A DNA stretch of 64,000 nt from an uncultured Chloroflexia bacterium (GCA_963725875.1 CAVRZZ010000004.1:279758-343757), one strand, 5' to 3'. Counted from the first letter of the stretch, positions 1 to 64,000 are shown. The notes: generated from the sequence alone by a model not told the origin. Numbers and translations: made by a program.

Positions 1-461
1 CCGTCTGCGTCTCGAACTCGCTGCACCACTTCGCCGACCCGTCCCCGGTGCTCGCCGGGATGCTGCGCGTGCTCCGCCCGGGCGGACTGGTGATCGTCAA
101 CGAGATGTACCGCGACGGGCAGTCCGAAACGCAGACGACCCACGTCCTGCTCCACCACTGGTGGGCGGCCGTGGGCACGGTCCGGGGCGAGGTCCACCGG
201 GAGACCTACCGGCGTGCCGAGATCGTGGCGCTCGTCGAGGGCCTCGGCCTCGCCGACCTGCGGCTCGTGGACCTGGCCGACGCGGACGAAGACCCGCACG
301 ACCCGCAGACGGTCGCGGAGATGGAGGCGGCCGTCGACCGCTACGTCGCGCTCGCGGAGGGGCATCCCGAGCTCCAGGCGCGCGGCGAGGAGCTGCGCGC
401 CCGCGTGCGCGAGGTCGGCGTGCGCAGCGCCACGCAGGTCGTCGCGATCGGCCGCCGCTGA
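1..461 (+). CDS. class I SAM-dependent methyltransferase, C-terminal part (5' end lies outside window)
   Basis: The frame is open from nt 3. Motif '...NSLHHFADPSPVLAGMLRVLRPGGLVIVNE' is typical of the post-II/III region of Rossmann-fold methyltransferases. The ORF table shows only the 48..461 portion. Confidence 0.65.
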   Translation, partial: VCVSNSLHHFADPSPVLAGMLRVLRPGGLVIVNEMYRDGQSETQTTHVLLHHWWAAVGTVRGEVHRETYRRAEIVALVEGLGLADLRLVDLADADEDPHDPQTVAEMEAAVDRYVALAEGHPELQARGEELRARVREVGVRSATQVVAIGRR

Positions 462-476
462 GCCGGACGCTGGCGC

Positions 477-1220
477 TCATCCGGCGGTCGCGGCCGCCGC
501 GAGCGCCGCAGCCACGGCCTGGACGTCCCGGTAGAACGCGGTGGCGCGGAGCCGGTCGGGGTCGCCCAGGCTCGCCTCGTATCCATCGTCGTAGGCGATC
601 ACCCCGAGGAGCGCCACGTTGCCGTCGTCGAGGCGGCCGCCGGCCCCCCCGGCCCCGTCGCCGTGGGCGAGGTTCGAGACCAGCCCGAGGACGGACAGGT
701 CCAGTCGCCGCAGGACCTCGAGGGTCTTGCGGGTCGTCACGAGCGTGAGCTCCGACGGCGTGGTGACCACGAGGTACTCCGCCCTGGGCAGGTACCGTGC
801 CGCGTCGAGCAGGGTGTCGCCGAAGCCGGGCGGCATGTCGACGACGAGGACGTCGAGGGCGTCCCAGATCGTGACCGCCAGCAGCTCCAGGATGGCGTTC
901 GTGACGTCGCTGCCGCGCAGGAGCGCGGGACGCTCGCCGACGATGCTCGCGATCGACATGAACGTGACGCCTGCGACCCGGTCGGGCACGAGGCCGCCGT
1001 CCTCGTGAAGCCCCGGGCGCGGGACGCCGAGAATCACGTGGTCTGACGGCCCCCAGAGGTCGAGGTCCAGCAGGCCGACACGCTGCCCGTCCGCGGCGAG
1101 GGCCAGGGACAGCCCGACGGCGACGGAGCTCTTGCCGATCCCTCCCTTGCCGCCGGTGATCGCCACCACGCGCCGCACGTCCCGAAGTCGCCGCTCGACC
1201 ACGGCCGGACGAGGATCCAC
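477..1220 (-). CDS. Mrp/MinD (ApbC/NBP35)-family P-loop ATPase; candidate ATP-type HypB-like partner of HypA
   Basis: Deviant Walker A 'ITGGKGGIGKSSVAV', 'LLDLDLWGPS', 'VVDMPPGFGD'. A GTG start lies 6 nt after the hypA stop. It is the C-terminal 248 aa of the 477..2474 ORF. Confidence 0.8.
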   Translation of the reverse strand: MDPRPAVVERRLRDVRRVVAITGGKGGIGKSSVAVGLSLALAADGQRVGLLDLDLWGPSDHVILGVPRPGLHEDGGLVPDRVAGVTFMSIASIVGERPALLRGSDVTNAILELLAVTIWDALDVLVVDMPPGFGDTLLDAARYLPRAEYLVVTTPSELTLVTTRKTLEVLRRLDLSVLGLVSNLAHGDGAGGAGGRLDDGNVALLGVIAYDDGYEASLGDPDRLRATAFYRDVQAVAAALAAAATAG

Positions 1221-1225
1221 CCGCG

Positions 1226-1630
1226 CTACCCGTTGACCGCGACGAGCGAGACACCCCGGCCGCCGGTCACGGCGAAGTCGGGGCTGGAGCAGGCGGGGCA
1301 GTCCACGTAGAGGCCGACCATCTCCGGCAGGAGGTGGATGTTCTCGCGCTCGTCCTCGGGCAGCGCCGCGAGGCTGTCCTGCAGCGTCCAGGACTGCCCA
1401 CACCGCCGGCAGGCGCACCGGGCCAGGTCGGTCTCGAAGGTGAACCGGGTGTCGGCCAGCTCGGGTGCCTGTGCCTGGGCGGCGCTCAGCCCGAACTCGA
1501 AGGCCCCCCGGTCGACCGACTGGAGCTCGCCGAGCCCGATGACGACCTCGCGGATCGTCGCGATGCTGCGCTCGCGGGCGACCTCGACCGCCTTCGCCAC
1601 CACCGCCTCGGCCAGGGCCCACTCGTGCAT
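1226..1630 (-). CDS. hypA: hydrogenase nickel-incorporation/maturation factor HypA
   Basis: Starts 'MHEWALAEAVV', 134 aa. Two Cys pairs, 'CACRRCG' and 'CPACSS', form the zinc site typical of HypA/HybF. Confidence 0.85.
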   Translation of the reverse strand: MHEWALAEAVVAKAVEVARERSIATIREVVIGLGELQSVDRGAFEFGLSAAQAQAPELADTRFTFETDLARCACRRCGQSWTLQDSLAALPEDERENIHLLPEMVGLYVDCPACSSPDFAVTGGRGVSLVAVNG

Positions 1631-1742
1631 CCGATCCTCGTCTCGCGGGCGTCCGGACCGTCACTCTGCGCGGCCGGGCGGCGAGGGCACGCCGCCCCCG
1701 CATGGTACCCGGCCCCGACCGGCAGCCATCGAAGCTCGCCCG

Positions 1743-2290
1743 GTCCCCGCGATCCCCGGCCTCGCGGGCTCCAGCCCGGTCCTGGTCGGCCGCGAGGCGG
1801 AGCTGCGCGCGCTCGAAGAGGCCGTCGCGACGCGTGCCGAGCGTCCGGTGGTGCTCGTCGGCGGCGAGGCGGGCATCGGGAAGACGCGGCTCACCGGCGA
1901 GCTGGTGTCGCGCGCGGTGGCGGGCGGCGCGACGGTCGCCGTCGGCTCCTGCGTGGAGCTCGGCGCCGACCTCCTGCCGTATGCGCCGTTTGTCGAGTCG
2001 CTCGGCCGCCTCGTCGAAGGGCTCGGCGAGGGCGCCGATGAGGTCCTGGGCCCGGCGCGGGCGGAGCTGGCCCCGCTGCTGCCGGGCGCCGCCGTGACGG
2101 ACGAAGACGGCGCGCTGGGTGCCTGGAGCCGGGGCCGGATGTACGAGGCGGTCCGGGGCCTCCTCGACCGGGCGCCCGACCCCCTCATCCTCGTCCTGGA
2201 GGATGTCCACTGGGCCGACCGCTCCACGCTGGAGCTGCTCCTCTACCTGGCACGGCGCCTTCGTCACGGTGGCCGAGGCGATCGACGACG
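1743..2290 (+). pseudogene. N-terminal STAND/AAA ATPase fragment of a large ATP-binding LuxR (LAL) regulator; the frame is lost near 2270
   Basis: Frame 0 encodes 'VLVGREAELRALEEA...VLVGGEAGIGKTRL...LVLEDVHWADRSTLELLLYLARRL' and then degenerates. No canonical start codon was found, and the start is unclear. Confidence 0.5.
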
Positions 2291-4281
2291 ACCTGCTGCC
2301 CGGCGAGCGGGTGCGCCTCCACGCGGCGCTGGCACGGATCCTGCGCGAGCGACCGGATCTTGCGAGCGGCACGTCGGCCGGTGCGGCGGCCGAGCTGGCC
2401 CACCACCTGCTCGCGGCGCGCGACCTCCCCGCGGCGCTCCAGGCAACCGTTCGAGCCGCGGACGACGCCGCCATCGCACGTGCGTATCCGGAGGCTCGCG
2501 ACCTGTACGAGCGTGCGCTCGAGCTCTTCCAGCAGGTGCCCGGGGCCGACGCCCTGGCCGGGATCGATCGCGCGGGCCTCCTGGACCGGGCCGCGGAGGC
2601 GAGCTACCACGCCGGCGACGCCGGCCGCGCGGTCGCGCTCGGTCGCCTCGCGGTGGTCGAGGCGGAGGAGGCGGGCGACACGACCCGGACGGGGTACCTC
2701 CTCGTGCGCCTCACCGAGTGGACGGAGGAGCAGGGCGACTGGCGCGCGATCCCCGCCCTCGCCGAGCGGGCACTGACCCTCGTGCCGGAAGAGCCGCCGT
2801 CGCCCGAGCGTGCCTTCGCCCTGATCGGCCGGGCCTCCGCCCTCTTGCATCAGAGCCGCAACCGCGACCATGCGCAGGCGGCGGCTGAAGCTGCCCACGT
2901 CGCGGCCGCGTGCGGCGCCACCGGCTACGAGGCGATCGCGCGATCCATGCGAGCGACCGGGCTCGTCGGCCTGGCCCGTGACGAGGAGGCGATCGAGGAG
3001 GTGGAGCGCGCTGCGGCGCTTGCCGCGGCATCCGGCGGCACCGAGGAGGCCGTGATCGTCACCGCCAACCGCCTGGCCGTCTACGGGTTCCCCGGTCACC
3101 TCGAACGCCTGGGCGGCGTCCTGGCCGAGGCCCGTCGGGCCTTCGACCGCGAGGGGTCGCTCGTTCTCACCGAGCCATACCTCGACCTCTGGGAGGCCTG
3201 CATCATGGAGTGGCAGGGCCGGCGGTCGGAGGCCGAGGAGCTCATCTCCGAGCACATCGGCCGCGCCGCGGCGGGGCCGACGACACGCAGTGAGCTCCTC
3301 TCACAGCGGGGCGTCCTGCGCGTTCGTCGTGGCCTGCTGGAAGCGGGAGAGGACGACGCGCGCGCCGCTCTCCAGTTCGGCTACGCGGTCTTCGCGGAGA
3401 CCGCCGCCGAGGCATGCGAGACGCTCGCGGAGGCGGCCCTTCTGCGCGGCGACCCGGCGGCCGCCCTGGAACGCGTCGAAGAAGGGCTGGCGGCCCTCGA
3501 GCCGACCGACGACGTGTCGCGGCGGGCGCACCTGCACGCCCTCGGGCTGTGCGTCGCCGCAGACTTGGCCGAGCGATCGCGGGCGCGGCGCGACCAGAAG
3601 CTCGCAGAGGTCGCCTTGGCGGCAGCCGGCCGCCATCGCGAGCGCCTCCAGGCGGCGCTCGACGGCCGCCTGATCGAGGAAGGCGGCGTCAACGATCTCG
3701 TGCGGGCGATGGGCGCATGGGGGCTGGCCGAGGCGAGCCGGTGCGCCGGCGAGCCAGACCCGGACGCGTGGGCCGCGGCTGGCGCGGCGCTTCCGGCTGT
3801 CGGCGAGACCCACCTCGCGGCGTACTGCCGCCTCCGCGAGGCGGAGGCCGCCCTCGCTGGGCCGGGAGACCGGGCTCGGGCTGAACGCGCGCTGCGCGAG
3901 GCACGAGGTTGGGCCGTCATGGTCGGGGCGGAGCCGCTCCTGAACGACGTCGACACCCTGGCGCGACGCGCGCGGCTGGACCTGGCGGGGGCCCAGCCGC
4001 CCGACGGAGCTCCGTCAACGATGGGCGGCCCCACGGCGGCGGCCCCGGACCCGTACGGCCTGAGCCCGCGCGAGCGAGAGGTGCTCGCGCTCCTCGTGGA
4101 CGGGCGGACGAACCGCGAGATTGGCGCCGCGCTCTTCATCAGCGAGAAGACCGCCAGCGTCCACGTCAGCCACATCCTCGACAAGCTCGGCGTGACGAGC
4201 CGTGGTGCGGCGGCCGCGTTGGCGGCTCGTGGCGGACTCGTGAACCTTCCCCCACCCGACCAGCCGGCCCGCGGCAGCTGA
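2119..4281 (+). CDS. LuxR-family regulator, helical/TPR-like region plus C-terminal HTH (C-terminal two-thirds of the disrupted LAL regulator)
   Basis: 720-aa ORF. After the frame change it continues 'AEAIDDDLLPGERVRLHAALARIL...' and ends with the GerE/LuxR HTH 'LSPREREVLALLVDGRTNREIGAALFISEKTASVHVSHILDKLGV'. The first ~50 codons of the ORF are out-of-frame overlap with the N-terminal fragment. Confidence 0.7.
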   Translation: MPGAGAGCTRRSGASSTGRPTPSSSSWRMSTGPTAPRWSCSSTWHGAFVTVAEAIDDDLLPGERVRLHAALARILRERPDLASGTSAGAAAELAHHLLAARDLPAALQATVRAADDAAIARAYPEARDLYERALELFQQVPGADALAGIDRAGLLDRAAEASYHAGDAGRAVALGRLAVVEAEEAGDTTRTGYLLVRLTEWTEEQGDWRAIPALAERALTLVPEEPPSPERAFALIGRASALLHQSRNRDHAQAAAEAAHVAAACGATGYEAIARSMRATGLVGLARDEEAIEEVERAAALAAASGGTEEAVIVTANRLAVYGFPGHLERLGGVLAEARRAFDREGSLVLTEPYLDLWEACIMEWQGRRSEAEELISEHIGRAAAGPTTRSELLSQRGVLRVRRGLLEAGEDDARAALQFGYAVFAETAAEACETLAEAALLRGDPAAALERVEEGLAALEPTDDVSRRAHLHALGLCVAADLAERSRARRDQKLAEVALAAAGRHRERLQAALDGRLIEEGGVNDLVRAMGAWGLAEASRCAGEPDPDAWAAAGAALPAVGETHLAAYCRLREAEAALAGPGDRARAERALREARGWAVMVGAEPLLNDVDTLARRARLDLAGAQPPDGAPSTMGGPTAAAPDPYGLSPREREVLALLVDGRTNREIGAALFISEKTASVHVSHILDKLGVTSRGAAAALAARGGLVNLPPPDQPARGS

Positions 4282-4410
4282 GTTCCGTCGGTCCGCCGGC
4301 AAACCACACTCGCCGCGTGGGCACGGTCGGGGCGCGCCCGTCTCCAGCTTGGAGGCTGAGGCCGGCGGTGTGTGCCCGGGCCGGCGGAACCGGGTGGGGC
4401 CGGCTGCGCC

Positions 4411-4431
4411 CTGAGCAGACTATCTGCTCAG
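4411..4431. terminator. hairpin (8-bp perfect inverted repeat CTGAGCAG-actat-CTGCTCAG) between convergent genes
   Basis: Read directly in the sequence. It lies between the LuxR gene stop (4281) and the stop of the minus-strand gene at 4527. No T-tract, as is common in GC-rich genomes. Confidence 0.3.
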
Positions 4432-4526
4432 CGGCGGGTCCCTTGAGCACGGAAGTCACGCCGGGGTGCAGATTTAGCGTGAGCTCCGCGCTCCCACCCC
4501 CCGAACCTGACCAGACTACCAGCCGC

Positions 4527-5387
4527 TCAGGCCGGCAGCGGCGGGTCGTACTCGACGTCGGTCAGCTCCACCTCGATGTACGGCAGCTCGGTCCCGTCGG
4601 GGAGCGTCCAGACGGCGGCGCCGCTGACGGGCAGGCGGAGGCCCTCGAACTCGCCGTAGGCGTAGGTCGGCGCGGTCCACGGCCGGAGCTCGAACCCCTT
4701 GCCGACCATCGCGTGGCGCTCTGCGCGGAAGGCGACCAGGGCGCCCTCAGCGTCGATCTCGAGCGTGCCGCTCACGCGCAGGTTGCCGTCCGCGATCGAA
4801 ACGCCCACGTGCGTGTCGTCGATCGCCTCCCAGGTCACCCGCTCACGAAGGAAGGCGCTGGGAAACCACGGCATCTCGGAGAGGTGGCGCAGGAGCGAGG
4901 CTCGGTCCATCTCCGGGCCGGCGGCGTCGACGAAGGGGATCAGCGCGCCGGCCTTGATCGTCATGAGCCCGCGTCCCTCGAGGTAGCCGTCGCGGCCGCG
5001 CACGACGGGTAGAGCGGCCGGGCCGACGGTCGCGTCCCAGACGAAGCCCGGCGGCTCGACCGTGTACCACTGCTCGGCGACGAGGGGGAAGGTCATCCCG
5101 CCCGGGGAGGGTCGCATCCGGCAGGCCTGGCGCACGCGCACCGTGTCGACCATCGGGCGACCGACGACGCCGGCGTGGCGCAGGTAGCGCTGGGCGGGCT
5201 CGGGCAGACCGGCCAGCATCACGTCGGTCACCAGCGGCGGGTGCGGTGGCCGCGGCGCCCCGACCAGACGACGACGGTCGTCGGCGACGTCGCGGTCGAA
5301 CCGCCGGGCGGCCGCGACGACCACCGCGGCCAGGCCCGCGAAGACGACCAGCTTGACCAGGAACAGGCGCACGAACAGGCGGAGCAT
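4527..5387 (-). CDS. hypothetical protein with N-terminal TM anchor (DUF-type, function unknown)
   Basis: ATG 'MLRLFVRLFLVKLVVFAGLAAVVV' is preceded by GGAGGTG. The soluble domain of about 250 aa has no recognisable catalytic motif. Confidence 0.6.
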   Translation of the reverse strand: MLRLFVRLFLVKLVVFAGLAAVVVAAARRFDRDVADDRRRLVGAPRPPHPPLVTDVMLAGLPEPAQRYLRHAGVVGRPMVDTVRVRQACRMRPSPGGMTFPLVAEQWYTVEPPGFVWDATVGPAALPVVRGRDGYLEGRGLMTIKAGALIPFVDAAGPEMDRASLLRHLSEMPWFPSAFLRERVTWEAIDDTHVGVSIADGNLRVSGTLEIDAEGALVAFRAERHAMVGKGFELRPWTAPTYAYGEFEGLRLPVSGAAVWTLPDGTELPYIEVELTDVEYDPPLPA

Positions 5388-5454
5388 CGGGGCACCTCCG
5401 CTCGAGATGGTCGGCGGTCGGGCCGGCGTCACGCGAGTGCCGGAGGTCGTCCGG

Positions 5455-5560
5455 CGCGACCCCGGTCGGCCCACGGCGGCCCACAACGGCCCACAAACGG
5501 CCGGCAGCGGCTGGCAACGGCCCACGGGCGGCCCACAACGGCCGGCAGCGGCCGGGCGAG
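5455..5560. repeat. cluster of about 5 direct copies of GGCCCAC(R)ACGGCC(GGCAGCGGC) in the upstream region of the 4527..5387 gene
   Basis: Read directly: 'cggcccacggcggcccacaacggcccacaaacggccggcagcggc...ggcccacgggcggcccacaacggccggcagcggcc'. Confidence 0.35.
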
Positions 5561-5583
5561 CCCCGCGCGCGCCGGCGTGCGTC

Positions 5584-6357
5584 CTACAGGTCGGCGACGT
5601 CGATGAGGCCGCGGCGGATCGCGTACTTAAGGAGCTCCACCCGGTCGTGGAACCCGAGCTTCTCCATCACGTTCGCCCGGTAGTTGTGGATCGTCTGCTC
5701 CGAGAGGTGGAGCGTCCGGGCGATCTCGCGGTTCGTGTGGCCGACGGCGGCCAGGAGCATCACCTCGCGCTCACGCTCGCTGAGCGACTCGTACGGATCC
5801 TCGAGCGCTCCGCCGGGCGTCTTGAGCACGTACGTGTTGACCATTCTTGTGACGATCGACGGGCTGACGTACGTCTGGCCCCGGCTGATCGAGCGAAGCG
5901 CCGTCACGAAATCCGAGGCCTGGGCCTCGCGCGTCAGGAAGCCGTCGGCGCCCGCCTTGATCGCCAGCGAGAACTGCTCGCTCGTGCAGCGGCACTCGAC
6001 GGCCAGGATCTTCATCGACGGCTTCGCGGCCCGCACCGCCTCGATCATCTGGAACGACGTGCAGCCCGACCGATCGTACGGCAGGCACTCGGTGATGACC
6101 ACGTCGGCGGGCGACTGCACGATCTCCTCGCGCATCGCGGTACGGTCGACGACCTCGCCGATCACCTCCATGTCGGGCTCGGCGTCGATCACCTCGCGCA
6201 GGCCGACGTTGAGCATTGGGAAGTCGAAGATGGCCAGGAGCACGCCCAGCCGCTTGCCGTTTCCCGGAACGTGCCCGTTCGTGCTCACGCCGACCTCGTC
6301 ACCTCGCGCAGGGCGCCAACCAAGAACGCCCGCGACGCGGGTATCACTATCGGCCAA
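5584..6357 (-). CDS. atypical NarL/FixJ-family response regulator (receiver-like domain plus LuxR HTH) lacking the phospho-acceptor Asp
   Basis: C-terminal GerE HTH 'LSEREREVMLLAAVGHTNREIARTLHLSEQTIHNYRANVMEKLG'. In the receiver domain the expected D is replaced: 'DVVITECLPYD' versus canonical 'DVVLMDLxMP'. The acidic pair is 'DF' and the conserved Lys is replaced: 'GFLTRE' versus canonical 'GYLxKD'. The true start may be an internal GTG near 6288. Confidence 0.8.
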   Translation of the reverse strand: MADSDTRVAGVLGWRPARGDEVGVSTNGHVPGNGKRLGVLLAIFDFPMLNVGLREVIDAEPDMEVIGEVVDRTAMREEIVQSPADVVITECLPYDRSGCTSFQMIEAVRAAKPSMKILAVECRCTSEQFSLAIKAGADGFLTREAQASDFVTALRSISRGQTYVSPSIVTRMVNTYVLKTPGGALEDPYESLSEREREVMLLAAVGHTNREIARTLHLSEQTIHNYRANVMEKLGFHDRVELLKYAIRRGLIDVADL

Positions 6358-6442
6358 CGGTGGGGGTGTCGACGTAGGGCCATCCGTCGCTTCCGGCGAT
6401 CCCTGTGGCCCCTTGCGGACGGGACGAGGGGCACCCCGGCCA

Positions 6443-6558
6443 GCGCCGAGGTACCGTGCCAGGTGCCGTTGACCGGTGCGAGTGCCGCCGCGCCGTGCCG
6501 GGACCGGCGCACCGTGCCGGGTGCCGTTGACCGGTGCGAGTGCCGCCGCGCCGTGCCG
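6443..6558. repeat. 58-bp perfect/near-perfect tandem direct repeat (x2) upstream of the response-regulator gene
   Basis: 'cgtgccaggtgccgttgaccggtgcgagtgccgccgcgccgtgccgggaccggcgcac' occurs twice in tandem. The ORFs at 6476 and 6534 share the identical N-terminus 'MRVPPRRAGTGA' as a consequence. Confidence 0.7.
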
Positions 6559-6600
6559 GGACCGGCGCGCAATGCCGGGGCCGAGGGCAAGTCCTGCCCG

Positions 6601-7377
6601 TCAGTTCGACTGGACCCCCTTGCCGTGGCAGAACGCGCACATCCCCTCGAACGCCTTCAGGTCGTGGGGCGCGACCCGCGGCTGGTCCGGCGACGGGAGG
6701 TGACACGACGTGCACTGCGCGTCCGTGCGCGTGGCGTGGTCCTCCGGCACGGCGCCGACCTTCGCCGCGACGTGACAGGTGAGGCACTTGCCGTCGGTCG
6801 GGGTCGGGTGCGGATAAGCCGCCGCCGGTTGCGAGGTCCCCTGGTGACAGAGGAAGCAGGTCGTCTCGGAGCGGCCCTTCATGCTGTCGGGCAGGGGGGC
6901 GATCGAGCCGTGGCAGGAGAGGCACTTCGAGTTCGCGGCCAGGGAGTGCGGGCGATCCTCGGCAGCCGGTGTCGTCGCCGTGTGGCAGACCAGGCATTGC
7001 TCGGCATGGATCCCGGTGTGGCCGGGCGCCGTCTGCACGAGCCGGTCGTTCGCGTGACACGACGTGCAGCTCCCCCAGCCCTCGAGCGGGTGACCGACCG
7101 GCGGCACGTTTGCCGTCGCGCCCGGCGTCTTGTGGCAGGCGGCGCAGTCGCTGGTCGGCATCACGGCAATCAGGTTGCCCCCCGACGGCGACGGCGCCGG
7201 CGTCGGCTGCTGCGTCGCCGTCGGCGAAGGGGTCGGCGACGGCGCCACGGCCTGCCGGTCGGCCAGTCCGACGTTGATCACGGCGAGCCCGATGCCCACG
7301 CCAACGCCGACCACGATCGCGACGGCAGCCAGGGCCAGGAGCATGCGGCCGATCTTGCGGGCCATCAGCGCGGCCAC
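6601..7377 (-). CDS. membrane-anchored octahaem c-type cytochrome
   Basis: N-terminal TM 'MLLALAAVAIVVGVGVGIGLAV', a Pro/Thr-rich linker 'PSPTPSPTATQQPTPAPSPSGG', and 8 CxxCH motifs (CAACH, CTSCH, CLVCH, CLSCH, CFLCH, CLTCH, CTSCH, CAFCH) in 258 aa. An alternative ATG at 7365 overlaps the NrfD stop (TGATG). Confidence 0.85.
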   Translation of the reverse strand: MAALMARKIGRMLLALAAVAIVVGVGVGIGLAVINVGLADRQAVAPSPTPSPTATQQPTPAPSPSGGNLIAVMPTSDCAACHKTPGATANVPPVGHPLEGWGSCTSCHANDRLVQTAPGHTGIHAEQCLVCHTATTPAAEDRPHSLAANSKCLSCHGSIAPLPDSMKGRSETTCFLCHQGTSQPAAAYPHPTPTDGKCLTCHVAAKVGAVPEDHATRTDAQCTSCHLPSPDQPRVAPHDLKAFEGMCAFCHGKGVQSN

Positions 7378-8948
7378 CCGTCACTGTCGGTGGCCCCGGC
7401 CTGGGGCGGGGTGCCGATGGACCGCCCGCCCGGTTCGACGCCCGGTTCGACGCCCGGTTCGACGCCCGGTTCGACGTGCGGATCGCTCAGCTCGGCGGGC
7501 GGCGCGACGGCGACGGCAGAGGCGGGGGCGACGGCGGTGGCCACCGGATCAACCGGCGACGGATCGACGGGCGTCGTCTCGACCGGCGCCGGATGGACCG
7601 GCCTTTCGTGCCCGTGACGGTCGTGAGCGGGCTTCGCATCCGTCCTGAGCTCCTCGTCCTCCGACTCCACCCAGGCCACACCCGCGTCCACCATGGAGGG
7701 CGCCGGTTGACTTGACGCGAGGAACCCGCCGGCGAGGTGGCCGGTGTGCTCGCCCATCGGCAGGTACCGCTCGGCAAGGGTGTAGGCCAGCCCGAAGAAC
7801 CCGAATGCGCCGAGCACGATCGCCGTCTCGACCAGCGTCGGCGCGTATTCCGCGAAGGGATCGGAGACGACGCCGCCGACGGCGGTCCCCGGGACGATCT
7901 GGCCGGCGCTGACGAAGATCGCGCGGTCCGCGAAGATCCCGAGGAAGACCAGGCAGCAGGTGGCGAAGAGTCCCGCCGGCGTCCGCGTCCGCGGCAGCAG
8001 CACGAGGACCAAGGGGACGACGAGCCCGAGGCCGATCCGAACGACCCAGAACCAGAACGCCAGCGGCCCGGCGAAGATGGCCCGGTTCGCGTCGGCGAGT
8101 CCGGGGATCGCCCCGTACATCCCCCACAGGATCTGCCAGACGATGACGAGCGCCATGACGACCAGCCCGATCGACATGAGGAGGCGTATCGCCGGGATCG
8201 CCAGGGTGAGGGCCCGCTCGTAGCCCGCCAGCCGGTAGCGGTGGACCAGGTAGAAGACGATCCCGAGGAGCGCCGTGCCCGAGAGGACCGCCATCGTCAC
8301 CATCGCCGGCGGCGTAAAGGCGCCGTGCCAGTACGGCCGGGCCGCCAGGACGGCGAAGACCGCGCCCAGCGTCGTCGGCGCCACGACCGCCGTGATCGAC
8401 GAGCAGACGCAGGCCCAGCGGTGGACGCCCCAGTGGTTGGTGAAGATGCTCCAGACCTCGACCATGAGGAACACCAGGTAGACGCCGTAGAAGACGCCCA
8501 TCCACCACATCGGCGAGAACGGCGACGGGCTGAGCACCGCGCCGAAGACCATGCTGATCGGGTAGTGGAGGTCGAGGGCGATGATCCCGAACGCGGTGAT
8601 GAGGGTCAGCAAGGCGAGGACCGCGTGCCGCTTCTCGAGCGGCAGGAACATCTCGATCCCGAACACGGTGCCCAGCGACGAGGCCAGGCAGAGGCCGCTC
8701 GTCGTGATCGCGAAGAAGGCGTACGCGGTGATGAGGATGCCCCATTCGAAGCTGGGGCTCGTCCCCAGGACCTCCCAGCCGGGGGGCAGGGCGAGCAGTG
8801 CCCCGACGGCGCCGATCGTGCAGAGGACGAGCAGGAAGGCGATCCATGCCTTGAGCGCGCGCGGCATGCTGGCGATGTCGTTGGCGGCGGCGCGCGCGGC
8901 TACCCGCGGGTCGAGGGTCAGGCGGCGCTCGGCGACCTGCGCGGTCAT
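7365..8948 (-). CDS. NrfD/PsrC-family polytopic membrane subunit (quinol-interacting) with a low-complexity cytoplasmic tail
   Basis: Starts 'MTAQVAERRLTL' with ATGA overlap onto the upstream gene. More than 10 predicted TM helices and a typical NrfD-like layout. The C-terminal tail carries (VEPG)4. Confidence 0.8.
   Translation of the reverse strand: MTAQVAERRLTLDPRVAARAAANDIASMPRALKAWIAFLLVLCTIGAVGALLALPPGWEVLGTSPSFEWGILITAYAFFAITTSGLCLASSLGTVFGIEMFLPLEKRHAVLALLTLITAFGIIALDLHYPISMVFGAVLSPSPFSPMWWMGVFYGVYLVFLMVEVWSIFTNHWGVHRWACVCSSITAVVAPTTLGAVFAVLAARPYWHGAFTPPAMVTMAVLSGTALLGIVFYLVHRYRLAGYERALTLAIPAIRLLMSIGLVVMALVIVWQILWGMYGAIPGLADANRAIFAGPLAFWFWVVRIGLGLVVPLVLVLLPRTRTPAGLFATCCLVFLGIFADRAIFVSAGQIVPGTAVGGVVSDPFAEYAPTLVETAIVLGAFGFFGLAYTLAERYLPMGEHTGHLAGGFLASSQPAPSMVDAGVAWVESEDEELRTDAKPAHDRHGHERPVHPAPVETTPVDPSPVDPVATAVAPASAVAVAPPAELSDPHVEPGVEPGVEPGVEPGGRSIGTPPQAGATDSDGWPR
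7425..7480. repeat. 12-bp microsatellite (cccggttcgacg)x4 inside the 3' end of the NrfD-family gene
   Basis: Read directly. Encodes VEPGVEPGVEPGVEPG on the minus strand. Confidence 0.5.
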
Positions 8949-9820
8949 CAGACCACCTCGCCTTCGAGGCCGGTGTACCAGACCCGCGGCCGCGTGCCCA
9001 GGCCCGGCTGCATCTGCCGGACCCGCTTTTCCGTGAGGGCGACGCTCACCTGGCTGGCCGGGTCGCGGAGGTCGCCGAAGATCCGGGCGTTGACCGGGCA
9101 GGCCTCGGCGCAGGCCGGCTCCATCCCGCGCGTGATCCGGTGGTAGCAGAAGGTGCACTTGTCCACCACGCCGGCCACGCCCTTGGGCGTGGACTCGCCG
9201 GCGGGGACGATGTAGCGCGCACCGTACGGGCAGGCGACGATGCAGTATCCGCACCCGATGCAGCGGCCCTCGTCGACGAAGACCACCCCGTCCTCGGCCC
9301 GGAACGTGGCGCTGACCGGGCAGACCCACGTGCAGGGCGGGTTCTCGCACTGCATGCACGTCCGCGGCACGAAGTAGGCATCCCGGATGTCCGCCGGCAC
9401 GCCCGCGTCCTCGGCCGGGAAGCCCTGGCGCCCGCCCTCGGGAGAGGTGATGGTGACGGTCCCGTCCTGGGCGAGGACGTGGAGCTCCACCCAGGTCCGG
9501 TTGATCTCGTCGTCCTCGGGCACGTGGTTCTCGAGCTTGCACGCCTCGACGCAGCGGCCGCAGCCGATGCACGTGGTTGTGTCGATGACGAACGCCCAGT
9601 CGTGGGCCGAGGGGTCGTAGTCCGGGACGGGCGGCACCGGCTCGATCGGCGCCGGCTCGGCCGCCCGCGCGGCCTCTCGCGGCGTGCCGAGCGCCGCCGA
9701 GAGCAGCCTCGCGCCGCACAGCGCGGGGACGGCTGCCAGGCCGACCTGCAGCACGCGCCGCCGCGACAGCGTCGCGCGGGCCACCTGCTCGTCGGTGCCG
9801 GCGATGTCGGTGTCGCTCAT
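8948..9820 (-). CDS. Tat-exported NrfC/PsrB-like 4Fe-4S ferredoxin subunit
   Basis: Twin-arginine signal 'LSRRRVLQVGLAAVPALCGA'. Four Cys clusters (CIGCGRCVEAC, CMQCENPPCTWVCP, CIGCGYCIVACP, CTFC...CAEACP) as in CISM-family iron-sulfur subunits. Confidence 0.85.
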   Translation of the reverse strand: MSDTDIAGTDEQVARATLSRRRVLQVGLAAVPALCGARLLSAALGTPREAARAAEPAPIEPVPPVPDYDPSAHDWAFVIDTTTCIGCGRCVEACKLENHVPEDDEINRTWVELHVLAQDGTVTITSPEGGRQGFPAEDAGVPADIRDAYFVPRTCMQCENPPCTWVCPVSATFRAEDGVVFVDEGRCIGCGYCIVACPYGARYIVPAGESTPKGVAGVVDKCTFCYHRITRGMEPACAEACPVNARIFGDLRDPASQVSVALTEKRVRQMQPGLGTRPRVWYTGLEGEVV

Positions 9821-9830
9821 CGGGACGCTC

Positions 9831-10484
9831 CTACTGGCCGGCCGTGGGCCGCTGGTGGCACGTGAGGCAGACGGCGTCGGCGACCTCCTCGTGTCCGACG
9901 GGGACGGGCTTGAGGCCGGCGGGCTTGTGGCAGGTGATGCAGGCGGGCAGGCTGTCGAGGGCATGCGAGATCTCGGGCGGCCGCACCGCGCTCGCTGCGT
10001 GGCTGTCGTGACAGCCGAGGCAGGGCCCACCCGCGTAGTGGAGGTCCAGGTCGACGACCGGGAAGGCGAGCGGCCTGCCGGGCACCTGCGCGTGGCAGAG
10101 CACGCACAAGTCGGCCGTCGGGGTCTCGATCTCGGCGGCCGCCGCGGCGGCGGCGGCCGCGTCGGTGGCCGTCGCCGCGTGCTTCGCGAGCGGGCCGTGA
10201 CAGCTGTCGCAGGCGACCGTCGCGTGGGCCGACGCCTGCCAGGGCGTGTACTCGGGGAGGTGGCAGGCCTGGCAGACCGCCGGGTCCGCGTACTGCGGGG
10301 CCAGGGCCGCCCACGACCGGGCGCTCTCCTCCGGGTGGTAGCCGAACTCGCCGTAGGCCCACGACGCTGCGACGGCCGCCACGCCGGCGACGGCGACCAG
10401 GGCCACACCCGCCACGGCCAGCCCGATCACGCCCTTCCAGCTCGTGGGGCGCAGCCGCCGCGCGACGGCCCGGAGCTGCGTCAC
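9831..10484 (-). CDS. membrane-anchored hexahaem c-type cytochrome (NrfB/ActA-like)
   Basis: The GTG start overlaps the response-regulator stop (GTGA). N-terminal TM 'GVIGLAVAGVALVAVAGVAAVAA'. Six CxxCH motifs (CQACH, CDSCH, CVLCH, CLGCH, CITCH, CLTCH). Confidence 0.85.
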   Translation of the reverse strand: MTQLRAVARRLRPTSWKGVIGLAVAGVALVAVAGVAAVAASWAYGEFGYHPEESARSWAALAPQYADPAVCQACHLPEYTPWQASAHATVACDSCHGPLAKHAATATDAAAAAAAAAEIETPTADLCVLCHAQVPGRPLAFPVVDLDLHYAGGPCLGCHDSHAASAVRPPEISHALDSLPACITCHKPAGLKPVPVGHEEVADAVCLTCHQRPTAGQ

Positions 10485-11185
10485 AGCTCGGCCGCCTGGA
10501 TGACACCGCGGCGCAGGGCGTACCTGAGGAGGTCCACCCGGTCGTGGAAGCCGAGCTTCTCCATGATCGTGGCGCGGTGGTTGTGCACGGTCTGCTCGGA
10601 GACGTGGAGGGCCCGCGCGATCTCGCGGTTCGTGTGCCCGAACGCCGCGAGGCGCAGGATCTCCCGCGAGCGCTCGCTGAGCGCGTCGTAGGCGTCGGCC
10701 GCCACATCCTCGGGTGGCCGGAGGACGTACGTGTTGACCATTCGGGTGACGATCGCGGGGCTGAGGTACGTCTCGCCCCGCAGGATCCGGTGCACGGCGT
10801 CGAGGACGTCCGACGGCTGCGCCTCGCGGGTCAGGAAGCCGTCGGCCCCGGCCTTGATGGCGAGGGAGAACTGCTCGCTGCCGCAGCGGCACTCGATCGC
10901 CAGGATCTTCGCCGCCGGCTTTGCCGCCCGGATCGTCTCGATGGCCTGGGACGAGACGCAGCCGGTGCCGTCATAGGGGAGGCACTCCGTGATGACGACG
11001 TCGGCCGTCGATCGGGCCACGTCGTCGCGCAGCGCTGCGGGATCCTCGAGGACGCCGACGACGTGGAGGTCGGGCTGGGAGTCGATGACGGCGCGGTACC
11101 CGGCGACGAGCGCCGGGAAGGTGGCGATGCCCAGGAAGACGCCCAGCCGCTGGCCGTCGACCGGCGCGGGCCCACGGTCTCCCAT
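10481..11185 (-). CDS. atypical NarL/FixJ-family response regulator, paralogue of the 5584..6357 gene, also lacking the phospho-acceptor Asp
   Basis: Same 'DVVITECLPYD', 'ILAIECRC' and 'GFLTREAQ' substitutions. The acidic pair is 'AT'. LuxR HTH 'LSERSREILRLAAFGHTNREIARALHVSEQTVHNHRATIMEKLG'. Confidence 0.8.
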   Translation of the reverse strand: MGDRGPAPVDGQRLGVFLGIATFPALVAGYRAVIDSQPDLHVVGVLEDPAALRDDVARSTADVVITECLPYDGTGCVSSQAIETIRAAKPAAKILAIECRCGSEQFSLAIKAGADGFLTREAQPSDVLDAVHRILRGETYLSPAIVTRMVNTYVLRPPEDVAADAYDALSERSREILRLAAFGHTNREIARALHVSEQTVHNHRATIMEKLGFHDRVDLLRYALRRGVIQAAEL

Positions 11186-11206
11186 CGTGCTGCTCGCTGA
11201 CCCGGC

Positions 11207-11533
11207 TCAGCCCTGGGTCGCGGCGCCGTGCGCCCGCTTGTGCAGCACGACTGCCCACACCACCGGCGTGGCAGCCAGGATGATCGCGCTCAGGACCACG
11301 CTGACGGTCGCAGCTTCCTTTCCGACGAAGAAGAGAAGGCCGTAGGTGGCGATGAAGAGGACGATGAAGAGGACGGCCATGCTGAGCACCGTGAGCGCCA
11401 GCCACGGCACGATCAGCGATCGCGCGCCGCCGCCGCCGGGCACGCGCATCAGGGCCACGCCCACGACGAGCAGCCAGATCAGGATCGCTGCCAGGACTCC
11501 AACGCTGTCCATGTCCGTGTCCTCGTCACCCAT
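11207..11533 (-). CDS. small integral membrane protein (3 predicted TM helices), hypothetical
   Basis: 'MGDEDTDMDSVGVLAAILIWLLVVGVALM...'. It lies 21 nt upstream of the response-regulator gene on the same strand. Supported only by hydrophobicity and position. Confidence 0.45.
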   Translation of the reverse strand: MGDEDTDMDSVGVLAAILIWLLVVGVALMRVPGGGGARSLIVPWLALTVLSMAVLFIVLFIATYGLLFFVGKEAATVSVVLSAIILAATPVVWAVVLHKRAHGAATQG

Positions 11534-11749
11534 TCGCGTCGGGCTTGATCCGCCCGACGAAGGTGGACTCTGGGGGTACGGAGCGCCAGAGACTATGGCC
11601 GGTCGGGGTAGAAGTGCCTCAACGTCCGCTATGAACTGGGGCGACGGTCGTGGAGTCACACGGGACGCTCGTCGGAAACTGGGCCACGGCCGTTGCTTTC
11701 CGGCCGACGGCCGTCGACGTCACCGCGACGACGGTGGGGTGTTCGGCCC

Positions 11750-12202
11750 TCAGCCGCCCGTCGAGCGTGAGCGTCCGCGGACCCGCGCGACGCCTCGCGC
11801 GATCCCGTAGCCGATCACCACGGGCGTCCCGAAGAAGAACAGCGCCAGCAGCCCGCTGAACGGGTCGACCGGAACCGGGTTGCCGACAGCTGCCGTGAGG
11901 AGCGGGATCGCGACCAGCCCGGCGACGACCCCGAAGGCCACGAATCCCAGCCCCGGCCACCCGCTCGTGAGGAACCCGGCAAGGAAGCCGGCTGCCAGGA
12001 GGAGGAGCGGCGAGATCAGGACGCCGTTGAGCGCGCATCTCGGGGTGAGGCCGTCGGCGGCGCAGCCGAGGAGGGCGCCACCCAGGAGCAGGCTGCCGAA
12101 CAGCGCCGCGGGACACGCGATGGCCACGAGGACGATCGCGGCGACGTCACGCGCGACGGCTCTGGAACCTCTGCTCACCCGGGCCTCCTCTGCAGCCCCC
12201 AT
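11750..12202 (-). CDS. integral membrane protein, hypothetical
   Basis: 'MGAAEEARVSRGSRAVARDVAAIVLVAIACPAALFGSLLLGG...' with 4 predicted TM helices. No other evidence. Confidence 0.45.
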   Translation of the reverse strand: MGAAEEARVSRGSRAVARDVAAIVLVAIACPAALFGSLLLGGALLGCAADGLTPRCALNGVLISPLLLLAAGFLAGFLTSGWPGLGFVAFGVVAGLVAIPLLTAAVGNPVPVDPFSGLLALFFFGTPVVIGYGIARGVARVRGRSRSTGG

Positions 12203-12319
12203 GATGCGCGATCGATCTCCGTCGATGTGGGCACTTCGGCAGGGTTGCGAGCCTTCGACCCGAGTCTCGACGTGCCCCGGCGACACCCGACCAGGGGCAC
12301 GGGCGTAGCCGCCGTCCGG

Positions 12320-13228
12320 TCAGGCGACGGGGAGCGCCGCGCGCCGTGGCCGCCCGGAGATCCCGAAGCGGGCCGGGCCGGATGCGGGCGGCCGCGCTGC
12401 CCCGCCGACCCGCCCACTTGCGAGCGCCACGGCCGCCAGGAGCATCGAGGCGCCGCCGAACCAGAGCGCGGGCAGGGCAACCATCGCGGCGACCGGGACG
12501 GTCCAGGCCCGGTCCGTCCGGGCGCCCCAGGTCACGATCGCGGCCGCGAACGGGAGGCGCAGCCAGACCGGGATCGGGATCGCGGCCCAGGTCCCGACCG
12601 TCTTGTTCGTGCTCGCCGCCAGCACGTCAAACCAGTCGGCCCACGCCGCGGGGGCGATCGTCCAGGAGACGGCCGCGACCGCCGCCGTCGCCCCCAGGGC
12701 GATCCCCAGGTTCCGCCACTCGTGCCGCACGGCGAACCAGAGGAGCCCGACGCCGGGGGTCACCTTCGTGAGGAGGACGAATGCCCACGCGGCCGGCCAG
12801 CGGAAGCCGGCAACGATCGCGACGGCGAGCAGCAGGTGGATGTTCCCGCCCAGGACCTCGAGGATCGCGAACGCGATCGCGACCGTCCACAGGCGCGCGC
12901 CGCAGAGCCAGCGGATGGCGAGCAGGAGCACCATCGTCCAGGCCGCCAGGAAGCCCTCCCACGGCAGCGCCTTCAGGGGTGCGATCGCCTGCAGGAACGC
13001 CGGTGAGTAGACGTAGGCGATCGGCTGGGTCCAGGTCGAGCGCGCGTACGGGTCAGCCAGGTCTGGGAACCAGTAGCAATAGGCTTCCTGGCCGGTCGGC
13101 CAGGCGGCCTCGGACGGGACCCGGTAGGCGAGAACGACGGCCAGGACGACGAACGCCGCAGCGATCCCCACGGCCTCGCGCCGGATGAGCATCCCAGGTC
13201 GTTGACCGGCGATCCTCGTGATGACCAC
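12320..13228 (-). CDS. polytopic membrane protein, GT87/DUF2029-like putative glycosyltransferase
   Basis: Multiple TM helices and an 'AYCYWFPDLADPYARSTW' loop. A GTG start is at 13228 and an alternative ATG at 13192. The family assignment is tentative. Confidence 0.55.
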   Translation of the reverse strand: MVITRIAGQRPGMLIRREAVGIAAAFVVLAVVLAYRVPSEAAWPTGQEAYCYWFPDLADPYARSTWTQPIAYVYSPAFLQAIAPLKALPWEGFLAAWTMVLLLAIRWLCGARLWTVAIAFAILEVLGGNIHLLLAVAIVAGFRWPAAWAFVLLTKVTPGVGLLWFAVRHEWRNLGIALGATAAVAAVSWTIAPAAWADWFDVLAASTNKTVGTWAAIPIPVWLRLPFAAAIVTWGARTDRAWTVPVAAMVALPALWFGGASMLLAAVALASGRVGGAARPPASGPARFGISGRPRRAALPVA

Positions 13229-13519
13229 CCCCGGGTGGAGAGCTCGCTATGCGTCGGCATCGGCCGGCCACGCACCGGCCGGGCACGCGCCCGCCGGGCA
13301 CATGCCGGTCGACCACGCACCGGCCCGCCGCCAGCATGGTCCGGCAGCGCGCTGGGCCCCAGATCCAAAGGTACCGGACCGATGCAACAGCGGGTGGTGC
13401 CCGATCCGGGTTGGTGACCGACGGCACGGTTCAAGGCCGTCGGAATCGCCCTTGTCGGGGAGGCGCGCGGCCGCGACGGTGAGCATGCCGCCACCGGGGC
13501 GGCGCCACAACGGCCGCGG

Positions 13520-14962
13520 TTGCCGCCGAGGGATGGCATGGCCCACGCCACGAGCAGGGGCGCCTACGGGCACCTCGCGGATCGCCTGAACCGCTTCCCG
13601 CAGGGAGCCCCCCCGTCCGACCTCCTGTACCGCATCCTCGCGCTTCTCTTCAGCGAGCGCGAGGCGGGGCTGGTCGCCCGCCTTCCGATCAAGCCGGTCA
13701 CGCCGGTCGCCGCGGCCCGGATCTGGAAGACGAGCGAAGCCGAGGCGCGCCGCGTGCTCGACGGGCTGGCCTCGCGTGCCGTGCTCCTCGACACGGAGGG
13801 CCCGGACGGGGTCGTCTACATCCTCCCGCCGCCGATGGCCGGCTTCTTCGAGTTCTCGATGATGCGGGTCCGCGACGACGTCGACCAGAAGCTCCTCAGC
13901 GAGCTCTTCTACCAGTACCTCACCGTCGAGGATGACTTCATCCTCAACCTGTTCACCCACGGACAGACGCAGCTCGGACGCGTCTTCGTCAACGAGCCCG
14001 CGCTCGCCGAGAGTGCGGACCGTGCGGCGGGCCCCGGATCCGGTCGTGCGAGCGCCACCGCGGCGCGCCTGTCGGCCGCCCGGCCGCCGGGTGCCGAGCC
14101 GTCGGGTGCCCGGCGGCCGCGTGCCGAGCCGCCTGGTGCCCGGCCGCCCCGTGCCGATGCCGGGCTTCACGTCCTCGACTACGAGCGCGCCAGCGAGGTG
14201 ATCGGCACCGCCGAGCACATGGGCGTCGGCACCTGCTACTGCCGCCACAAGATGGAACACCTGGGGCGGGCGTGCAGCGCCCCGCTGGGGATCTGCATGA
14301 CGTTCGGAGGCACGGCCGACGCGCTGATCCGCCACGGCTACGCCCGGCGCGTCGACCGGACCGAGGGGATGGACCTGCTCCAGGAGGCGTACGACCACAA
14401 CCTCGTCCAGTTCGGCGAGAACGTGCAGCGCTCGGTCAACTTCATCTGCAACTGCTGCGGCTGCTGCTGCGAAGCGATGATCGCGGCTCGCCGGTTCGGG
14501 ATGCTCGACCCGGTGCACACGACCAACTTCCTGCCGCACGTCGGCGACGAGGTCTGCAACGGCTGCGGCAAGTGCGTCGACGCCTGCCCGGTGGAGGCGA
14601 TGACGCTCGTCTCGGCGAACGATCCGGCCAAGCCCCGCAAGCGCCGGGCCTCCCTCGACGCCGACATCTGCCTGGGGTGCGGCGTCTGCACGCGCGTCTG
14701 CCCGACGAAGGGGCTCTGGCTGGAGGCCCGTGCACAGCGCGTGGTCACGCCGGTCGACACGCTCCACCGGACGGTGCTCATGGCGATCGAGCGCGGGCGG
14801 CTCCAGGACTGCATCTTCGACAACCGGGCGCTCTTCAGCCACCGGGCGATGGCGGCGATCCTGGGCGTGATCCTCCGCCTGCCTCCGACGAAGCAGGTCC
14901 TGGCCACGGAGCAGATGCGCTCGCGCTACCTCGTGAAGATCCTGGAGCGGGCCAGCTTCTAG
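13520..14962 (+). CDS. winged-helix plus 4Fe-4S ferredoxin-domain protein with Cys-rich 'CNCCGCCCE' motif (putative Fe-S redox/regulatory protein)
   Basis: N-terminal wHTH-like 'LLYRILALLFSEREAGLVARL...ARRVLDGLASRAVLL'. Two ferredoxin motifs 'CNGCGKCVDACP' and 'CLGCGVCTRVCP'. Extra Cys clusters 'CYCRHK' and 'CNCCGCCC'. Confidence 0.8.
   Translation: MPPRDGMAHATSRGAYGHLADRLNRFPQGAPPSDLLYRILALLFSEREAGLVARLPIKPVTPVAAARIWKTSEAEARRVLDGLASRAVLLDTEGPDGVVYILPPPMAGFFEFSMMRVRDDVDQKLLSELFYQYLTVEDDFILNLFTHGQTQLGRVFVNEPALAESADRAAGPGSGRASATAARLSAARPPGAEPSGARRPRAEPPGARPPRADAGLHVLDYERASEVIGTAEHMGVGTCYCRHKMEHLGRACSAPLGICMTFGGTADALIRHGYARRVDRTEGMDLLQEAYDHNLVQFGENVQRSVNFICNCCGCCCEAMIAARRFGMLDPVHTTNFLPHVGDEVCNGCGKCVDACPVEAMTLVSANDPAKPRKRRASLDADICLGCGVCTRVCPTKGLWLEARAQRVVTPVDTLHRTVLMAIERGRLQDCIFDNRALFSHRAMAAILGVILRLPPTKQVLATEQMRSRYLVKILERASF
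14085..14160. repeat. imperfect in-frame tandem repeat encoding (A)RPPGAEPSGARRPRAEPPGARPPRA inside the Fe-S protein gene
   Basis: 'ccgggtgccgagccgtcgggtgcccggcggccgcgtgccgagccgcctggtgcccggccgccccgtgcc' read directly. It forms a low-complexity insertion between the N-terminal domain and the Fe-S domain. Confidence 0.4.
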
Positions 14963-15424
14963 GGGACCGGCGCGCACCACCGGGGCGTTCCGCCGGGTCC
15001 GCCGTCCCCGCCGCGTCCCTCGCAGCGTCCCTCGCCGGGTCGCCGCCGTGCCGCCGCCCCGCCCGCCGCCCCGTCCGCCGGGTGCCGGTTTGAGTTCAAC
15101 GCAACACCGGGTGCGCTCGGGGCGCCGGCGTGCGGGGAACCTGCGTTCAACGTGAGGATTCCCGCATCCGACGGCGCATCGAGCAGGAAGCTTGCGTTGA
15201 ACGTCGGTAATCCGGCAGCTCGGGCGCTCCGGCGCGTCGAGTTGTGGAGTTGGACTCAACGGGGCCAAGGTGGGCCCCGACCCTCGGCCCATGCCCGGCC
15301 CCAGCCCGGGCCCCCAGCCCGTCGTCGAGCAGCGGACCCGGCCGGATGGCCCTGTACCGCCGGGGGCGAGCGGCGAAAGATCGCGGTGAGCGCACCTACG
15401 GCAGGTGCAACATCGCAGGGCGTC

Positions 15425-16015
15425 ATGCGTTTCACCCGCATGGACAGCGTTTCCGCGCCGATGGCGTCGGACGAAGCGCCGCCCGCCCTCGAGCGGGCGC
15501 GCGTCGCCGGGCGCGCCGACGAGGTCGAGCTCGCGACGATCTACGAGGAGCGCCGAGGCGAGCTCCTGGCCTTCCTCGTCGGCATGACCCGCGATCCGTC
15601 CGTCGCGGAGGACCTCCTGCAGGAGACGTTCCTCCGGCTGGTCCGGGAGGCGCGCGCGGGCCGAATGCCCGAGCAGGTCCGGCCGTGGCTCTACCGGACC
15701 GCGGCCAACGCCGCGATCGACCGGGGTCGCCGGGGCGCGAGCCTGGCCCGCCTCCTGCCGCGCCTCCTCGATCGCTCCGACCCGCCACGGCCCGAGAGCG
15801 AGTTCCTGCGCTCCGAGCGCGACGCCGAGCTCCGCGCAGCACTCGGGAGGCTTGCCCCCGACCGGCGCGCCGCCCTGCTGCTCGCCGCCCGCGGCTTCAG
15901 TGGAACCGAGGTGGCGGGCCTCATCGGGCGCACCGACGGCGCAACGCGCACGCTCCTCTGCCGCGCCCGCCTGGAGCTGCGCGGCATCCTCGAGGCGACG
16001 GAGATCCGGCCATGA
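15425..16015 (+). CDS. ECF (sigma-70 family group IV) RNA polymerase sigma factor
   Basis: Region 2 'ELLAFLVGMTRDPSVAEDLLQETFLRLVREA' and region 4 'RRAALLLAARGFSGTEVAGLIGRTDGATRTLLCRAR'. The ATGA overlap with the downstream anti-sigma gene supports co-translation. Confidence 0.85.
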   Translation: MRFTRMDSVSAPMASDEAPPALERARVAGRADEVELATIYEERRGELLAFLVGMTRDPSVAEDLLQETFLRLVREARAGRMPEQVRPWLYRTAANAAIDRGRRGASLARLLPRLLDRSDPPRPESEFLRSERDAELRAALGRLAPDRRAALLLAARGFSGTEVAGLIGRTDGATRTLLCRARLELRGILEATEIRP

Positions 16016-18936
16016 GCACAACCGAGCGCCGCCTCCACGACCGCATCCTCGAGCTCGCCGCCGTGGCGCTCGACTTCCGCCTGGCGCCCGCCGAAGCAGC
16101 CGACCTCGAGGGCCACCTCGCCGCCTGCCCGACCTGCGCCCGGACGGCGGCGGCCCTGCGGGCGGACACGGCCGCCCTCCGACACCCCGCGTCCCTCCTC
16201 CCGTCGCGCCGGACCGACGACGCGGTCGCCGCGGCCATCGCCGGGCGCCGGGTCCGCTCCGGGCCGCGCGCGCTCGTTCTCGTGGCGGCCACCGCCCTGC
16301 TGCTCGTCGCGCTCCTGGGCGCGGCCGCCGTGGGGACCTTCCTCCTGCAGACCCGGCCGCCGATCGTCGAGGTCCCGTCGCCACCGGTCGTCGTCGTGAA
16401 CCCGAGCCCCTCGCCGGCACCCGTCTGGCAGACGGGCACCCTGCCGCCGATGTTCACCGGCGGGCTCGCGTATCCCGTCGCGATCGCCGCGGGCGAGACG
16501 GGGTTCGCCGCGGTCGGCCCGAGAGTGTTCCGCGACGTCGACACGCCCGCCGGCGGCACGGCCGGCGCGTGGCGATCGCGCGACGGCCTTGCGTGGGAGC
16601 CGGCGACAAGCGTTGCGGGCCTCGCGGTCGGCGACAGCCTCGACATCGACGACTACCCGGATCCGGGCCTCGTCGACGTCGCCTGGGGCCCAGCGGGGTT
16701 CGTCGCGGTCGGGATCGCACGGGAGTCGGTCGACCGGGTCGGGGCCGCGTGGCACTCGAGCGACGGCCTTACGTGGGTTCGCACGGACCTTCCGGAGCCG
16801 GCACGCGCCAGGCCCGCGGCAGTGACCTGGAGCGGATCGACGTACGTCATCGTCGGCGTCGTCGAGGAGGAGACGGCCCCGCGCGCGGTGGCGTGGCTCT
16901 CCACCGATGGCCGCTCTTGGCGACGCGTTCCGGACGCCGAGGCGTTCGACATCGGCGGCTACATCACCTACCCGTCGGGCCGCGGCTCGGGCGGCCCCGC
17001 CGACGTGACGGTGACCCAGGACGGCTCGCTCGTCGCTGTCGGGAGAACGTGCACCGGGACGACGAGCATGGACGACACCTATGCGTGCCGGCCGATCGTG
17101 ATCAGCTCGAGCGACGGCGAGGCGTGGAGGACCGAGCCCCTTCCCGACGTCTCCGGCGGCGGCATCTCGCTGCCGTCGTCCGTTGCAGCGACTGCAAAGC
17201 GCGTGGTCGCCGTCTCCGGCGGGGCGGTCGAGGGCGATCCGTCCGTCTTCATCCGCGACGACGCCGGGTGGCGCGTCGTCGATCCGGCGGGTGTGCCGAC
17301 ATTCGCCCGCATCGTCGCATTCGGTGATCGGTTTGTGGCCCTCGCGACCACTGCCACCGCGATCTCCCTGTGGACATCGTCCGACGGCGAGGCGTGGGCG
17401 CCCGTGTCGGGCATGCCGCAACCGCCGGACGTGACGAGCCTCCACGAGGTCGACCTCGTCGCCGCCGGCACGCAGGTCGTCATCGTCGGCTCGGCAGAGG
17501 TGGGCTCCACCGAAGGATGGAGCAGCTTCGCGATCGCCTGGTCCCCGCGCCAGGCCGAGCCCGCCACTCCGACGCCCTCACCGTCCGTCCAGCCGGCGCC
17601 GGCCTGGGTCCCCGCTCCAGGCGCGCTCCCGGTCGCGAGCGGCACCGTCCAGCTCGCCGCGGGTCCGGACGGGGGCACCTACGTCGTCGTGAGCTCGGCC
17701 CGCGATGGGGCGGCGGTCCAGCGCGATCGCAGCGTGCTCGCGCTGCTCGACCCGTCCGGGGAGCCGCGAACCGGGTGGCCCGTCGCGGCCGACGGCTGGG
17801 CCTGCGCGAGCCCGGACGGCAGTGCGTGGCCGCCGGAGGTCGCCGGCGACGGCTCCGTCACGGTGCTGTGCCGCTCGGGGGAGACCCCAGACGGGAGCGT
17901 TCGGACCAGCGCCTCCCGGTTCGACGCGGCGGGCAGGCTGCTCGCCAGCTGGTCGCACGACGGGGAGTCCTCGGGCCGCCCGCGGGTCGTCGACGGCCGA
18001 CTCCTCGTGATCGCCGACGAGGTGACGGAGGAGCAGGTCACCGGTGACAGCGGTCAGGCGGAGACCCGCTACACCGCCGCCTACTGGCTGGACGAGGTGG
18101 CCGCGGACGGCACTCGGCGATCCGGCGTGCGCCTGGACGTGGGCGAGGCTGGCTGGCCAGTCGTGCTGGGCCCCGACGGCACCGCCTATCACGTGGACAT
18201 GGAACAGGGCGTGATTACGGCGTTCGATCTCGACGGCCGGCTCGCCGGCTGGCCCGCGCGGCTCGACGGGAGCCTGTCGGCGCTCGGGTTTGGGCCCGAC
18301 GGCCGGGTCTACGTGACCGTGGCGCCGGCCGCAGCGGGTGCCTCCAGCCTGGTCGTGCTGGCGCGCGACGGCAGCACGGTGGCGAGATCGGACACCTTGC
18401 CCCTCGACGGCACGATCGCCTACAGCGGCGCCGGGCCGGGTGGCCGGCCGATGGCGCCGCTCGTCGCGGACGACGGCACGGCGTTCGTCATCGGCGAGGC
18501 CGCCGACCACACGGTCGTCTACGCGATCGACCCGTCGGGGGCGGTCAAGAGCGGCTGGCCGTATCGAGCGGACACTGCCGTGCAGTGGCAGGGGACCTGC
18601 CCGGCCGAGACCGCCGGTTGCGGCGTCTGGCGCGCGTCGCCCGCGGTGGGCCCGGACGGCATTGTCTACCTGCCACTTGCCGCGCCCGACGCGCAGGTCG
18701 GTGGCAGCGTTGCCGCGATCGGTCCCGACGGCCGGGCGATCGCCGGCTGGCCGATGCACCTCGCACGCCGGGGCGCCGAGTTCTGGGCGGCGGTGGCCGG
18801 GTCCGGTGACACGGCCTGGGCGGTTGCGGTCGAGCCGGAGGCCGGCGGGGGATCCTCGGCGACCGTCCTCGCGTTCGCGGCGGACGGAGCCGTTCGCTCC
18901 CGGACCACGGTGGTCGACCCCAAAGCCGGCAGCTGA
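16012..18936 (+). CDS. zf-HC2-type anti-sigma factor with a single TM helix and an approximately 870-aa extracytoplasmic beta-propeller-like domain
   Basis: N-terminal 'HLAACPTCA' zinc-finger anti-sigma motif. TM 'LVLVAATALLLVALLGAAAVG'. Long ectodomain with repeated 'DG..W'/'W....DG' motifs. Confidence 0.75.
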   Translation: MSTTERRLHDRILELAAVALDFRLAPAEAADLEGHLAACPTCARTAAALRADTAALRHPASLLPSRRTDDAVAAAIAGRRVRSGPRALVLVAATALLLVALLGAAAVGTFLLQTRPPIVEVPSPPVVVVNPSPSPAPVWQTGTLPPMFTGGLAYPVAIAAGETGFAAVGPRVFRDVDTPAGGTAGAWRSRDGLAWEPATSVAGLAVGDSLDIDDYPDPGLVDVAWGPAGFVAVGIARESVDRVGAAWHSSDGLTWVRTDLPEPARARPAAVTWSGSTYVIVGVVEEETAPRAVAWLSTDGRSWRRVPDAEAFDIGGYITYPSGRGSGGPADVTVTQDGSLVAVGRTCTGTTSMDDTYACRPIVISSSDGEAWRTEPLPDVSGGGISLPSSVAATAKRVVAVSGGAVEGDPSVFIRDDAGWRVVDPAGVPTFARIVAFGDRFVALATTATAISLWTSSDGEAWAPVSGMPQPPDVTSLHEVDLVAAGTQVVIVGSAEVGSTEGWSSFAIAWSPRQAEPATPTPSPSVQPAPAWVPAPGALPVASGTVQLAAGPDGGTYVVVSSARDGAAVQRDRSVLALLDPSGEPRTGWPVAADGWACASPDGSAWPPEVAGDGSVTVLCRSGETPDGSVRTSASRFDAAGRLLASWSHDGESSGRPRVVDGRLLVIADEVTEEQVTGDSGQAETRYTAAYWLDEVAADGTRRSGVRLDVGEAGWPVVLGPDGTAYHVDMEQGVITAFDLDGRLAGWPARLDGSLSALGFGPDGRVYVTVAPAAAGASSLVVLARDGSTVARSDTLPLDGTIAYSGAGPGGRPMAPLVADDGTAFVIGEAADHTVVYAIDPSGAVKSGWPYRADTAVQWQGTCPAETAGCGVWRASPAVGPDGIVYLPLAAPDAQVGGSVAAIGPDGRAIAGWPMHLARRGAEFWAAVAGSGDTAWAVAVEPEAGGGSSATVLAFAADGAVRSRTTVVDPKAGS

Positions 18937-19037
18937 CCGCCGACGCCGCCCGGCCGCACCGCCCGGCCGCACCGCCCGGCCACACCGGTGCGATCAACCA
19001 CCCACGGCACCGCAGCGGCGCGCCGGCCGAACCCGGT

Positions 19038-19066
19038 TTGACTGAACAAAGATTCAGTTCTACGCT
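19038..19066 (+). promoter_or_regulatory. sigma-70/SigA-like promoter TTGACT-N17-TACGCT driving the tetR gene
   Basis: Read directly. The -35 TTGACT and -10 TACGCT have a 17-nt spacer. The region is AT-rich relative to the genome, and the downstream TTG start has a GAGAGAAGG RBS. Confidence 0.5.
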
Positions 19067-19090
19067 CTCTCCTGAATCAACGTTCAGTCA
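19040..19090. promoter_or_regulatory. nested palindromic operator pair (CTGAAcaaagaTTCAG and CTGAAtcaacgTTCAG inside outer TGACTGAAC...GTTCAGTCA inverted repeat) overlapping the tetR promoter
   Basis: Read directly. One palindrome is inside the promoter spacer and the other downstream of the -10. This is the classic TetR autoregulation layout. Confidence 0.55.
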
Positions 19091-19103
19091 TCTGGAGAGA
19101 AGG

Positions 19104-19760
19104 TTGGCCGCCGCGGGACGCCCACAGCGCGGAGGGAGGCAGGCAGCGAGCACCGCCAGCCGGGCCCGGCTCCTTGACGCTGCCCGGGTTCTCTTCGCCG
19201 AGCGTGGCTACCACGCCTGCCGGGTGGCCGACGTCGCGCAGCGAGCAGGCATGGGCCCCGGCAACGTCTACTGGCACTTCGACTCGAAGGAAGCGGTCCT
19301 CGCGGCGATCCTGGCCGACGGTTTCGCCGCGCGCGAGGCGATGACCGCCGGGGTGGCCGACGAATACGGCCCGGCGCGCCGCAAGCTGGAGATCCTGGTG
19401 GACCGGACGATCGCCTTCTACACCGAGCAGGCCGCGTTTCTCCGCATCCTCGCCGGCATGTCGGGACCCGGCGGCCGGGAGCTCATCGCCTCGCTCGGGT
19501 TCAACGTGCCGGAGATCGAGCGGCGCAGCCGGGCGAACGTGCGCCGAGTCCTCGCCGAGGCGCGCTCGGAAGGCGCGATCGCCCCTGCGGATCCGGACCA
19601 GCTCGTCGCATTCTTCATGGCGTTCTTCGACGGCCTGCTGGTCGGATCGGACGGGCGCGGGTCCGACGGGCGCGGATCGGACGGGCGCGGGCCCGCCGTG
19701 CCGCAGGAGGGCGTTCGCGACACGGCCCTGCGCCTGCTGGGACATCGGCCCGCGGGGTGA
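19104..19760 (+). CDS. TetR/AcrR-family transcriptional regulator
   Basis: N-terminal HTH 'ARLLDAARVLFAERGYHACRVADVAQRAGMGPGNVYWHFDSKEAVL'. A (GSDGR)3 repeat sits near the C-terminus. TTG start assumed; the ORF table starts at 19038, inside the operator. Confidence 0.8.
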   Translation: MAAAGRPQRGGRQAASTASRARLLDAARVLFAERGYHACRVADVAQRAGMGPGNVYWHFDSKEAVLAAILADGFAAREAMTAGVADEYGPARRKLEILVDRTIAFYTEQAAFLRILAGMSGPGGRELIASLGFNVPEIERRSRANVRRVLAEARSEGAIAPADPDQLVAFFMAFFDGLLVGSDGRGSDGRGSDGRGPAVPQEGVRDTALRLLGHRPAG

Positions 19761-19768
19761 CCGTTGCT

Positions 19769-19812
19769 CGCGCCCCGGGCGAGGGAGCTCGCGCCCCGGG
19801 CGAGGGAGCGCG
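19769..19812. repeat. 22-bp tandem direct repeat (gcgccccgggcgagggagc-)x2 between tetR and the GH18 gene
   Basis: Read directly. Confidence 0.4.
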
Positions 19813-19897
19813 ATGGGCCGGAGAGGGAGCGCGAGGGGCCGCGTGGGGCCGCGAGGGGGCGTTTGACCGTTCGGGCGGCCTCGCCCACGCTTCCCGC

Positions 19898-21187
19898 ATG
19901 CCCCGACGACCGCCTGCCGCGATCGCCCTCGTCGTCGCGATCGCAGTCGCGACGCTGGCGGCCTGCGCGCCCGCGCCCGACGCAACGCCCGCGTCCCCGA
20001 CGACGGCCGGGCCGGACCCCTCGACTTCGGCCTCGGGGACGCCGCGACCGATCCCGGGCCACGAGGTGTACGGCTACGTGCCGTACTGGGAGATGGACGA
20101 CGGGATCGCGGCGCACCTGCGGTCGACGGACCTGACCACCCTCGCCCTGTTCAGCGTCACCAACACGCGCACCGGCGCGATCGACACGAAGCAGAACGGC
20201 TACCGCCGGATCGTCGGCGACGTGGGCCGCCAGCTGATCCGCGAAGCGCGCGAGGGCGGCGTCCGCGTCGAGCTCGTGTTCACGAGCTTCGGGCGCGAGC
20301 GCAACGACGGCTTCTTCGCCGACCTCGAGCTCCAGGACGCGACGATCGCTTCGCTCGTCGCCGTCGTGGCCGACCTCCGCCTCGACGGGGTCAACGTCGA
20401 CGTGGAGGGCCTCGACCCGCTGCAGGTGTCCGCGTACGGCGCGTTCGTGGGGCGGCTGCGCGCTGCGGTCGTGGCGGCCGGCCCCTCGGGCAGGGTGTCG
20501 GCAGCCACCCAGGCGAGCTTCGGTGGCGCGGCGATGGCGGCCGCCGCCGCGCAGGCCGGTGCCGACCGCATCTTCCTCATGGGCTACGACTACCGCGTGG
20601 ACCGCTCGGAGCCCGGGGCCATCGCGCCGCTCGACCGTCGCGATGGCGAGGAGAAGGACCTCGCCTGGTCGCTCGACCTGTACGCGGCGCTCGGCGTCCC
20701 GGTCGAGCGGACGCTCCTGGGCCTGCCGCTGTACGGCCGCTCGTGGCCGGTGACGGATCCGCTGCTCGGGGCGCCGGCGACGGGCCGCGGCGAGACCTGG
20801 GTTCCGCGCCGGAACCTCGAGATCCTGCGTGACCCCTCGATCATCCCCACCCGCGACGAGAGCGAGGTGGTCGAGCTCTACGCCCTCGCCTCCGACGGCA
20901 CGTCGTACCCGCCGGCGCCGTCCCCCGCCGGATCGCCGTTCGCAGGAGGCTCGCCGTCGCCCGCAGGCTCGCCTTCGAGCGGCGCGTCGTCGTCGCCCGC
21001 CTCTCCCGAGGATCGCACCTGGCGCGCGATCTACGTGGACTCGCCCGCCACCCTGGAGACGAAGCTCGCCCTTGCCAACGAGCGCGGGCTGGCGGGCGCC
21101 GGCTTCTGGGCCATCGGCTACGAGCGCGGGCTGCCCGGGTACCGGGAGCTCATCGCGCGCTTCGCCGCCGGCGACCCGATGAAGTAG
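19898..21187 (+). CDS. glycoside hydrolase family 18 (chitinase-like) lipoprotein
   Basis: Lipoprotein signal 'MPRRPPAAIALVVAIAVATLAAC'. GH18-type block 'LDGVNVDVEG' (catalytic DxxDxDxE-like). Ser/Pro-rich linker near the C-terminus. Confidence 0.8.
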   Translation: MPRRPPAAIALVVAIAVATLAACAPAPDATPASPTTAGPDPSTSASGTPRPIPGHEVYGYVPYWEMDDGIAAHLRSTDLTTLALFSVTNTRTGAIDTKQNGYRRIVGDVGRQLIREAREGGVRVELVFTSFGRERNDGFFADLELQDATIASLVAVVADLRLDGVNVDVEGLDPLQVSAYGAFVGRLRAAVVAAGPSGRVSAATQASFGGAAMAAAAAQAGADRIFLMGYDYRVDRSEPGAIAPLDRRDGEEKDLAWSLDLYAALGVPVERTLLGLPLYGRSWPVTDPLLGAPATGRGETWVPRRNLEILRDPSIIPTRDESEVVELYALASDGTSYPPAPSPAGSPFAGGSPSPAGSPSSGASSSPASPEDRTWRAIYVDSPATLETKLALANERGLAGAGFWAIGYERGLPGYRELIARFAAGDPMK

Positions 21188-21198
21188 GGCGAAGCGCC

Positions 21199-21227
21199 GA
21201 AGCGCCCGGGTGAGACCCGGGCGCTTC
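21199..21227. terminator. strong bidirectional hairpin terminator (12-bp perfect stem GAAGCGCCCGGG-tgaga-CCCGGGCGCTTC) between convergent genes
   Basis: Read directly. It lies immediately after the GH18 stop and before the stop of the minus-strand lipoprotein gene. Confidence 0.55.
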
Positions 21228-21288
21228 GGGCGGAAGGAGTCGAATGCGGCGGTATGGCGAGCCGCCCCCGCCGACGTGTCGCGTGTCG

Positions 21289-22353
21289 TCAGCCGCCGTC
21301 GAGGACCTTGAGCAGGACCGCCGGATAGGGTTCCTGACCCTCGTCCGGGTGGGTGTTGCACACGACGACGTACTGGTTGCGGGTCATGACGGTGGTGCCC
21401 GTCTTGTCCACGCGCTCCTTGTCGGGAACCACCACTAGGGCCTCGCCCAGGCCATTCTCGCCGACACCATAGCGATCGAAGCCGGTCCCGGGGATCCTCA
21501 TCCACTCCGGGAACGGGAAGACGTGTTGTGTCTTGGCGTAGGCGAGGACCTGGTCCCACGACGTGCCGTCCAGCACCGGCGTGACGAGGAGGCCCGCCCC
21601 GATCGATCCCTTCTCGAACGCGGGTGCGTTGACCAGGGTGAAGGTGACGGCCGCCCCGCGCGGGATGGCGGTCGGGCCGGCGTAGGTGCACGTCTCGCCG
21701 TCGAAGGTGACCGCGGCGGAGATCGCCAGGGGGGTCGCCGTCGGTGCGGGCGTGGCCGTCGGCCCGGCCGTTGCGGGGGTTGCCTCCACCGTGAGCAGGA
21801 CGGCCGGATAGGGTTCCTGACCCTCGTCCGGGTGGGTGTTGCACACGACGACGTACTGGTTGCGGGTCATGACGGTCGTGCCCGTCTCGTCCACGCGCTC
21901 CTTGTCGGGAACCACCGATAGGGCCTCGCCCAGCCCCTGCTCGCCGTTTCCATAGCGGTCGCGGCCGGTTCCGGGGATCCTCATCCAGTCCGGGAACGGG
22001 AAGACGTGGCGCGTCTCGGCATAGGCGAGGACCTGCGCCCACGTCGTGCCGTCCAGCACGGGCGTGACGAGGAGGCCCGCCCCGATCGATCCCTTCTCGA
22101 ACGCGGGCGCGTTGACCAAAGTGAACGTCACGGCCGAGCCCCGCGGGACGACCGGCGGGCCGGCGTATGCGCACGTCTCGCCGTCGAAGGTGACCGTGGC
22201 GGAGATCGCCAGGGGGGTCGCCGTCGCGGCACCAGGGGTGGCTGCCGCCGGCGTTGCGGTCGCGGGCCCCAGAGTCGCAGCCGGCGAGGCACTCCCGCTG
22301 CAGGCCGCGACCACCAGCACGAGGGCTCCAGTGAGTGTCGTGAAGCGTCTCAT
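21289..22353 (-). CDS. lipoprotein of unknown function built from two tandem copies (about 88% aa identity) of an approximately 145-aa domain
   Basis: Signal 'MRRFTTLTGALVLVVAAC'. Repeat 1 'TPLAISATVTFDGETCAYAG...PYPAVLLTVEA' and repeat 2 'TPLAISAAVTFDGETCTYAG...PYPAVLLKVLDGG'. Confidence 0.75.
   Translation of the reverse strand: MRRFTTLTGALVLVVAACSGSASPAATLGPATATPAAATPGAATATPLAISATVTFDGETCAYAGPPVVPRGSAVTFTLVNAPAFEKGSIGAGLLVTPVLDGTTWAQVLAYAETRHVFPFPDWMRIPGTGRDRYGNGEQGLGEALSVVPDKERVDETGTTVMTRNQYVVVCNTHPDEGQEPYPAVLLTVEATPATAGPTATPAPTATPLAISAAVTFDGETCTYAGPTAIPRGAAVTFTLVNAPAFEKGSIGAGLLVTPVLDGTSWDQVLAYAKTQHVFPFPEWMRIPGTGFDRYGVGENGLGEALVVVPDKERVDKTGTTVMTRNQYVVVCNTHPDEGQEPYPAVLLKVLDGG
21293..22270. 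repeat. intragenic tandem duplication, approximately 485 bp x2, nearly identical at nucleotide level
   Basis: Long identical runs such as 'ggatagggttcctgaccctcgtccgggtgggtgttgcacacgacgacgtactggttgcgggtcatgacgg' occur at about 21330 and about 21815. Confidence 0.7.
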
Positions 22354-22479
22354 GACGCACCGCCTTCTCCTGCCTGTCGCCCCGGTCTCCGTTCGACCGG
22401 GCTTCGCCGCCGATCCTGCCGCCGGTCGGCTAGCGTCGGGCTAGGTGGCGGCTAGCCCGGACCGCCCGAGCGATCGCAT

Positions 22480-25400
22480 CTACTTCGTCCCCCGCCGGAC
22501 CTCCTCGATGTCGCCGAGCACCCCGCCCAGGCTGACCTCCCCCCACGTCAGGTAGGTCAGCGTCGCCTGCGCGAATGCCGCCGCGAGCGGGGTCGGCATG
22601 AGATCGGAGGCTGCGACGCGGAAGGTCGCCGCGCGCAGGGCGCTCCGCAGACGTTCGCCTTCCCGACCCGTGACCTCGTCCAGCCGGACCGCCGGGTCCG
22701 TCGGGCCCGTCGGCCAGATGCCGGCCGGTACGAGGGCCGTCGTCGCCGCGGCGGCGAACTGGTCGTCGAGCAGGAGGTCGACGAAGCGGCGCACCTCGGG
22801 GCGGTCGTGGAAGACCACCACCGTGAAGGCCCGCCCCCGGACCTCGTCGGCGTACGCCGGGTCGCCCGCCGGGAAGGGGAAGGCTGCGAGGGTGGCGGAC
22901 CCGCCCGCGGGCCATGCCGCCCGATCCGTCCCGCCCGCGAGGTGAAGCCAGCATTCGGGTGGGTCGACGAACATGGGCCACGCGGCGATCGCCTCCGGTG
23001 TACGGAGGGCGGAGGCCACGCCGCCGAGCACGTAGCCGTCCCGGAATGCGAGGTTGCCGAGCGCCAGGAACGCGCTCCGCACCGGGTCGCCTGTGAAGGA
23101 TTCCCTGCCCGCGGCCAGCGCTTCGAAGGTGCGGGGACCGGCCGTGTGGAGCACGACCTCCTCGATGAATGCGACGCCGCCTGCTCCGGAGTCGGACCCG
23201 GCCTCGATGCCGAGGCACCAGGGCGTTCGACCCTCGGCGACCATGCGTTCGGCGAGCTTCGCCAGGTCGTCCGAGGACCGAGGGACGGCGTACCCGGCGC
23301 GCTCGAATGCCACCTTCGGGTACCAGACCAGGCTCTCCGCCTCGGTTGCGAATGGCGCGCCGAACAGGCGGCCGTCGGCGGCCGGCCAGGTGCCGTCGGC
23401 GCCGACGGTCCCCAGTCGCACGAGGTAGTCGCCGGCGATCGCGCGGAGCCGTGCGACGTCGACGAAGCCGGACATGTCCACCAGCAGGCCGGCCCGCGCC
23501 AGCTCGGCCACGAGGCCCGGCCGCGAGACGATCGCGACGTCGGGCAGATCTCCCGCCGCGACACGCGCCTCGAGATCGCCGTCTGCGGCGGTCGCCCCGG
23601 TCACGTCGATGCCCGTCTCGTTCTCGAACGCGGAAACGACGGGGGCCAGGTCCACCTGCAGCTGCGAAACCGCCTCCACCCGCGACCCGGCGAGCGATCG
23701 GCTCGCGAGGCGCTCGACGGGAACGACGCCCGATGCCGTGTACACGTCCTCCACGGACGAGCCGGCGGCCGACGTCGTCGAGCATGCCTCGCGATGGAGG
23801 TACGTTCGGCACTCGCCGGGCGTGAGACCACGGCCGGCTGCCGTCGCCGCCAGGGTCATGAGCAGCTCCGGTGCCAGCAGCATGACGCCGCGCGGGTCGC
23901 CCGGGCCGGCTCGGACGGCAACGGGCGCCGCGCTTGCCGGATACGCGATGTGGGACGCCTGGAGCGCCCAGTGCAGGGCGTCCATGGCCTCCTCGACGAC
24001 GTAGCCCCGGTCGGACGTCGCGTCGGCGGCCTGCCATGCCAGCAGCAGGCTGAGCTGTGGATCCGTGCCCAGGTTCCCGATCGAGGCGGCCGCCAGCTCG
24101 CGGGCAGAGGCGAGCGCCCCCTTCTCCCGGGCGGCCTCGCCCTGCCCGTACACGACGACCGACAGCGACGTCGCGACGAGAGCCGCGATGGCCAGCACCG
24201 CCACGAGGGCACGCAGACGGGTCGTCGCGCGGCGCTCGAGTGCGCGCTCGTGCGCGACCTGGGTCGCGGCCGCCTCGTCCAGCCGGCGCCGCTCTGCGTC
24301 GCTCGCGTCGAGCAGCTGGCGCTCCGGGAGGTCCAGGCGCAGGTCGGTCGAGGCAGCCCACGACGCGAAGAGACCAAGCCGGCTCCCGGAGAGCAGGTAG
24401 CCCGGGTCGCGCCCCGAACGGATCCAATCGGCTGCCGCGTCCGCCAGTCGGCGGCGCGTCCAGAGATCCTCGCGCGCCTCCTCGATCCACCCGCCCAGGC
24501 GCGGCCAGCGGGCCAGGAGCGCCTCGTGGGCGACCAGGACGAACGGCTCGCCCGTCACGGCGTCGCGGTCGAACGACAGGAGGCGCCCACGGCCAAACGC
24601 GTCGAGCGCCTCGTCGATGGGCCGTTGATCGTCGGCGAGGGTGCGGAGCTCCGATCGTGCGACCCGCCGGGCCGTCGGTTCGCCGGACTCGCCCGGCACG
24701 ACGAGGCGAAGGAAGGCCTGGCGGGAGATCTCGCGGCCCTCGGCATCCAGGCCGGCGTAGACGTCATCGGCCCGACGGCCGAGCGCCCCCAGCACGCCGC
24801 CGACCGCCGCATACGCCTCGCGCGTCAGACGCTGCCCGTCGCTCCGCTCGAAGAGCTCGGTGAGGGCGTACTGGAGGAGGGGGAGCTCCCCGGGCTGACG
24901 GGCGACATCGGCAATCACCTCGGTCGCGAGTCCCGGTTCAAGGTCGACCCCGACCGACCCCGCCGGTCGCACGATGGCGCGCTCCAGCTCGTCGCGCGTG
25001 AGGGGCGTGACCAGCTCCGTGCCGGCGCGGACCAGCTCCCCGAGCCCGGGGGAGCGGAGCGGACGATCGAGGAAGTCCGCGCGCAACGTGGCGACGACCA
25101 GGAGCCGGCTCTCACGGGCCGAGAGTGCCTCGACGAGCCCCGCGAGGAAGCTCGTCCGCTCGGCCTCGTCGTCGACGAGCGACCAGAGCTCCTCGATCTG
25201 GTCGACCACGAGCACCAGGTGCGCAACGTCATCGGGAAGGGCTAGGGCGACTGCGCCGGCAAGGTCGTGACGCAGCCGTTCGGCGTCCTCGTGCGGGGCG
25301 CCAGACCCAGCCGCGCCGAGAGCCGCCGCGAGCTCGCGGAACGGCCGAGCCCCCGGCAGCATCACGGCGATCGGCCAACCCTCGGAGCCCGCCAGCGCGC

Positions 25401-26382
25401 CGCTGCGGATGGCCGGGACCAGGCCGGCCCGGACGGCGCTGGACTTGCCGCTGCCGCTCGGGCCGACGACGACGAGGAGCCGGCCGGCTCGGGCCACGTC
25501 CCCCAGGCGCTCGACCAGGCGGGCGACGAGCGCCTCCCGGCCGAAGAAGTCGGGGCTGTCCGCCTCCGAGAACGGCCGCAGGCCCTTGTACGGGTTGCGG
25601 GCCCTGCGCTGCCGCGCCGGCACCTCGAGTCGCCGGTCCTGGCGCAGGATCCAGCCCTCGAGCTGCTGGAGCTCGGGGCCCGGGTCGATGCCGAGCTCGC
25701 CACCCAGCATGCGGCGACCTTCGCCGTAGGTCCGGAGCGCCTCCGCCTGCCGCCCGGCCCGATAGAGCGCGACCATGAGCTGGCCGCGCAGGCGTTCGCG
25801 CAGGGGTTCCTGCGCGACGAGCGCCTGGAGCTCGTCGATCACGTCGGGATGCCGGCCAAGCGCGAGGTCGGCCTCCATCCGGTCCTCCAGGGCCCGCAGG
25901 TGGAGCTCGTCCAGGCGCCGGATCTCGGGCTGGACGAACGACTCGTCGGCCAGCTCGGCATACGCCGCGCCGCGCCACAGTGCCAGAGCCTCGTTGAAGT
26001 GCGTGCGGGCCGTCTCGGGATCGCCGGCGAGGACGGCACGCCCCTGCGAGGCCAGCCGCTCGAAGCGGACCGCATCGATCCGGACCGGCTCCACCCGCAG
26101 GACATAGCCGGCCGGCTCCGTCGCCAGGACTCCGTTCAATGAGCCCCGCGACCGTCCCGGGTCCAACGCGTCGCGGAGCCGGGAGACGTGGAAGGCGACG
26201 GTCTTGGCGCCGCTGTCCGGGGGCTCGTCGCCCCACAGCTCGTCGATGATCCGCTCGGCGGAGACGACGCGGTTCGCGTGGATGACGAGGAACGCGAGCA
26301 GGGCCAGCTGCCGGCCTGAGGCGACCGTGAGCCGCCGGCCGTCCTCGACGACCTCGACCGCGCCCAGGACGCGGAACTCCAT
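22480..26382 (-). CDS. one-component membrane regulator: SARP/OmpR-type winged helix + BTAD + NB-ARC/STAND P-loop ATPase + TM helix + C-terminal extracytoplasmic solute-binding (SBP_bac_1-like) domain
   Basis: 'MEFRVLGAVEVVEDGRRLTV...' is SARP/AfsR-like. Walker A 'VVVGPSGSGKSS'. TM 'LRALVAVLAIAALVATSLSVVVY'. C-terminal 'LVWYPKVAFERAGYAVP...TPWCLGIEAG...AAFPFPAG' resembles sugar ABC substrate-binding proteins. 1300 aa. Confidence 0.85.
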   Translation of the reverse strand: MEFRVLGAVEVVEDGRRLTVASGRQLALLAFLVIHANRVVSAERIIDELWGDEPPDSGAKTVAFHVSRLRDALDPGRSRGSLNGVLATEPAGYVLRVEPVRIDAVRFERLASQGRAVLAGDPETARTHFNEALALWRGAAYAELADESFVQPEIRRLDELHLRALEDRMEADLALGRHPDVIDELQALVAQEPLRERLRGQLMVALYRAGRQAEALRTYGEGRRMLGGELGIDPGPELQQLEGWILRQDRRLEVPARQRRARNPYKGLRPFSEADSPDFFGREALVARLVERLGDVARAGRLLVVVGPSGSGKSSAVRAGLVPAIRSGALAGSEGWPIAVMLPGARPFRELAAALGAAGSGAPHEDAERLRHDLAGAVALALPDDVAHLVLVVDQIEELWSLVDDEAERTSFLAGLVEALSARESRLLVVATLRADFLDRPLRSPGLGELVRAGTELVTPLTRDELERAIVRPAGSVGVDLEPGLATEVIADVARQPGELPLLQYALTELFERSDGQRLTREAYAAVGGVLGALGRRADDVYAGLDAEGREISRQAFLRLVVPGESGEPTARRVARSELRTLADDQRPIDEALDAFGRGRLLSFDRDAVTGEPFVLVAHEALLARWPRLGGWIEEAREDLWTRRRLADAAADWIRSGRDPGYLLSGSRLGLFASWAASTDLRLDLPERQLLDASDAERRRLDEAAATQVAHERALERRATTRLRALVAVLAIAALVATSLSVVVYGQGEAAREKGALASARELAAASIGNLGTDPQLSLLLAWQAADATSDRGYVVEEAMDALHWALQASHIAYPASAAPVAVRAGPGDPRGVMLLAPELLMTLAATAAGRGLTPGECRTYLHREACSTTSAAGSSVEDVYTASGVVPVERLASRSLAGSRVEAVSQLQVDLAPVVSAFENETGIDVTGATAADGDLEARVAAGDLPDVAIVSRPGLVAELARAGLLVDMSGFVDVARLRAIAGDYLVRLGTVGADGTWPAADGRLFGAPFATEAESLVWYPKVAFERAGYAVPRSSDDLAKLAERMVAEGRTPWCLGIEAGSDSGAGGVAFIEEVVLHTAGPRTFEALAAGRESFTGDPVRSAFLALGNLAFRDGYVLGGVASALRTPEAIAAWPMFVDPPECWLHLAGGTDRAAWPAGGSATLAAFPFPAGDPAYADEVRGRAFTVVVFHDRPEVRRFVDLLLDDQFAAAATTALVPAGIWPTGPTDPAVRLDEVTGREGERLRSALRAATFRVAASDLMPTPLAAAFAQATLTYLTWGEVSLGGVLGDIEEVRRGTK

Positions 26383-26572
26383 GGGCAGCTGCCCCCTCGG
26401 CGTGCCGCGATCCTAGGCCTTCGCCCGCGTGCTGACGACGGCCGTTCGGACCGATTCGATCCGCTGAGACCGGGGAGGGGCACCTGATCGCCCGAACGCC
26501 CGCGAGTCCTCGGGCGCGCGGGGCACCCGGTGGCCCGACGCTGAGGTGCGATCCCGCGGGCCGTTCTCTTTG

Positions 26573-28198
26573 TCAGCGGCTGAGCGGCACCCCCGCCATC
26601 CGCGCGGCGACGGCGCTGCGGCGCACCTTGCGGGTGTGCGTGCGCGGGAAGTCGGGCTCCGGGAACGGCGCCCGACCCGTGATCCGCTGGTGGACGGCCA
26701 GCCGCCGGTTCGCCGCGCCAACGGCGGCCGAGAGCGCGGTCTCCTCGTCCGCCGGCTGCTCGCTGAACGCGGCCCCCGGGCGATAGGCGAGCGCGATGCG
26801 ACCCGGTTCCGCCTCGTAGACGACCGGCTCCACGAGGCCCTCCTCGATCAGCGCCGCCTCGACGTCCTCGGGATGGACGTTCATCCCGTTCGGCAGGGCG
26901 ATGAGCGAGCGCGTCCGCCCGATCAGGCGCAGCGAGCCCGACGCGTCGACCTCGCCGATGTCGCCCGTCCGGTACCACCCGTCGGGCGTGAACGCCGCAG
27001 CCGTCGAATCCGGGTCCTGCCAGTACCCCGCGAAGACCGACGGCCCCCGGACGACCACCTCGCCGTCGGGCTCGACGCGGATCTTCAGCGGCGGGAGGGT
27101 CCAGCCGACCCGGCCGGGCGGCGTGCGCCCGCGGAAGTTGGTGGTGACGAGACCCGCCTCGGTGGAGCCGTACCCCTGGACCACCTCGACGCCGAGGGCC
27201 TCCCAGTTGCGTTGGAGGGTCGGCGAGAGGTGCGCGGCCGAGCAGAGCACGAGGCGCAGCTCGCCGCCCAGCGCGGCGTGCACCTTCTTGAACAGGCGTC
27301 GCCGGAGCTCCATCGGGAGGTACGGCGCGAAGCGGAGCGCACGGCGGAAGGTCGTACCGCTGCCGGAGCGGTCCGCTTCGCGGCGGATGGCGCCGAAAAG
27401 CAGCTCGAGGACCTGCGGCACGACCACGAGCGCGGTGGCGCGGTGGCCCTTGATCGCCGCCGCGATGACGTCCGGGCGGAGCGTGGTGATGTACTCGGTC
27501 TCGGCGCCCGCGGCGGCCGCGTACACCAGCCCGGCGACCTGCTCCATGATGTGGGACAGCGGCAGGATCGAGACGAACCGGTTGGCGCCCGCCGGGATCG
27601 CCGCCAGGCAGCGCTCGGTCGAGGCCAGCAGCATCGGCTGGGTGATGGTGACGCCCTTCGGGTTGCCGGTCGAGCCCGAGGTGCAGAGGATCTCGATCGG
27701 CTCGTCCGGCGGCGCGGGCGCGCGGGTCGCGAGGGCGGCCACCGCCCCGGACGGCGCCGGGTCGACGAGGTCGTCGAGGTCCATGACCGGCAGGTGCGCG
27801 AGGGCCGGGATCGTCACCGGCTCCAGCGTCGCCCCGGTGCCCAGCAGGATCGCCGTCGGCACCGTGAGCGCCGAGATCCGCTCGACCGTGTCGGGCGTCA
27901 TGCGCGTGTCGAGCGGCACGAGGATCACGTTTGCCCGGGCGGCCGCGAAGAGCGCCGCCGCGAACCCGGGCCCGGGTGCCCCCTGCACCAGGACGCGCTC
28001 GCCGGGCTGGAGGGCCGCCGCGAGCCGGGCCGCGGCGTTCTCGACGGCCGTCCCGAACTCCGTGAACGTCAGCGACTGCTCCCGCGTGGTCGACGTGCGC
28101 ACGCCGAGGAAGGGGGCGGAACCCTGCCTGGCGATCGCGCGCTCCAGCATCTGCGGAAGCGTGGGGGGCAGCGAGATCACGGGTGCGGCTGCGGACAC
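26573..28198 (-). CDS. AMP-dependent acyl-CoA synthetase/ligase (FadD-like)
   Basis: AMP-binding motif 'ILCTSGSTGNPKGV', 'GYGSTEAG', 'GWYRTGDIG', and C-terminal conserved Lys 'THTRKVRR'. The start is uncertain: GTG at 28198 or ATG at 28150. Confidence 0.8.
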   Translation of the reverse strand: MSAAAPVISLPPTLPQMLERAIARQGSAPFLGVRTSTTREQSLTFTEFGTAVENAAARLAAALQPGERVLVQGAPGPGFAAALFAAARANVILVPLDTRMTPDTVERISALTVPTAILLGTGATLEPVTIPALAHLPVMDLDDLVDPAPSGAVAALATRAPAPPDEPIEILCTSGSTGNPKGVTITQPMLLASTERCLAAIPAGANRFVSILPLSHIMEQVAGLVYAAAAGAETEYITTLRPDVIAAAIKGHRATALVVVPQVLELLFGAIRREADRSGSGTTFRRALRFAPYLPMELRRRLFKKVHAALGGELRLVLCSAAHLSPTLQRNWEALGVEVVQGYGSTEAGLVTTNFRGRTPPGRVGWTLPPLKIRVEPDGEVVVRGPSVFAGYWQDPDSTAAAFTPDGWYRTGDIGEVDASGSLRLIGRTRSLIALPNGMNVHPEDVEAALIEEGLVEPVVYEAEPGRIALAYRPGAAFSEQPADEETALSAAVGAANRRLAVHQRITGRAPFPEPDFPRTHTRKVRRSAVAARMAGVPLSR

Positions 28199-28508
28199 GG
28201 TCGACGGGCCTCGGTTGGGCGACCGCCGGGAGTGCCGAGCGGCAGGGTGGGAGGGGCCGGATGGCTCTCGGCGGCTGGGACGAGGAGAGCATATCCGCAT
28301 GGAGCCTCGGGCGCCGGCGGACGCCACGGCGCGAGGGAGGGTGGCATGGAACAGGCGAACGACACGCCCGGCGACGGGCTTCGCAGGGAGGTGGTACCAG
28401 TCCGCAGGCTCGCCGTACGCGATGAGCGAGCCCATCCTGCGCCGTCCACCGTCCGCCGGACGCTACCGGGCGCGCCGACTGACGCCCCGCGCAGCGCGGC
28501 TGCGGTCG

Positions 28509-28997
28509 TCAGCCCGCCCGGACGGGCGCGGCGCCCTCCTCGACCGGGAGCTCGATGATCGTCCGGATCTGCTCCGGCGGCGTCTCCGGCTCGCTCAGGT
28601 AGACCTCGCGGGGCGGCCCCGCGGCGGCGAACCCGTGGGCCTCGATCCAGGCCGTGATCTCGGCGTAGGCTTCCCCGACCGTGTCGTACGGACCGACGTG
28701 GAGAAGCGTCGCGAACGTACCGGCGGGGAGCTCCTGGAGCTGCCAGCCGGCCGGCGGCTCGACCGGCCGGGCCACCGGCGCGCAGATCTCGATGTCGAAC
28801 GGCTCGCCCGACGCCGGCGTCCCGTGGTAGATGACGAACGGCGGGCCGTCCGGCGCGGCTCCACGCGCACCGAGATGCCCGTAGACCTCGCCGAAGGCGG
28901 GCCCCATCACGCTGCCGATGTCGGCCAGCGTCACCGCGAACCACTTCGACACGACCAGGGCGGCCTCGCGCCGCCCGACCTTCACCTCGCGTCCCAT
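28509..28997 (-). CDS. GyrI-like/AraC-effector-binding small-molecule-binding domain protein
   Basis: 162 aa. 'YHGTPASGEPFDIEICAPV...TLLHVGPYDTVGEAYAEITAWIEAHG' matches the GyrI-like fold. Confidence 0.6.
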   Translation of the reverse strand: MGREVKVGRREAALVVSKWFAVTLADIGSVMGPAFGEVYGHLGARGAAPDGPPFVIYHGTPASGEPFDIEICAPVARPVEPPAGWQLQELPAGTFATLLHVGPYDTVGEAYAEITAWIEAHGFAAAGPPREVYLSEPETPPEQIRTIIELPVEEGAAPVRAG

Positions 28998-29072
28998 CCT
29001 GCGCGCCTCCTCGCCATCCCGCGCATGCTGACTCGCGGGCCGGCGACCATCCTGCGCGCCTCCCGCCCATCC
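28991..29072. repeat. 26-bp direct repeat (ccatcctgcgcgcctcc(t/c)cgcccatcc) x2 spanning the start of the GyrI-like gene and its upstream region; a second short repeat 'ggcggtcggcagt' x2 follows
   Basis: Read directly in the divergent GyrI-like/htrA intergenic region. Confidence 0.35.
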
Positions 29073-29380
29073 TGCCAGAGCCCTTCGACCCAGCGGTCGG
29101 CAGTTCGGTGGACTGGCGGTCGGCAGTCGGCGATCCGGCGGATCGTTGGCGCTTCCGGCGCCGATCGGCGCTGCCTGGTTGCCTCCCGCGTCGCCCGTTG
29201 CGAGCCGGCGACAAAGCGTCCGGTTGCGATCCGGCGCCCACCCGGCGAAGAAACCGCAACGTCAAGGAACCTTCACCACCTCGGCGGGCTCCCGTTCACC
29301 CGACATGACGATGCTGCACGACGACACCCCGGGCCCCAAGCACGTTCCTGTCGAGATCCCGCCCGGGTGGAAGGAAACCG

Positions 29381-30976
29381 ATGACCGACATGCAGCCCTC
29401 CTCGACCCCCGATCTCCCGCGGCCCCCCGCAGGTGCTCCGGGCCCCTCGTTCGACGCCGCACTCGCCGCGCAGGTCACGCCGGAGGCGACGCCCGTGGCG
29501 ACCCCCCCTGCGACGCCCCTGACCACCCCACCGGCAGACGGCGCCGAGGTCACCCAGCCGGTGCGATGGACGCCGGCGACCTCCACCACCGAGACCGCCG
29601 ATCCGCGCGTCGAGCCCCCCGCTCCCGCGCCCTGGACCGCCCCGCCGCCCGATTCCGTCGCGCCCCAGCGCGCCCGCCGCGCGGTCGGGCCGGGGTTCGT
29701 CATGGCCGCCGTCCTCGCGACCGCGGTCCTCACCGCCGGTGGGACGTACGTCGCCGTGACCGCCGCGAACGGCGACACGTCGCTCCCCGCCGCACCGACC
29801 GGGGTCCAGACCGGGAACCAGGCAACGCCCACCCCCGCGACCGCCACGCCCGCCCCCGTGACCGCGGCGCCCGCCCCCGTCGCCAACGAAGGCTCCGTCG
29901 TCGAGGTCGTCAAGGCCGTCAGCCCGGCGGTGGTCACCATCGTCGCCGAGAGCGCCCAGGGGACGGGCACCGGCTCCGGCGTGATCTTCGACGCGAACGG
30001 CCTGATCCTCACGAACCGCCACGTCGTGTCGGGCAACCCCACCAAGCTGACGGTCAAGCTCAAGGACGGCCGCACGCTCGACGGGACGATCTACGGCATC
30101 GACACGCTCACCGACCTCGCCATCGTCAAGGTGAACGAGACCGGCCTCCCGACCGCCGCGATCGGCGACTCGTCGACGATCCAGGTGGGCCAGCAGGCGA
30201 TCGCGATCGGCAGCCCGCTCGGCGAGTTCACCGACTCGGTGACGACCGGGATCATCTCGGCGATCGGCCGGAGCATCGACGTCGAGGATGGCACGACGCT
30301 CTCGAACCTCCTCCAGACCGACACCGCCATCAACCCCGGCAACAGCGGCGGCCCGCTGCTCGACGGGAGCGGCAAAGTGATCGGCATCAACACCGCCATC
30401 GCCGGCAACGCCGAAGGAATTGGGTTCGCCATCCCGGTCAACATCGCCCGGCCGCTGCTCGCCCAGGCGTCCGCCGGCCAGCCGCTGGCCCGCGCGTGGC
30501 TCGGGATCCGCTTCCAGACGATCGATCCGGAGCTCAAGGCGGCGGCAAACCTGCCGGTCGACAACGGGGCGTGGATCCCGTCCTCTACCGCACTCAGCCA
30601 GGGGAACGCCGGGACGGAGACCCCGGCTCCCAGCCAGGACCCGAACTTCGGCCTGACACCCGACCAGCTCAACGAGCTCTTCAAGCAGTTCGGCATCGAC
30701 CCGAACCAGGTCCCGCAGGGCCAGCAGGGCCAGGGCCAGGGCCAGGCGGTGACCCCGCAGGATCCCATCGTCGCGGGCAGCCCGGCCGAGGCGGCCGGCC
30801 TCGCCGCCGGCGACATCATCACCGCGGTGGACGGCACGACGCTCGACGCGGCGCACCCGCTCGACCTCGTGATGAGCCAGCTCGCCCCGGGCGAGACGGC
30901 AAGCCTCGACGTCTTCCGCAACGGCCAGTCGATGAAGATCTCCATCACCCTGGGGACGCGTCCCGCGGACCTGTAG
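29381..30976 (+). CDS. htrA: HtrA/DegP-family trypsin-like serine protease with PDZ domain, membrane anchored
   Basis: GGAAGGA RBS. Catalytic triad context 'TNRHVV' (His), 'DLAIVKV' (Asp), 'GNSGGPL' (Ser). TM 'VMAAVLATAVLTAGGTYVAV'. C-terminal PDZ 'GSPAEAAGLAAGDIITAVDG'. Confidence 0.9.
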   Translation: MTDMQPSSTPDLPRPPAGAPGPSFDAALAAQVTPEATPVATPPATPLTTPPADGAEVTQPVRWTPATSTTETADPRVEPPAPAPWTAPPPDSVAPQRARRAVGPGFVMAAVLATAVLTAGGTYVAVTAANGDTSLPAAPTGVQTGNQATPTPATATPAPVTAAPAPVANEGSVVEVVKAVSPAVVTIVAESAQGTGTGSGVIFDANGLILTNRHVVSGNPTKLTVKLKDGRTLDGTIYGIDTLTDLAIVKVNETGLPTAAIGDSSTIQVGQQAIAIGSPLGEFTDSVTTGIISAIGRSIDVEDGTTLSNLLQTDTAINPGNSGGPLLDGSGKVIGINTAIAGNAEGIGFAIPVNIARPLLAQASAGQPLARAWLGIRFQTIDPELKAAANLPVDNGAWIPSSTALSQGNAGTETPAPSQDPNFGLTPDQLNELFKQFGIDPNQVPQGQQGQGQGQAVTPQDPIVAGSPAEAAGLAAGDIITAVDGTTLDAAHPLDLVMSQLAPGETASLDVFRNGQSMKISITLGTRPADL

Positions 30977-31026
30977 CACTGCCGCCGCGCCGCGGCCTGT
31001 CGCGTCCCGGCTGAGGCACGGCACCG

Positions 31027-31063
31027 CTCGAGGCCCTCGTCACCACCCGGTGGCGGGGGCCTC
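31027..31063 (+). terminator. GC-rich hairpin (CGAGGCCC...GGGCCTCG) downstream of htrA
   Basis: Read directly. It lies 50 nt after the htrA stop. Confidence 0.35.
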
Positions 31064-31240
31064 GGTCTGCCGGTTCACTCTCGACCACGGTGCGGGGACG
31101 AAACCATCCAGGCGTCCCGTGCCTCATGCCAGTGAGACCTTCGGTTCGGCGTGACTGCCGCCCGGGGCCGTGCGCCTGCCACACAGGAGCGGCCACCGGC
31201 GGCGGGCGGCCCCCGAACCGGTCGACGAACGGAGCGGCGC

Positions 31241-32488
31241 GTGACCACGAACCAGGCAAGCCATCGACTGCTGGCAGGCCCGCCCCCGGCCGGGGACGCC
31301 GAGCGTCTCGAGACGCACCGGGCCAGGCTCGGTCCCCTCCCGCGCTCCGGTGACCGCCGCGATCTCATCGCGAGCCTCGAGGCGAGCGGCCTGCTGGGGC
31401 GAGGCGGCGCCGGGTTCCCGGTGGGGCGCAAGTGGCGCGCCCTCGCGGAGCGCAGCCACGGCCGGGCCGTCGTCGTCGCCAACGGCGCCGAGGGCGAGCC
31501 GGGCAGCGCGAAGGACCGGGTCCTGATGTCCTACCGGCCGCACCTGGTGGTCGACGGCGCCGTCCTCGCCGCCGACGCCATCGGCGCGGGCGAGATCGTC
31601 TTCTACGTCGGCCGCGAGCACGGTTCCGCGGTCGCCTCGATCGCCCGGGCGATCGAGGAGCGGAAGGCCGAGGTCCGCCAGCCGATGCGCCTCGTGACGG
31701 CGCCGATCGGCTACGTCGCCGGCGAGGCCTCAGCGGCGGTCCACTACATCAACAGCGCGGACGCCCGGCCGATCACGACGCCGCCCCGCGTGTCCGAGCG
31801 GGGCGTGGCCGGCCGTCCGACGCTCGTCCAGAACGTCGAGAGCCTCGCCTACGCGGCCCTCATCGCCCGGTTCGGGGAGGAGTGGTACCGCTCGGCGGGC
31901 CGGCTCCAGTCCCGGGGAACGGCCCTCGTCACGGTCACCGGGGCCGTGCGCGAGCAGGGCGTCCGCGAGATCGAGCTGGGAACGACGGTCGGGGAGGTGG
32001 CCACGGCCGCCGGCGGCATCTCCAGCGGCGTCCAGGCGGTCGTGCTGGGAGGCTACTTCGGGACGTGGGCCCGGGCCGGCGACGCCTGGGGCCTGCCGCT
32101 CGACCCCGCCGTGATGCGGGCGCACGGCCTGACGTTCGGCTGCGGGATGGTCGGCCTGCTGCCCACCGACGTGTGCGGCGTGTCGGCCACGGCCGAGATC
32201 ATGGCGTTCATGGCGGAGGAGAGCGCGGGCCAGTGCGGCCCGTGCGTCTTCGGGCTGCGAGCGATCGGGGACGCGACGCGGCGGATCGCGGACGGTGTCG
32301 CGGGCGCCGCGGAGCTCGGCGACGTCGAGCGGTGGACGGCGCAGGTCCCCGGGCGCGGCGCGTGCCACCACCCCGATGGCGCGGTCCAGCTCATGGTCAG
32401 CGCCCTCAACGTCTTCGGCGACGAGTTCGCCCGCCACGCGCGAACCGGCCGGTGCTCGGTCACGGGCTCGCGCGTCGAGGTGGCCTGA
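31241..32488 (+). CDS. NuoF-like (complex I 51-kDa family) NAD(H)-binding flavoprotein with SLBB and 4Fe-4S domains, stand-alone
   Basis: 'GLLGRGGAGFPVGRKW' matches the NuoF 'GRGGAGFPTGxKW'. C-terminal Cys cluster 'CGPCVFG...GACHHPDG'. The GTG start has a GGAG RBS. Confidence 0.8.
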   Translation: MTTNQASHRLLAGPPPAGDAERLETHRARLGPLPRSGDRRDLIASLEASGLLGRGGAGFPVGRKWRALAERSHGRAVVVANGAEGEPGSAKDRVLMSYRPHLVVDGAVLAADAIGAGEIVFYVGREHGSAVASIARAIEERKAEVRQPMRLVTAPIGYVAGEASAAVHYINSADARPITTPPRVSERGVAGRPTLVQNVESLAYAALIARFGEEWYRSAGRLQSRGTALVTVTGAVREQGVREIELGTTVGEVATAAGGISSGVQAVVLGGYFGTWARAGDAWGLPLDPAVMRAHGLTFGCGMVGLLPTDVCGVSATAEIMAFMAEESAGQCGPCVFGLRAIGDATRRIADGVAGAAELGDVERWTAQVPGRGACHHPDGAVQLMVSALNVFGDEFARHARTGRCSVTGSRVEVA

Positions 32489-32489
32489 G

Positions 32490-32711
32490 ATGGACCGCAG
32501 GCTCCGCGTGGACTGGATCAAGTGCGACGGCTACGGACTGTGCGGCGACCTCGCCCCGGATCTCATCGACCTCGACGACTGGCGGTACCCGGTCATTCGC
32601 CCGGGCGCGGTCGATCGCGGCGACCTGCACGACGCCCAGCGGGCCGTCGACTGCTGTCCGATGGGAGCGCTCATCCTCGAGCAGGTGCCCGCGGACCGGC
32701 GGACGGCCTGA
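32490..32711 (+). CDS. small ferredoxin (single-cluster, 3Fe-4S/4Fe-4S type)
   Basis: 73 aa. 'MDRRLRVDWIKCDGYGLCGDLAPDLIDL...VDCCPMGAL'. The start is 1 nt after the NuoF-like stop. Confidence 0.7.
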   Translation: MDRRLRVDWIKCDGYGLCGDLAPDLIDLDDWRYPVIRPGAVDRGDLHDAQRAVDCCPMGALILEQVPADRRTA

Positions 32712-32775
32712 CCTCCGCGCGGAGCAGCGAGGCCTCGGCGGCCCCGACGGCCGGCCGACCGGAGGCTGGGGGCCC

Positions 32776-33534
32776 CTACGTGCCCAGGTAGATGCGGATC
32801 CCGGCCACGATCCCGATCGCGTAGCGGTCGCGGCCGGTGGCGCTCTTCATGCGCCGCGCGTCGCCGGCGTTCTTCATGTTGCCGAGCTCCACCATGACCA
32901 CCGGGATGTCCGACAGGTTGAACGTGGCGTAGTCCGTCCGGTTCCTGATCCCGGCGGTGGCGTAGTAGTTCGCGATCGGCAGGCCGGCCCGCACGAGCCC
33001 TGCTCGCACCGCCCGGGCGAGCGTCGCCGAGCGCCCGTAGATGTCGTCGGTGTAACCGCGGACCAGGCCCGGCTTCATGACGTAGAAGCCGCGGTGGGAC
33101 GAGGCCGAGCCGTCGGCGTGGATGGCGACGGTCAGCCGCGCGTGCACCTTCGTGCCGAGCTTCCCGCGCACGTCGACGCACGGGCCGACGCCCGTGTCGC
33201 TCGGGCGGGTCATGTAGACCGTCGCCCCGAGCGCCTGGAGGCGCGCCTTGACGCGCAGCGCCACGGCGTAGTTGAACCGGTGCTCCGGGTACCCGGAGAC
33301 CGTCGTCGTCCCGACCGTGGCGCAGGCCCGCCACCCGGTCCCCGTCCAGACCTTGCGCGAGATCTGGGCGATGTGCGTCGCGTTGCCGCCGTTGTGCCCG
33401 GGATCGACCGCGATGACGACGCCCGCGAGGGGCAGGGCGGCTGCGTCGGCGTGGATGGCGGAGGGCGGTGCGAGGCCGAGGGTACTGGCGAGCATGATCG
33501 CGACGACGATCAGTGTGAGGCGGCGGAGGTCCAT
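32776..33534 (-). CDS. N-acetylmuramoyl-L-alanine amidase (Amidase_3 family), secreted
   Basis: Signal 'MDLRRLTLIVVAIMLASTLGLA'. 'VIAVDPGHNGGN' zinc-binding start and 'AHADGSAS...VMVELGNMKNAGDA' as in AmiA/CwlM-type amidases. Confidence 0.8.
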   Translation of the reverse strand: MDLRRLTLIVVAIMLASTLGLAPPSAIHADAAALPLAGVVIAVDPGHNGGNATHIAQISRKVWTGTGWRACATVGTTTVSGYPEHRFNYAVALRVKARLQALGATVYMTRPSDTGVGPCVDVRGKLGTKVHARLTVAIHADGSASSHRGFYVMKPGLVRGYTDDIYGRSATLARAVRAGLVRAGLPIANYYATAGIRNRTDYATFNLSDIPVVMVELGNMKNAGDARRMKSATGRDRYAIGIVAGIRIYLGT

Positions 33535-33734
33535 GCCCGGGAGTGTACCGACGACGTCCAGCCGATCCGATGCCCCGATCCGATGCCCCGGAAGTCCCGT
33601 GGCCGGCCGTCGGCGGGCAAGGTACCCTGTGCGGGCTGGGGCGGCAGGCGGGCGCACCAGGTCAGCGAACCGCCGAACCACCGCAACAGGATGGGGGATC
33701 GGATCGTCCCAGCACGTACGGCCGGAGGCGCGCC

Positions 33735-35652
33735 ATGCGCCGGGCCAGCAAGGTAGTTGCCGCCCCGATGACGATCACGCCAGACACCCATCCCGCCGGC
33801 CGGCGGTTCCCGTTCGGGAAGCTCGTGCTCGGGTTCCTCGCCGGGCTGGCCCTCGCGCTCGCCTTCGGCTCCGGAGCGCTCCTGGCCTACCAGGGGCAGT
33901 ACGCCGATCGCGTCTACCCGGGCGTGACGGTCGACGGCGTGGACGTCTCCGGCCTCACGCGCGACGCGGCCCGGGCGCAGCTCGAGGCCGAGCTGGCCGG
34001 CTACGCGGTGGGCACCGCGGTCGTCACGATCGACGGGAACCCGGTCCCGATCTCGTACGCGGCCCTCGGTCGGCGTGCCGACGTCGACGGGCTCATGGAG
34101 CTGGCGTGGTCGGTCGGCCGCGGCCAGGAAGACCCGCTCGGGCGCGCCGCCCAGGGCGTCCGGAGCCTTCTCGACGGCACCCGGATCGCCCCGCTCGTGG
34201 TGGTCGACCCGGAGGCCGTGCAGCGCGAGCTGACCACGCTGGCGCTCGCCGTCAACCGGGCGCCGGTCGAGCGGCTCCGCGACGGTCACGGAGACCGGGT
34301 TCGTGGCGAGCCCGGCCGTCGCCGGGAAGGTGGTCCCCCGCGCCGAGATCGCCGCGGCGCTTCTCGCCCAGCTCGCCGACCCGGCCGCCCCCGACACCCT
34401 CGAGCTGGCCTACGAGACCGTCCCCGTGGAGCCGTACGTCGACGACAACGCGGTCGCCGGCGCAATCGCCTCTGCGAACCGCATGGCGACCGACGTGGCG
34501 CTGACCGCGGGCACGGAGACCTGGACGATCAAGGCCGCGACCGTTCGGAAGTGGATCGGCTTCGAGACCACGACCGACGGGTACCACCCGGCGATCGCCC
34601 CGGCGGCACCCACGAAGGCGCTGAAGGACCTCGCGAAGAAGATCGACACGGCGCCGAAGGAGGCGACCTTCGTCGTCCGGAGCGGCGGCTCGCTCGGCGT
34701 CGTCGCGAGCAGGGACGGCCGCACCCTCGACGTGAAGGCCTCGGCGCCGCTCGTCGCCCGGGCGGTCGCCGATCGCGTCGCGGCGACGACCGCGCCGGAA
34801 CCGGTTGCCCTGACGATCAAGGTCGTCAAGCCGAAGCTGTCGACCGAAGAGGCGAAGAAGCTCGCCCCGCGCATGCGGAAGGTCTCGTCGTGGACCACGT
34901 ACTACGAGGTCAGCGAGCGCAACGGCTTCAGCAACAACATCTCGATCCCCGCGCGCGACCTGGACGGCACCATGGTCGGCCCCGGGGAGGTCTTCGACTT
35001 CTGGAAGTCCATCGGGCCCGTCACCGCGGCCCGGGGTTACCGCTACGGCGGCGCGATCATCAACGGCCGCTCGCAGCCGACCGGCGCCTTCGCGGGCGGG
35101 ATCTGCTCGACCTCGACGACGCTGTTCAACGCGGTTGCCCGGGCCGGCTACGAGATGCTGGCCCGGCACAACCACTACTACTACATCAGCCGCTACCCGA
35201 CGGGCCTCGACGCGACCGTGGCGATCGAGGGCGGGTCCGTCACGACCATGTCCTGGAGGAACGACTCCGAGTACCCGGTCATGATCCGCTCGTCCGCGCG
35301 GCCCGGCGTGGTCTCGTTCTCCGTGTACGCGGTGGCGGTCAACAATCGCGTGGCCGTCGGCGGCGGCTCCAGGGTCCCCGGCCCGGCCAACGTGACGTAC
35401 CGCGTCGCCAACGGGCGGACCGTGACCTTCGCCACGTCGGCCAAGCGCAACTACCTGAATGCCGGGAGCAGCACGCAGCGGACCACTTCCCTGCCGGCCG
35501 GCACCGTGAGGGTCGTGGAGTACGCGACCGACGGCTTCGACATCACGGTCACGCGCACCGTGCGGGAGGGAAGCACCGTGCTCCACCGGAACACGTGGTT
35601 CTCCCACTACGCCAAGGTGGACGGGCTCACCCTGATCGGTGCCAGGAGGTAG
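33735..35652 (+). pseudogene. VanW-family protein gene interrupted by a +1 frameshift near 34276 (or a sequencing error)
   Basis: Frame 0 encodes a TM helix plus an N-terminal domain up to '...LALAVNRAPVE'. Frame 1 continues with the VanW domain '...ATVTETGFVASPAVAGKVV...YRYGGAIINGRSQPTGAFAGGICSTSTTLFNAV'. Confidence 0.6.
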
Positions 35653-35783
35653 CGAGTCCCCGCGGCGGACGCTTGCTGTCGTCGCCCGGCCCCGCAGGGC
35701 CACCGCGCGGGGTGCGGGCGGCAAGTTGCCCGAGGACACGACGACCCGCGGTGGGACGGCGCCGTTGACGCCGTAGATGGCCG

Positions 35784-36599
35784 TCAGGTTGGGCTGGCCC
35801 CTGTCGGCGCCGACCTCACCTCCGCGCTCGCCGCCGGGTCGGTGAGGTCGCGTTCGATCGCCGCCGGGATGCCCGCATCGTCCGGGGACGACCGGGAGCG
35901 AAGCAGGCCGCGGCCGACCAGGACGAGCCACGCGATCGTGAGCAGCGTCGCGGCGATCGCAAGCGGGCTGACCTCGCCGGTCAGCGCCGTCTGCGCAACC
36001 GAGGCGATGCCCACCACACCGGTCGCCACCCCCACGGCGCCGGTCGCCCGCCCAAACGTGCCGCGCAGGATCACCAGGCCGGCGACGATGATCCCGATCG
36101 AGAGCGTCAGGATGCTGGCGATCGCCTGCAGCGGGGAGCTGAGCACGGCCGACGGGTAGCCCGCGGCCGCCACGACGATGGCGCGCTGATCCGCCGTCGC
36201 CGCCGCCGCGTACTGCTCGCCGAGGGCGATCAGGGACGCGTAGGCGGGCCACGTCACGGCCAGGTCCAGCCCGACGAAGAGGAGCGTGAAGGCGGTCGCC
36301 AGCAGCATCGCCGGCTCGTTCGAACGTCGCAGCGCGGCGTACAGGGCGATCGCGACCGGGACGAACAGCACGTCGGTGAGCACGGACAGCGCCACGATCG
36401 CCCACCAGGCTCCCGCGGTCCCCGCGTGGTAGTCGAGTCGCGCCTCGGCGCCGCTCGGTGGCGCCCCGACGGCGGCGAAGATGGGGATGGTGGCAACGTA
36501 GCCGGCCGCCAGGAGCAGGGAGGCGACGCCGCCGATCCGGGGCATCCAGGCTGCGGCGCTGACGCTGCCGGAGCCCTCGGCCGCACGCGTGACGTTCAT
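35784..36599 (-). CDS. polytopic membrane protein, DUF4386-like
   Basis: 'MNVTRAAEGSGSVSAAAWMPRIGGVASLLLAAGYVATIPIF...' with 5-6 TM helices. It is a paralogue-like relative of the 39675..40427 gene. An alternative start is M104. Confidence 0.5.
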   Translation of the reverse strand: MNVTRAAEGSGSVSAAAWMPRIGGVASLLLAAGYVATIPIFAAVGAPPSGAEARLDYHAGTAGAWWAIVALSVLTDVLFVPVAIALYAALRRSNEPAMLLATAFTLLFVGLDLAVTWPAYASLIALGEQYAAAATADQRAIVVAAAGYPSAVLSSPLQAIASILTLSIGIIVAGLVILRGTFGRATGAVGVATGVVGIASVAQTALTGEVSPLAIAATLLTIAWLVLVGRGLLRSRSSPDDAGIPAAIERDLTDPAASAEVRSAPTGASPT

Positions 36600-36762
36600 G
36601 GCTCCCACCTCCCCGGGCCCGTCCACGCGGACCGTGAACGAACTGTGCGTCGGGCGGGTGGCATGCGCCATCCGGCCACCCAGCGCCCCGGAGGTGGGGC
36701 TACCCCCAGTGCGACGAAGCCCGGATCCCGGGGGGCCTGCCCGGCCCCGCGGTTCGCCCGCC

Positions 36763-37917
36763 TCACTTCGATGGGCGAAGACCCAGCACGCGGACCGCGG
36801 CGCCCGGCATCTTGTCCCACCAGTGGCCGTGGCGGCGGTAGACGGCGGGCTCGCGGTCGGCGAGCAGGGCGACCAGGGCGCCGGCCTCGGCCTCGAGCCC
36901 GGCCCACGCCTCCTCGGAGAGGGAGTGGAAGGCGGTCGCCTCGATGCCGCCCGCAGCCGAGCGCCAGACCCCGGCGACATGGCCGTCGACCAGCAGGGTC
37001 GGCAGGACGTCGCCGTTGTTCCGGGTGACCAGCCGTCGGTAGTCCGGCGGGATGACGCGGCTTCGGTCGGCGTAGGCGAGCAGGGTGCTGTCCCACATCG
37101 CCATGAGGCGCGGCGGCGCGGACGCGTCTTCCGGCGGGAGCAGGCCCCCGGGCACGTCGAAGAGCCCGGTGCCGTCCGGCCCCTCGAGCGTGACCGCGGT
37201 CCCGTCGGCGACCAGCGACGTCAGCGCGTCGCGGACCCGCGCCCGCGGCTGGAGCATCCCGAACTGGGCGAGGTCCTGCGCCGAGGCGGGTCCGAACCCC
37301 TCCAGGTAGCGCCGGGCCAGCACCCGCAGGGCGGCCTCCGGGTCGCCCGACCGGCGCCGGTCGGGGCCCGCGGCGTACGAGGGTCGCCGGCCGAACGACC
37401 ACGGCCCACCGGTAGGGGCGTGGACGAGCGGCGCGAACGTCCGCAGTGCCCACCATGCGCGCCCGTGGACCGGCCCCCCGGGTCTGCCCGAAAGCCAGGC
37501 CTCGACGTCGGCGTTCGCGCGCGGTTGCGCCGCGAACGCGAGGAGCGGCTCGATGAGCGCGTCCGCGTCGGCGGCCGTCAGCCCCGTCACGGTGAAGCGG
37601 CGGTCGTGCAGCCGCGAGGCGCGGAGGCTCGGCTGCATCGCCTCGTGGAACGCCGGGTAGTCGGCCGCGTCGACGGCGTGGAGGGCGATCCGCATGAGCG
37701 TGGCCTTGACGACCTCGCCGCCGGCAAAGGCGCGATCCAGGTCGACGGGGTCGAAGCCGGTGAGCCGATTCCAGAGGGCGACGTACGGCGAGGCGGGCTC
37801 CTGCGCCTGCACCGCGACGACGCGGTGCAGGCCATCGACCACGTCCAGGGGTTCCCGCCGCAGCAGCAGCTGCCGGCCCAGGGTGGCCCGGTTGAGCTGT
37901 CGCGAGGTCAGCGCCAT
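36763..37917 (-). CDS. YcaQ/AlkZ-family (DUF1006) winged-helix DNA glycosylase-like protein
   Basis: 'MALTSRQLNRATLGRQLLL...HRVVAVQAQEPASPYVALWNR' is characteristic of the DUF1006 N-terminus. GGAGGG RBS. Confidence 0.7.
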   Translation of the reverse strand: MALTSRQLNRATLGRQLLLRREPLDVVDGLHRVVAVQAQEPASPYVALWNRLTGFDPVDLDRAFAGGEVVKATLMRIALHAVDAADYPAFHEAMQPSLRASRLHDRRFTVTGLTAADADALIEPLLAFAAQPRANADVEAWLSGRPGGPVHGRAWWALRTFAPLVHAPTGGPWSFGRRPSYAAGPDRRRSGDPEAALRVLARRYLEGFGPASAQDLAQFGMLQPRARVRDALTSLVADGTAVTLEGPDGTGLFDVPGGLLPPEDASAPPRLMAMWDSTLLAYADRSRVIPPDYRRLVTRNNGDVLPTLLVDGHVAGVWRSAAGGIEATAFHSLSEEAWAGLEAEAGALVALLADREPAVYRRHGHWWDKMPGAAVRVLGLRPSK

Positions 37918-37963
37918 GACGGTTCCCTCCCACGCCGGCCGTCAGCAGGCGCCGGGACCTTGC

Positions 37964-37978
37964 CGTGCGGTACGGTCT
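37964..37978. promoter_or_regulatory. palindrome CGGTAcggtcTACCG in an AT-rich spacer upstream of the antitoxin gene (candidate operator)
   Basis: Read directly. Local GC is about 45% versus about 72% overall. Confidence 0.3.
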
Positions 37979-37998
37979 ACCGTATGCTACACAATGCA

Positions 37999-38274
37999 AT
38001 GAAAAGTATCGGTGTAACGGAGCTGCGCCAGCGGACGGCGGAGATCCTCGAGTCGCTTCACGACGCCGAAGAGCCGGTCGCGATCCTGCAGCGTTCGCAG
38101 ACGACCGCCTACCTGGTTGATGCGAGGCGCTACGAAGCCGAGCGCGACGAGCTGCGTGCTGCTCGACGGGCCCTCTTCCTGCGCGAGGTCCGAGAGGCCG
38201 AGGCCGAGTACGCCGCCGGCGACTCGTCGGACTACGCGGACATGGACGCCCTCCTGGCGGACCTCCGCGGCTGA
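37999..38274 (+). CDS. type II antitoxin, Phd/YefM family
   Basis: 'MKSIGVTELRQRTAEILESLHDAEEPVAILQRSQTTAYLVDARRYEAERDELRAARRA', 91 aa. Confidence 0.8.
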   Translation: MKSIGVTELRQRTAEILESLHDAEEPVAILQRSQTTAYLVDARRYEAERDELRAARRALFLREVREAEAEYAAGDSSDYADMDALLADLRG

Positions 38275-38284
38275 AGGGATCGAC

Positions 38285-38539
38285 GTGCGGGTCATCGCAT
38301 CGTCCCGCTTCCTGCGGCGGGCGCGGAAGCTGAAACCCCCGCGGGACGAGCTCCTCCGGGCGGCCCTGCGGCGCTTCGCGATCGACCCACAGGATCCGCT
38401 ACTTCGGACGCACAAGCTCAAGGGCGACCTCGGTGACTACTGGGCGTTCCGGGTCGACGACGACTTGCGGGTGCTCTTCCGCTGGGATGGCGACATCTGC
38501 TTCCTGGTCGCGCTGGGCTCCCACGACGAGGTGTACTGA
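38285..38539 (+). CDS. type II toxin, RelE/ParE family
   Basis: The GTG start lies 10 nt after the antitoxin stop, following an AAGGGA RBS. '...RTHKLKGDLGDYWAFRVDDDLRVLFRWDGDICFLVALGSHDEVY'. Confidence 0.8.
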   Translation: MRVIASSRFLRRARKLKPPRDELLRAALRRFAIDPQDPLLRTHKLKGDLGDYWAFRVDDDLRVLFRWDGDICFLVALGSHDEVY

Positions 38540-38744
38540 TCCCGGCCTCATGAGCGAGGCGGTGAAGCGGGTCGTGGCCGCTGCCCGGCATCCGACCACG
38601 CGCTGCCAGCGTGCGGCCCAGCCTTCACGCAGCAGGGAGGGCTGTCCCTGTAGACATGTCTCCTGGTGACGCGGCCGAGACGCGCTCGGCGGGTGGTTGG
38701 CCCGCGGAGGAGTGATGGTGCGGCCATCTTCCGTTGGTGGAGAC

Positions 38745-38955
38745 CTCGGCGTCGAGCGAACCTACTCCAGGCCCCACGTCTCCAACGACAACCTCTCCAG
38801 CGAGAGCCAGTTCCGGACCCTCAAGTACCGGCCGACCTTCCCGGCCCGCTTGGGCTCGCTCGAGGACGCCCGGGCCTTCTGCTGGGAGTTCCTCCCCTGG
38901 TACCACACGCAGCACCATGTGGCGGGATTGTCGCCCGGATCGCGGACCGTCCGGG
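38745..38955 (+). mobile_element. remnant of a DDE transposase (integrase-core/rve C-terminal segment), no intact ORF
   Basis: 'RTYSRPHVSNDNLSSESQFRTLKYRPTFPARLGSLEDARAFCWEFLPWYHTQHH' resembles the conserved C-terminal block of rve-domain transposases. It has no start and the flanks are degraded. Confidence 0.6.
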
Positions 38956-39061
38956 GGCCGTTCGCCTCTTGGCTGACCTGGGATGGGCGTCTATCGTGCA
39001 AAGCGAGTTGGACGGGCAGCCGTTGGGGGTGCCACCGATGTTCCTGAGCCAAGTTCACTTC

Positions 39062-39547
39062 ATGTGGCGTGACCTCGGCCGAGCCCGCGGGCGCCGGGCC
39101 GCCCTTCTCCTGCTCGGGCCGATGGTGGCCTTCCTGGTCCTGGCGCTCCCAACCACTCTGAGCGCGGCACCGGTCACCGACCACACCGATCTGCCGGGCA
39201 CGGGCAGCCGCACCGGCCCGCAGATCCACCTTCGCGGCAGTTACGGGATGACAATCTCGATCACCGGGCAGGCTGGCTGCACATACCAGGTGATGGTCAA
39301 CGGCCCTGGCCTCGGGCATGGGTTCGGGCAGTTCTCCTTCCCGAGTGACGCCACGGCACGTCAGCAGCGGGTATCGACGGGGAGCCTCCCGGAACTTGCG
39401 GACGGCCTGTACACGATCGCCACGACGGCGACGGGTTGCGGCCAATGGACCGTGAGCCTCGACCGAACGATGGCGCCCAGTAACGTCGACGCACGCTCGC
39501 GCACATGGCGGTCCGGTCGCCCGCCGGCGCGGAGCCCGCGGACGTAG
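39062..39547 (+). CDS. hypothetical secreted protein
   Basis: Signal-like 'MWRDLGRARGRRAALLLLGPMVAFLVLALPTTLSAAP'. No homology recognised. Confidence 0.4.
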   Translation: MWRDLGRARGRRAALLLLGPMVAFLVLALPTTLSAAPVTDHTDLPGTGSRTGPQIHLRGSYGMTISITGQAGCTYQVMVNGPGLGHGFGQFSFPSDATARQQRVSTGSLPELADGLYTIATTATGCGQWTVSLDRTMAPSNVDARSRTWRSGRPPARSPRT

Positions 39548-39678
39548 CAGTCGATCGACGTCGCGGCCGTTGCCAGGATGTGTACGCGCACCTCGTTCTC
39601 CCGGGGAACGGGAGTCGCGAGTTCCTCGACCCGGAGGACTTCCGGCGGACCGTACCGGGTGCAGACGACGGCCTTCAT
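39525..39678 (-). pseudogene. N-terminal fragment (about 50 aa) of a medium-chain dehydrogenase/quinone oxidoreductase gene
   Basis: 'MKAVVCTRYGPPEVLRVEELATPVPRENEVRVHILATAATSIDCYVRGL' then loss of similarity. The rest of the gene is absent. Confidence 0.55.
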
Positions 39679-40427
39679 GCCCGAGCCCCCTCGGCCTGCG
39701 GATGCACGCGCCCCTTCTCGGCCGGCAGGCCCGCCCCGGAGTCGACGACCTTCACGCCCTTGAAGAGGAGCCAAAGGCCCAACCCGACCTCGGCGGCGAA
39801 GCTCACGACGAGCCCGGGGTAGCGGATCGCGGGGTAGTCCGGCAGCAGCAAGGCCTGGAGGAACCAGATCAGGACGGCGATCCCGTCGAGCACCAGGAGG
39901 ACGCCCAGGAACCGGGGAAGGAACCGGGACTTGTAGACCAGGTAGCCGAGCGGGAACAGCCACGTGGCGAAGAACAGCTGGGCCGTGACGAAGCCCGCCT
40001 TGTAGACGTTGATGGACAGGTACGCCAAGCCCTCCAGCTGTGCCGCCGAGTAGGCCTGCATGTGGCTGGAGGCGTCACCCTGCAGCAGTGCGGAGACCAG
40101 CCCCAGCATGCTCGCACCCTGGATGGCGACGCCGACCGCGTTGAGCAGCAGGAACAGCAGCGCCAGGTTCCTGTTGACCGGTCGCAGGAGAACGTAGAGG
40201 CCCCAGGCGACCATGAGGAAGAGGAAGCCAGACGTCAACGCGACGACGAGGGCCAGGCGGAACGACCCCTCGTTCGCGATCATCGCTTGGTAGACCTGCG
40301 GCGCTCCACCCAGCCCGATCTGCCCCAGCGCAGTGGCAAGCACGGAAGCCACGATGTACGCGAGGTAGAGGCCGCCGGTGATCCTGGACACCTTGTCCGG
40401 CGCCAGCTGATTGGTGACGACAGGCAT
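39675..40427 (-). CDS. DUF4386-family polytopic membrane protein
   Basis: GAAGGAG RBS then ATG. 'MPVVTNQLAPDKVSRITGGLYLAYIVASVL...' with 6 TM helices. Confidence 0.65.
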   Translation of the reverse strand: MPVVTNQLAPDKVSRITGGLYLAYIVASVLATALGQIGLGGAPQVYQAMIANEGSFRLALVVALTSGFLFLMVAWGLYVLLRPVNRNLALLFLLLNAVGVAIQGASMLGLVSALLQGDASSHMQAYSAAQLEGLAYLSINVYKAGFVTAQLFFATWLFPLGYLVYKSRFLPRFLGVLLVLDGIAVLIWFLQALLLPDYPAIRYPGLVVSFAAEVGLGLWLLFKGVKVVDSGAGLPAEKGRVHPQAEGARA

Positions 40428-40873
40428 CTCAGCTACTCCTTCAGTGACAGGCAGATCACCCTGCTTCGGCATCTCGCGGACGTGACGCACCCCCTGGCGC
40501 AGGAACCGCGACAGGACAGGCGCTGAGGCTGACGACCTCGTGACCGCGCAGCGCCTCCAGGAATGGCTGGAAGCTGCCGCACACCAGGCAGCGCAAGATC
40601 TTCCCGTCAACCTCCACATCGCCGACACCCGATGCCCGCTCGACCTGCCGAGCGGGAGGGACGCCGACGAAGCTGACTTCCACTCGTTGTGTCGCTAGCT
40701 CCCGGGTCATGCTCGCCAGCCTAGGAGGGCCCATCGGAGCGGACATCGATGGAATTCGTGATCGGGTCGCTAGGCGATCGGCGTCAGCGTCCTTGCCGTG
40801 CGTGACATCCGGTTCGCCATGGCCGAGCCCGCTCGCTCAGGGCGGGTGTCGACCAGATCCGCCTCGGTGTCCG

Positions 40874-43210
40874 CTACTGGTTCGACGACGCCATCCAGGC
40901 CGCGATCTGGGCGCGCGAGTTGACGCCGAGCTTGTTCAGGATGCTGCGGATGTGGCTGTCGACGGTGTGCTCCGAGATGAACAGGCGCGAGCCGATCTCC
41001 TTGTTGGTCATGCCCTCGGCGACCAACCGGGCGACCTCCACCTCGCGCATCGAGAGCAACGCATCGCCGGCGCCACCGTCCGAAGCCGCCACGGCAACGC
41101 GGGCGGACTCGCCGAGTGCGAGCCGTATTGCGGCGTCCCGGGTCAGCCGTCGCCCGACCGTCGTCTCGGCCTCGAACCTTCGGCCACCAAGGTCCGCAAT
41201 CGCCGCCTGTTCGGCCTGGCCCACCAGTGGAGCGAGGAATGGCATGACGCGGGCGCCGGCGCTGATTCGAATGGTGTCGGCGGCTCCGAGGAGCTGCGCC
41301 GCGAGCCGTGCATGTCCGCTCCTGGCGGCATGGCAGCCCAACGCGTCGAGCAGGTAGGACTGCTGCACGCGGTCATCGAGCTGGCGAGCGATCCGCAATG
41401 CCTCCGCGAACAGGGGCTTCGACGCGCCGAGTTCACCGGCGATGAAGGCGGCCATGCCCAGGTGCATCAGCCAGGTCTTGAGCCCGTAGAGGTCGCCCAC
41501 CTCCCGGCTGAGAACGACGCCTTCGGAGGCTGCGGATCTGACTGCGTCGAGGTCGCCCTCGAAGAGGCCGCCAAACGCTCGAGCCTGCAGGACTACGAGC
41601 GCAGCCCCAACGTCATTGATCCCACCTGCCACCGCTTGAGCCTCGTCGCGCAGGCGCCTCGCGGATGCCCGGTCGCCGGCCATGTTCGCGGCGATCGAAG
41701 CCATGGACAGCGACTCCGCCAGCGGACCGAGCCGACCGGCCTCTCGATTCGCGGTCACCGCGCGTTCGAGGGCGGGTGTGGCAGCGGTGGGATCGACCAG
41801 CAGCACGTGGAGGTATCCGCGCATGTGCTCAGCCCGAGCCTGGGGCTCCGGCTCACCTCGTCCAAGCGCGAGGAACGCATCCAGCCACCGGACGCCCTCG
41901 GTGGTCGCACGCGTGGCCCAGAACCAGCGGAGGGACGCGGCGAGATCCATTCCGCGTGAGACATCCTCATGAACCAGGCAGCGCCCAAGGACCGACCGGA
42001 TGTTGTCGATCTCCAGGTCCATCCATCCGAGCCACTCGACCAGCCCATAGCGAGCCACCTCGGCCGATCGCCGGCACCGTGTGACGTAGTACTCGGTACA
42101 TCGCTCCTCGAAGACGTCCTCCTCGCCGGCCGCTCGCAACTTGAGGCCGGCGAATTCGCGCATCGTCTCGTGCAGCCGAAAGCAGGCGAGGCCCCCCATG
42201 TCCTCCTTCGTCACCAGCGACTTGTCGACCAGCGATGACAGCAGGTCCAATGCGCGTGCTGCCGGCACGTCGTCGGACGTGCCCACCGACTCGACGTCCT
42301 CGAGCGTGAACCTGCCGGCGAACACGCACAGCCGCCGCAGCAGCGTCCGCTCGTCCGGCCCCAGCAGGTCGTGGCTCCACTCGATGGTGGTTCGCAGCGT
42401 CTGGTGGCGCGGGAGCGCCGCGCGACTTCCTCCTGTCAGCAGACCGAACCGGTCGGTGAGGCGATCGAGGATCTGCTCCACCGAGAGGACCCGCGTCCTG
42501 ACCGCCGCGAGTTCGATGGCCAGCGGCAGCCCGTCCAGCCGGCGGCACAGGTTTACCACCGCAGCCCGGTTGGAGGCGGTGAGCTCGAAGGTGCCTGAGG
42601 CAGCCGAAGCCCGCTCGGTGAAGAGCACGACCGCCTCGTTCTGGCGGACCTGATCCATGGGCTCGTCGGCCGCGGCGCGAGGCAGCTCGAGCGGGGGAAT
42701 CGGGAGCACGTGCTCCTCCGGAATAGCTAACGGCTCGCGGCTGGTCGCGATCACCCGAACGCCCGGCGCAGCCTTGAGGAGATCGGTCACGAGCAGCGAG
42801 GCCGCTCCGAGCAGGTGCTCGCAGTTGTCCACCACGAGCAACAGCTCCTTGTCGCGCAGGTAGGAGAGCAGGAGAGCCCGTGGCTCGGTCGCGGACTGGT
42901 CACGCAGGTCCAGGGACGCCAGCATGGCGCTGGCGACGAGGCCCTGGTCCCGAAGGTCGGCGAGCTCCACCAGCCATGCGCCGTCCCGGAAGCCGCGTCT
43001 GAGGTCGGTGCCGGACCGGATCGCGAGGCGGGTCTTGCCCACACCACCAGGGCCGACGAGGCTGACCAGGCGGGCTGTGGTGAGCTTCTTCCTGAGCTCG
43101 GCAAGCTCACGGCGACGGCCGATGAAGCTCGTCGCCTCAGCCGGAAGGTTGCCCGGGCGGCGGGTGGGCCTGGCCATGGTGGACAGCACGTTACTACGGG
43201 CATGCGCCAC
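40874..43210 (-). CDS. LuxR-family transcriptional regulator with N-terminal NB-ARC/STAND ATPase and helical repeat region
   Basis: Walker A 'LVGPGGVGKTRLA', 'LLLVVDNCEH', 'GLPLAIELAA' (GxP motif). C-terminal HTH 'MREVEVARLVAEGMTNKEIGSRLFISEHTVDSHIRSILNKLGV'. Confidence 0.85.
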   Translation of the reverse strand: MAHARSNVLSTMARPTRRPGNLPAEATSFIGRRRELAELRKKLTTARLVSLVGPGGVGKTRLAIRSGTDLRRGFRDGAWLVELADLRDQGLVASAMLASLDLRDQSATEPRALLLSYLRDKELLLVVDNCEHLLGAASLLVTDLLKAAPGVRVIATSREPLAIPEEHVLPIPPLELPRAAADEPMDQVRQNEAVVLFTERASAASGTFELTASNRAAVVNLCRRLDGLPLAIELAAVRTRVLSVEQILDRLTDRFGLLTGGSRAALPRHQTLRTTIEWSHDLLGPDERTLLRRLCVFAGRFTLEDVESVGTSDDVPAARALDLLSSLVDKSLVTKEDMGGLACFRLHETMREFAGLKLRAAGEEDVFEERCTEYYVTRCRRSAEVARYGLVEWLGWMDLEIDNIRSVLGRCLVHEDVSRGMDLAASLRWFWATRATTEGVRWLDAFLALGRGEPEPQARAEHMRGYLHVLLVDPTAATPALERAVTANREAGRLGPLAESLSMASIAANMAGDRASARRLRDEAQAVAGGINDVGAALVVLQARAFGGLFEGDLDAVRSAASEGVVLSREVGDLYGLKTWLMHLGMAAFIAGELGASKPLFAEALRIARQLDDRVQQSYLLDALGCHAARSGHARLAAQLLGAADTIRISAGARVMPFLAPLVGQAEQAAIADLGGRRFEAETTVGRRLTRDAAIRLALGESARVAVAASDGGAGDALLSMREVEVARLVAEGMTNKEIGSRLFISEHTVDSHIRSILNKLGVNSRAQIAAWMASSNQ

Positions 43211-43454
43211 CGACGCCGGTCAACCAGCTACCGGATCACGGATCCCATCGCGCCGCACCTGCGGTTCGTCGACGTCCACCGGGGACGCGTTCCGCACGCG
43301 CCCCGTCATCGCGGTGTTGCGCCTGCGATCGAAGCGCGGCAATGGTTCACGTCCTTCACCGACAAGACAGGGAGCCCCGGCCGCTGCCGGGGCTCCCTGC
43401 GGGGAAGGTGACGCCGGGACCGTCAGCTCGGGGCGGATCCCGTCGTCGCCAGCA

Positions 43455-44306
43455 TCACTTACGGCCGCCGCCGCCGCCGCCCACCACGTTGATGACGATG
43501 GTGACCGTGTCCGGCGCGGTCGGGTCGGAGACGTAGGTCCCCGCGTCGACCCCCGTGATGGTGACCGACGGGATCGAGAACGTGATCTCGTACAGGCCCG
43601 CGGCCGTCACGCGCAGGTTGTAGCCGTATACGACGGCGCCGCCCGCGTTGATCTCGGCGGTCGGGTTGGAGCCCGGCTGCACCACGATCGCACCGGTGGC
43701 GTAGTTCTTGACGGAGAACGTTGCAGCTCCGTCGAAGACCCGCACGGGGCTGAATGTCGTCGGGGTGGCGTGGTGGGTCTGGCCGCCGTCGTCAGACGCG
43801 GCGAGGGTCCCATACGCGGATTCGCGGTCGAGCTTGTCCGGCTCCAGCTTGGCGACGGTGTAGCCGTCCATCGTCACGCCCGTGAAGTCGAACAGGCCGA
43901 GCTCCACGCGGATCGGCTTGCCGACCATCAGCTTCGCGTCGCCCGACAGGTTGTCTCCCCAGGCGCCCGTCGCCGATGCCGCCGTCGCGGTGTAGCACTG
44001 GGCCTGCCACTTGTGCACGCCCTGCACGTAGTAGTACGCGTCGGGATCGATCGGGTACCCGGTCTTCGGGGCACCGGCGGGCGGCACGAGCACCGACGGC
44101 GTCCCCACGCCGCACGTGACACCCGTGAAGCCGCCGCTGACCATGATCGTCGGCACAGACAGGTTGTTGGTGAGCGTCTCCTCACCGCCCCCGCCCCCGC
44201 CGCCCCCGCCACCGCCTGGTCCCTTGGCCAGCACGCTGGCCGGCAGCAGCAGGGCCATGACGACGATGAGGATGAGAGGCGAGACCGCGCGTGACCTGCG
44301 GTTCAT
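43455..44306 (-). CDS. secreted protein of unknown function with Gly-rich linkers
   Basis: Signal 'MNRRSRAVSPLILIVVMALLLPASVLA', (G)13 linker, and C-terminal GGGGGRK. Confidence 0.65.
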   Translation of the reverse strand: MNRRSRAVSPLILIVVMALLLPASVLAKGPGGGGGGGGGGGEETLTNNLSVPTIMVSGGFTGVTCGVGTPSVLVPPAGAPKTGYPIDPDAYYYVQGVHKWQAQCYTATAASATGAWGDNLSGDAKLMVGKPIRVELGLFDFTGVTMDGYTVAKLEPDKLDRESAYGTLAASDDGGQTHHATPTTFSPVRVFDGAATFSVKNYATGAIVVQPGSNPTAEINAGGAVVYGYNLRVTAAGLYEITFSIPSVTITGVDAGTYVSDPTAPDTVTIVINVVGGGGGGRK

Positions 44307-44446
44307 CGGTGTCCTCCCCGGGAGGGGCGGCCTCGATCATCGGACGAGGCTCCCTTCCCCAGCATTCACCGGCGATCCGCGTCGGTGAGCGGTCGCGCCG
44401 GTCAGGCGCGACCACTACATGGTCGGGACCCGAGAGTGCGGCGTCG

Positions 44447-45220
44447 TCACCCGTTCCGACGCTCGCTCATCACCGGAACCGGTGATTCCGTCGGCTCGTC
44501 GGCGAGATGGTGCGGGCAGATGTCCGTCGCCGTCAGGTATCCGCAGTGGAGCGCCGCCCGCACAGCGTCCGAGCGCCCGCGAACGCCAAGCTTCCCGTAG
44601 ATGTGCGTTAGATGGGTCTTTGCGGTGTTGGGCGACACGAACAGCCGGCTGGCGATCTCGTCGACGGGAATGCCAGTTGCCGCCAGGCGAAGAACCTCGA
44701 GCTCGCGTGCGGTGAGCTGCTCGATCACGCCGCGCCCTCCCGGGGCCGCCGGCAGTCGAGCCGTGGTCGGGTTCGCCACCTGGGTCCGCGCGCGCACGGC
44801 GCGGGGCACGAGCACGATGAACGCGGCCCCGGTCAGCACGTACGTCAGCACCTGGACGTACGCGTGCGGAGTGTCGAAGACACGATCGACGGTGATCACG
44901 GAGCCTGCCGTGGCTACCACGCCGCCGGCGACCAGGGCGGTCGTGGCAGGCCCGGGCCCGAACAACAGTGCTATGCCGATCACCAGGGTCAGGACCACCA
45001 GAAGGTGCGTGCCGTGGTCGAGATCCAGGATGCCCAGCTCGAGGAAGGCGACGGCGCCCGCGACGGCCACGAGGGCCGCGGCGTGGCGGACAGAGGAACG
45101 AGTCCTGGATTCTGCCGGCCGGTCGAACAGATCGGTAGCAGCGGCACCGATGCTCACGGCGACGCTCCCTTCCCCGGATTCGCAACTGTCGCTCCCCGCT
45201 GCGTCGGACACAAGTACCAA
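44447..45220 (-). CDS. membrane-anchored LuxR-family HTH protein
   Basis: 3-4 predicted TM helices followed by 'LTARELEVLRLAATGIPVDEIASRLFVSPNTAKTHLTHIYGKLGV'. Confidence 0.65.
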   Translation of the reverse strand: MVLVSDAAGSDSCESGEGSVAVSIGAAATDLFDRPAESRTRSSVRHAAALVAVAGAVAFLELGILDLDHGTHLLVVLTLVIGIALLFGPGPATTALVAGGVVATAGSVITVDRVFDTPHAYVQVLTYVLTGAAFIVLVPRAVRARTQVANPTTARLPAAPGGRGVIEQLTARELEVLRLAATGIPVDEIASRLFVSPNTAKTHLTHIYGKLGVRGRSDAVRAALHCGYLTATDICPHHLADEPTESPVPVMSERRNG

Positions 45221-45441
45221 AGGTCATGTGCACCGCCTGGGGAACGCGAAGTGACGCCGCCCGCGCGACGGATGGCGGCCCGAGGCCGCCGCGGACCGGC
45301 CGCCGCGATGCCGACGGCCCTGGGCTCCACCAGGGGTCGCCAGGCTTCAGGCTGGGCGGCCTCTCGCGCCCCGGACTCCTGGAGCAGGCACCGCGCCCGA
45401 GTCGCCCGGCGATCCAGCCAGACAGGTCCGCGAGACGGGCA

Positions 45442-46575
45442 TCAGGGGCGGCTCGAAGGCGAGGCAGAGCCGATCGGGCCTCCCGCGTCCTGATTCGAGC
45501 CACCGCTGGGTCGCGGGGTCGCGCCGCCTCCGCCGCCCGATGACCCAGGGCCCGACCCGCCGCTCGGGGTCGCAGGTGGCTGGGCGGTCGTCCGCGGTGT
45601 GGCCCGAGGAGTCGAGCCCGGCGCGGCCGAGGGCCTTGGTGTGGGACCAGGTGTCTTGGCGGGACCGGGAGAGGCCGGCGGCCCGGTGGCTCCGGCGGGT
45701 GCTGGAGGCGCCGTCGGCCCGGGTGAGGGAGGTCCGGCCCCACCGGGCGTTCCGGGGCCGCCGGTGGCGCCGGGCGTGCCTGGCTTCTGCGAGCCCCGCG
45801 TCGACGGAATGCTGCTCGGCAGCGGTTCCCCGGTGCCCGACGGGCCAGGGCCGGGCCCGGGGCCTCCGCCCGGCTCCCCGAGCGCGCCGAGGAGCAGACG
45901 AGCCGCGACCTGGGCCTCGAGGCGGGCCCCGTCCAGTGCAGGGTCACCGGCGCCGATCATCGACAAGACCTCGAGCTGCGCCCGGACCCGGACCGCAAGC
46001 TCCGCTGCCGTCGGCGCGTCTACGGGACCTCCGTCTGCGGATTCGATGGCAATCGCGGCGTAGGCTCGGAGGGCGGCCACGGTGGACCCAGCATCGCCAT
46101 GAACCGAGGCGGCGGACGCCTCGGAGATGCGGGCGTCGAGTCGCTCCACCTGCGCCCGGGTCCGATCGTCCGGCGATCCGGGCAGGAACAGCTCCTCCGA
46201 CGCGACGCGAGCGCCGTACAACGGTCCGCCGGGGACGGACGCCGCGACGGTCCCCAGGCTCATCGCAAGCAGCAGGCCTGCCGCAATGAGGACGAGGGCT
46301 GGGCGGTGCCCGCCCCGGCGGATCTCGGGCGCCGCACCGGCCGGGGGAAGGGCGCGACCGGGGGCACCCTGGAGTGCGTTGGCTCGATCTGTCGTCGCGG
46401 CGAAGGCACCGAGGACGGCGGCCCGGCTGGCCGTGAGGCGAGGGTCCTCGGGATCGGGATCCAGGGCCGCGGCCATCCTCACCATGCGGACGGGAAGGTC
46501 GCCGGCATCGCCATCCCACGCGGGGCCTGCGGGTTTGTGCGGGAGGCGCTTGTGCAGCCGATCGAGGAGGCTCAT
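45442..46575 (-). CDS. putative anti-sigma factor-like membrane protein (single TM, Pro/Gly-rich C-terminus)
   Basis: The start 'MSLLDRLHKRL' overlaps the sigma stop (ATGA). TM 'ALVLIAAGLLLAMSLGTVAASV'. Long PGT-rich tail. Confidence 0.6.
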   Translation of the reverse strand: MSLLDRLHKRLPHKPAGPAWDGDAGDLPVRMVRMAAALDPDPEDPRLTASRAAVLGAFAATTDRANALQGAPGRALPPAGAAPEIRRGGHRPALVLIAAGLLLAMSLGTVAASVPGGPLYGARVASEELFLPGSPDDRTRAQVERLDARISEASAASVHGDAGSTVAALRAYAAIAIESADGGPVDAPTAAELAVRVRAQLEVLSMIGAGDPALDGARLEAQVAARLLLGALGEPGGGPGPGPGPSGTGEPLPSSIPSTRGSQKPGTPGATGGPGTPGGAGPPSPGPTAPPAPAGATGPPASPGPAKTPGPTPRPSAAPGSTPRATPRTTAQPPATPSGGSGPGSSGGGGGATPRPSGGSNQDAGGPIGSASPSSRP

Positions 46576-47153
46576 GCGGGGCCTCCGTCCATCTCCGCGC
46601 CAGCCGGCCCGAGAATTCCCCGGAGAGCAGCCAGTGCGCGGTGCTGGAGGACCCTGACGGCGCCGTTGCTCCGTCCCATCAGGACGGCGGTCTCCGCCGG
46701 CGAGAGTTCGGCAAAGAACCGCCAGACAAGGACCTCGCGCTGGTCGGCCGGCAGCGCGCCGAGCGCCTGGCGGAGGACTGCACGGTCCTGGTCCTGTTCT
46801 GCGGCGGCGACAGGATCCCCCGCGTCCGACGCCCGGTCGATGGCATCCTCCAGCGGTACTCCCGGGTGGGCAGTGCGCCGATGGTCGATCACGGCATTCC
46901 GGGCGATTCGAAAGACCCACGCTCCGAAGGGGAGGCCGCGCGAGCGATACCGGGGAAGCGCCTCGATCATCTTGACGAACGTCCGCTGGAGAAGCTCCTC
47001 GGCGACATCGGCGTCGCCGAGCTGGTGACGCAGAAACCTCCGGACGCGTGGGGCGTAGGCGTCATAGAGGCCGGCAAACGCGGCCGCGTCGCCCGCGGCC
47101 GCACGACGAACGAGTGCGTCGATGACGGCTTCGTCGCGGTGAGGATCGTCCAT
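46572..47153 (-). CDS. ECF (group IV) sigma factor
   Basis: 'FAGLYDAYAPRVRRFLRHQLGDADVAEELLQRTFVKMIEAL' is region 2. 'QREVLVWRFFAELSPAETAVLMGRSNGAVRVLQHRALAALR' is region 4. Confidence 0.85.
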   Translation of the reverse strand: MDDPHRDEAVIDALVRRAAAGDAAAFAGLYDAYAPRVRRFLRHQLGDADVAEELLQRTFVKMIEALPRYRSRGLPFGAWVFRIARNAVIDHRRTAHPGVPLEDAIDRASDAGDPVAAAEQDQDRAVLRQALGALPADQREVLVWRFFAELSPAETAVLMGRSNGAVRVLQHRALAALRGILGPAGAEMDGGPA

Positions 47154-47290
47154 CGAAGGAGCCAGGTCACCTCCACGGCTTCCTGGTCGGCCGACCCTTG
47201 GTCGACGGGCCGGCCGGCAGCATTCCCATGATGGTGCTGCATTGGTCGACCCGTCCGCTCGTCACGCCCGTGAAGACGAGATGGGCTGGC

Positions 47291-47929
47291 TCACGACCCG
47301 TGACGCCCACCCGGCGCACCGTTCGGATCGGGCGGGCAGGTCGACGAAGGGTCCGGGCTCGTCGTTGAAGCCGGGCCCGGCCCCGCCTGCGCCTGGGCCT
47401 GCTGCTGCGCCTGGGCCTGCTGCTGCGCCTGGGCCTGCTGCTGCGCCTGGGCCTGCTGCTGCGCCTGGGCCTGCTGCTGCGCCTGGGCCTGCTGCTGCGC
47501 CTGGGCCTGCTGCTGCGATCGAACCCGCTGCGGGCTCTGCGGCCCGGGCGCGGTGGCCGCCCCATCTCGGACCTGTTCGCGATCGCGGTCCCCGTCATGG
47601 TCGCAGAGCGCACCCGGGTCACACTCTTGGTCCCGATCCCGATCCCGATCCCGGTCGCCGTCCCGGTCCCGATCCTGATCCTGATCGCGGTCGCCGGCGA
47701 CGATCACGACGTCGGCGGTGACAATGGTGGCGTGGCTGCGATCCTGGTCTCGGAGCTGATCCTGGGCGCCGAGACGCGTCTGGTCACGGTCCTTCGCGAC
47801 GCTCATGTCCGCGCCGACAGGCACGGCGGCCGGTGTGCTCGACGCCAGCGCGAGCGTCGCCACGACGGCACCGCCACTCACCACGGCGGCAATCTTCGCG
47901 GCAAGGGCGACGGGGATGATGCCAATCAT
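47291..47929 (-). CDS. secreted low-complexity protein (signal peptide, Asp/Arg dipeptide-rich region, (QQQAQA)n tract)
   Basis: 'MIGIIPVALAAKIAAVVSGGAVVATLALASS' is signal-like. The coding strand was chosen because of the signal peptide. The plus-strand alternative encodes (PGPAAA)n without a start context. Confidence 0.5.
   Translation of the reverse strand: MIGIIPVALAAKIAAVVSGGAVVATLALASSTPAAVPVGADMSVAKDRDQTRLGAQDQLRDQDRSHATIVTADVVIVAGDRDQDQDRDRDGDRDRDRDRDQECDPGALCDHDGDRDREQVRDGAATAPGPQSPQRVRSQQQAQAQQQAQAQQQAQAQQQAQAQQQAQAQQQAQAQQQAQAQAGPGPASTTSPDPSSTCPPDPNGAPGGRHGS
47385..47520. repeat. 18-bp perfect tandem repeat (gcctgggcctgctgctgc) x7.5
   Basis: Read directly. It encodes (QQQAQA)n on the minus strand. 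Confidence 0.8.
47630..47695. repeat. hexanucleotide microsatellite-like tract (GATCCC/GGTCCC/GATCCT variants)
   Basis: 'tcccgatcccgatcccgatcccggtcgccgtcccggtcccgatcctgatcctgatc' read directly. It encodes the (RD)n-rich region. Confidence 0.5.
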
Positions 47930-48205
47930 CGCGATGTCCTCCGGGCCGGCGGCGGGCCCCTGCCCGGAGAGGCGCCGTTCCCGTTCGACCCGCAGCAACG
48001 AACGGGCGGCACTCCTGTTACGGCCAAGCGCCTGCCGTCACGCTCCATGCTGGGGTTCGGGACGTTCGGCCCTCGCCCCGCGCATCACGGACGCCCACGC
48101 TAAGCGGTTGGCGGGGAGCTCTGACACGCGGTCCACGCCCCGGCCGCCCGGACCGCGCCGAGCCACTGGCGAGACCGACCCGCGGTGAAGCCTCAGGAGG
48201 TTCCC

Positions 48206-49390
48206 GTGCGCTGGAACCACTCGGTCTCGCGAGGGGTCGTCGCCTTGGTCGTCGCCACGATCCTGGTTGTGGGCGCCGCTGGTCCGCCCCCGGTCGCAGC
48301 AACCACGCCCGGGGCGGAGGCGGTCATCGTCGTGTTCCGCGACAGCGTTCTGGATCCGGTCGCGGTGACGGCCCGGATGGCCCGGGACCATGGGTTCGCG
48401 GCTGATCACGTGTACCGGTATGCGCTGAAGGGGTTCTCGGCAACGCTGCCGGCGCGGGCGCGGCAGGCCCTGCTGCGCAGCCCCAACGTCGCCTACATCG
48501 CGCCCGACGCCGTGGCGACCCTGGCGGACACGCAGACCGGTGCCACCTGGGGGCTCGACAGGATCGACCAGCGGTCACGGACCCTCGACGGCCTGTACCA
48601 CTACGCGGCGACCGGCGTCGGCGTCACGGCGTACGTCATCGACACGGGCATCCGACTCTCGCACGAGGAGTTCGAGGGCCGCGCCTCCACGGGGTTCAAC
48701 TTCCTCGGCGACGGGGTCGATGAGTGCAACGGCCACGGGACGCACGTGGCCGGGACCATCGGCGGGAAGACCTACGGCGTGGCCAAGGGCGTCACGCTCG
48801 TCTCGGTGCGGGTCTTCCCCTGCATCGGCGAGACCCCGGACAGCGAGATCATCAGGGGACTCGACTGGATGATCGGCGCCCACCAGGAGGGCGACCCAGC
48901 GGTCGCCAACATGAGCCTCAGCGGGCCGATCAACCTGGCGCTCGACGATGCCGTGCGAAACGCCATCACGGATGGCATCAGCGTCGTCATCGCAGCCGGG
49001 AACGGTACCGACAACGACTGGCGGGCCGTGGATGCCTGTGGCTTCTCGCCGGGTCGCGTCGCCGAGGCGATGACCATGGGGGCCACCACCAGCAAGGATC
49101 AGAAGGCCTCGTTCTCGAACTACGGCCCCTGCGTCGACTGGTTCGCCCCCGGGGCCTCGATCACGTCGGCGTACGACTGGAGCGACACGGCCTTCGCGAC
49201 CATGAACGGCACGTCCATGGCGACCCCGCACACCACGGGCGTCGCCGCTCTCTACCTGGAGACGCACCCTTCGGCGACTCCGGCCGCTGTGCGGGACGCG
49301 CTCTACGCGGCGTCGACGAAGGGGATCGTCAAGTCGTCGAGATCAACCAACAACCACCTGCTGTACAGCATCACCGGCGCATCGGACTGA
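48206..49390 (+). CDS. secreted S8-family (subtilisin-like) serine peptidase with I9 propeptide
   Basis: AGGAGG then 5 nt then GTG. Catalytic 'YVIDTGI' (Asp), 'HGTHVAGT' (His), 'GTSMATPH' (Ser). An alternative ATG start is at 48185. Confidence 0.85.
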   Translation: MRWNHSVSRGVVALVVATILVVGAAGPPPVAATTPGAEAVIVVFRDSVLDPVAVTARMARDHGFAADHVYRYALKGFSATLPARARQALLRSPNVAYIAPDAVATLADTQTGATWGLDRIDQRSRTLDGLYHYAATGVGVTAYVIDTGIRLSHEEFEGRASTGFNFLGDGVDECNGHGTHVAGTIGGKTYGVAKGVTLVSVRVFPCIGETPDSEIIRGLDWMIGAHQEGDPAVANMSLSGPINLALDDAVRNAITDGISVVIAAGNGTDNDWRAVDACGFSPGRVAEAMTMGATTSKDQKASFSNYGPCVDWFAPGASITSAYDWSDTAFATMNGTSMATPHTTGVAALYLETHPSATPAAVRDALYAASTKGIVKSSRSTNNHLLYSITGASD

Positions 49391-50138
49391 GCCAGGTGGT
49401 GAACGGCGGCCCAGAGTCGGGCGATCTGAACGCGTCTACGACCGCGCGGGCCTCGGATGGAGCGACCCCGGTCCGAACGAGGAGTTCACCCACTGGTCCC
49501 AGGTGATCGCGGACCTGCACGCGGCTCGCCCGCCTAACGGGAACGCGTTCGAAGCTGGCAATCCTCACCATCACCTGCGTCTGCATCGGCGCCAAGCCGT
49601 GCTTGGGAGTTCGTTCCCAGGCTCTGAGTCCGCGGCTCCATCTCGTCCACCAACCACCCACGCGACCCGAGGTCCCCACCGCGGCCTGGATCAACCCGCC
49701 GGCGAGAAGGGAGGAGCCACCTCAGTAGTCAGCTGAGGTGCGGAGTGCCGTGTATCTCACGCGTAAGGCTCGGTCTGGCGGGGACACGACTCCAGCGACC
49801 CCTCGGATCGGGCGGGAGGCCACCCGCGGCGCGTCCGCTCGTCAGGCGAGAGCGGCGACTGGCCGTCGCGGACGAGGTCTGCCGGCGTCCGCAGGACGTC
49901 CCTTATGTCGGGCTGGAGGTTCGCCGGGTCGGTGAGCCGCGACCACGAGCGCCGGCCTACAGACACTGTTCAGCGTTGTGACGACGCTCTCTCAGCCGTC
50001 CATTGGGACGGCGCTTCCCACTGGCCAGACCGGGAGCCTACTGCCGACGCCGGGCTCGATTCGCAAATCACAAGACTCGGCTTGAAGCGCCGCACCACTG
50101 AAGGTGATTGACCGTCGGACTCGAAGCTCGACCGGAAT

Positions 50139-51047
50139 ATGTCGACGATCGTCTGCGTCATCTGCGCGACGGGCTGCCGCGTCGCGCCGGGGGGAAAGGG
50201 GGCGAACCAAGCGGCCGCCGCCGCGGCGATGGGCAGCAGCGTGACGTTCGTCGGCTGCGTCGGCGACGACCCGGAGGCGACCCTCGCGATTGCGTCGCTG
50301 ACCGAGCGTGGAATCGACATCTCGCAGCTCGCTCGCCACCCCGGAACAGCGACGGGGACGGCCGCGATCTTCGTGGACGACCGCGGCGAGAATGTCATCG
50401 CAGTCGATCCCGGCGCGAACCATCTGCTCTCTCCGGCCACGGTCGCGGAGCACCTGGCGTCGACGCGGTACGACGTGGTCCTCGCCCAGCTGGAGATCGA
50501 CGCGAAGGCGGTCCTTGCCGCGGCGAAGTCCAGCTCGAACGCCACCTTCATCCTGAACCCGGCGCCGATCCCGGCGGATGCCGCCACCTTGCGAGAGCTG
50601 CTCCAGCATGCGGATGTAATCGTCCCGAATCGGCCGGAGCTGGCCCGTCTCTCCGGGGCGCCGGTCCCGGCCACCCGTGAGGCGCTCGATGGCTGCGTCC
50701 GACGGCTCGGGTTCTCCGGCATCCTGGTCGTCACGCTCGGCGCGGATGGCGTCGTGGTGTACGAGGGCGGGGCTGACGGGAGGCGCGCGACGTGGATCGA
50801 GCCGGTGAGGGTGCAAAGCGTGGACACCACCGGCGCGGGCGACGCGTTCTGCGGCGTCCTCGCGCACGTACTCGCCGCGGGGGGCGACGTCATCGAGGCT
50901 GCCCGCCGGGCGAACGAGATGGCGGCCTTCAGTACGACGGTCGCGGGTGCCCGCGTCCCGCTCGATCTCCTCGCCACCGCGGCAAGCGCCGATGTCAGAG
51001 CGGCAAGTCGGCCGCCAAGGAGTGGAGCGCAAGCCCGACCGACATGA
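50139..51047 (+). CDS. PfkB/ribokinase-family carbohydrate kinase with an abnormally short N-terminus
   Basis: 'GGKGANQA' lies only 18 aa from the start (normally about 35-40). 'DTTGAGDAF' anion hole is present. It may be a truncated or degenerate copy. Confidence 0.65.
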   Translation: MSTIVCVICATGCRVAPGGKGANQAAAAAAMGSSVTFVGCVGDDPEATLAIASLTERGIDISQLARHPGTATGTAAIFVDDRGENVIAVDPGANHLLSPATVAEHLASTRYDVVLAQLEIDAKAVLAAAKSSSNATFILNPAPIPADAATLRELLQHADVIVPNRPELARLSGAPVPATREALDGCVRRLGFSGILVVTLGADGVVVYEGGADGRRATWIEPVRVQSVDTTGAGDAFCGVLAHVLAAGGDVIEAARRANEMAAFSTTVAGARVPLDLLATAASADVRAASRPPRSGAQARPT

Positions 51048-52122
51048 CGGACTCGTCGAACAGGACGTTGTTGGAATGGTTGAAGGCCGTTCGCTCGTCA
51101 ACCTGCGCACCCAGATAGAGCATGGCGCCTGGCCAGCGGTGCAGGAAGTAGGCGAAGTCCTCGATCACCATGGAGGGTTGGGGCATCTCGCGCACCGGTA
51201 GCCCGGGTCGCTCTGTGTCATGAGCGGCCGTGAGGGCGCCGAGGATCCCGGGATCGTTCATCACGGCTGGGTACCCGTCGATGACCTGGAGCGTCGCGCG
51301 TAGCCCAAGCGACGCGCCGACGTCGGCGGTCAGCGCGTGGAGCCGCTCGTGGAGGAATCCGCGGACCTCCTCACTGAGGGTCCGGATCGTTCCGCGCAGG
51401 GTTCCGCTCGCCGGGATGACGTTGACCGTGCTGCCGGCGATCGCCTCCGTGACGGTCGCGACCAGCGGCTCGCGCCTACCGAGATCGGACACGATGTCGT
51501 GGAGGCCACGGGTCCAGACTGTCATCGCGTCGATCGGGTTCGCGGTCAGGTGCGGAGCACTCGCATGTCCCCCGGGGCCTTCGAACACCACCCGGAACCA
51601 GTCGCCATACGCCATGAAGCACCCGGGCCGCGACATGACAACCCCGGCCGGCACGACGGCATTGACGTGGATGGCGAAGGCGACGGCGCTCGCCGGCAGC
51701 TCGCGCATCGCCTCGTGCTCGAGAACGGCGAGGGCGCCGCGGTCGGCCTCCTCGCCCGGCTGGAACGCGAGGACCACGTCGTGCGCGGGAGGCTCCGCGG
51801 AGAACAGCTCGGCCGCCCCGAGGAGCATCGCCATGTGCAGATCGTGGCCGCACGCATGCATTGCGCCGGGCACGTGCGACGAGAACGGCAAGCCAGTTCG
51901 CTCCTCAATGGACAGAGCATCCATGTCGGCTCGCAAGATTCGGGGCCGGCCGCCAGCGGTGCGACCTCGGATCTGGGCAGTGACGCCGCCGGCCTCCCGG
52001 ATCTCGGGCGCGAGGCCGAGTGCGTGGAGGTGGTCCCCGACGTACCGGTGCGTGGCCGGGAGTTCCAGTCCAACCTCAGGGTGGGCATGGAGATGTCGCC
52101 GGTGGTCGATCATGGATGACAT
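50995..52122 (-). CDS. M20D-family amidohydrolase (N-acyl-amino acid/hippurate hydrolase-like)
   Basis: 'MIDHRRHLHAHPEVGLEL', 'MHACGHD', 'QPGEE', 'GGHASAPH'. GAGAGGG RBS. It is the C-terminal 375 aa of a 742-aa read-through ORF. Confidence 0.8.
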   Translation of the reverse strand: MSSMIDHRRHLHAHPEVGLELPATHRYVGDHLHALGLAPEIREAGGVTAQIRGRTAGGRPRILRADMDALSIEERTGLPFSSHVPGAMHACGHDLHMAMLLGAAELFSAEPPAHDVVLAFQPGEEADRGALAVLEHEAMRELPASAVAFAIHVNAVVPAGVVMSRPGCFMAYGDWFRVVFEGPGGHASAPHLTANPIDAMTVWTRGLHDIVSDLGRREPLVATVTEAIAGSTVNVIPASGTLRGTIRTLSEEVRGFLHERLHALTADVGASLGLRATLQVIDGYPAVMNDPGILGALTAAHDTERPGLPVREMPQPSMVIEDFAYFLHRWPGAMLYLGAQVDERTAFNHSNNVLFDESVMSVGLALHSLAADLPL

Positions 52123-52356
52123 CAACGCCGCCGCCCTCTCGTGCCGCGGCCAGGTGCCCGATGGCGAGTCCATCACCGGATTGTAGGTCGCAGGAGGGAC
52201 CGGACGCCCTTCGGTCGGCCGTCGCATGCAGACAACGTCCGCACAGTCGCAGCGCGCCAGCGTTGCGAGCGCCAGGAGGGTTACCCCCGCTCCCAGGGAA
52301 GGAGTGAAGCCCGGATGATGACCTGGTCGGATGTTCCGCGTACCCTCACTTGAGGC

Positions 52357-53364
52357 ATGGTGAATCGCGCCCTGATCGGCTGGCTGCTTGACTCCGACCC
52401 CGCGCTGCGCTGGCAGGTCGAGCGGGACCTGCTCGACGCCCCGCGGGAGGTCTGGGTGGCGACGCGCGCTCGCGTCGCGACCGAGGGGTTCGGCGCGCGT
52501 CTGCTCGCCCTGCAGGATCCGGACGGTCAGTGGGCAGGCGGCGCGTTCTTCCCCCGCGGCTTCGACTTCAACGGGCCTGAAGCGGCGGAGGGGGCAGGCC
52601 AGCCGTGGACGGCGACGACATGGTCGCTGAACTCGCTCCGCGAGTGGGGCGTCGACGCCTCCGTGCTGACGGACACCGCCCAGCGCCTCGCGGCGAACAG
52701 CCGCTGGGAGTACGACGACCTGCCGTACTGGGGTGGCGAGGTCGACTGCTGCATCAACGGGTGGACGCTCGCGAACGGCGTCTGGCTCGGCGCCGACGTC
52801 GAGGGCCTCGCGTCGTGGTTCGTCGAGCACCGGATGGCCGACGGCGGCTGGAACTGTGAGTGGGTCGAGGGGTCGACCCGGTCGTCGTTCCACTCCACGC
52901 TGAACGCCCTCAAGGGCCTGCTCGCCCACGAGGCCGCGACCGGCGGGACCGACGAGTCGCGTGCCGCGCGCCGTGCCGGCCAGGAGTACCTGCTCGAGCG
53001 CGGGCTCATGCGTCGGCTGTCGACCGGCGAGGTGGTCGCTCCGTGGGTGACGCGGTTCGCCTACCCGTTCCGATCGTTCTACAGCGTGCTGAATGCCGCC
53101 GACTACTTCCGCGCCGCGTCCCTCGTCGACGGCACGTCGCCCGACCCGCGGATGGCGGACGCGATCGAGGCGATCCGCTCCGAGCGGCAGCCCGACGGCA
53201 CCTGGCTCCAGGCGCGGCGGCACCCGGGTCGAGTGTGGTTCGAGGTCGATGTGCCCGCAGGGGAGCCATCGAAGTGGCTCACGCTGTCCGGCGCGCGTGT
53301 CCTTCGGTGGTGGGACGCAGCGCAGGCGGGCCGCGGCGCAGGCGGCCGGGCCGCTACGCCTTGA
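52357..53364 (+). CDS. hypothetical protein with prenyltransferase/terpene-cyclase-like (alpha/alpha-toroid, 'DGxW') repeats
   Basis: Repeated 'DGQWAGG', 'DGGWNCEW', 'DGTWLQ' motifs. The assignment is tentative. Confidence 0.5.
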   Translation: MVNRALIGWLLDSDPALRWQVERDLLDAPREVWVATRARVATEGFGARLLALQDPDGQWAGGAFFPRGFDFNGPEAAEGAGQPWTATTWSLNSLREWGVDASVLTDTAQRLAANSRWEYDDLPYWGGEVDCCINGWTLANGVWLGADVEGLASWFVEHRMADGGWNCEWVEGSTRSSFHSTLNALKGLLAHEAATGGTDESRAARRAGQEYLLERGLMRRLSTGEVVAPWVTRFAYPFRSFYSVLNAADYFRAASLVDGTSPDPRMADAIEAIRSERQPDGTWLQARRHPGRVWFEVDVPAGEPSKWLTLSGARVLRWWDAAQAGRGAGGRAATP

Positions 53365-53470
53365 GGCCGTTCCCTCCCACGTTCGGCGGTCGCGGTCGTA
53401 GCCAAGGGCAGTCCCCGGTCATGGGGCATTCGTCGACCGTGACGACGTTGCGCCGCGCCTGTCCCCGCGG

Positions 53471-54982
53471 TCAGGCCCTGTGCGCCGCCATCCGCCGGAC
53501 CGCGACGAGCTTCGCCGTGCCGAGCACGAGCGGCACGGAGGCGAGCAGGAGCAGGGTCACGCCGACGTCCGGCAGCGTCCACATGGTGAACCGCCAGCCA
53601 CCGACGATATCGAATTCCCGTGCGGAGCCGGCGAGCCCGATGAGGAGCGGGAGGCCCAGGAGGACGACGAGCGGGAGCGCAAGGTCGGCCAGGACAGTCC
53701 GCACCGTCATCACTCGGCGGCCGCGCCGGTCGGCCGTCCACCAGCGGCGGGTCCATGTTCGCGCCCGCCATGCATGCGCGACGAGGAGGCCCGCCAGCGC
53801 CAGCAGCACGACGTCCACGACGGCGTACACCGTGCGCACGGTCGGTGGGCCCGGCACGGGATCGGACCCGCTGCTCAGCCTGAGCACGTCGAGGGCGATG
53901 TCGGCAGCGCCGCGCGGCAGCCCGAGGAGCTGGGTAGGGTTGGCGTTCATGAGCACGACGACGCCGCGCCCGGCACCGGGCTCGACGAGGATGTCTGCGT
54001 TCGTCCCGAGGGTCGACCCGCTCTGACCGCTGGCCGCGCCTGCCGCGGCTGCGCCCATCGGCGCCCAGTCTGTCGTCAGCGCGGGCGCCGGCACGACGGC
54101 ACGCTCGCCGCCGACGATGTCGGTGCCGTTCACGGCGCCGCCCGCGGCGAGCGCCGCGACGAAGCGGGCCATGTCGTCGGCGTTCGAGACGTGGTATCCG
54201 GCGGGCACGACACCGTCCGGAAACGGCTCCGCGACGGGGACGGGCATCCCGAAGAGGTAGCGGTGGCCCGTGGGCCCGGGTGGCACGGCGTCACCCCGCG
54301 CCGCGCTCGCCGCCATCCCGAGCGGCCCGAAGACGTGGTCGGCGAGGTACGCGTCATACGGCTGGCCGCTCGCCGCCTCGATGAGGACGCCCAGGAGCAC
54401 ATAGTTGAGGTTCGAGTACTCGTAGGCGCCGACTGGCCGGTCGGGTCGGACCGACGACAGCGACCTGGCGATGCCCTCCGCTGTCAGCCCAGGCTCGTAC
54501 CAGCGGGGATCCTGGCCATCGGCCGTCGACAGGCCGCTCGTGTGGGCCAGGAGCGTCGCGACGGTCATCGCGTCGAGGTGCCCCGCCGGCGCGTCGAGGG
54601 TGAACCACGGCAGGTAGCGCACGAGCGGCGCGTCGAGGTCGATGGCGCCACTCGCCGCGAGCTGGCGGACGGCCAGGGCGGTGATCGACTTGCCGACCGA
54701 GCCGACGATGAGTTGCGACGTCGTGGTCATCGGCGAGCCATCGACGGTTGAGCCGAAGGCGCCCTCGTACACCCGCTGCCCGCGCTCGACCACGATTGCG
54801 GCGAGGCCCGGGATGCCGGATGTCTCCATCGCCTCTCGAAGGTAGGCGTCGATCGCCCCCGCGTCGTCCGAGCTCGCGACGGGGGTCGCGGCGACTGCGG
54901 CGACCAGGAACGTCCCGGCGAAGAGGGCCGCGCGTCGCAGTCGTCGCGCTGGTGCCGACGTGATCGTCTCCTCGTGGCTCAC
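53471..54982 (-). CDS. beta-lactamase-family serine hydrolase/PBP-like esterase with C-terminal TM helices
   Basis: 'GSVGKS' (SxxK), 'YSNLNY' (YxN). The N-terminal segment 'AALFAGTFLVAAVAATPVASS' is signal- or anchor-like. Two C-terminal TM helices. Confidence 0.8.
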   Translation of the reverse strand: MSHEETITSAPARRLRRAALFAGTFLVAAVAATPVASSDDAGAIDAYLREAMETSGIPGLAAIVVERGQRVYEGAFGSTVDGSPMTTTSQLIVGSVGKSITALAVRQLAASGAIDLDAPLVRYLPWFTLDAPAGHLDAMTVATLLAHTSGLSTADGQDPRWYEPGLTAEGIARSLSSVRPDRPVGAYEYSNLNYVLLGVLIEAASGQPYDAYLADHVFGPLGMAASAARGDAVPPGPTGHRYLFGMPVPVAEPFPDGVVPAGYHVSNADDMARFVAALAAGGAVNGTDIVGGERAVVPAPALTTDWAPMGAAAAGAASGQSGSTLGTNADILVEPGAGRGVVVLMNANPTQLLGLPRGAADIALDVLRLSSGSDPVPGPPTVRTVYAVVDVVLLALAGLLVAHAWRARTWTRRWWTADRRGRRVMTVRTVLADLALPLVVLLGLPLLIGLAGSAREFDIVGGWRFTMWTLPDVGVTLLLLASVPLVLGTAKLVAVRRMAAHRA

Positions 54983-55325
54983 CCGTCACCCCTCCGCGAC
55001 CGAACCGCCCGGTCCTCGTGTGCGGCGTCGCGGCGTGCTGCCGGGAGTGCGGCCATGGTGCGCCCCGTCCCCTGGGCGCACACGAGCCCGGCGTCACGAC
55101 TTCGGGCGCCATGTGGCCGGGACATGCGGGGGCGTGGCGACACCGCGCGGTGAAGTCGCCCTGCGGCACGTCGGGCGGGGCCGGCAGGAGTAGGACGCTG
55201 ACCGACACGCCCTCGTTGTCCGATCCGTGGCACGCCCGGAGGGCATCCAGCGCGCGCGAACAGCACGGACGAAGGTGGCCCGGGTGTGCGCTCGACCCCT
55301 TCCAGTGGTCTGGCATCCTGTAGCA

Positions 55326-56870
55326 GTGAGCTTCGAAGCAACGGCAGGCGTCGGCGTCGGCTCGTGGATCGAACGGCGAGCGCGGGTCCATCCGGATCGC
55401 CCCGCGATCATCACCGGGGGTCGATCGGTCACCTACGGGAAGCTGGCCGAGCGGATTCGCCGGCTGGCGGGCGGTCTCGACCGCCTCGGGGTCGTGCGGG
55501 GCGATCGCGTCGCCTGGATTGGCCCCAACCACGGCGCCTTCCTCGAGGCGTTCTTCGCGGCCGGCACGCTTGGCGCCGTCATTGCCCCGGTCAATCACGG
55601 CCTGGCGTCGAACGAGCGTGCCAAGGTGCTGGAGGACGCCGAGCCCACGGTGTTGATCGAGCATCACGCCGTGGCGCCCACCCGCGCGCCCGCCTCGGTC
55701 CGCCACCGCCTCGTCGTCGGCCCGGGTGTTGTGGCGGGCGCTATCGACTACGAGACGTTCGTCGCTGGGTCGCCGGATCATGTGCTCGAGGTACGCATCG
55801 CCCTCGACGACCTGCTCTTCCTACCCCACACCTCGGGCACGACCGGGTCTCCCAAGGGCGTGATGCTGAGCCACGGCAACGTGACCTGGAACGTCGTCAA
55901 CTTCCTGTCCCGCGCCGACTTCAGGGGCGACGACGTGACGATTGCCATCGCCCCGTTCTTCCGGGTCGGCGGCACGGGCGTCAACGTGCTGCCCGTGCTC
56001 TTCCTCGGCGGCACCGTCGTCGTGCCGGACGACGTCACTGGTGATGGGCTCCTCGGGGTCATCCAACGGCACCGTGTCAGCGTCGGCTTCGGCAACCCGG
56101 ACGTGCTTGACGAGCTGACGCGCGCCGAGCGATGGGCGGGGGCCGACCTGTCCGGCATCCGGTTCATCCTGACCGGGGGTGCACCGGTACCCGAACGGTT
56201 GATCCGCGCGTACCACGACCGCGGGGTCGCGCTGGTCCAGGGCTACGGGCTCTCAGAGGCGGGCCCCCTCGTCCTGCTTCTCGACGCCGAGCGTTCGCTC
56301 CAGAAGGTCGGGTCTGCCGGTCGACCGCCTCTGCTCGTCGACATCCGGATCGTCGATCTCGACGGGCACGATGTCGAGCCTGGCCAGACCGGCGAGCTGC
56401 TGGCACGTGGCCCGAACGTCATGTCCGGGTACTGGCGGCGACCCGCCGAGACCGGGGAGGCGCTGGTCGCAGGTGGCTGGCTGCGCACCGGTGATGCGGC
56501 TCGCGTGGACGACGAGGGCGACGTCTGGATCGTCGATCGCGTCGACGCCAGCTTCATCGCCGGCGGTCGGACGGTATATCCCGGCGATGTCGAGCGCCAG
56601 CTCATGACCCATCCCGCGGTCGCCGACGCCGGGGTCGTGCCGATTGCCACCCCCGAGGGCGACATGGCCGGAGCGGCGTTCGTCGTCCTGCTGCCCGGGA
56701 GCTCGGTGACCGAGACGGAGCTTCTCGAGTTCGCCCGCAGGCGCCTCGGCCCATACGAGGTGCCGTCCTCGATCACCCCTCTCGACCGGCTCCCGCGGAG
56801 CTCGGTCGGCAAGCTGCTGCGGGCCGACCTGCGCACTCTCGCCGGTAGTGAGGCCGCCGAGGAGGGTTGA
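55326..56870 (+). CDS. AMP-dependent acyl-CoA synthetase/ligase
   Basis: 'LPHTSGTTGSPKGV', 'GYGLSEAG', 'GWLRTGDAA'. GTG start assumed. The ORF table begins at 55227. Confidence 0.8.
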   Translation: MSFEATAGVGVGSWIERRARVHPDRPAIITGGRSVTYGKLAERIRRLAGGLDRLGVVRGDRVAWIGPNHGAFLEAFFAAGTLGAVIAPVNHGLASNERAKVLEDAEPTVLIEHHAVAPTRAPASVRHRLVVGPGVVAGAIDYETFVAGSPDHVLEVRIALDDLLFLPHTSGTTGSPKGVMLSHGNVTWNVVNFLSRADFRGDDVTIAIAPFFRVGGTGVNVLPVLFLGGTVVVPDDVTGDGLLGVIQRHRVSVGFGNPDVLDELTRAERWAGADLSGIRFILTGGAPVPERLIRAYHDRGVALVQGYGLSEAGPLVLLLDAERSLQKVGSAGRPPLLVDIRIVDLDGHDVEPGQTGELLARGPNVMSGYWRRPAETGEALVAGGWLRTGDAARVDDEGDVWIVDRVDASFIAGGRTVYPGDVERQLMTHPAVADAGVVPIATPEGDMAGAAFVVLLPGSSVTETELLEFARRRLGPYEVPSSITPLDRLPRSSVGKLLRADLRTLAGSEAAEEG

Positions 56871-56879
56871 CCGCGCGGA

Positions 56880-57110
56880 GCCGGAGTACCTGGCGCGCCC
56901 GGTACCGGGACGGCGGCCTCGATGCCCTCGAGCCGCGCTCGCGCCGGCCACGCAGCAACCCCGGCCGGACGCCGGAGGAGGTCCGGCTGGTAACGCCCGA
57001 ACCGCTCAAGCGCCCGCGCAGCTCGTGGATCCGCTTCGAGGCCTCGGCGCCCAACGAGCCGTGGCAGCCCGACCTTGGTCCCATCGGGCATCGTGACCCG
57101 ATGATCAGGC
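56880..57110 (+). mobile_element. remnant of a transposase N-terminus (HTH_32-like segment fused to the start of a DDE core), heavily deleted
   Basis: 'WRARYRDGGLDALEPRSRRPRSNPGRTPEEV' and 'RFEASAPNEPWQPDL' resemble the IS481/IS3-type 'RSRRPHRSPxRTP' and 'PGELWQxD' blocks. No complete ORF. Confidence 0.5.
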
Positions 57111-57166
57111 CGCATGCCGTCCCTCACCACGCGCCCGTGTTGCCTGGGCGCTCGCGTCGGCGAGCC

Positions 57167-57886
57167 TCAGCTCGCGATCGACCGGATCCGCTCGGTCGTC
57201 GTGGGGACCGATCGCTCCACGAGCCTCCAGGCGCCGTCGCGCCAGACCTCGTAGGCGCGGAACACGCACGGCACACCCTTGGCCGTCACCACCTCTGGCC
57301 CGTCCATCAACTGGAAGTGGAGGTGCGGGGCGGTCGAGTTGCCGGTGTGACCCACCCGTCCGAGCACGTCGCCCTCGTGTACGACCTGGCCGGGCGTGAC
57401 CGCCACCGACCCGGTCGTCAGGTGGGCGAACCCGGCATAGGCCTCGTCGCAGCGGAGGATGACGTGGTTGCCGAGAACCCGGTGCAGCCCGTCTGGTGTG
57501 GCCCGGAAGGTGACTGCTGTCCTGAGCACGAGGGCGAGCTCCCGCAGGGGGTGGATCCTGGCGCGCTCGGGCAGCCCGTCCCGGGCTGCGACGACCTCTC
57601 CGTCGAGGGGCGCATGGACGGGTTCCCCCCAGCCGTGGCACTCGCGGGTCGGTACGCCGACCAGCAGGGTCCGCAGGCCGCCGGCGGGGTGGTAGCGGCC
57701 ATTCCGGTCGGGATCGAAGCGGATGAGGTCGAACGCGTAGCGCTGCGCCAGCATGTCGGTCCCGTGGCTCGGGATCCGGCTCCCGGGCGAGTGCACGGCC
57801 ATCCACTCGCCACGCAGGGGAAAGTCGACAACGAGCGCCCCCTCGAGCTCGGACGGAGACCCGGGAACATCCACGCTCGGGATCAT
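57167..57886 (-). CDS. M23-family metallopeptidase (peptidoglycan endopeptidase-like)
   Basis: 'HxxxD' then 'GHTGNSTAPHLHFQL' zinc-binding motifs. Confidence 0.75.
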   Translation of the reverse strand: MIPSVDVPGSPSELEGALVVDFPLRGEWMAVHSPGSRIPSHGTDMLAQRYAFDLIRFDPDRNGRYHPAGGLRTLLVGVPTRECHGWGEPVHAPLDGEVVAARDGLPERARIHPLRELALVLRTAVTFRATPDGLHRVLGNHVILRCDEAYAGFAHLTTGSVAVTPGQVVHEGDVLGRVGHTGNSTAPHLHFQLMDGPEVVTAKGVPCVFRAYEVWRDGAWRLVERSVPTTTERIRSIAS

Positions 57887-57928
57887 AGGCTCGTCCCGCG
57901 TGGTCGGGCGGCTCGTCGCCGGCTGCCT

Positions 57929-57975
57929 TGGCGCGCCCTGAGGGCGTCGGGCGCGCAGGAGCCGGACAGATCCGC
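57929..57975. repeat. dispersed intergenic repeat, type A (TTGGCGCGCCCTGAGGGCGTCGGGCGCGCAGGAGCCGGACAGATCCGC)
   Basis: Near-identical to 60712..60759. It lies in the divergent M23/GT4 promoter region. Confidence 0.7.
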
Positions 57976-58129
57976 GGCCGGCCGATCTCAACCGCGCCGC
58001 TTCCCGGAGCGCAGGCTCGGTGCCATGGCTGTCGACCCGAGACGCCACCGCGCAGGTGATCCACTCCCGAGGAACCCCGGGTCGGCATCGCAGGCTTCAC
58101 CGCCGGCCGTGTTCAGGCAGGATGGGGGG

Positions 58130-59374
58130 ATGCGGATCCTGCTCTGGCACGGTTACCTGCTCGGCGGCACCGGCTCCAACGTCTACACGCGCCAGCTCGC
58201 GCGTGCGTGGATGCGGGCGGGACACGACGTCACGGTGTTCTGCCAGGAGCCGCGACCCGACGCGCACGACCTCGGCGGCGCACCCGTCGTCCGGCCTGAC
58301 GTCGGTGGACTCCTGCCGGTGTTCGTCGTGGACCGCTACGAGGGATACGAGGTCAAGCTCGTTCAGGACTGCCGGGTCGACGAGCTCGATCGCTGGGTGG
58401 AGGCGAATGCCAGGGCCGTGATCGAGCACCTCCCGGCCGACGTCGTCTTCTGCAATCACGTCCTGCTCGGGGGACCGGTCGGCGTGGCCAGCGGCTCGCG
58501 CTTCGCGGTGAAGGCGCATGGCTCGGAGCTCGAGTACGCGATGCGGGGCAACCCGACCCTGGCGGCGTGGGGGCGAGACTGCCTTCAGCAGGCCGCTGCT
58601 ACCTTCGTCGGCTCCGCCCACGTGCGTCGCGTTCTCGGGGACGTGTGCGGCCACGTCGATCGCGTCCACGAAGTCCCGCCGGGGGTCGACATCGACGACT
58701 GGATGCCAGAGGAGCGGGCTACGGCGCTCGCCGCCCTCCTGGCTGAGGCATGGCGCGACCCCCCGAACCCGGCCAACGCCGAGGAGCGGCTTCCCGACGA
58801 AGGGAACGCCGAGCGCCTCGGCCGATTCCTCGACGGCGACCGGCCGACGGTCGTCTACTTCGGGAAGCTCATGCGCAACAAGGGGGTGCACGTGCTCCTC
58901 GAGGCGCTCGACGGCGTCGACGCACGCACGATCATCGTCGGCTTTGGGGATCACCGTCCGGAGCTGGAACGGCTCGCCGGCGAAGGAGTCCTCTTCACGG
59001 GTCCGCTCGAGCACCGGCATCTTGTGCACCTGCTCGCCCTGGCTGACGCGTGCGTCGTCCCGTCAACCTTTCCCGAGGCGTTCGGGATGGTTGCCGCCGA
59101 AGCCGCTGCCACCGGGTGCCCGCCGCTGGTTGCGCGCCACTCTGGGCTTGCGGAGATCGCCGCCGGCCTCGCGGAGGAATACCCGCCGGAGCTGCGCCAC
59201 CTCGCCGGCTTCACCTCGGGCGACGTGGGTGATCTCCGGGTGAAGCTCACTGAGCTCCTCGCCCTCGGCCCGACCGATCGGGCGGCCATTCGCGCCTCGG
59301 CGCGGCGGGCCGCGGTGGAGCGGTGGAGCTGGACCAGTGTCGCGCACCGGCTCCTGGAGCCGCTCGCACGCTGA
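58130..59374 (+). CDS. GT4-family (GT-B, 'glycosyl transferase group 1') glycosyltransferase
   Basis: 'MRILLWHGYLLGGTGSNVYTRQLARAWMRAGHDVTVF' and the EX7E-like region 'PSTFPEAFGMVAAEAAATGCPPLV'. Confidence 0.85.
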   Translation: MRILLWHGYLLGGTGSNVYTRQLARAWMRAGHDVTVFCQEPRPDAHDLGGAPVVRPDVGGLLPVFVVDRYEGYEVKLVQDCRVDELDRWVEANARAVIEHLPADVVFCNHVLLGGPVGVASGSRFAVKAHGSELEYAMRGNPTLAAWGRDCLQQAAATFVGSAHVRRVLGDVCGHVDRVHEVPPGVDIDDWMPEERATALAALLAEAWRDPPNPANAEERLPDEGNAERLGRFLDGDRPTVVYFGKLMRNKGVHVLLEALDGVDARTIIVGFGDHRPELERLAGEGVLFTGPLEHRHLVHLLALADACVVPSTFPEAFGMVAAEAAATGCPPLVARHSGLAEIAAGLAEEYPPELRHLAGFTSGDVGDLRVKLTELLALGPTDRAAIRASARRAAVERWSWTSVAHRLLEPLAR

Positions 59375-59403
59375 CACGAGTCCTCGTTCCCCGCTCAGAT
59401 CGA

Positions 59404-59490
59404 TGGCGCGCCCGGAGGGCTGCCAACACTCTCTGCCAACCATCGTGACTGAGGGAGTGGACGTGCTGATTGAGGCACTCCGAGCCGCGT
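59404..59490. repeat. dispersed intergenic repeat, type B (shared 5' core TGGCGCGCCCGGAGGG plus a conserved CGCCAAC..TCGTGAyTGAGGG..GACGTG segment with a stem-loop GGAGTG-N16-CACTCC)
   Basis: About 80% identical to 63424..63510. It lies in a convergent intergenic region. Confidence 0.7.
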
Positions 59491-59628
59491 AGCCAGTGGG
59501 CTACGCGGACGGGAACGACCTGGACCGGACGGATTGGTCGGAATCGGCCAATGCCAAGTCGGATGGCACTCCAGAGAAGCAGCCCGCTCGTCCTCGGAGG
59601 GCGAGCGGAGCGCCGTGGGGAGCCACGG

Positions 59629-59985
59629 CTAAGGACCGTCGAGCCTCAGCCGCGTGCCTCTCAGCGTGATCTGGCGATCGTCGACGCCGCCGTCCGGGAG
59701 CGGTCGGGAGATCGAGCCGGACACCTCGTAGGTCTCCCCGTCCTCGGATACTTCCACGCTGCCCGCGGCGGTCTGCCAGCCGACGAATGAACGGTCTTCC
59801 GCCTCGATGGGGCGTGTGACCAGGAGTTCCGCGCGGCGGTCGCCCGTCGCTCGCCAGACGCCCTGCGCGCCATGAAACGCGGAAGTGACGAGCATGGTCC
59901 CGTCCTCGCGGAAGCCATGGGTGACGCGGCTCCTCGTCGCGTCCTCGACTTCGACCAACCAGACCCCGACGAGTGGGTGGGTCAT
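59629..59985 (-). CDS. hypothetical small protein (118 aa)
   Basis: ATGA overlap with the upstream SRPBCC gene. No motif recognised. Confidence 0.5.
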   Translation of the reverse strand: MTHPLVGVWLVEVEDATRSRVTHGFREDGTMLVTSAFHGAQGVWRATGDRRAELLVTRPIEAEDRSFVGWQTAAGSVEVSEDGETYEVSGSISRPLPDGGVDDRQITLRGTRLRLDGP

Positions 59986-60398
59986 ATCGCCTCGGCCTCG
60001 ATCAGCTCCTTCATGTTCCGAAGGCTTCGCTCCATGAAGGCCGGGTCGAACCGGTCGATCCCGGCAGGCAACTGCACCGACGTCGCGAGCCGGGTCGCGG
60101 TCCTCCCGACGGCGTCGAAGGTCGTCCGGCCGGCGATCTCGAAGGGTCCGTCGCGGATGACCATCCCGATGGCGCGCTCAGGTTCGAACTCGACGACCTC
60201 CATGGTCCCCTCCACCGGGGTCGCCCCGCGGGTGTTCCGGCGCCGGATGACCGTCCCGACGCCGATCGGTCCGTCGGTCACCGGCCAGAGCTCGATGCCC
60301 GGATCCCAGCGCGGATGGTTCCGGATGTGCTCGACGGCGTAGAAGTCGAACACCACGGCCGGCGGGCGTTCGATGACGATCGATCGCTCAACGTTCAT
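59982..60398 (-). CDS. SRPBCC (polyketide cyclase/dehydrase, Bet v1-like) family protein
   Basis: 'MNVERSIVIERPPAVVFDFYAVEHIRNHPRWDPGIE...' has the typical SRPBCC N-terminus. Confidence 0.65.
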   Translation of the reverse strand: MNVERSIVIERPPAVVFDFYAVEHIRNHPRWDPGIELWPVTDGPIGVGTVIRRRNTRGATPVEGTMEVVEFEPERAIGMVIRDGPFEIAGRTTFDAVGRTATRLATSVQLPAGIDRFDPAFMERSLRNMKELIEAEAI

Positions 60399-60711
60399 GG
60401 TCCCCCTCCCTGACCGCGGCGTCGGCGCCCCGCGTCGGCGGATTGTGCCCGCCCCATCGGCGGTTGTCCAGACGCGCCACGAGCCATCCGTGTCCCCAAC
60501 CACGGTGGTGGGGCCAGCACCGCCGCGCTGGGCAGTGCCGGGGCTCGGGACAGCCGGCTGAGGAAGCCCCGCCGAGAGGCGAACGGCCCCCCGCCCGACC
60601 GGTGCGCGTCCCATCTACGCCCGGTGCGGAGCCGGGGGCGAGCGTCGGAGCGAGGGTAACGACGTCCGCTCATCGCTCATCGCCTCGGCGACGTTGCGGG
60701 CGAGGAGGAGC

Positions 60712-60759
60712 ATGGCGCACCCGGAGGGCGTCGGGCGCGCAGGAGCCGGACAGATCCGC
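60712..60759. repeat. dispersed intergenic repeat, type A copy 2
   Basis: 'atggcgcacccggagggcgtcgggcgcgcaggagccggacagatccgc'. It lies in a divergent promoter region. Confidence 0.7.
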
Positions 60760-60775
60760 AGCGCATACTCAGGCA

Positions 60776-61771
60776 ATGGCGGAGATGCCCGGCTTCACGC
60801 CGAGCGTGAACCGTTCGATCATCGTCGGCATCCCGGACCTGCCGGGAGGGCTCCGTGGGGCACGCGCCTTCGACTGGCTGTCGAGCGTCGGCATCGCCCG
60901 CCGGGTCCGCGAGCGGCTCCCGGGCGTCGATCTCGCCCCCGTGCCGGACGGGCTTGGGACGGACGTCATCATCGCTGCGGCGCCGTACCCGAGGGCACTC
61001 GACGCCATGGTCACGGCAGGTGACGCCACGGCCATGGCGCTTGCCGACGATCTCGGGGTGGCGCTCGCGGGGCTCGTCGTGACGCTCGTTCTTGGACCCC
61101 CGGATGCGCGCGCCGCACGCCCCGACTGGCCGGCCGAGCACTGGGAGCGCTGGGCGGCCGTGCGCCGGATCGTGCTGGGGGGCGGGATCGCCTCCGGTGT
61201 GCTCGGCAGGCGACTGGTCGCGTCTGCGACCGCGTGGCTACCCCGCCTGGGCGGGAGCGAGGTTCACCTCCGGCTGGCCGACGATCCCGGATCGCTGGCC
61301 CTGCTCGGCGCCGCGACGAGGCTGCCTGACGGGCCGGCGGTGCTCGTCGATGCCGGTCTCACGTGGATCAAGCGTGGACTCGCCACGGTTCACGACGGGC
61401 GATGCGTCACCCTTACCACCATGGCGGCCGTGACCCCACCGCTCGGCCCGCGAGCTGGCGCGCTCGCCGACTTCCTTGCGGACGCGGCCGCCGACGTCGT
61501 CCAGGGCTCGAGCGTGTCGTCGGCCGGGTTCGCAGTCGCCGCAGACGTGGATACGATCGGCCAGCCGCTCGCCGGCCAGCCGGGACTCTACGGGTCCCTT
61601 GGGACGGTCTTGCTCGCACGACGGCTTGCCGACCGCCTCGGAGATCGCCTCGGCTACCCGGTCACCGTGCAGACCGTCAACGACGGGGATGCCGCGGCCG
61701 CGGCGATGGCCGGAGAGGCGGACGCGGTGATCATGCTGGGAACGGCGATCGGCGTCGGGCTCAACGTCTGA
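60776..61771 (+). CDS. hypothetical protein (possibly ASKHA/ROK-like fold; unassigned)
   Basis: 'MAEMPGFTPSVNRSIIVGIPDLPGG...AAAMAGEADAVIMLGTAIGVGL'. No firm motif. Confidence 0.5.
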   Translation: MAEMPGFTPSVNRSIIVGIPDLPGGLRGARAFDWLSSVGIARRVRERLPGVDLAPVPDGLGTDVIIAAAPYPRALDAMVTAGDATAMALADDLGVALAGLVVTLVLGPPDARAARPDWPAEHWERWAAVRRIVLGGGIASGVLGRRLVASATAWLPRLGGSEVHLRLADDPGSLALLGAATRLPDGPAVLVDAGLTWIKRGLATVHDGRCVTLTTMAAVTPPLGPRAGALADFLADAAADVVQGSSVSSAGFAVAADVDTIGQPLAGQPGLYGSLGTVLLARRLADRLGDRLGYPVTVQTVNDGDAAAAAMAGEADAVIMLGTAIGVGLNV

Positions 61772-61860
61772 GGGCCCGCGGCCGCGACGTGGGTGCCCGA
61801 CAGGGCGGCATCCGCTCCCGTGTCGCCGGCCGGCCGATCGCACCGGGGTTCGGGAAGACC

Positions 61861-61895
61861 TGGCGCGCCCGGAGGGCGTCGTGACTTTGCCCAGC
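61861..61895. repeat. dispersed intergenic repeat, short hybrid copy (TGGCGCGCCCGGAGGGCGTCGTGACTTTGCC)
   Basis: Shares the core with type A and the CGTGACT segment with type B. Confidence 0.6.
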
Positions 61896-62259
61896 AGCCC
61901 GACGGTTCGATCTGGGCGACCACGGACTCCTCGGCATCGAACCATCCGGCATCGCGTTCGACGCGCGCGCCGACGGACGAAGCCGCTGCGGGAGCGTCCT
62001 GAGCCACGGGAGCGCACCGCGACGCAGCTCGGCCAGGTCGAGGGCTCGGGCACTGCGCGGGCGCTCGGCCATGAACCGCTCGATGGTCTGCTCGAGTCGC
62101 GAGCCGAGTGACCGCCCGGCCGCGCGCCCGATCTCGCGGAGCGTGCCCGCGTCGCGATGGACGTGATCCGATGTGGCGCTCACGGTCTGCGCGTCCTGCC
62201 CTGGCCACCTGGGAGTCGGGGGGATGAGTTCGCGCGGATGCGCTGCGATACTCAATGCG

Positions 62260-63405
62260 ATGTCCCTTCGCGCGTCATCCGCGGACGGTGGCCCGATCGC
62301 TGCGATGCGGCTGACGGCCCAGCGCCTCGGCACCACGCGTTCCGCGTCGCCCGCGGACGCGGTGCGGTGGATGCTGGCCGTCCAGGCGCAGGAGCTGCCG
62401 GGCGCGAAGTGGTCGCTGGGGTTGCGCACCGCTGGCTGCACGGAGGCCGCCGTGGACGCGGCGCTCAACGCGGGTGAGATTGTCCGCTCCTGGCCGTTGC
62501 GCGGAACCCTCCACCTCGTAGCTGCCGAGGACATCGTCTGGCTCCTCTCGCTCACAGGATCGCGCCAGATCGGCCGCGCGGCGTCTCGTCGCAGCGCGCT
62601 CGGGATCACGGACTCGGACATCGGGCGCGCTGATGACGCGGTGCGGGCTGCCCTCGCAGGCAGGCGCACTCTGCCCCGGGACCAGCTCCTCGCGCGGATC
62701 CGGGCGGCCGGTGTTGCGACGGACGGCCAGCGGGGCTACCACCTGATATGGCACCTGGCGCACGGGGGGACGCTCGTCATGGGCGCTGCCGACGGTCGGG
62801 GCCAGGTGTTCGCGCTGCTCGAGGACTGGGTGACGATCCCGCCGACCATCGACCGCGACGAGGCCCTCGGCCAGCTCGCCCTTCGCTATCTGCGATCCCA
62901 CGGCCCCGCAGGCGACGCGGACCTGGCTCGGTGGGCGGGCATCCCCCTCGGCGAGGCTCGGCGGGGACGCGCCATCTGCGGCGCCGTGCTGGCGACGATC
63001 GAGCTCGGAGGCAGGACCTACCACCTCGACCCCGACACGCTCGATCGCGAGACGGCTGCCGTTCCCCCACCTGTGACCCGGACCCTCTTGCTGCCGGGCT
63101 TCGATGAGTACCTCCTGGGGTACGGGGATCGGTCGGCGGTCCTGGCACCCGAGCATGCCGACCGCATCGTCCCCGGCGGCAACGGGCTGTTCCGGCCGAC
63201 GATCGTCGTCGACGGCCGGGTGGTCGGCACGTGGCGCCGGACGGCCCGCGCCGGAGACATCCTCGTCGTTCCCGAGCTGTTCGGCCCGCCTGATGCCGAG
63301 CTGCTCGCCGGCCTCTCTGACGCGGCCAGGGCATACGGGTCGTTCCTGGGTCGGGACGCCCTCCTCGCCACTATCGGACTCGCGGCGCCTGGCGCGTCAA
63401 CCTGA
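62260..63405 (+). CDS. YcaQ/AlkZ-family (DUF1006) winged-helix DNA glycosylase-like protein, second paralogue
   Basis: 'AVRWMLAVQAQELPGAKWSLGLR' matches the 'VVAVQAQEP' block of the first copy. The ORF table starts at 62173; the ATG at 62260 is preferred. Confidence 0.65.
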   Translation: MSLRASSADGGPIAAMRLTAQRLGTTRSASPADAVRWMLAVQAQELPGAKWSLGLRTAGCTEAAVDAALNAGEIVRSWPLRGTLHLVAAEDIVWLLSLTGSRQIGRAASRRSALGITDSDIGRADDAVRAALAGRRTLPRDQLLARIRAAGVATDGQRGYHLIWHLAHGGTLVMGAADGRGQVFALLEDWVTIPPTIDRDEALGQLALRYLRSHGPAGDADLARWAGIPLGEARRGRAICGAVLATIELGGRTYHLDPDTLDRETAAVPPPVTRTLLLPGFDEYLLGYGDRSAVLAPEHADRIVPGGNGLFRPTIVVDGRVVGTWRRTARAGDILVVPELFGPPDAELLAGLSDAARAYGSFLGRDALLATIGLAAPGAST

Positions 63406-63423
63406 GGTCAATGCACGACGAGC

Positions 63424-63510
63424 TGGCGCGCCCGGAGGGATCCGAACCCGCTCCGCCAACATTCGTGATTGAGGGCGTCGACGTGTCTGTCGCGACCCTA
63501 CGAGCTGCGT
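63424..63510. repeat. dispersed intergenic repeat, type B copy 2
   Basis: 'tggcgcgcccggagggatccgaacccgctccgccaacattcgtgattgagggcgtcgacgtgtctg'. It lies in a convergent intergenic region. Confidence 0.7.
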
Positions 63511-63546
63511 GAAGGGGGATTGTCGCCCCGATGCCGCGGCAGGAGC

Positions 63547-64000
63547 TCAACGCATCGGTGCCGACGGCCCGACGCGCCGGCCGTCGCGGTAGACGTCGCG
63601 AATCCTCCCCGACAGCCCGACCACGTCGAGCGGGTCGCCATCGACGACAACCAGGTCGGCAGCGAGCCCGGGGAGGACGCGTCCGATCTCGTCCTCGAGT
63701 CCCAGGAGCTCGGCGGCGAACGCGGTGCCCGCCCGCAGGGCCTCGTCCGGCGGAATCCCACAGGCGACGAGGAGCTCGAGCTCCCGCAGGTTCGTGCCGT
63801 GGGGCTTGATGGGGCAGTCTGTCCCCATCGCGATCCGAATCCCGCGACGATGCGCGCGGCGCACGACGTCCCGGTGTCGCTCGACGACCTCAGGCGCCAA
63901 TCCCTCCGCGGCAAGGAGCGTCGGGACGAACACGGTCCCAGCCTCGGCCATCACCTCGATGGCTGCGTCATCGAGCAGGAGCCCGTGCTCGATGGAGTCC
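63547..64000 (-). CDS. metal-dependent amidohydrolase-superfamily protein, C-terminal part (5' end outside window)
   Basis: 'AMGTDCPIKPHGTNLREL...VVVDGDPL' is typical of the amidohydrolase C-terminus. The frame is open to the window edge. Confidence 0.6.
   Translation of the reverse strand, partial: DSIEHGLLLDDAAIEVMAEAGTVFVPTLLAAEGLAPEVVERHRDVVRRAHRRGIRIAMGTDCPIKPHGTNLRELELLVACGIPPDEALRAGTAFAAELLGLEDEIGRVLPGLAADLVVVDGDPLDVVGLSGRIRDVYRDGRRVGPSAPMR

Follow-up and report, generated by a model that had tools for sequence, protein, structure and literature searches.

The intergenic repeats described here are, in all likelihood, copies deposited as tRNA-targeting mobile elements integrated and recombined, repeatedly and site-specifically, in a high-GC Chloroflexota lineage, a reading to which we assign a probability of roughly 0.8. 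The stretch of DNA that was analysed, 64 kb in full and hereafter called the window, holds a decayed mosaic integration hotspot, since its repeats share a core derived from a tRNA gene, some of them (type B) carry a tail that encodes the end of a large serine recombinase (LSR) and others (type A) resemble attachment (att) sites. The window copies themselves are probably relics. Hotspots of this kind are already known, for example from Dehalococcoides, where islands lie in tandem at ssrA; what looks new is, first, an att site within the 3' end of the recombinase's own gene and, second, arrays of small cassette-like segments.

The repeat family recognized in the initial annotation is real. A search for its 21-mer core, allowing up to three mismatches, found it six times in the window, where 0.07 occurrences would be expected, and shuffled sequences never yielded six. 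The matches start at 55228, 57929, 59404, 60713, 61861 and 63424, and all six lie on the + strand. The five positions originally listed were correct, save that 60712 should read 60713, and the copy at 55228 had been missed. The family had also been confined to 5.6 kb, with a copy in every intergenic region; the six, possibly seven, copies are instead confined to 55228-63512, an extent of about 8.3 kb, and two gaps, one around 59985 and the other from 61881 to the AlkZ-like gene, lack a copy. No further copies turned up elsewhere in the 64-kb window, which was also searched by nhmmer with a profile built from 86 type A copies, and no window copy had an inverted partner. The upstream flanks of the copies are mutually unrelated, and the 5' edge of the repeat is abrupt, at TGG. 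Identity is 94% over 50 nt between the type A copies at 57929 and 60713, and 76% over 87 nt between the type B copies at 59404 and 63424. Stop codons precede half of the window copies, while three copies, all of type A, occupy divergent promoter regions. Successive copies are 1.1-2.7 kb apart, with ordinary metabolic genes within the intervals; these distances are far below typical integrative element size, an observation that speaks against integration.

All copies below are on the + strand. The series opens with a degenerate type A copy at 55228-55266 (core with one mismatch and a decayed right half-site; nhmmer E 4e-8), which lies between divergent beta-lactamase-family and AMP-ligase genes. 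A weak candidate for the seventh copy is the possible truncated core TGGCGCGCCCGG at 56891-56903, situated 21 nt past the stop of the AMP-ligase gene; its E of 0.38 is not significant alone. Beyond the M23 peptidase gene (57167-57886, - strand; PF01551, E 3e-14), which is either cargo or flank, a type A copy at 57929-57978 (nhmmer E 6e-10) consists of the core, with G11 changed to T, and the right half-site CGTCGGGCGCGCAGG, its outer motif being the lineage-specific variant GAGCCGG, not GAACAAC. The GT4 glycosyltransferase gene (58130-59374, + strand), a cassette-like unit, precedes the type B copy at 59403-59492 (nhmmer E 1e-21; tblastn match to LSR residues 479-507). This copy is an attL-type junction, matching the attR state of the sister family described below, in which the host flank, made up of the GT4 3' end and 'cagatcga', leads into the core (59404-59419) and from there into an orphan LSR tail of 29 codons plus TAG, with the peptide MARPEGCQHSLPTIVTEGVDVLIEALRAA. 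Overlapping the stop codon of the tail is a 10-bp stem-loop at 59485-59508, + strand, in the GCGTAGCC..GGCTACGC region (fold of 59395-59520, z = -3.05). The SRPBCC (Polyketide_cyc2) gene at 59982-60399, - strand, is a cargo gene whose family recurs in the arrays of other genomes. It is followed by the type A copy at 60713-60762 (nhmmer E 9.5e-9), which has its variant right arm in common with the copy at 57929 and a left flank unrelated to the one found there. A solo core at 61861-61881, a perfect 21-mer (nhmmer E 8.5e-6), has lost the type A arm except for its first 5 nt. Finally, 19 nt past the stop of the AlkZ-like (YcaQ) gene (62173-63405, + strand), a gene that recurs as a unit with a downstream core, begins the type B copy at 63423-63512 (nhmmer E 5e-21), made up of the core at 63424-63439 and the orphan LSR tail LARPEGSEPAPPTFVIEGVDVSVATLRAA, which likewise ends at a stop codon.

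When reverse-complemented, the core TGGCGCGCCCGGAGGG reproduces the 3' end of tRNA-Arg(TCG), covering its last 16 bases. It corresponds to tRNA positions 61-76 in antisense in seven loci (L001, L006, L007, L014, L017, L030 and L059), and is antisense to the 3' strand of the T-stem, the 3' strand of the acceptor stem and the GCCA of the tRNA. A tRNA is present in 6 of 38 core-bearing Chloroflexota blocks, and all six are tRNA-Arg(TCG), antisense to the core and at the same array end. In the close relative L001, the tRNA-Arg(TCG) at 11278-11354 (ARAGORN), whose 3' end matches the core, is intact and occupies the position equivalent to copy 59404, and the 'cagatcga' flank after GT4 is common to L001 and the window. 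The intact tRNA in L001 and the core plus LSR tail in the window represent, with one host flank, an empty versus an occupied site. The M23 peptidase was also considered as an orthologous flank of the window and L001 and was set aside, no close homologue having been found. ARAGORN detected no tRNA gene in the window. Matches to the 21-mer in Caldilinea and outside Chloroflexota were read as chance, because they are without a type A arm and those from at least four groups (Caldilinea, Micromonosporaceae, a delta-proteobacterial MAG and an Actinomycetota MAG) fall inside long ORFs.

The type B tail is formed by the final 29 codons of an LSR gene of about 507 aa. In 17 loci the LSR coding sequence crosses the core without a change of frame and continues as the tail; because the core is thereby part of the reading frame, the element has its att site within the 3' end of the gene for its own recombinase. 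In 88 of the 104 unique metagenome copies of type B the stop falls at codon 30. The three codon positions have entropies of 0.44, 0.42 and 0.87, and conservation drops sharply immediately before TGG and immediately after the stop. The TCGTGAyTGAGGG segment, previously singled out as conserved in type B, belongs to the protein-coding 3' end of the serine recombinase gene. A full-length LSR of 507 aa is encoded in L177 beside a Prim-Pol replicase; it matches Resolvase (E 2e-11) and, below the curated cut-off, Recombinase (E 2e-3). The LSR carries a C-x-C...C motif, Pfam returned no zinc-ribbon match for it and a PDB sequence search with it retrieved nothing relevant; domain support for the enzyme is weak, which counts against the favoured explanation. 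More than 100 type B copies are orphan tails that match only LSR residues ~478-507, and 77 of 90 copies of the tail terminate in -RAA or -LAA. The idea that type B is a full-length tRNA pseudogene in decay was rejected: the tRNA-Arg match stops after ~26 nt, the remainder being LSR coding, and ARAGORN and Rfam were both negative.

A sister family displays the element in two states. In L185, representing the integrated (attR) state, the LSR frame continues into the antisense strand of a genuine tRNA-Arg(CCG); in L184 and L183, the free (attP) state, the LSR retains its own tail. Among the sampled loci attR was seen for this CCG sister family only, and no LSR-core-tRNA(TCG) attR junction occurred. 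Viral contigs gave 0 matches to exact type B. A recombinase gene adjoins the att site in L177, L185, L184 and L135; tyrosine integrases also adjoin the core (L135, L177 and L185), and the LSR is therefore a candidate catalyst only. When two LSRs and a tyrosine integrase were used as tblastn queries against the window, nothing beyond the tail was matched. As the window contains no recombinase or tRNA, the local array is not tied to a resident element.

Type A is a pseudo-palindromic, att-like site of ~44 bp that is widespread in soil Chloroflexota. In 86 copies its inner 8 bp are paired at frequencies of 81-95%, and its outer GTTGTTC/GAACAAC motifs are 16-22 nt from the centre G15|G16, an arrangement that fits the LSR att-site format of a 40-50-bp imperfect inverted repeat with a central dinucleotide. 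Micro-duplications end at G15. Across the 86 copies the right arm, which equals the first codons of a B2-type LSR tail, is conserved to +37, and the left arm matches in only ~40%. The canonical type A (L017) forms a 17-bp hairpin (-37.6 kcal/mol, z = -2.7), whereas the three window copies fold no better than shuffled sequences (z = -0.9, 0.1 and 1.5). Structure-driven covariation of the outer stem was hinted at by a complementary variant at 57929 and found no support in the 86 copies. Two other interpretations of type A were discarded, namely a tRNA gene with an internal deletion (AGGAACAACA, beyond GGGCGCGC, is unlike tRNA upstream regions) and a coding frame through the site (neither ORF length nor sequence is conserved after ...GVGRAGTTT).

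Comparison with other genomes extends this picture. Of the 69 loci with at least two cores, 68 have them all on one strand. Type A arrays in soil Chloroflexota run along the same strand with a spacing of ~1-3 kb, some terminating at a tRNA gene; the arrays of relatives end at the tRNA, while the window itself holds none. The core joins unrelated genes across dozens of genomes. Downstream of GT4 it continues as the tRNA in L001, as type A in L053 and as type B in the window, and the GT4 unit is bracketed by cores in all three, with differing neighbours in each. The AlkZ-like gene with a core just downstream recurs in L089 and L019. Homologous recombination between repeats of 16-40 nt could yield part of such partner switching. 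The type A copies examined lie between predicted genes, 43 of 57 copies being 10-250 nt downstream of the left-hand gene (element orientation). Convergent settings outnumber divergent ones by 16 to 4, and tandem gene settings show an orientation bias of 21 versus 7. Among the 114 array genes, no family of recombinases, integrases or transposases was represented more than once.

From these features we infer how the mosaic could have arisen. The LSR would bind the ~44-bp pseudo-palindrome, with GTTGTyM-TGGCGCGCCCGGAG as its left and CGTCGGGCGCGCAsGAACAAC as its right half, and would cut at the predicted site, the central G15-G16. Type A would then be the LSR site minus the coding tail. Repeated integration, together with recombination between resident copies, would generate the same-strand mosaic of the window, and the recombinase and tRNA gene would either have been lost or lie past position 64000.

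The suggestion that the family is tied to gene boundaries and possibly represents mobile DNA has held up, but none of the three mechanisms proposed in the initial annotation fits. A MITE is contradicted by the restriction to a single strand throughout, also in multi-copy loci elsewhere, and by the lack of terminal inverted repeats and target-site duplications. The likeness to REP elements extends to the palindromic, intergenic look of type A and no further. We consider it unlikely that type A is a self-spreading, REP/BIME-like palindrome acting as a 3'-end hairpin (terminator or mRNA stabiliser), with an ancestral or incidental resemblance to the tRNA acceptor stem. The canonical hairpin, the intergenic position of the examined copies, mostly shortly past the left gene and far more often convergent than divergent, and the lack of a recurrent recombinase family among the array genes would all agree with it. 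Yet the outer stem shows no covariation, and the right arm is kept as sequence, the left arm poorly so; moreover, the tandem bias is unexpected for a perfect palindrome serving as a terminator. Rather than being dispersed, the copies cluster in same-strand arrays that are associated with a single tRNA gene, and the right arm coincides with LSR codons. In the window, type A folds like shuffled sequence and is always divergent, not 3'-end, and the transposase expected for such elements (RAYT) does not recur among the 114 array genes.

The coding character of type B might instead denote an independent 29-aa micro-protein, MARPEG...EALRAA, expressed in place. Strong codon periodicity and a fixed stop in ~90 copies are in its favour, as is the ATG with which copy 59404 starts, but the first codon, NTG, varies almost maximally (entropy 1.94 bits), CTG being commonest, and upstream, where entropy is 1.83, nothing is conserved, so that a conserved ribosome-binding site is lacking. 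The identical 29 codons form the C-terminus of the 507-aa LSR in 17 loci, which by itself explains the coding signature; this alternative is very improbable. We give hardly any credence to the core as a shared-regulator motif of a local regulon (M23, GT4, SRPBCC and YcaQ) or as a small structured or tRNA-like RNA. Although the three copies in divergent promoter regions, and the palindrome formed by core and type A arm, as in many operators, would suit a regulatory site, a sequence identical to a tRNA 3' end that links unrelated genes in dozens of other genomes does not define a local regulon, and half of the window copies follow stop codons. As to an RNA, Rfam gave no match at the repeats up to E = 10, ARAGORN gave none, the outer stem does not covary, the window copies fold like shuffled ones and, past ~26 nt, type B is recombinase coding and not tRNA-like.

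Integration at the tRNA gene, the favoured explanation, invites a more ambitious one, which we regard as possible but doubtful: a tRNA-Arg-anchored, serine-recombinase-driven cassette platform in soil Chloroflexota, with self-regulation of the recombinase by a swap of its last 29 residues. The conserved 44-bp palindromic type A sites would mark off segments of one to three genes within same-strand arrays, and segments such as GT4, AlkZ-like and SRPBCC would be shuffled in trans between sites, in an integron-like manner. The free LSR would end in an ssrA-like -LAA/-RAA tag and the integrated LSR in an antisense-tRNA-encoded peptide. In this lineage TGGCGCGCCCGGAGGG marks tRNA-Arg-derived recombination junctions and, as a marker, helps to bound accessory DNA in uncultured soil Chloroflexota, which are almost without mobile-element annotation. 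The LSR system would also supply natural attP/attB pairs (tRNA-Arg TCG and CCG) for genome engineering and, if the small same-strand arrays are active, they would amount to integron-like gene shuffling without an integron integrase.

The arrays share with integron cassette arrays the same-orientation segments of one to three genes, each followed by an imperfect-palindrome site, and the occurrence of one gene in differing array contexts. They differ in having a tRNA-derived site, a serine recombinase as associated enzyme and genes on both strands; IntI, attI, Pc and the attC R/L box consensus are absent, and the repeats contain no attC GTTRRRY core sites.

A nearer parallel is offered by the ssrA-GIs of Dehalococcoides, tandem islands downstream of a small-RNA gene, each bounded by a ~20-bp direct repeat of the gene's 3' end, with insertion in the T-loop region and an integrase, DsiB, that is a CcrB-like large serine recombinase (McMurdie et al. 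2011, PMC3146451). Some of these islands are without an integration module and have been interpreted as cis-mobilizable elements gathered by accretion (PMC3146451). The present system resembles them in phylum, in the tandem array by a small-RNA gene, in the 3'-end repeats and, it appears, in LSR enzyme class. Unlike them, it has tRNA-Arg(TCG)/(CCG), not tmRNA, as target, its att lies within the recombinase 3' coding end, its intervals are ~1-3 kb rather than island-sized, and it has type A, a perfected palindromic solo site of 44 bp that is conserved across many genomes.

In archaeal integrases of the SSV1 type, which are tyrosine recombinases, the int gene contains attP and is broken in two when the element integrates into a tRNA gene; the split, near the 5' end, inactivates int. 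Here, too, a recombinase gene bears its own attP and is split at a tRNA-Arg gene, with fragments beside tRNA genes, but this is a serine recombinase, and the exchange is limited to its last 29 codons.

Mycobacteriophage BPs and its relatives combine an attP inside the 3' end of an ORF with integration-dependent immunity; because of this location, integration replaces the last ~30 residues of the protein, which in its free form carries a terminal degradation tag resembling that of ssrA (Villanueva et al. 2015, PMC4557955, and work cited there). The swapped tail of the LSR, at 29 residues and mostly ending in -RAA/-LAA, is similar, and the architecture of ORF and att is seen on comparing L177 and L184 with L185. 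By analogy, the LSR tail may act as a degron, and if the tail swap governs LSR stability or directionality, it would constitute a serine-integrase counterpart of mycobacteriophage integration-dependent immunity. The split gene in BPs encodes a repressor and the enzyme is a tyrosine integrase, whereas here it is the serine recombinase itself that is split.

The stretch at 55.2-63.5 kb is best read as a mosaic that recombination has built up at tRNA-Arg(TCG)-derived att sites, a reading that is well supported. With up to three mismatches allowed, the 21-mer TGGCGCGCCCGGAGGGCGTCG matches the window six times against 0.07 expected, and all six core copies lie on the + strand (55228, 57929, 59404, 60713, 61861 and 63424). 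Profile searches built from many related copies recovered the same six, their sole extra candidate (56891-56903) being weak and truncated. Both searches bear out the repeat family described in the initial annotation, from which the sixth copy, at 55228, was missing; the accompanying claim of a copy in every intergenic region did not hold, as some gaps have none. The repeat has a sharp 5' edge at TGG, upstream of which the flanks are unrelated. The type A pair (57929/60713) is 94% identical across 50 nt and the type B pair (59404/63424) 76% across 87 nt. By Pfam or composition, the surrounding genes are, in order, a beta-lactamase-family gene (-), an AMP-ligase (+), an M23 peptidase (-), the glycosyltransferase GT4 (+), a hypothetical gene (-), SRPBCC (-), a second hypothetical gene (+), AlkZ-like/YcaQ (+) and an amidohydrolase (-).

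Read on the opposite strand, the core is ...CCCTCCGGGCGCGCCA, the 3' end of a tRNA, made up of T-stem 3' strand, acceptor 3' strand, discriminator G and CCA. Rfam gave no match at the window repeats, even with E up to 10; its only match in the window, unrelated to the repeats, is a c-di-GMP-II-GAG riboswitch aptamer at 48105-48189 (+) (RF03169, 66.9 bits, E 3.5e-11). Related loci settle the identity of the core. Metagenomes and MAGs labelled Chloroflexi commonly contain GT4 homologues of 85-94% identity, and at one such locus, L001, the GT4 gene (92% identical to that of the window) is directly followed by a 'cagatcga' flank and a genuine tRNA-Arg(TCG) (L001:11278-11354, -); the same flank, after the same GT4 3' end, precedes window copy 59404. 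Upstream of GT4 in L001, at a distance of 36 nt, the tRNA 3' end is present again as a 22-nt copy.

A scan of one genome per species for the core followed by CGTCG returned 58 stretches; Chloroflexota MAGs ('uncultured Chloroflexia', Limnocylindrales) account for about 38. Six of the 38 Chloroflexota blocks contain a tRNA; in each it is tRNA-Arg(TCG), runs antisense to the core and stands on the same side of the copies. Adjacent blocks contain arrays of three to six copies across 10-19 kb. Among loci with at least two cores, 68 of 69 have them on a single strand; the median spacing of about 1.7-1.8 kb is biased downward by block and contig sizes. Among 114 array genes annotated with Pfam, no recombinase family occurred in at least two, and the recurring families (Zn-ADH, AlkZ-like, TetR, SRPBCC, M23) are the same accessory kinds that occur in the window. 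Two of the related loci, L130 (3110-4648, +) and L167, carry within the array a second family of large serine recombinase (LSR), 36-39% identical to the LSRs of L177 and L184 described below, on the strand opposite to the cores and with no core in its 3' end.

In these stretches type A is a conserved element, (y)GTTGTTC-TGGCGCGCCCGGAGGG-CGTCGGGCGCGCAsGAACAACA, often present several times per few kilobases. Together with the left arm it appears to form a near-palindrome of about 44 bp centred on core G15/G16. Serine-integrase att sites are typically of this size and symmetry, and the non-palindromic central GG would set the direction of the site. In 86 copies, pairing of the inner 8 bp is found in 81-95%, and the right arm keeps its sequence out to +37. 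Only about 40% have the left outer arm, as a recombination junction predicts; hairpin covariation is not supported. The right arm has its equivalent in the opening codons of the B2-type recombinase tail considered below (ARPEGVGRAGTTT versus ARPTGVGRGITTY). Several independent micro-duplications at related loci (L026, L054, L059, L135) end at G15, between GGAGG and T. At three of these loci (L026:3252-3269, L054:3234-3254, L059:7671-7689) the first 15 nt of the core are duplicated 1-5 nt apart, TGGCGCGCCCGGAGGT..TGGCGCGCCCGGAGGG, which may be a footprint of recombination at G15/G16; the L059 duplication lies directly against a genuine tRNA.

Type B is coding sequence. A metagenome scan for the core followed by TCGTGAYYGAGGG returned at least 120 stretches, and among the matches listed, 88 of 104 unique copies have a stop exactly at codon 30 of the frame (N)TG GCG CGC CCG GAG GGn, with the tail consensus [L/M/V]ARPEGSEHTPPTIVIEGVEELVEALRAA before the stop. 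Entropy at codon positions 1/2/3 is 0.44/0.42/0.87, leaving out positions fixed by the search pattern, and conservation drops to about 1.8 bits directly before TGG and directly after the stop. A start codon is not conserved at the first position. The left flanks of the listed matches fall into discrete families, the largest of which (17 loci) is coding and continues in frame across the core into the tail (...ADLLHAIYDRIVVKGRSIVAARLTPAAYSNGLALALPQVV-M-ARPEG...). In another family (L082, L096, L144, L174, L178 and others) tandem copies of a motif of about 20 nt, CTCATGTGTCACCTATGTCGCGA, end ...GACTCAAGACA immediately before TGG; one possibility is arm-type binding sites, another the 5' end of an opposite-strand gene. 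The complete ORF at one locus, L177, encodes 507 aa, in which a Resolvase catalytic domain scores E 2e-11 and a Recombinase domain is weak, at E 2e-3. It adjoins a Prim-Pol/DUF3631 replicase and a tyrosine recombinase, and the whole is read as a mobile element with an LSR. By tblastn, residues ~478-507 are all that over 100 type B copies, among them window 59403-59489, contain of this LSR; these copies are orphan tails.

Sister-family LSRs at 64-68% identity were found in IMG/VR. At L184 and L183 the LSR ends in its own 'B2' tail, ...ARPTGVGRGITTYEIPIEGRDEW... and a stop; at L185, which has a Prim-Pol/D5 replicase upstream, the frame continues into a genuine opposite-strand tRNA-Arg(CCG) gene (...ALPEKVE-MARPTGFEPATFGSGGRRSIH and a stop). 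These are the attP and attR configurations expected if att lies within the last ~30 LSR codons, and window copy 59404 is the complementary attL. In alignment A3 the window agrees with L001 on the left-hand side of the core and with the LSR tail of L177 on the right-hand side; at the place of copy 59404, the related locus L053 has a type A site. A tyrosine integrase gene in L185 (11543-12643, +) starts 29 nt past the 5' end of this tRNA-Arg(CCG) gene, which at its 3' end is joined to the LSR; recombinase genes therefore lie on both sides of the tRNA. A second LSR copy in L183, partial (18605-19183, -; residues ~318-505, 57% identical), is inverted, lies about 7 kb from the complete one and carries a core and a B2 tail of its own. 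L135 carries a 135-nt direct repeat (3040-3174 and 13949-14083, 95.6% identical), comprising 111 nt left of the core and 24 nt of the core. One repeat continues into a type B tail, the other into a genuine tRNA-Arg(TCG), and between the two is a full-length RelA/SpoT gene. A tyrosine integrase (12856-14004, -) abuts the tRNA-side repeat, so this core serves a second recombinase family as well.

Some segments between cores show cassette-like behaviour. Cores flank GT4 on both sides in the window, L001 and L053, with different neighbours each time, and homology between the window and three other GT4 loci is limited to the gene itself (58130-59374, +), the neighbouring genes differing. Homologues of the AlkZ-like gene at L089 and L019 likewise have different neighbours each time; a core directly follows the gene in the window and L089, and at L019 the alignment stops at the matching position with no recognisable core. 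In the element's orientation the left-hand gene reads toward the element in 43 of 57 cases, and tandem settings divide 21 versus 7. GT4 orthologues carry a degenerate core-like remnant (for example GACGCGCGCCGGGACAG or GGCGCGCGGGAGG) about 30-50 nt upstream of the start (L003:9935-9995, L004:9945-9995, L053:3617-3660). L003 and L004 have no core just downstream of GT4, yet retain the remnant, and the association of core and GT4 therefore looks old.

The initial annotation had suggested for these repeats a REP/MITE-like element family, a shared regulator-binding motif or a small structured RNA. The observation of the repeats stands, and these interpretations are replaced by tRNA-Arg 3'-end att sites and recombinase-tail remnants: 59404 and 63424 are junctions with orphan LSR tails, 55228, 57929 and 60713 are type A sites, either decayed or of a variant specific to the lineage, and 61861 is a solo core. 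The window copies are probably relics, or else active parts lie beyond position 64000, because the type A copies fold no better than shuffled sequence and neither a recombinase nor a tRNA was found within the 64 kb.

The closest described system is that of the Dehalococcoides ssrA genomic islands, which are arranged in tandem, have a 20-bp repeat of the 3' end of ssrA at their boundaries and are equipped with a CcrB-like serine integrase, some lacking integration modules (PMC3146451). In mycobacteriophage BPs, attP lies inside the repressor ORF, integration swaps about 30 C-terminal residues and the free form of the repressor bears an ssrA-like tag (PMC4557955). Of 90 copies of the LSR tail among the matches listed, 77 have -RAA or -LAA as their last residues, which at most suggests a similar switch. 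No account of the tRNA-Arg/LSR arrangement in Chloroflexota turned up in the literature searched, the coverage of which was incomplete. Systems of this kind are already known; what looks new is an att site inside the recombinase's own 3' end, combined with arrays of small segments, a variant that merits follow-up.
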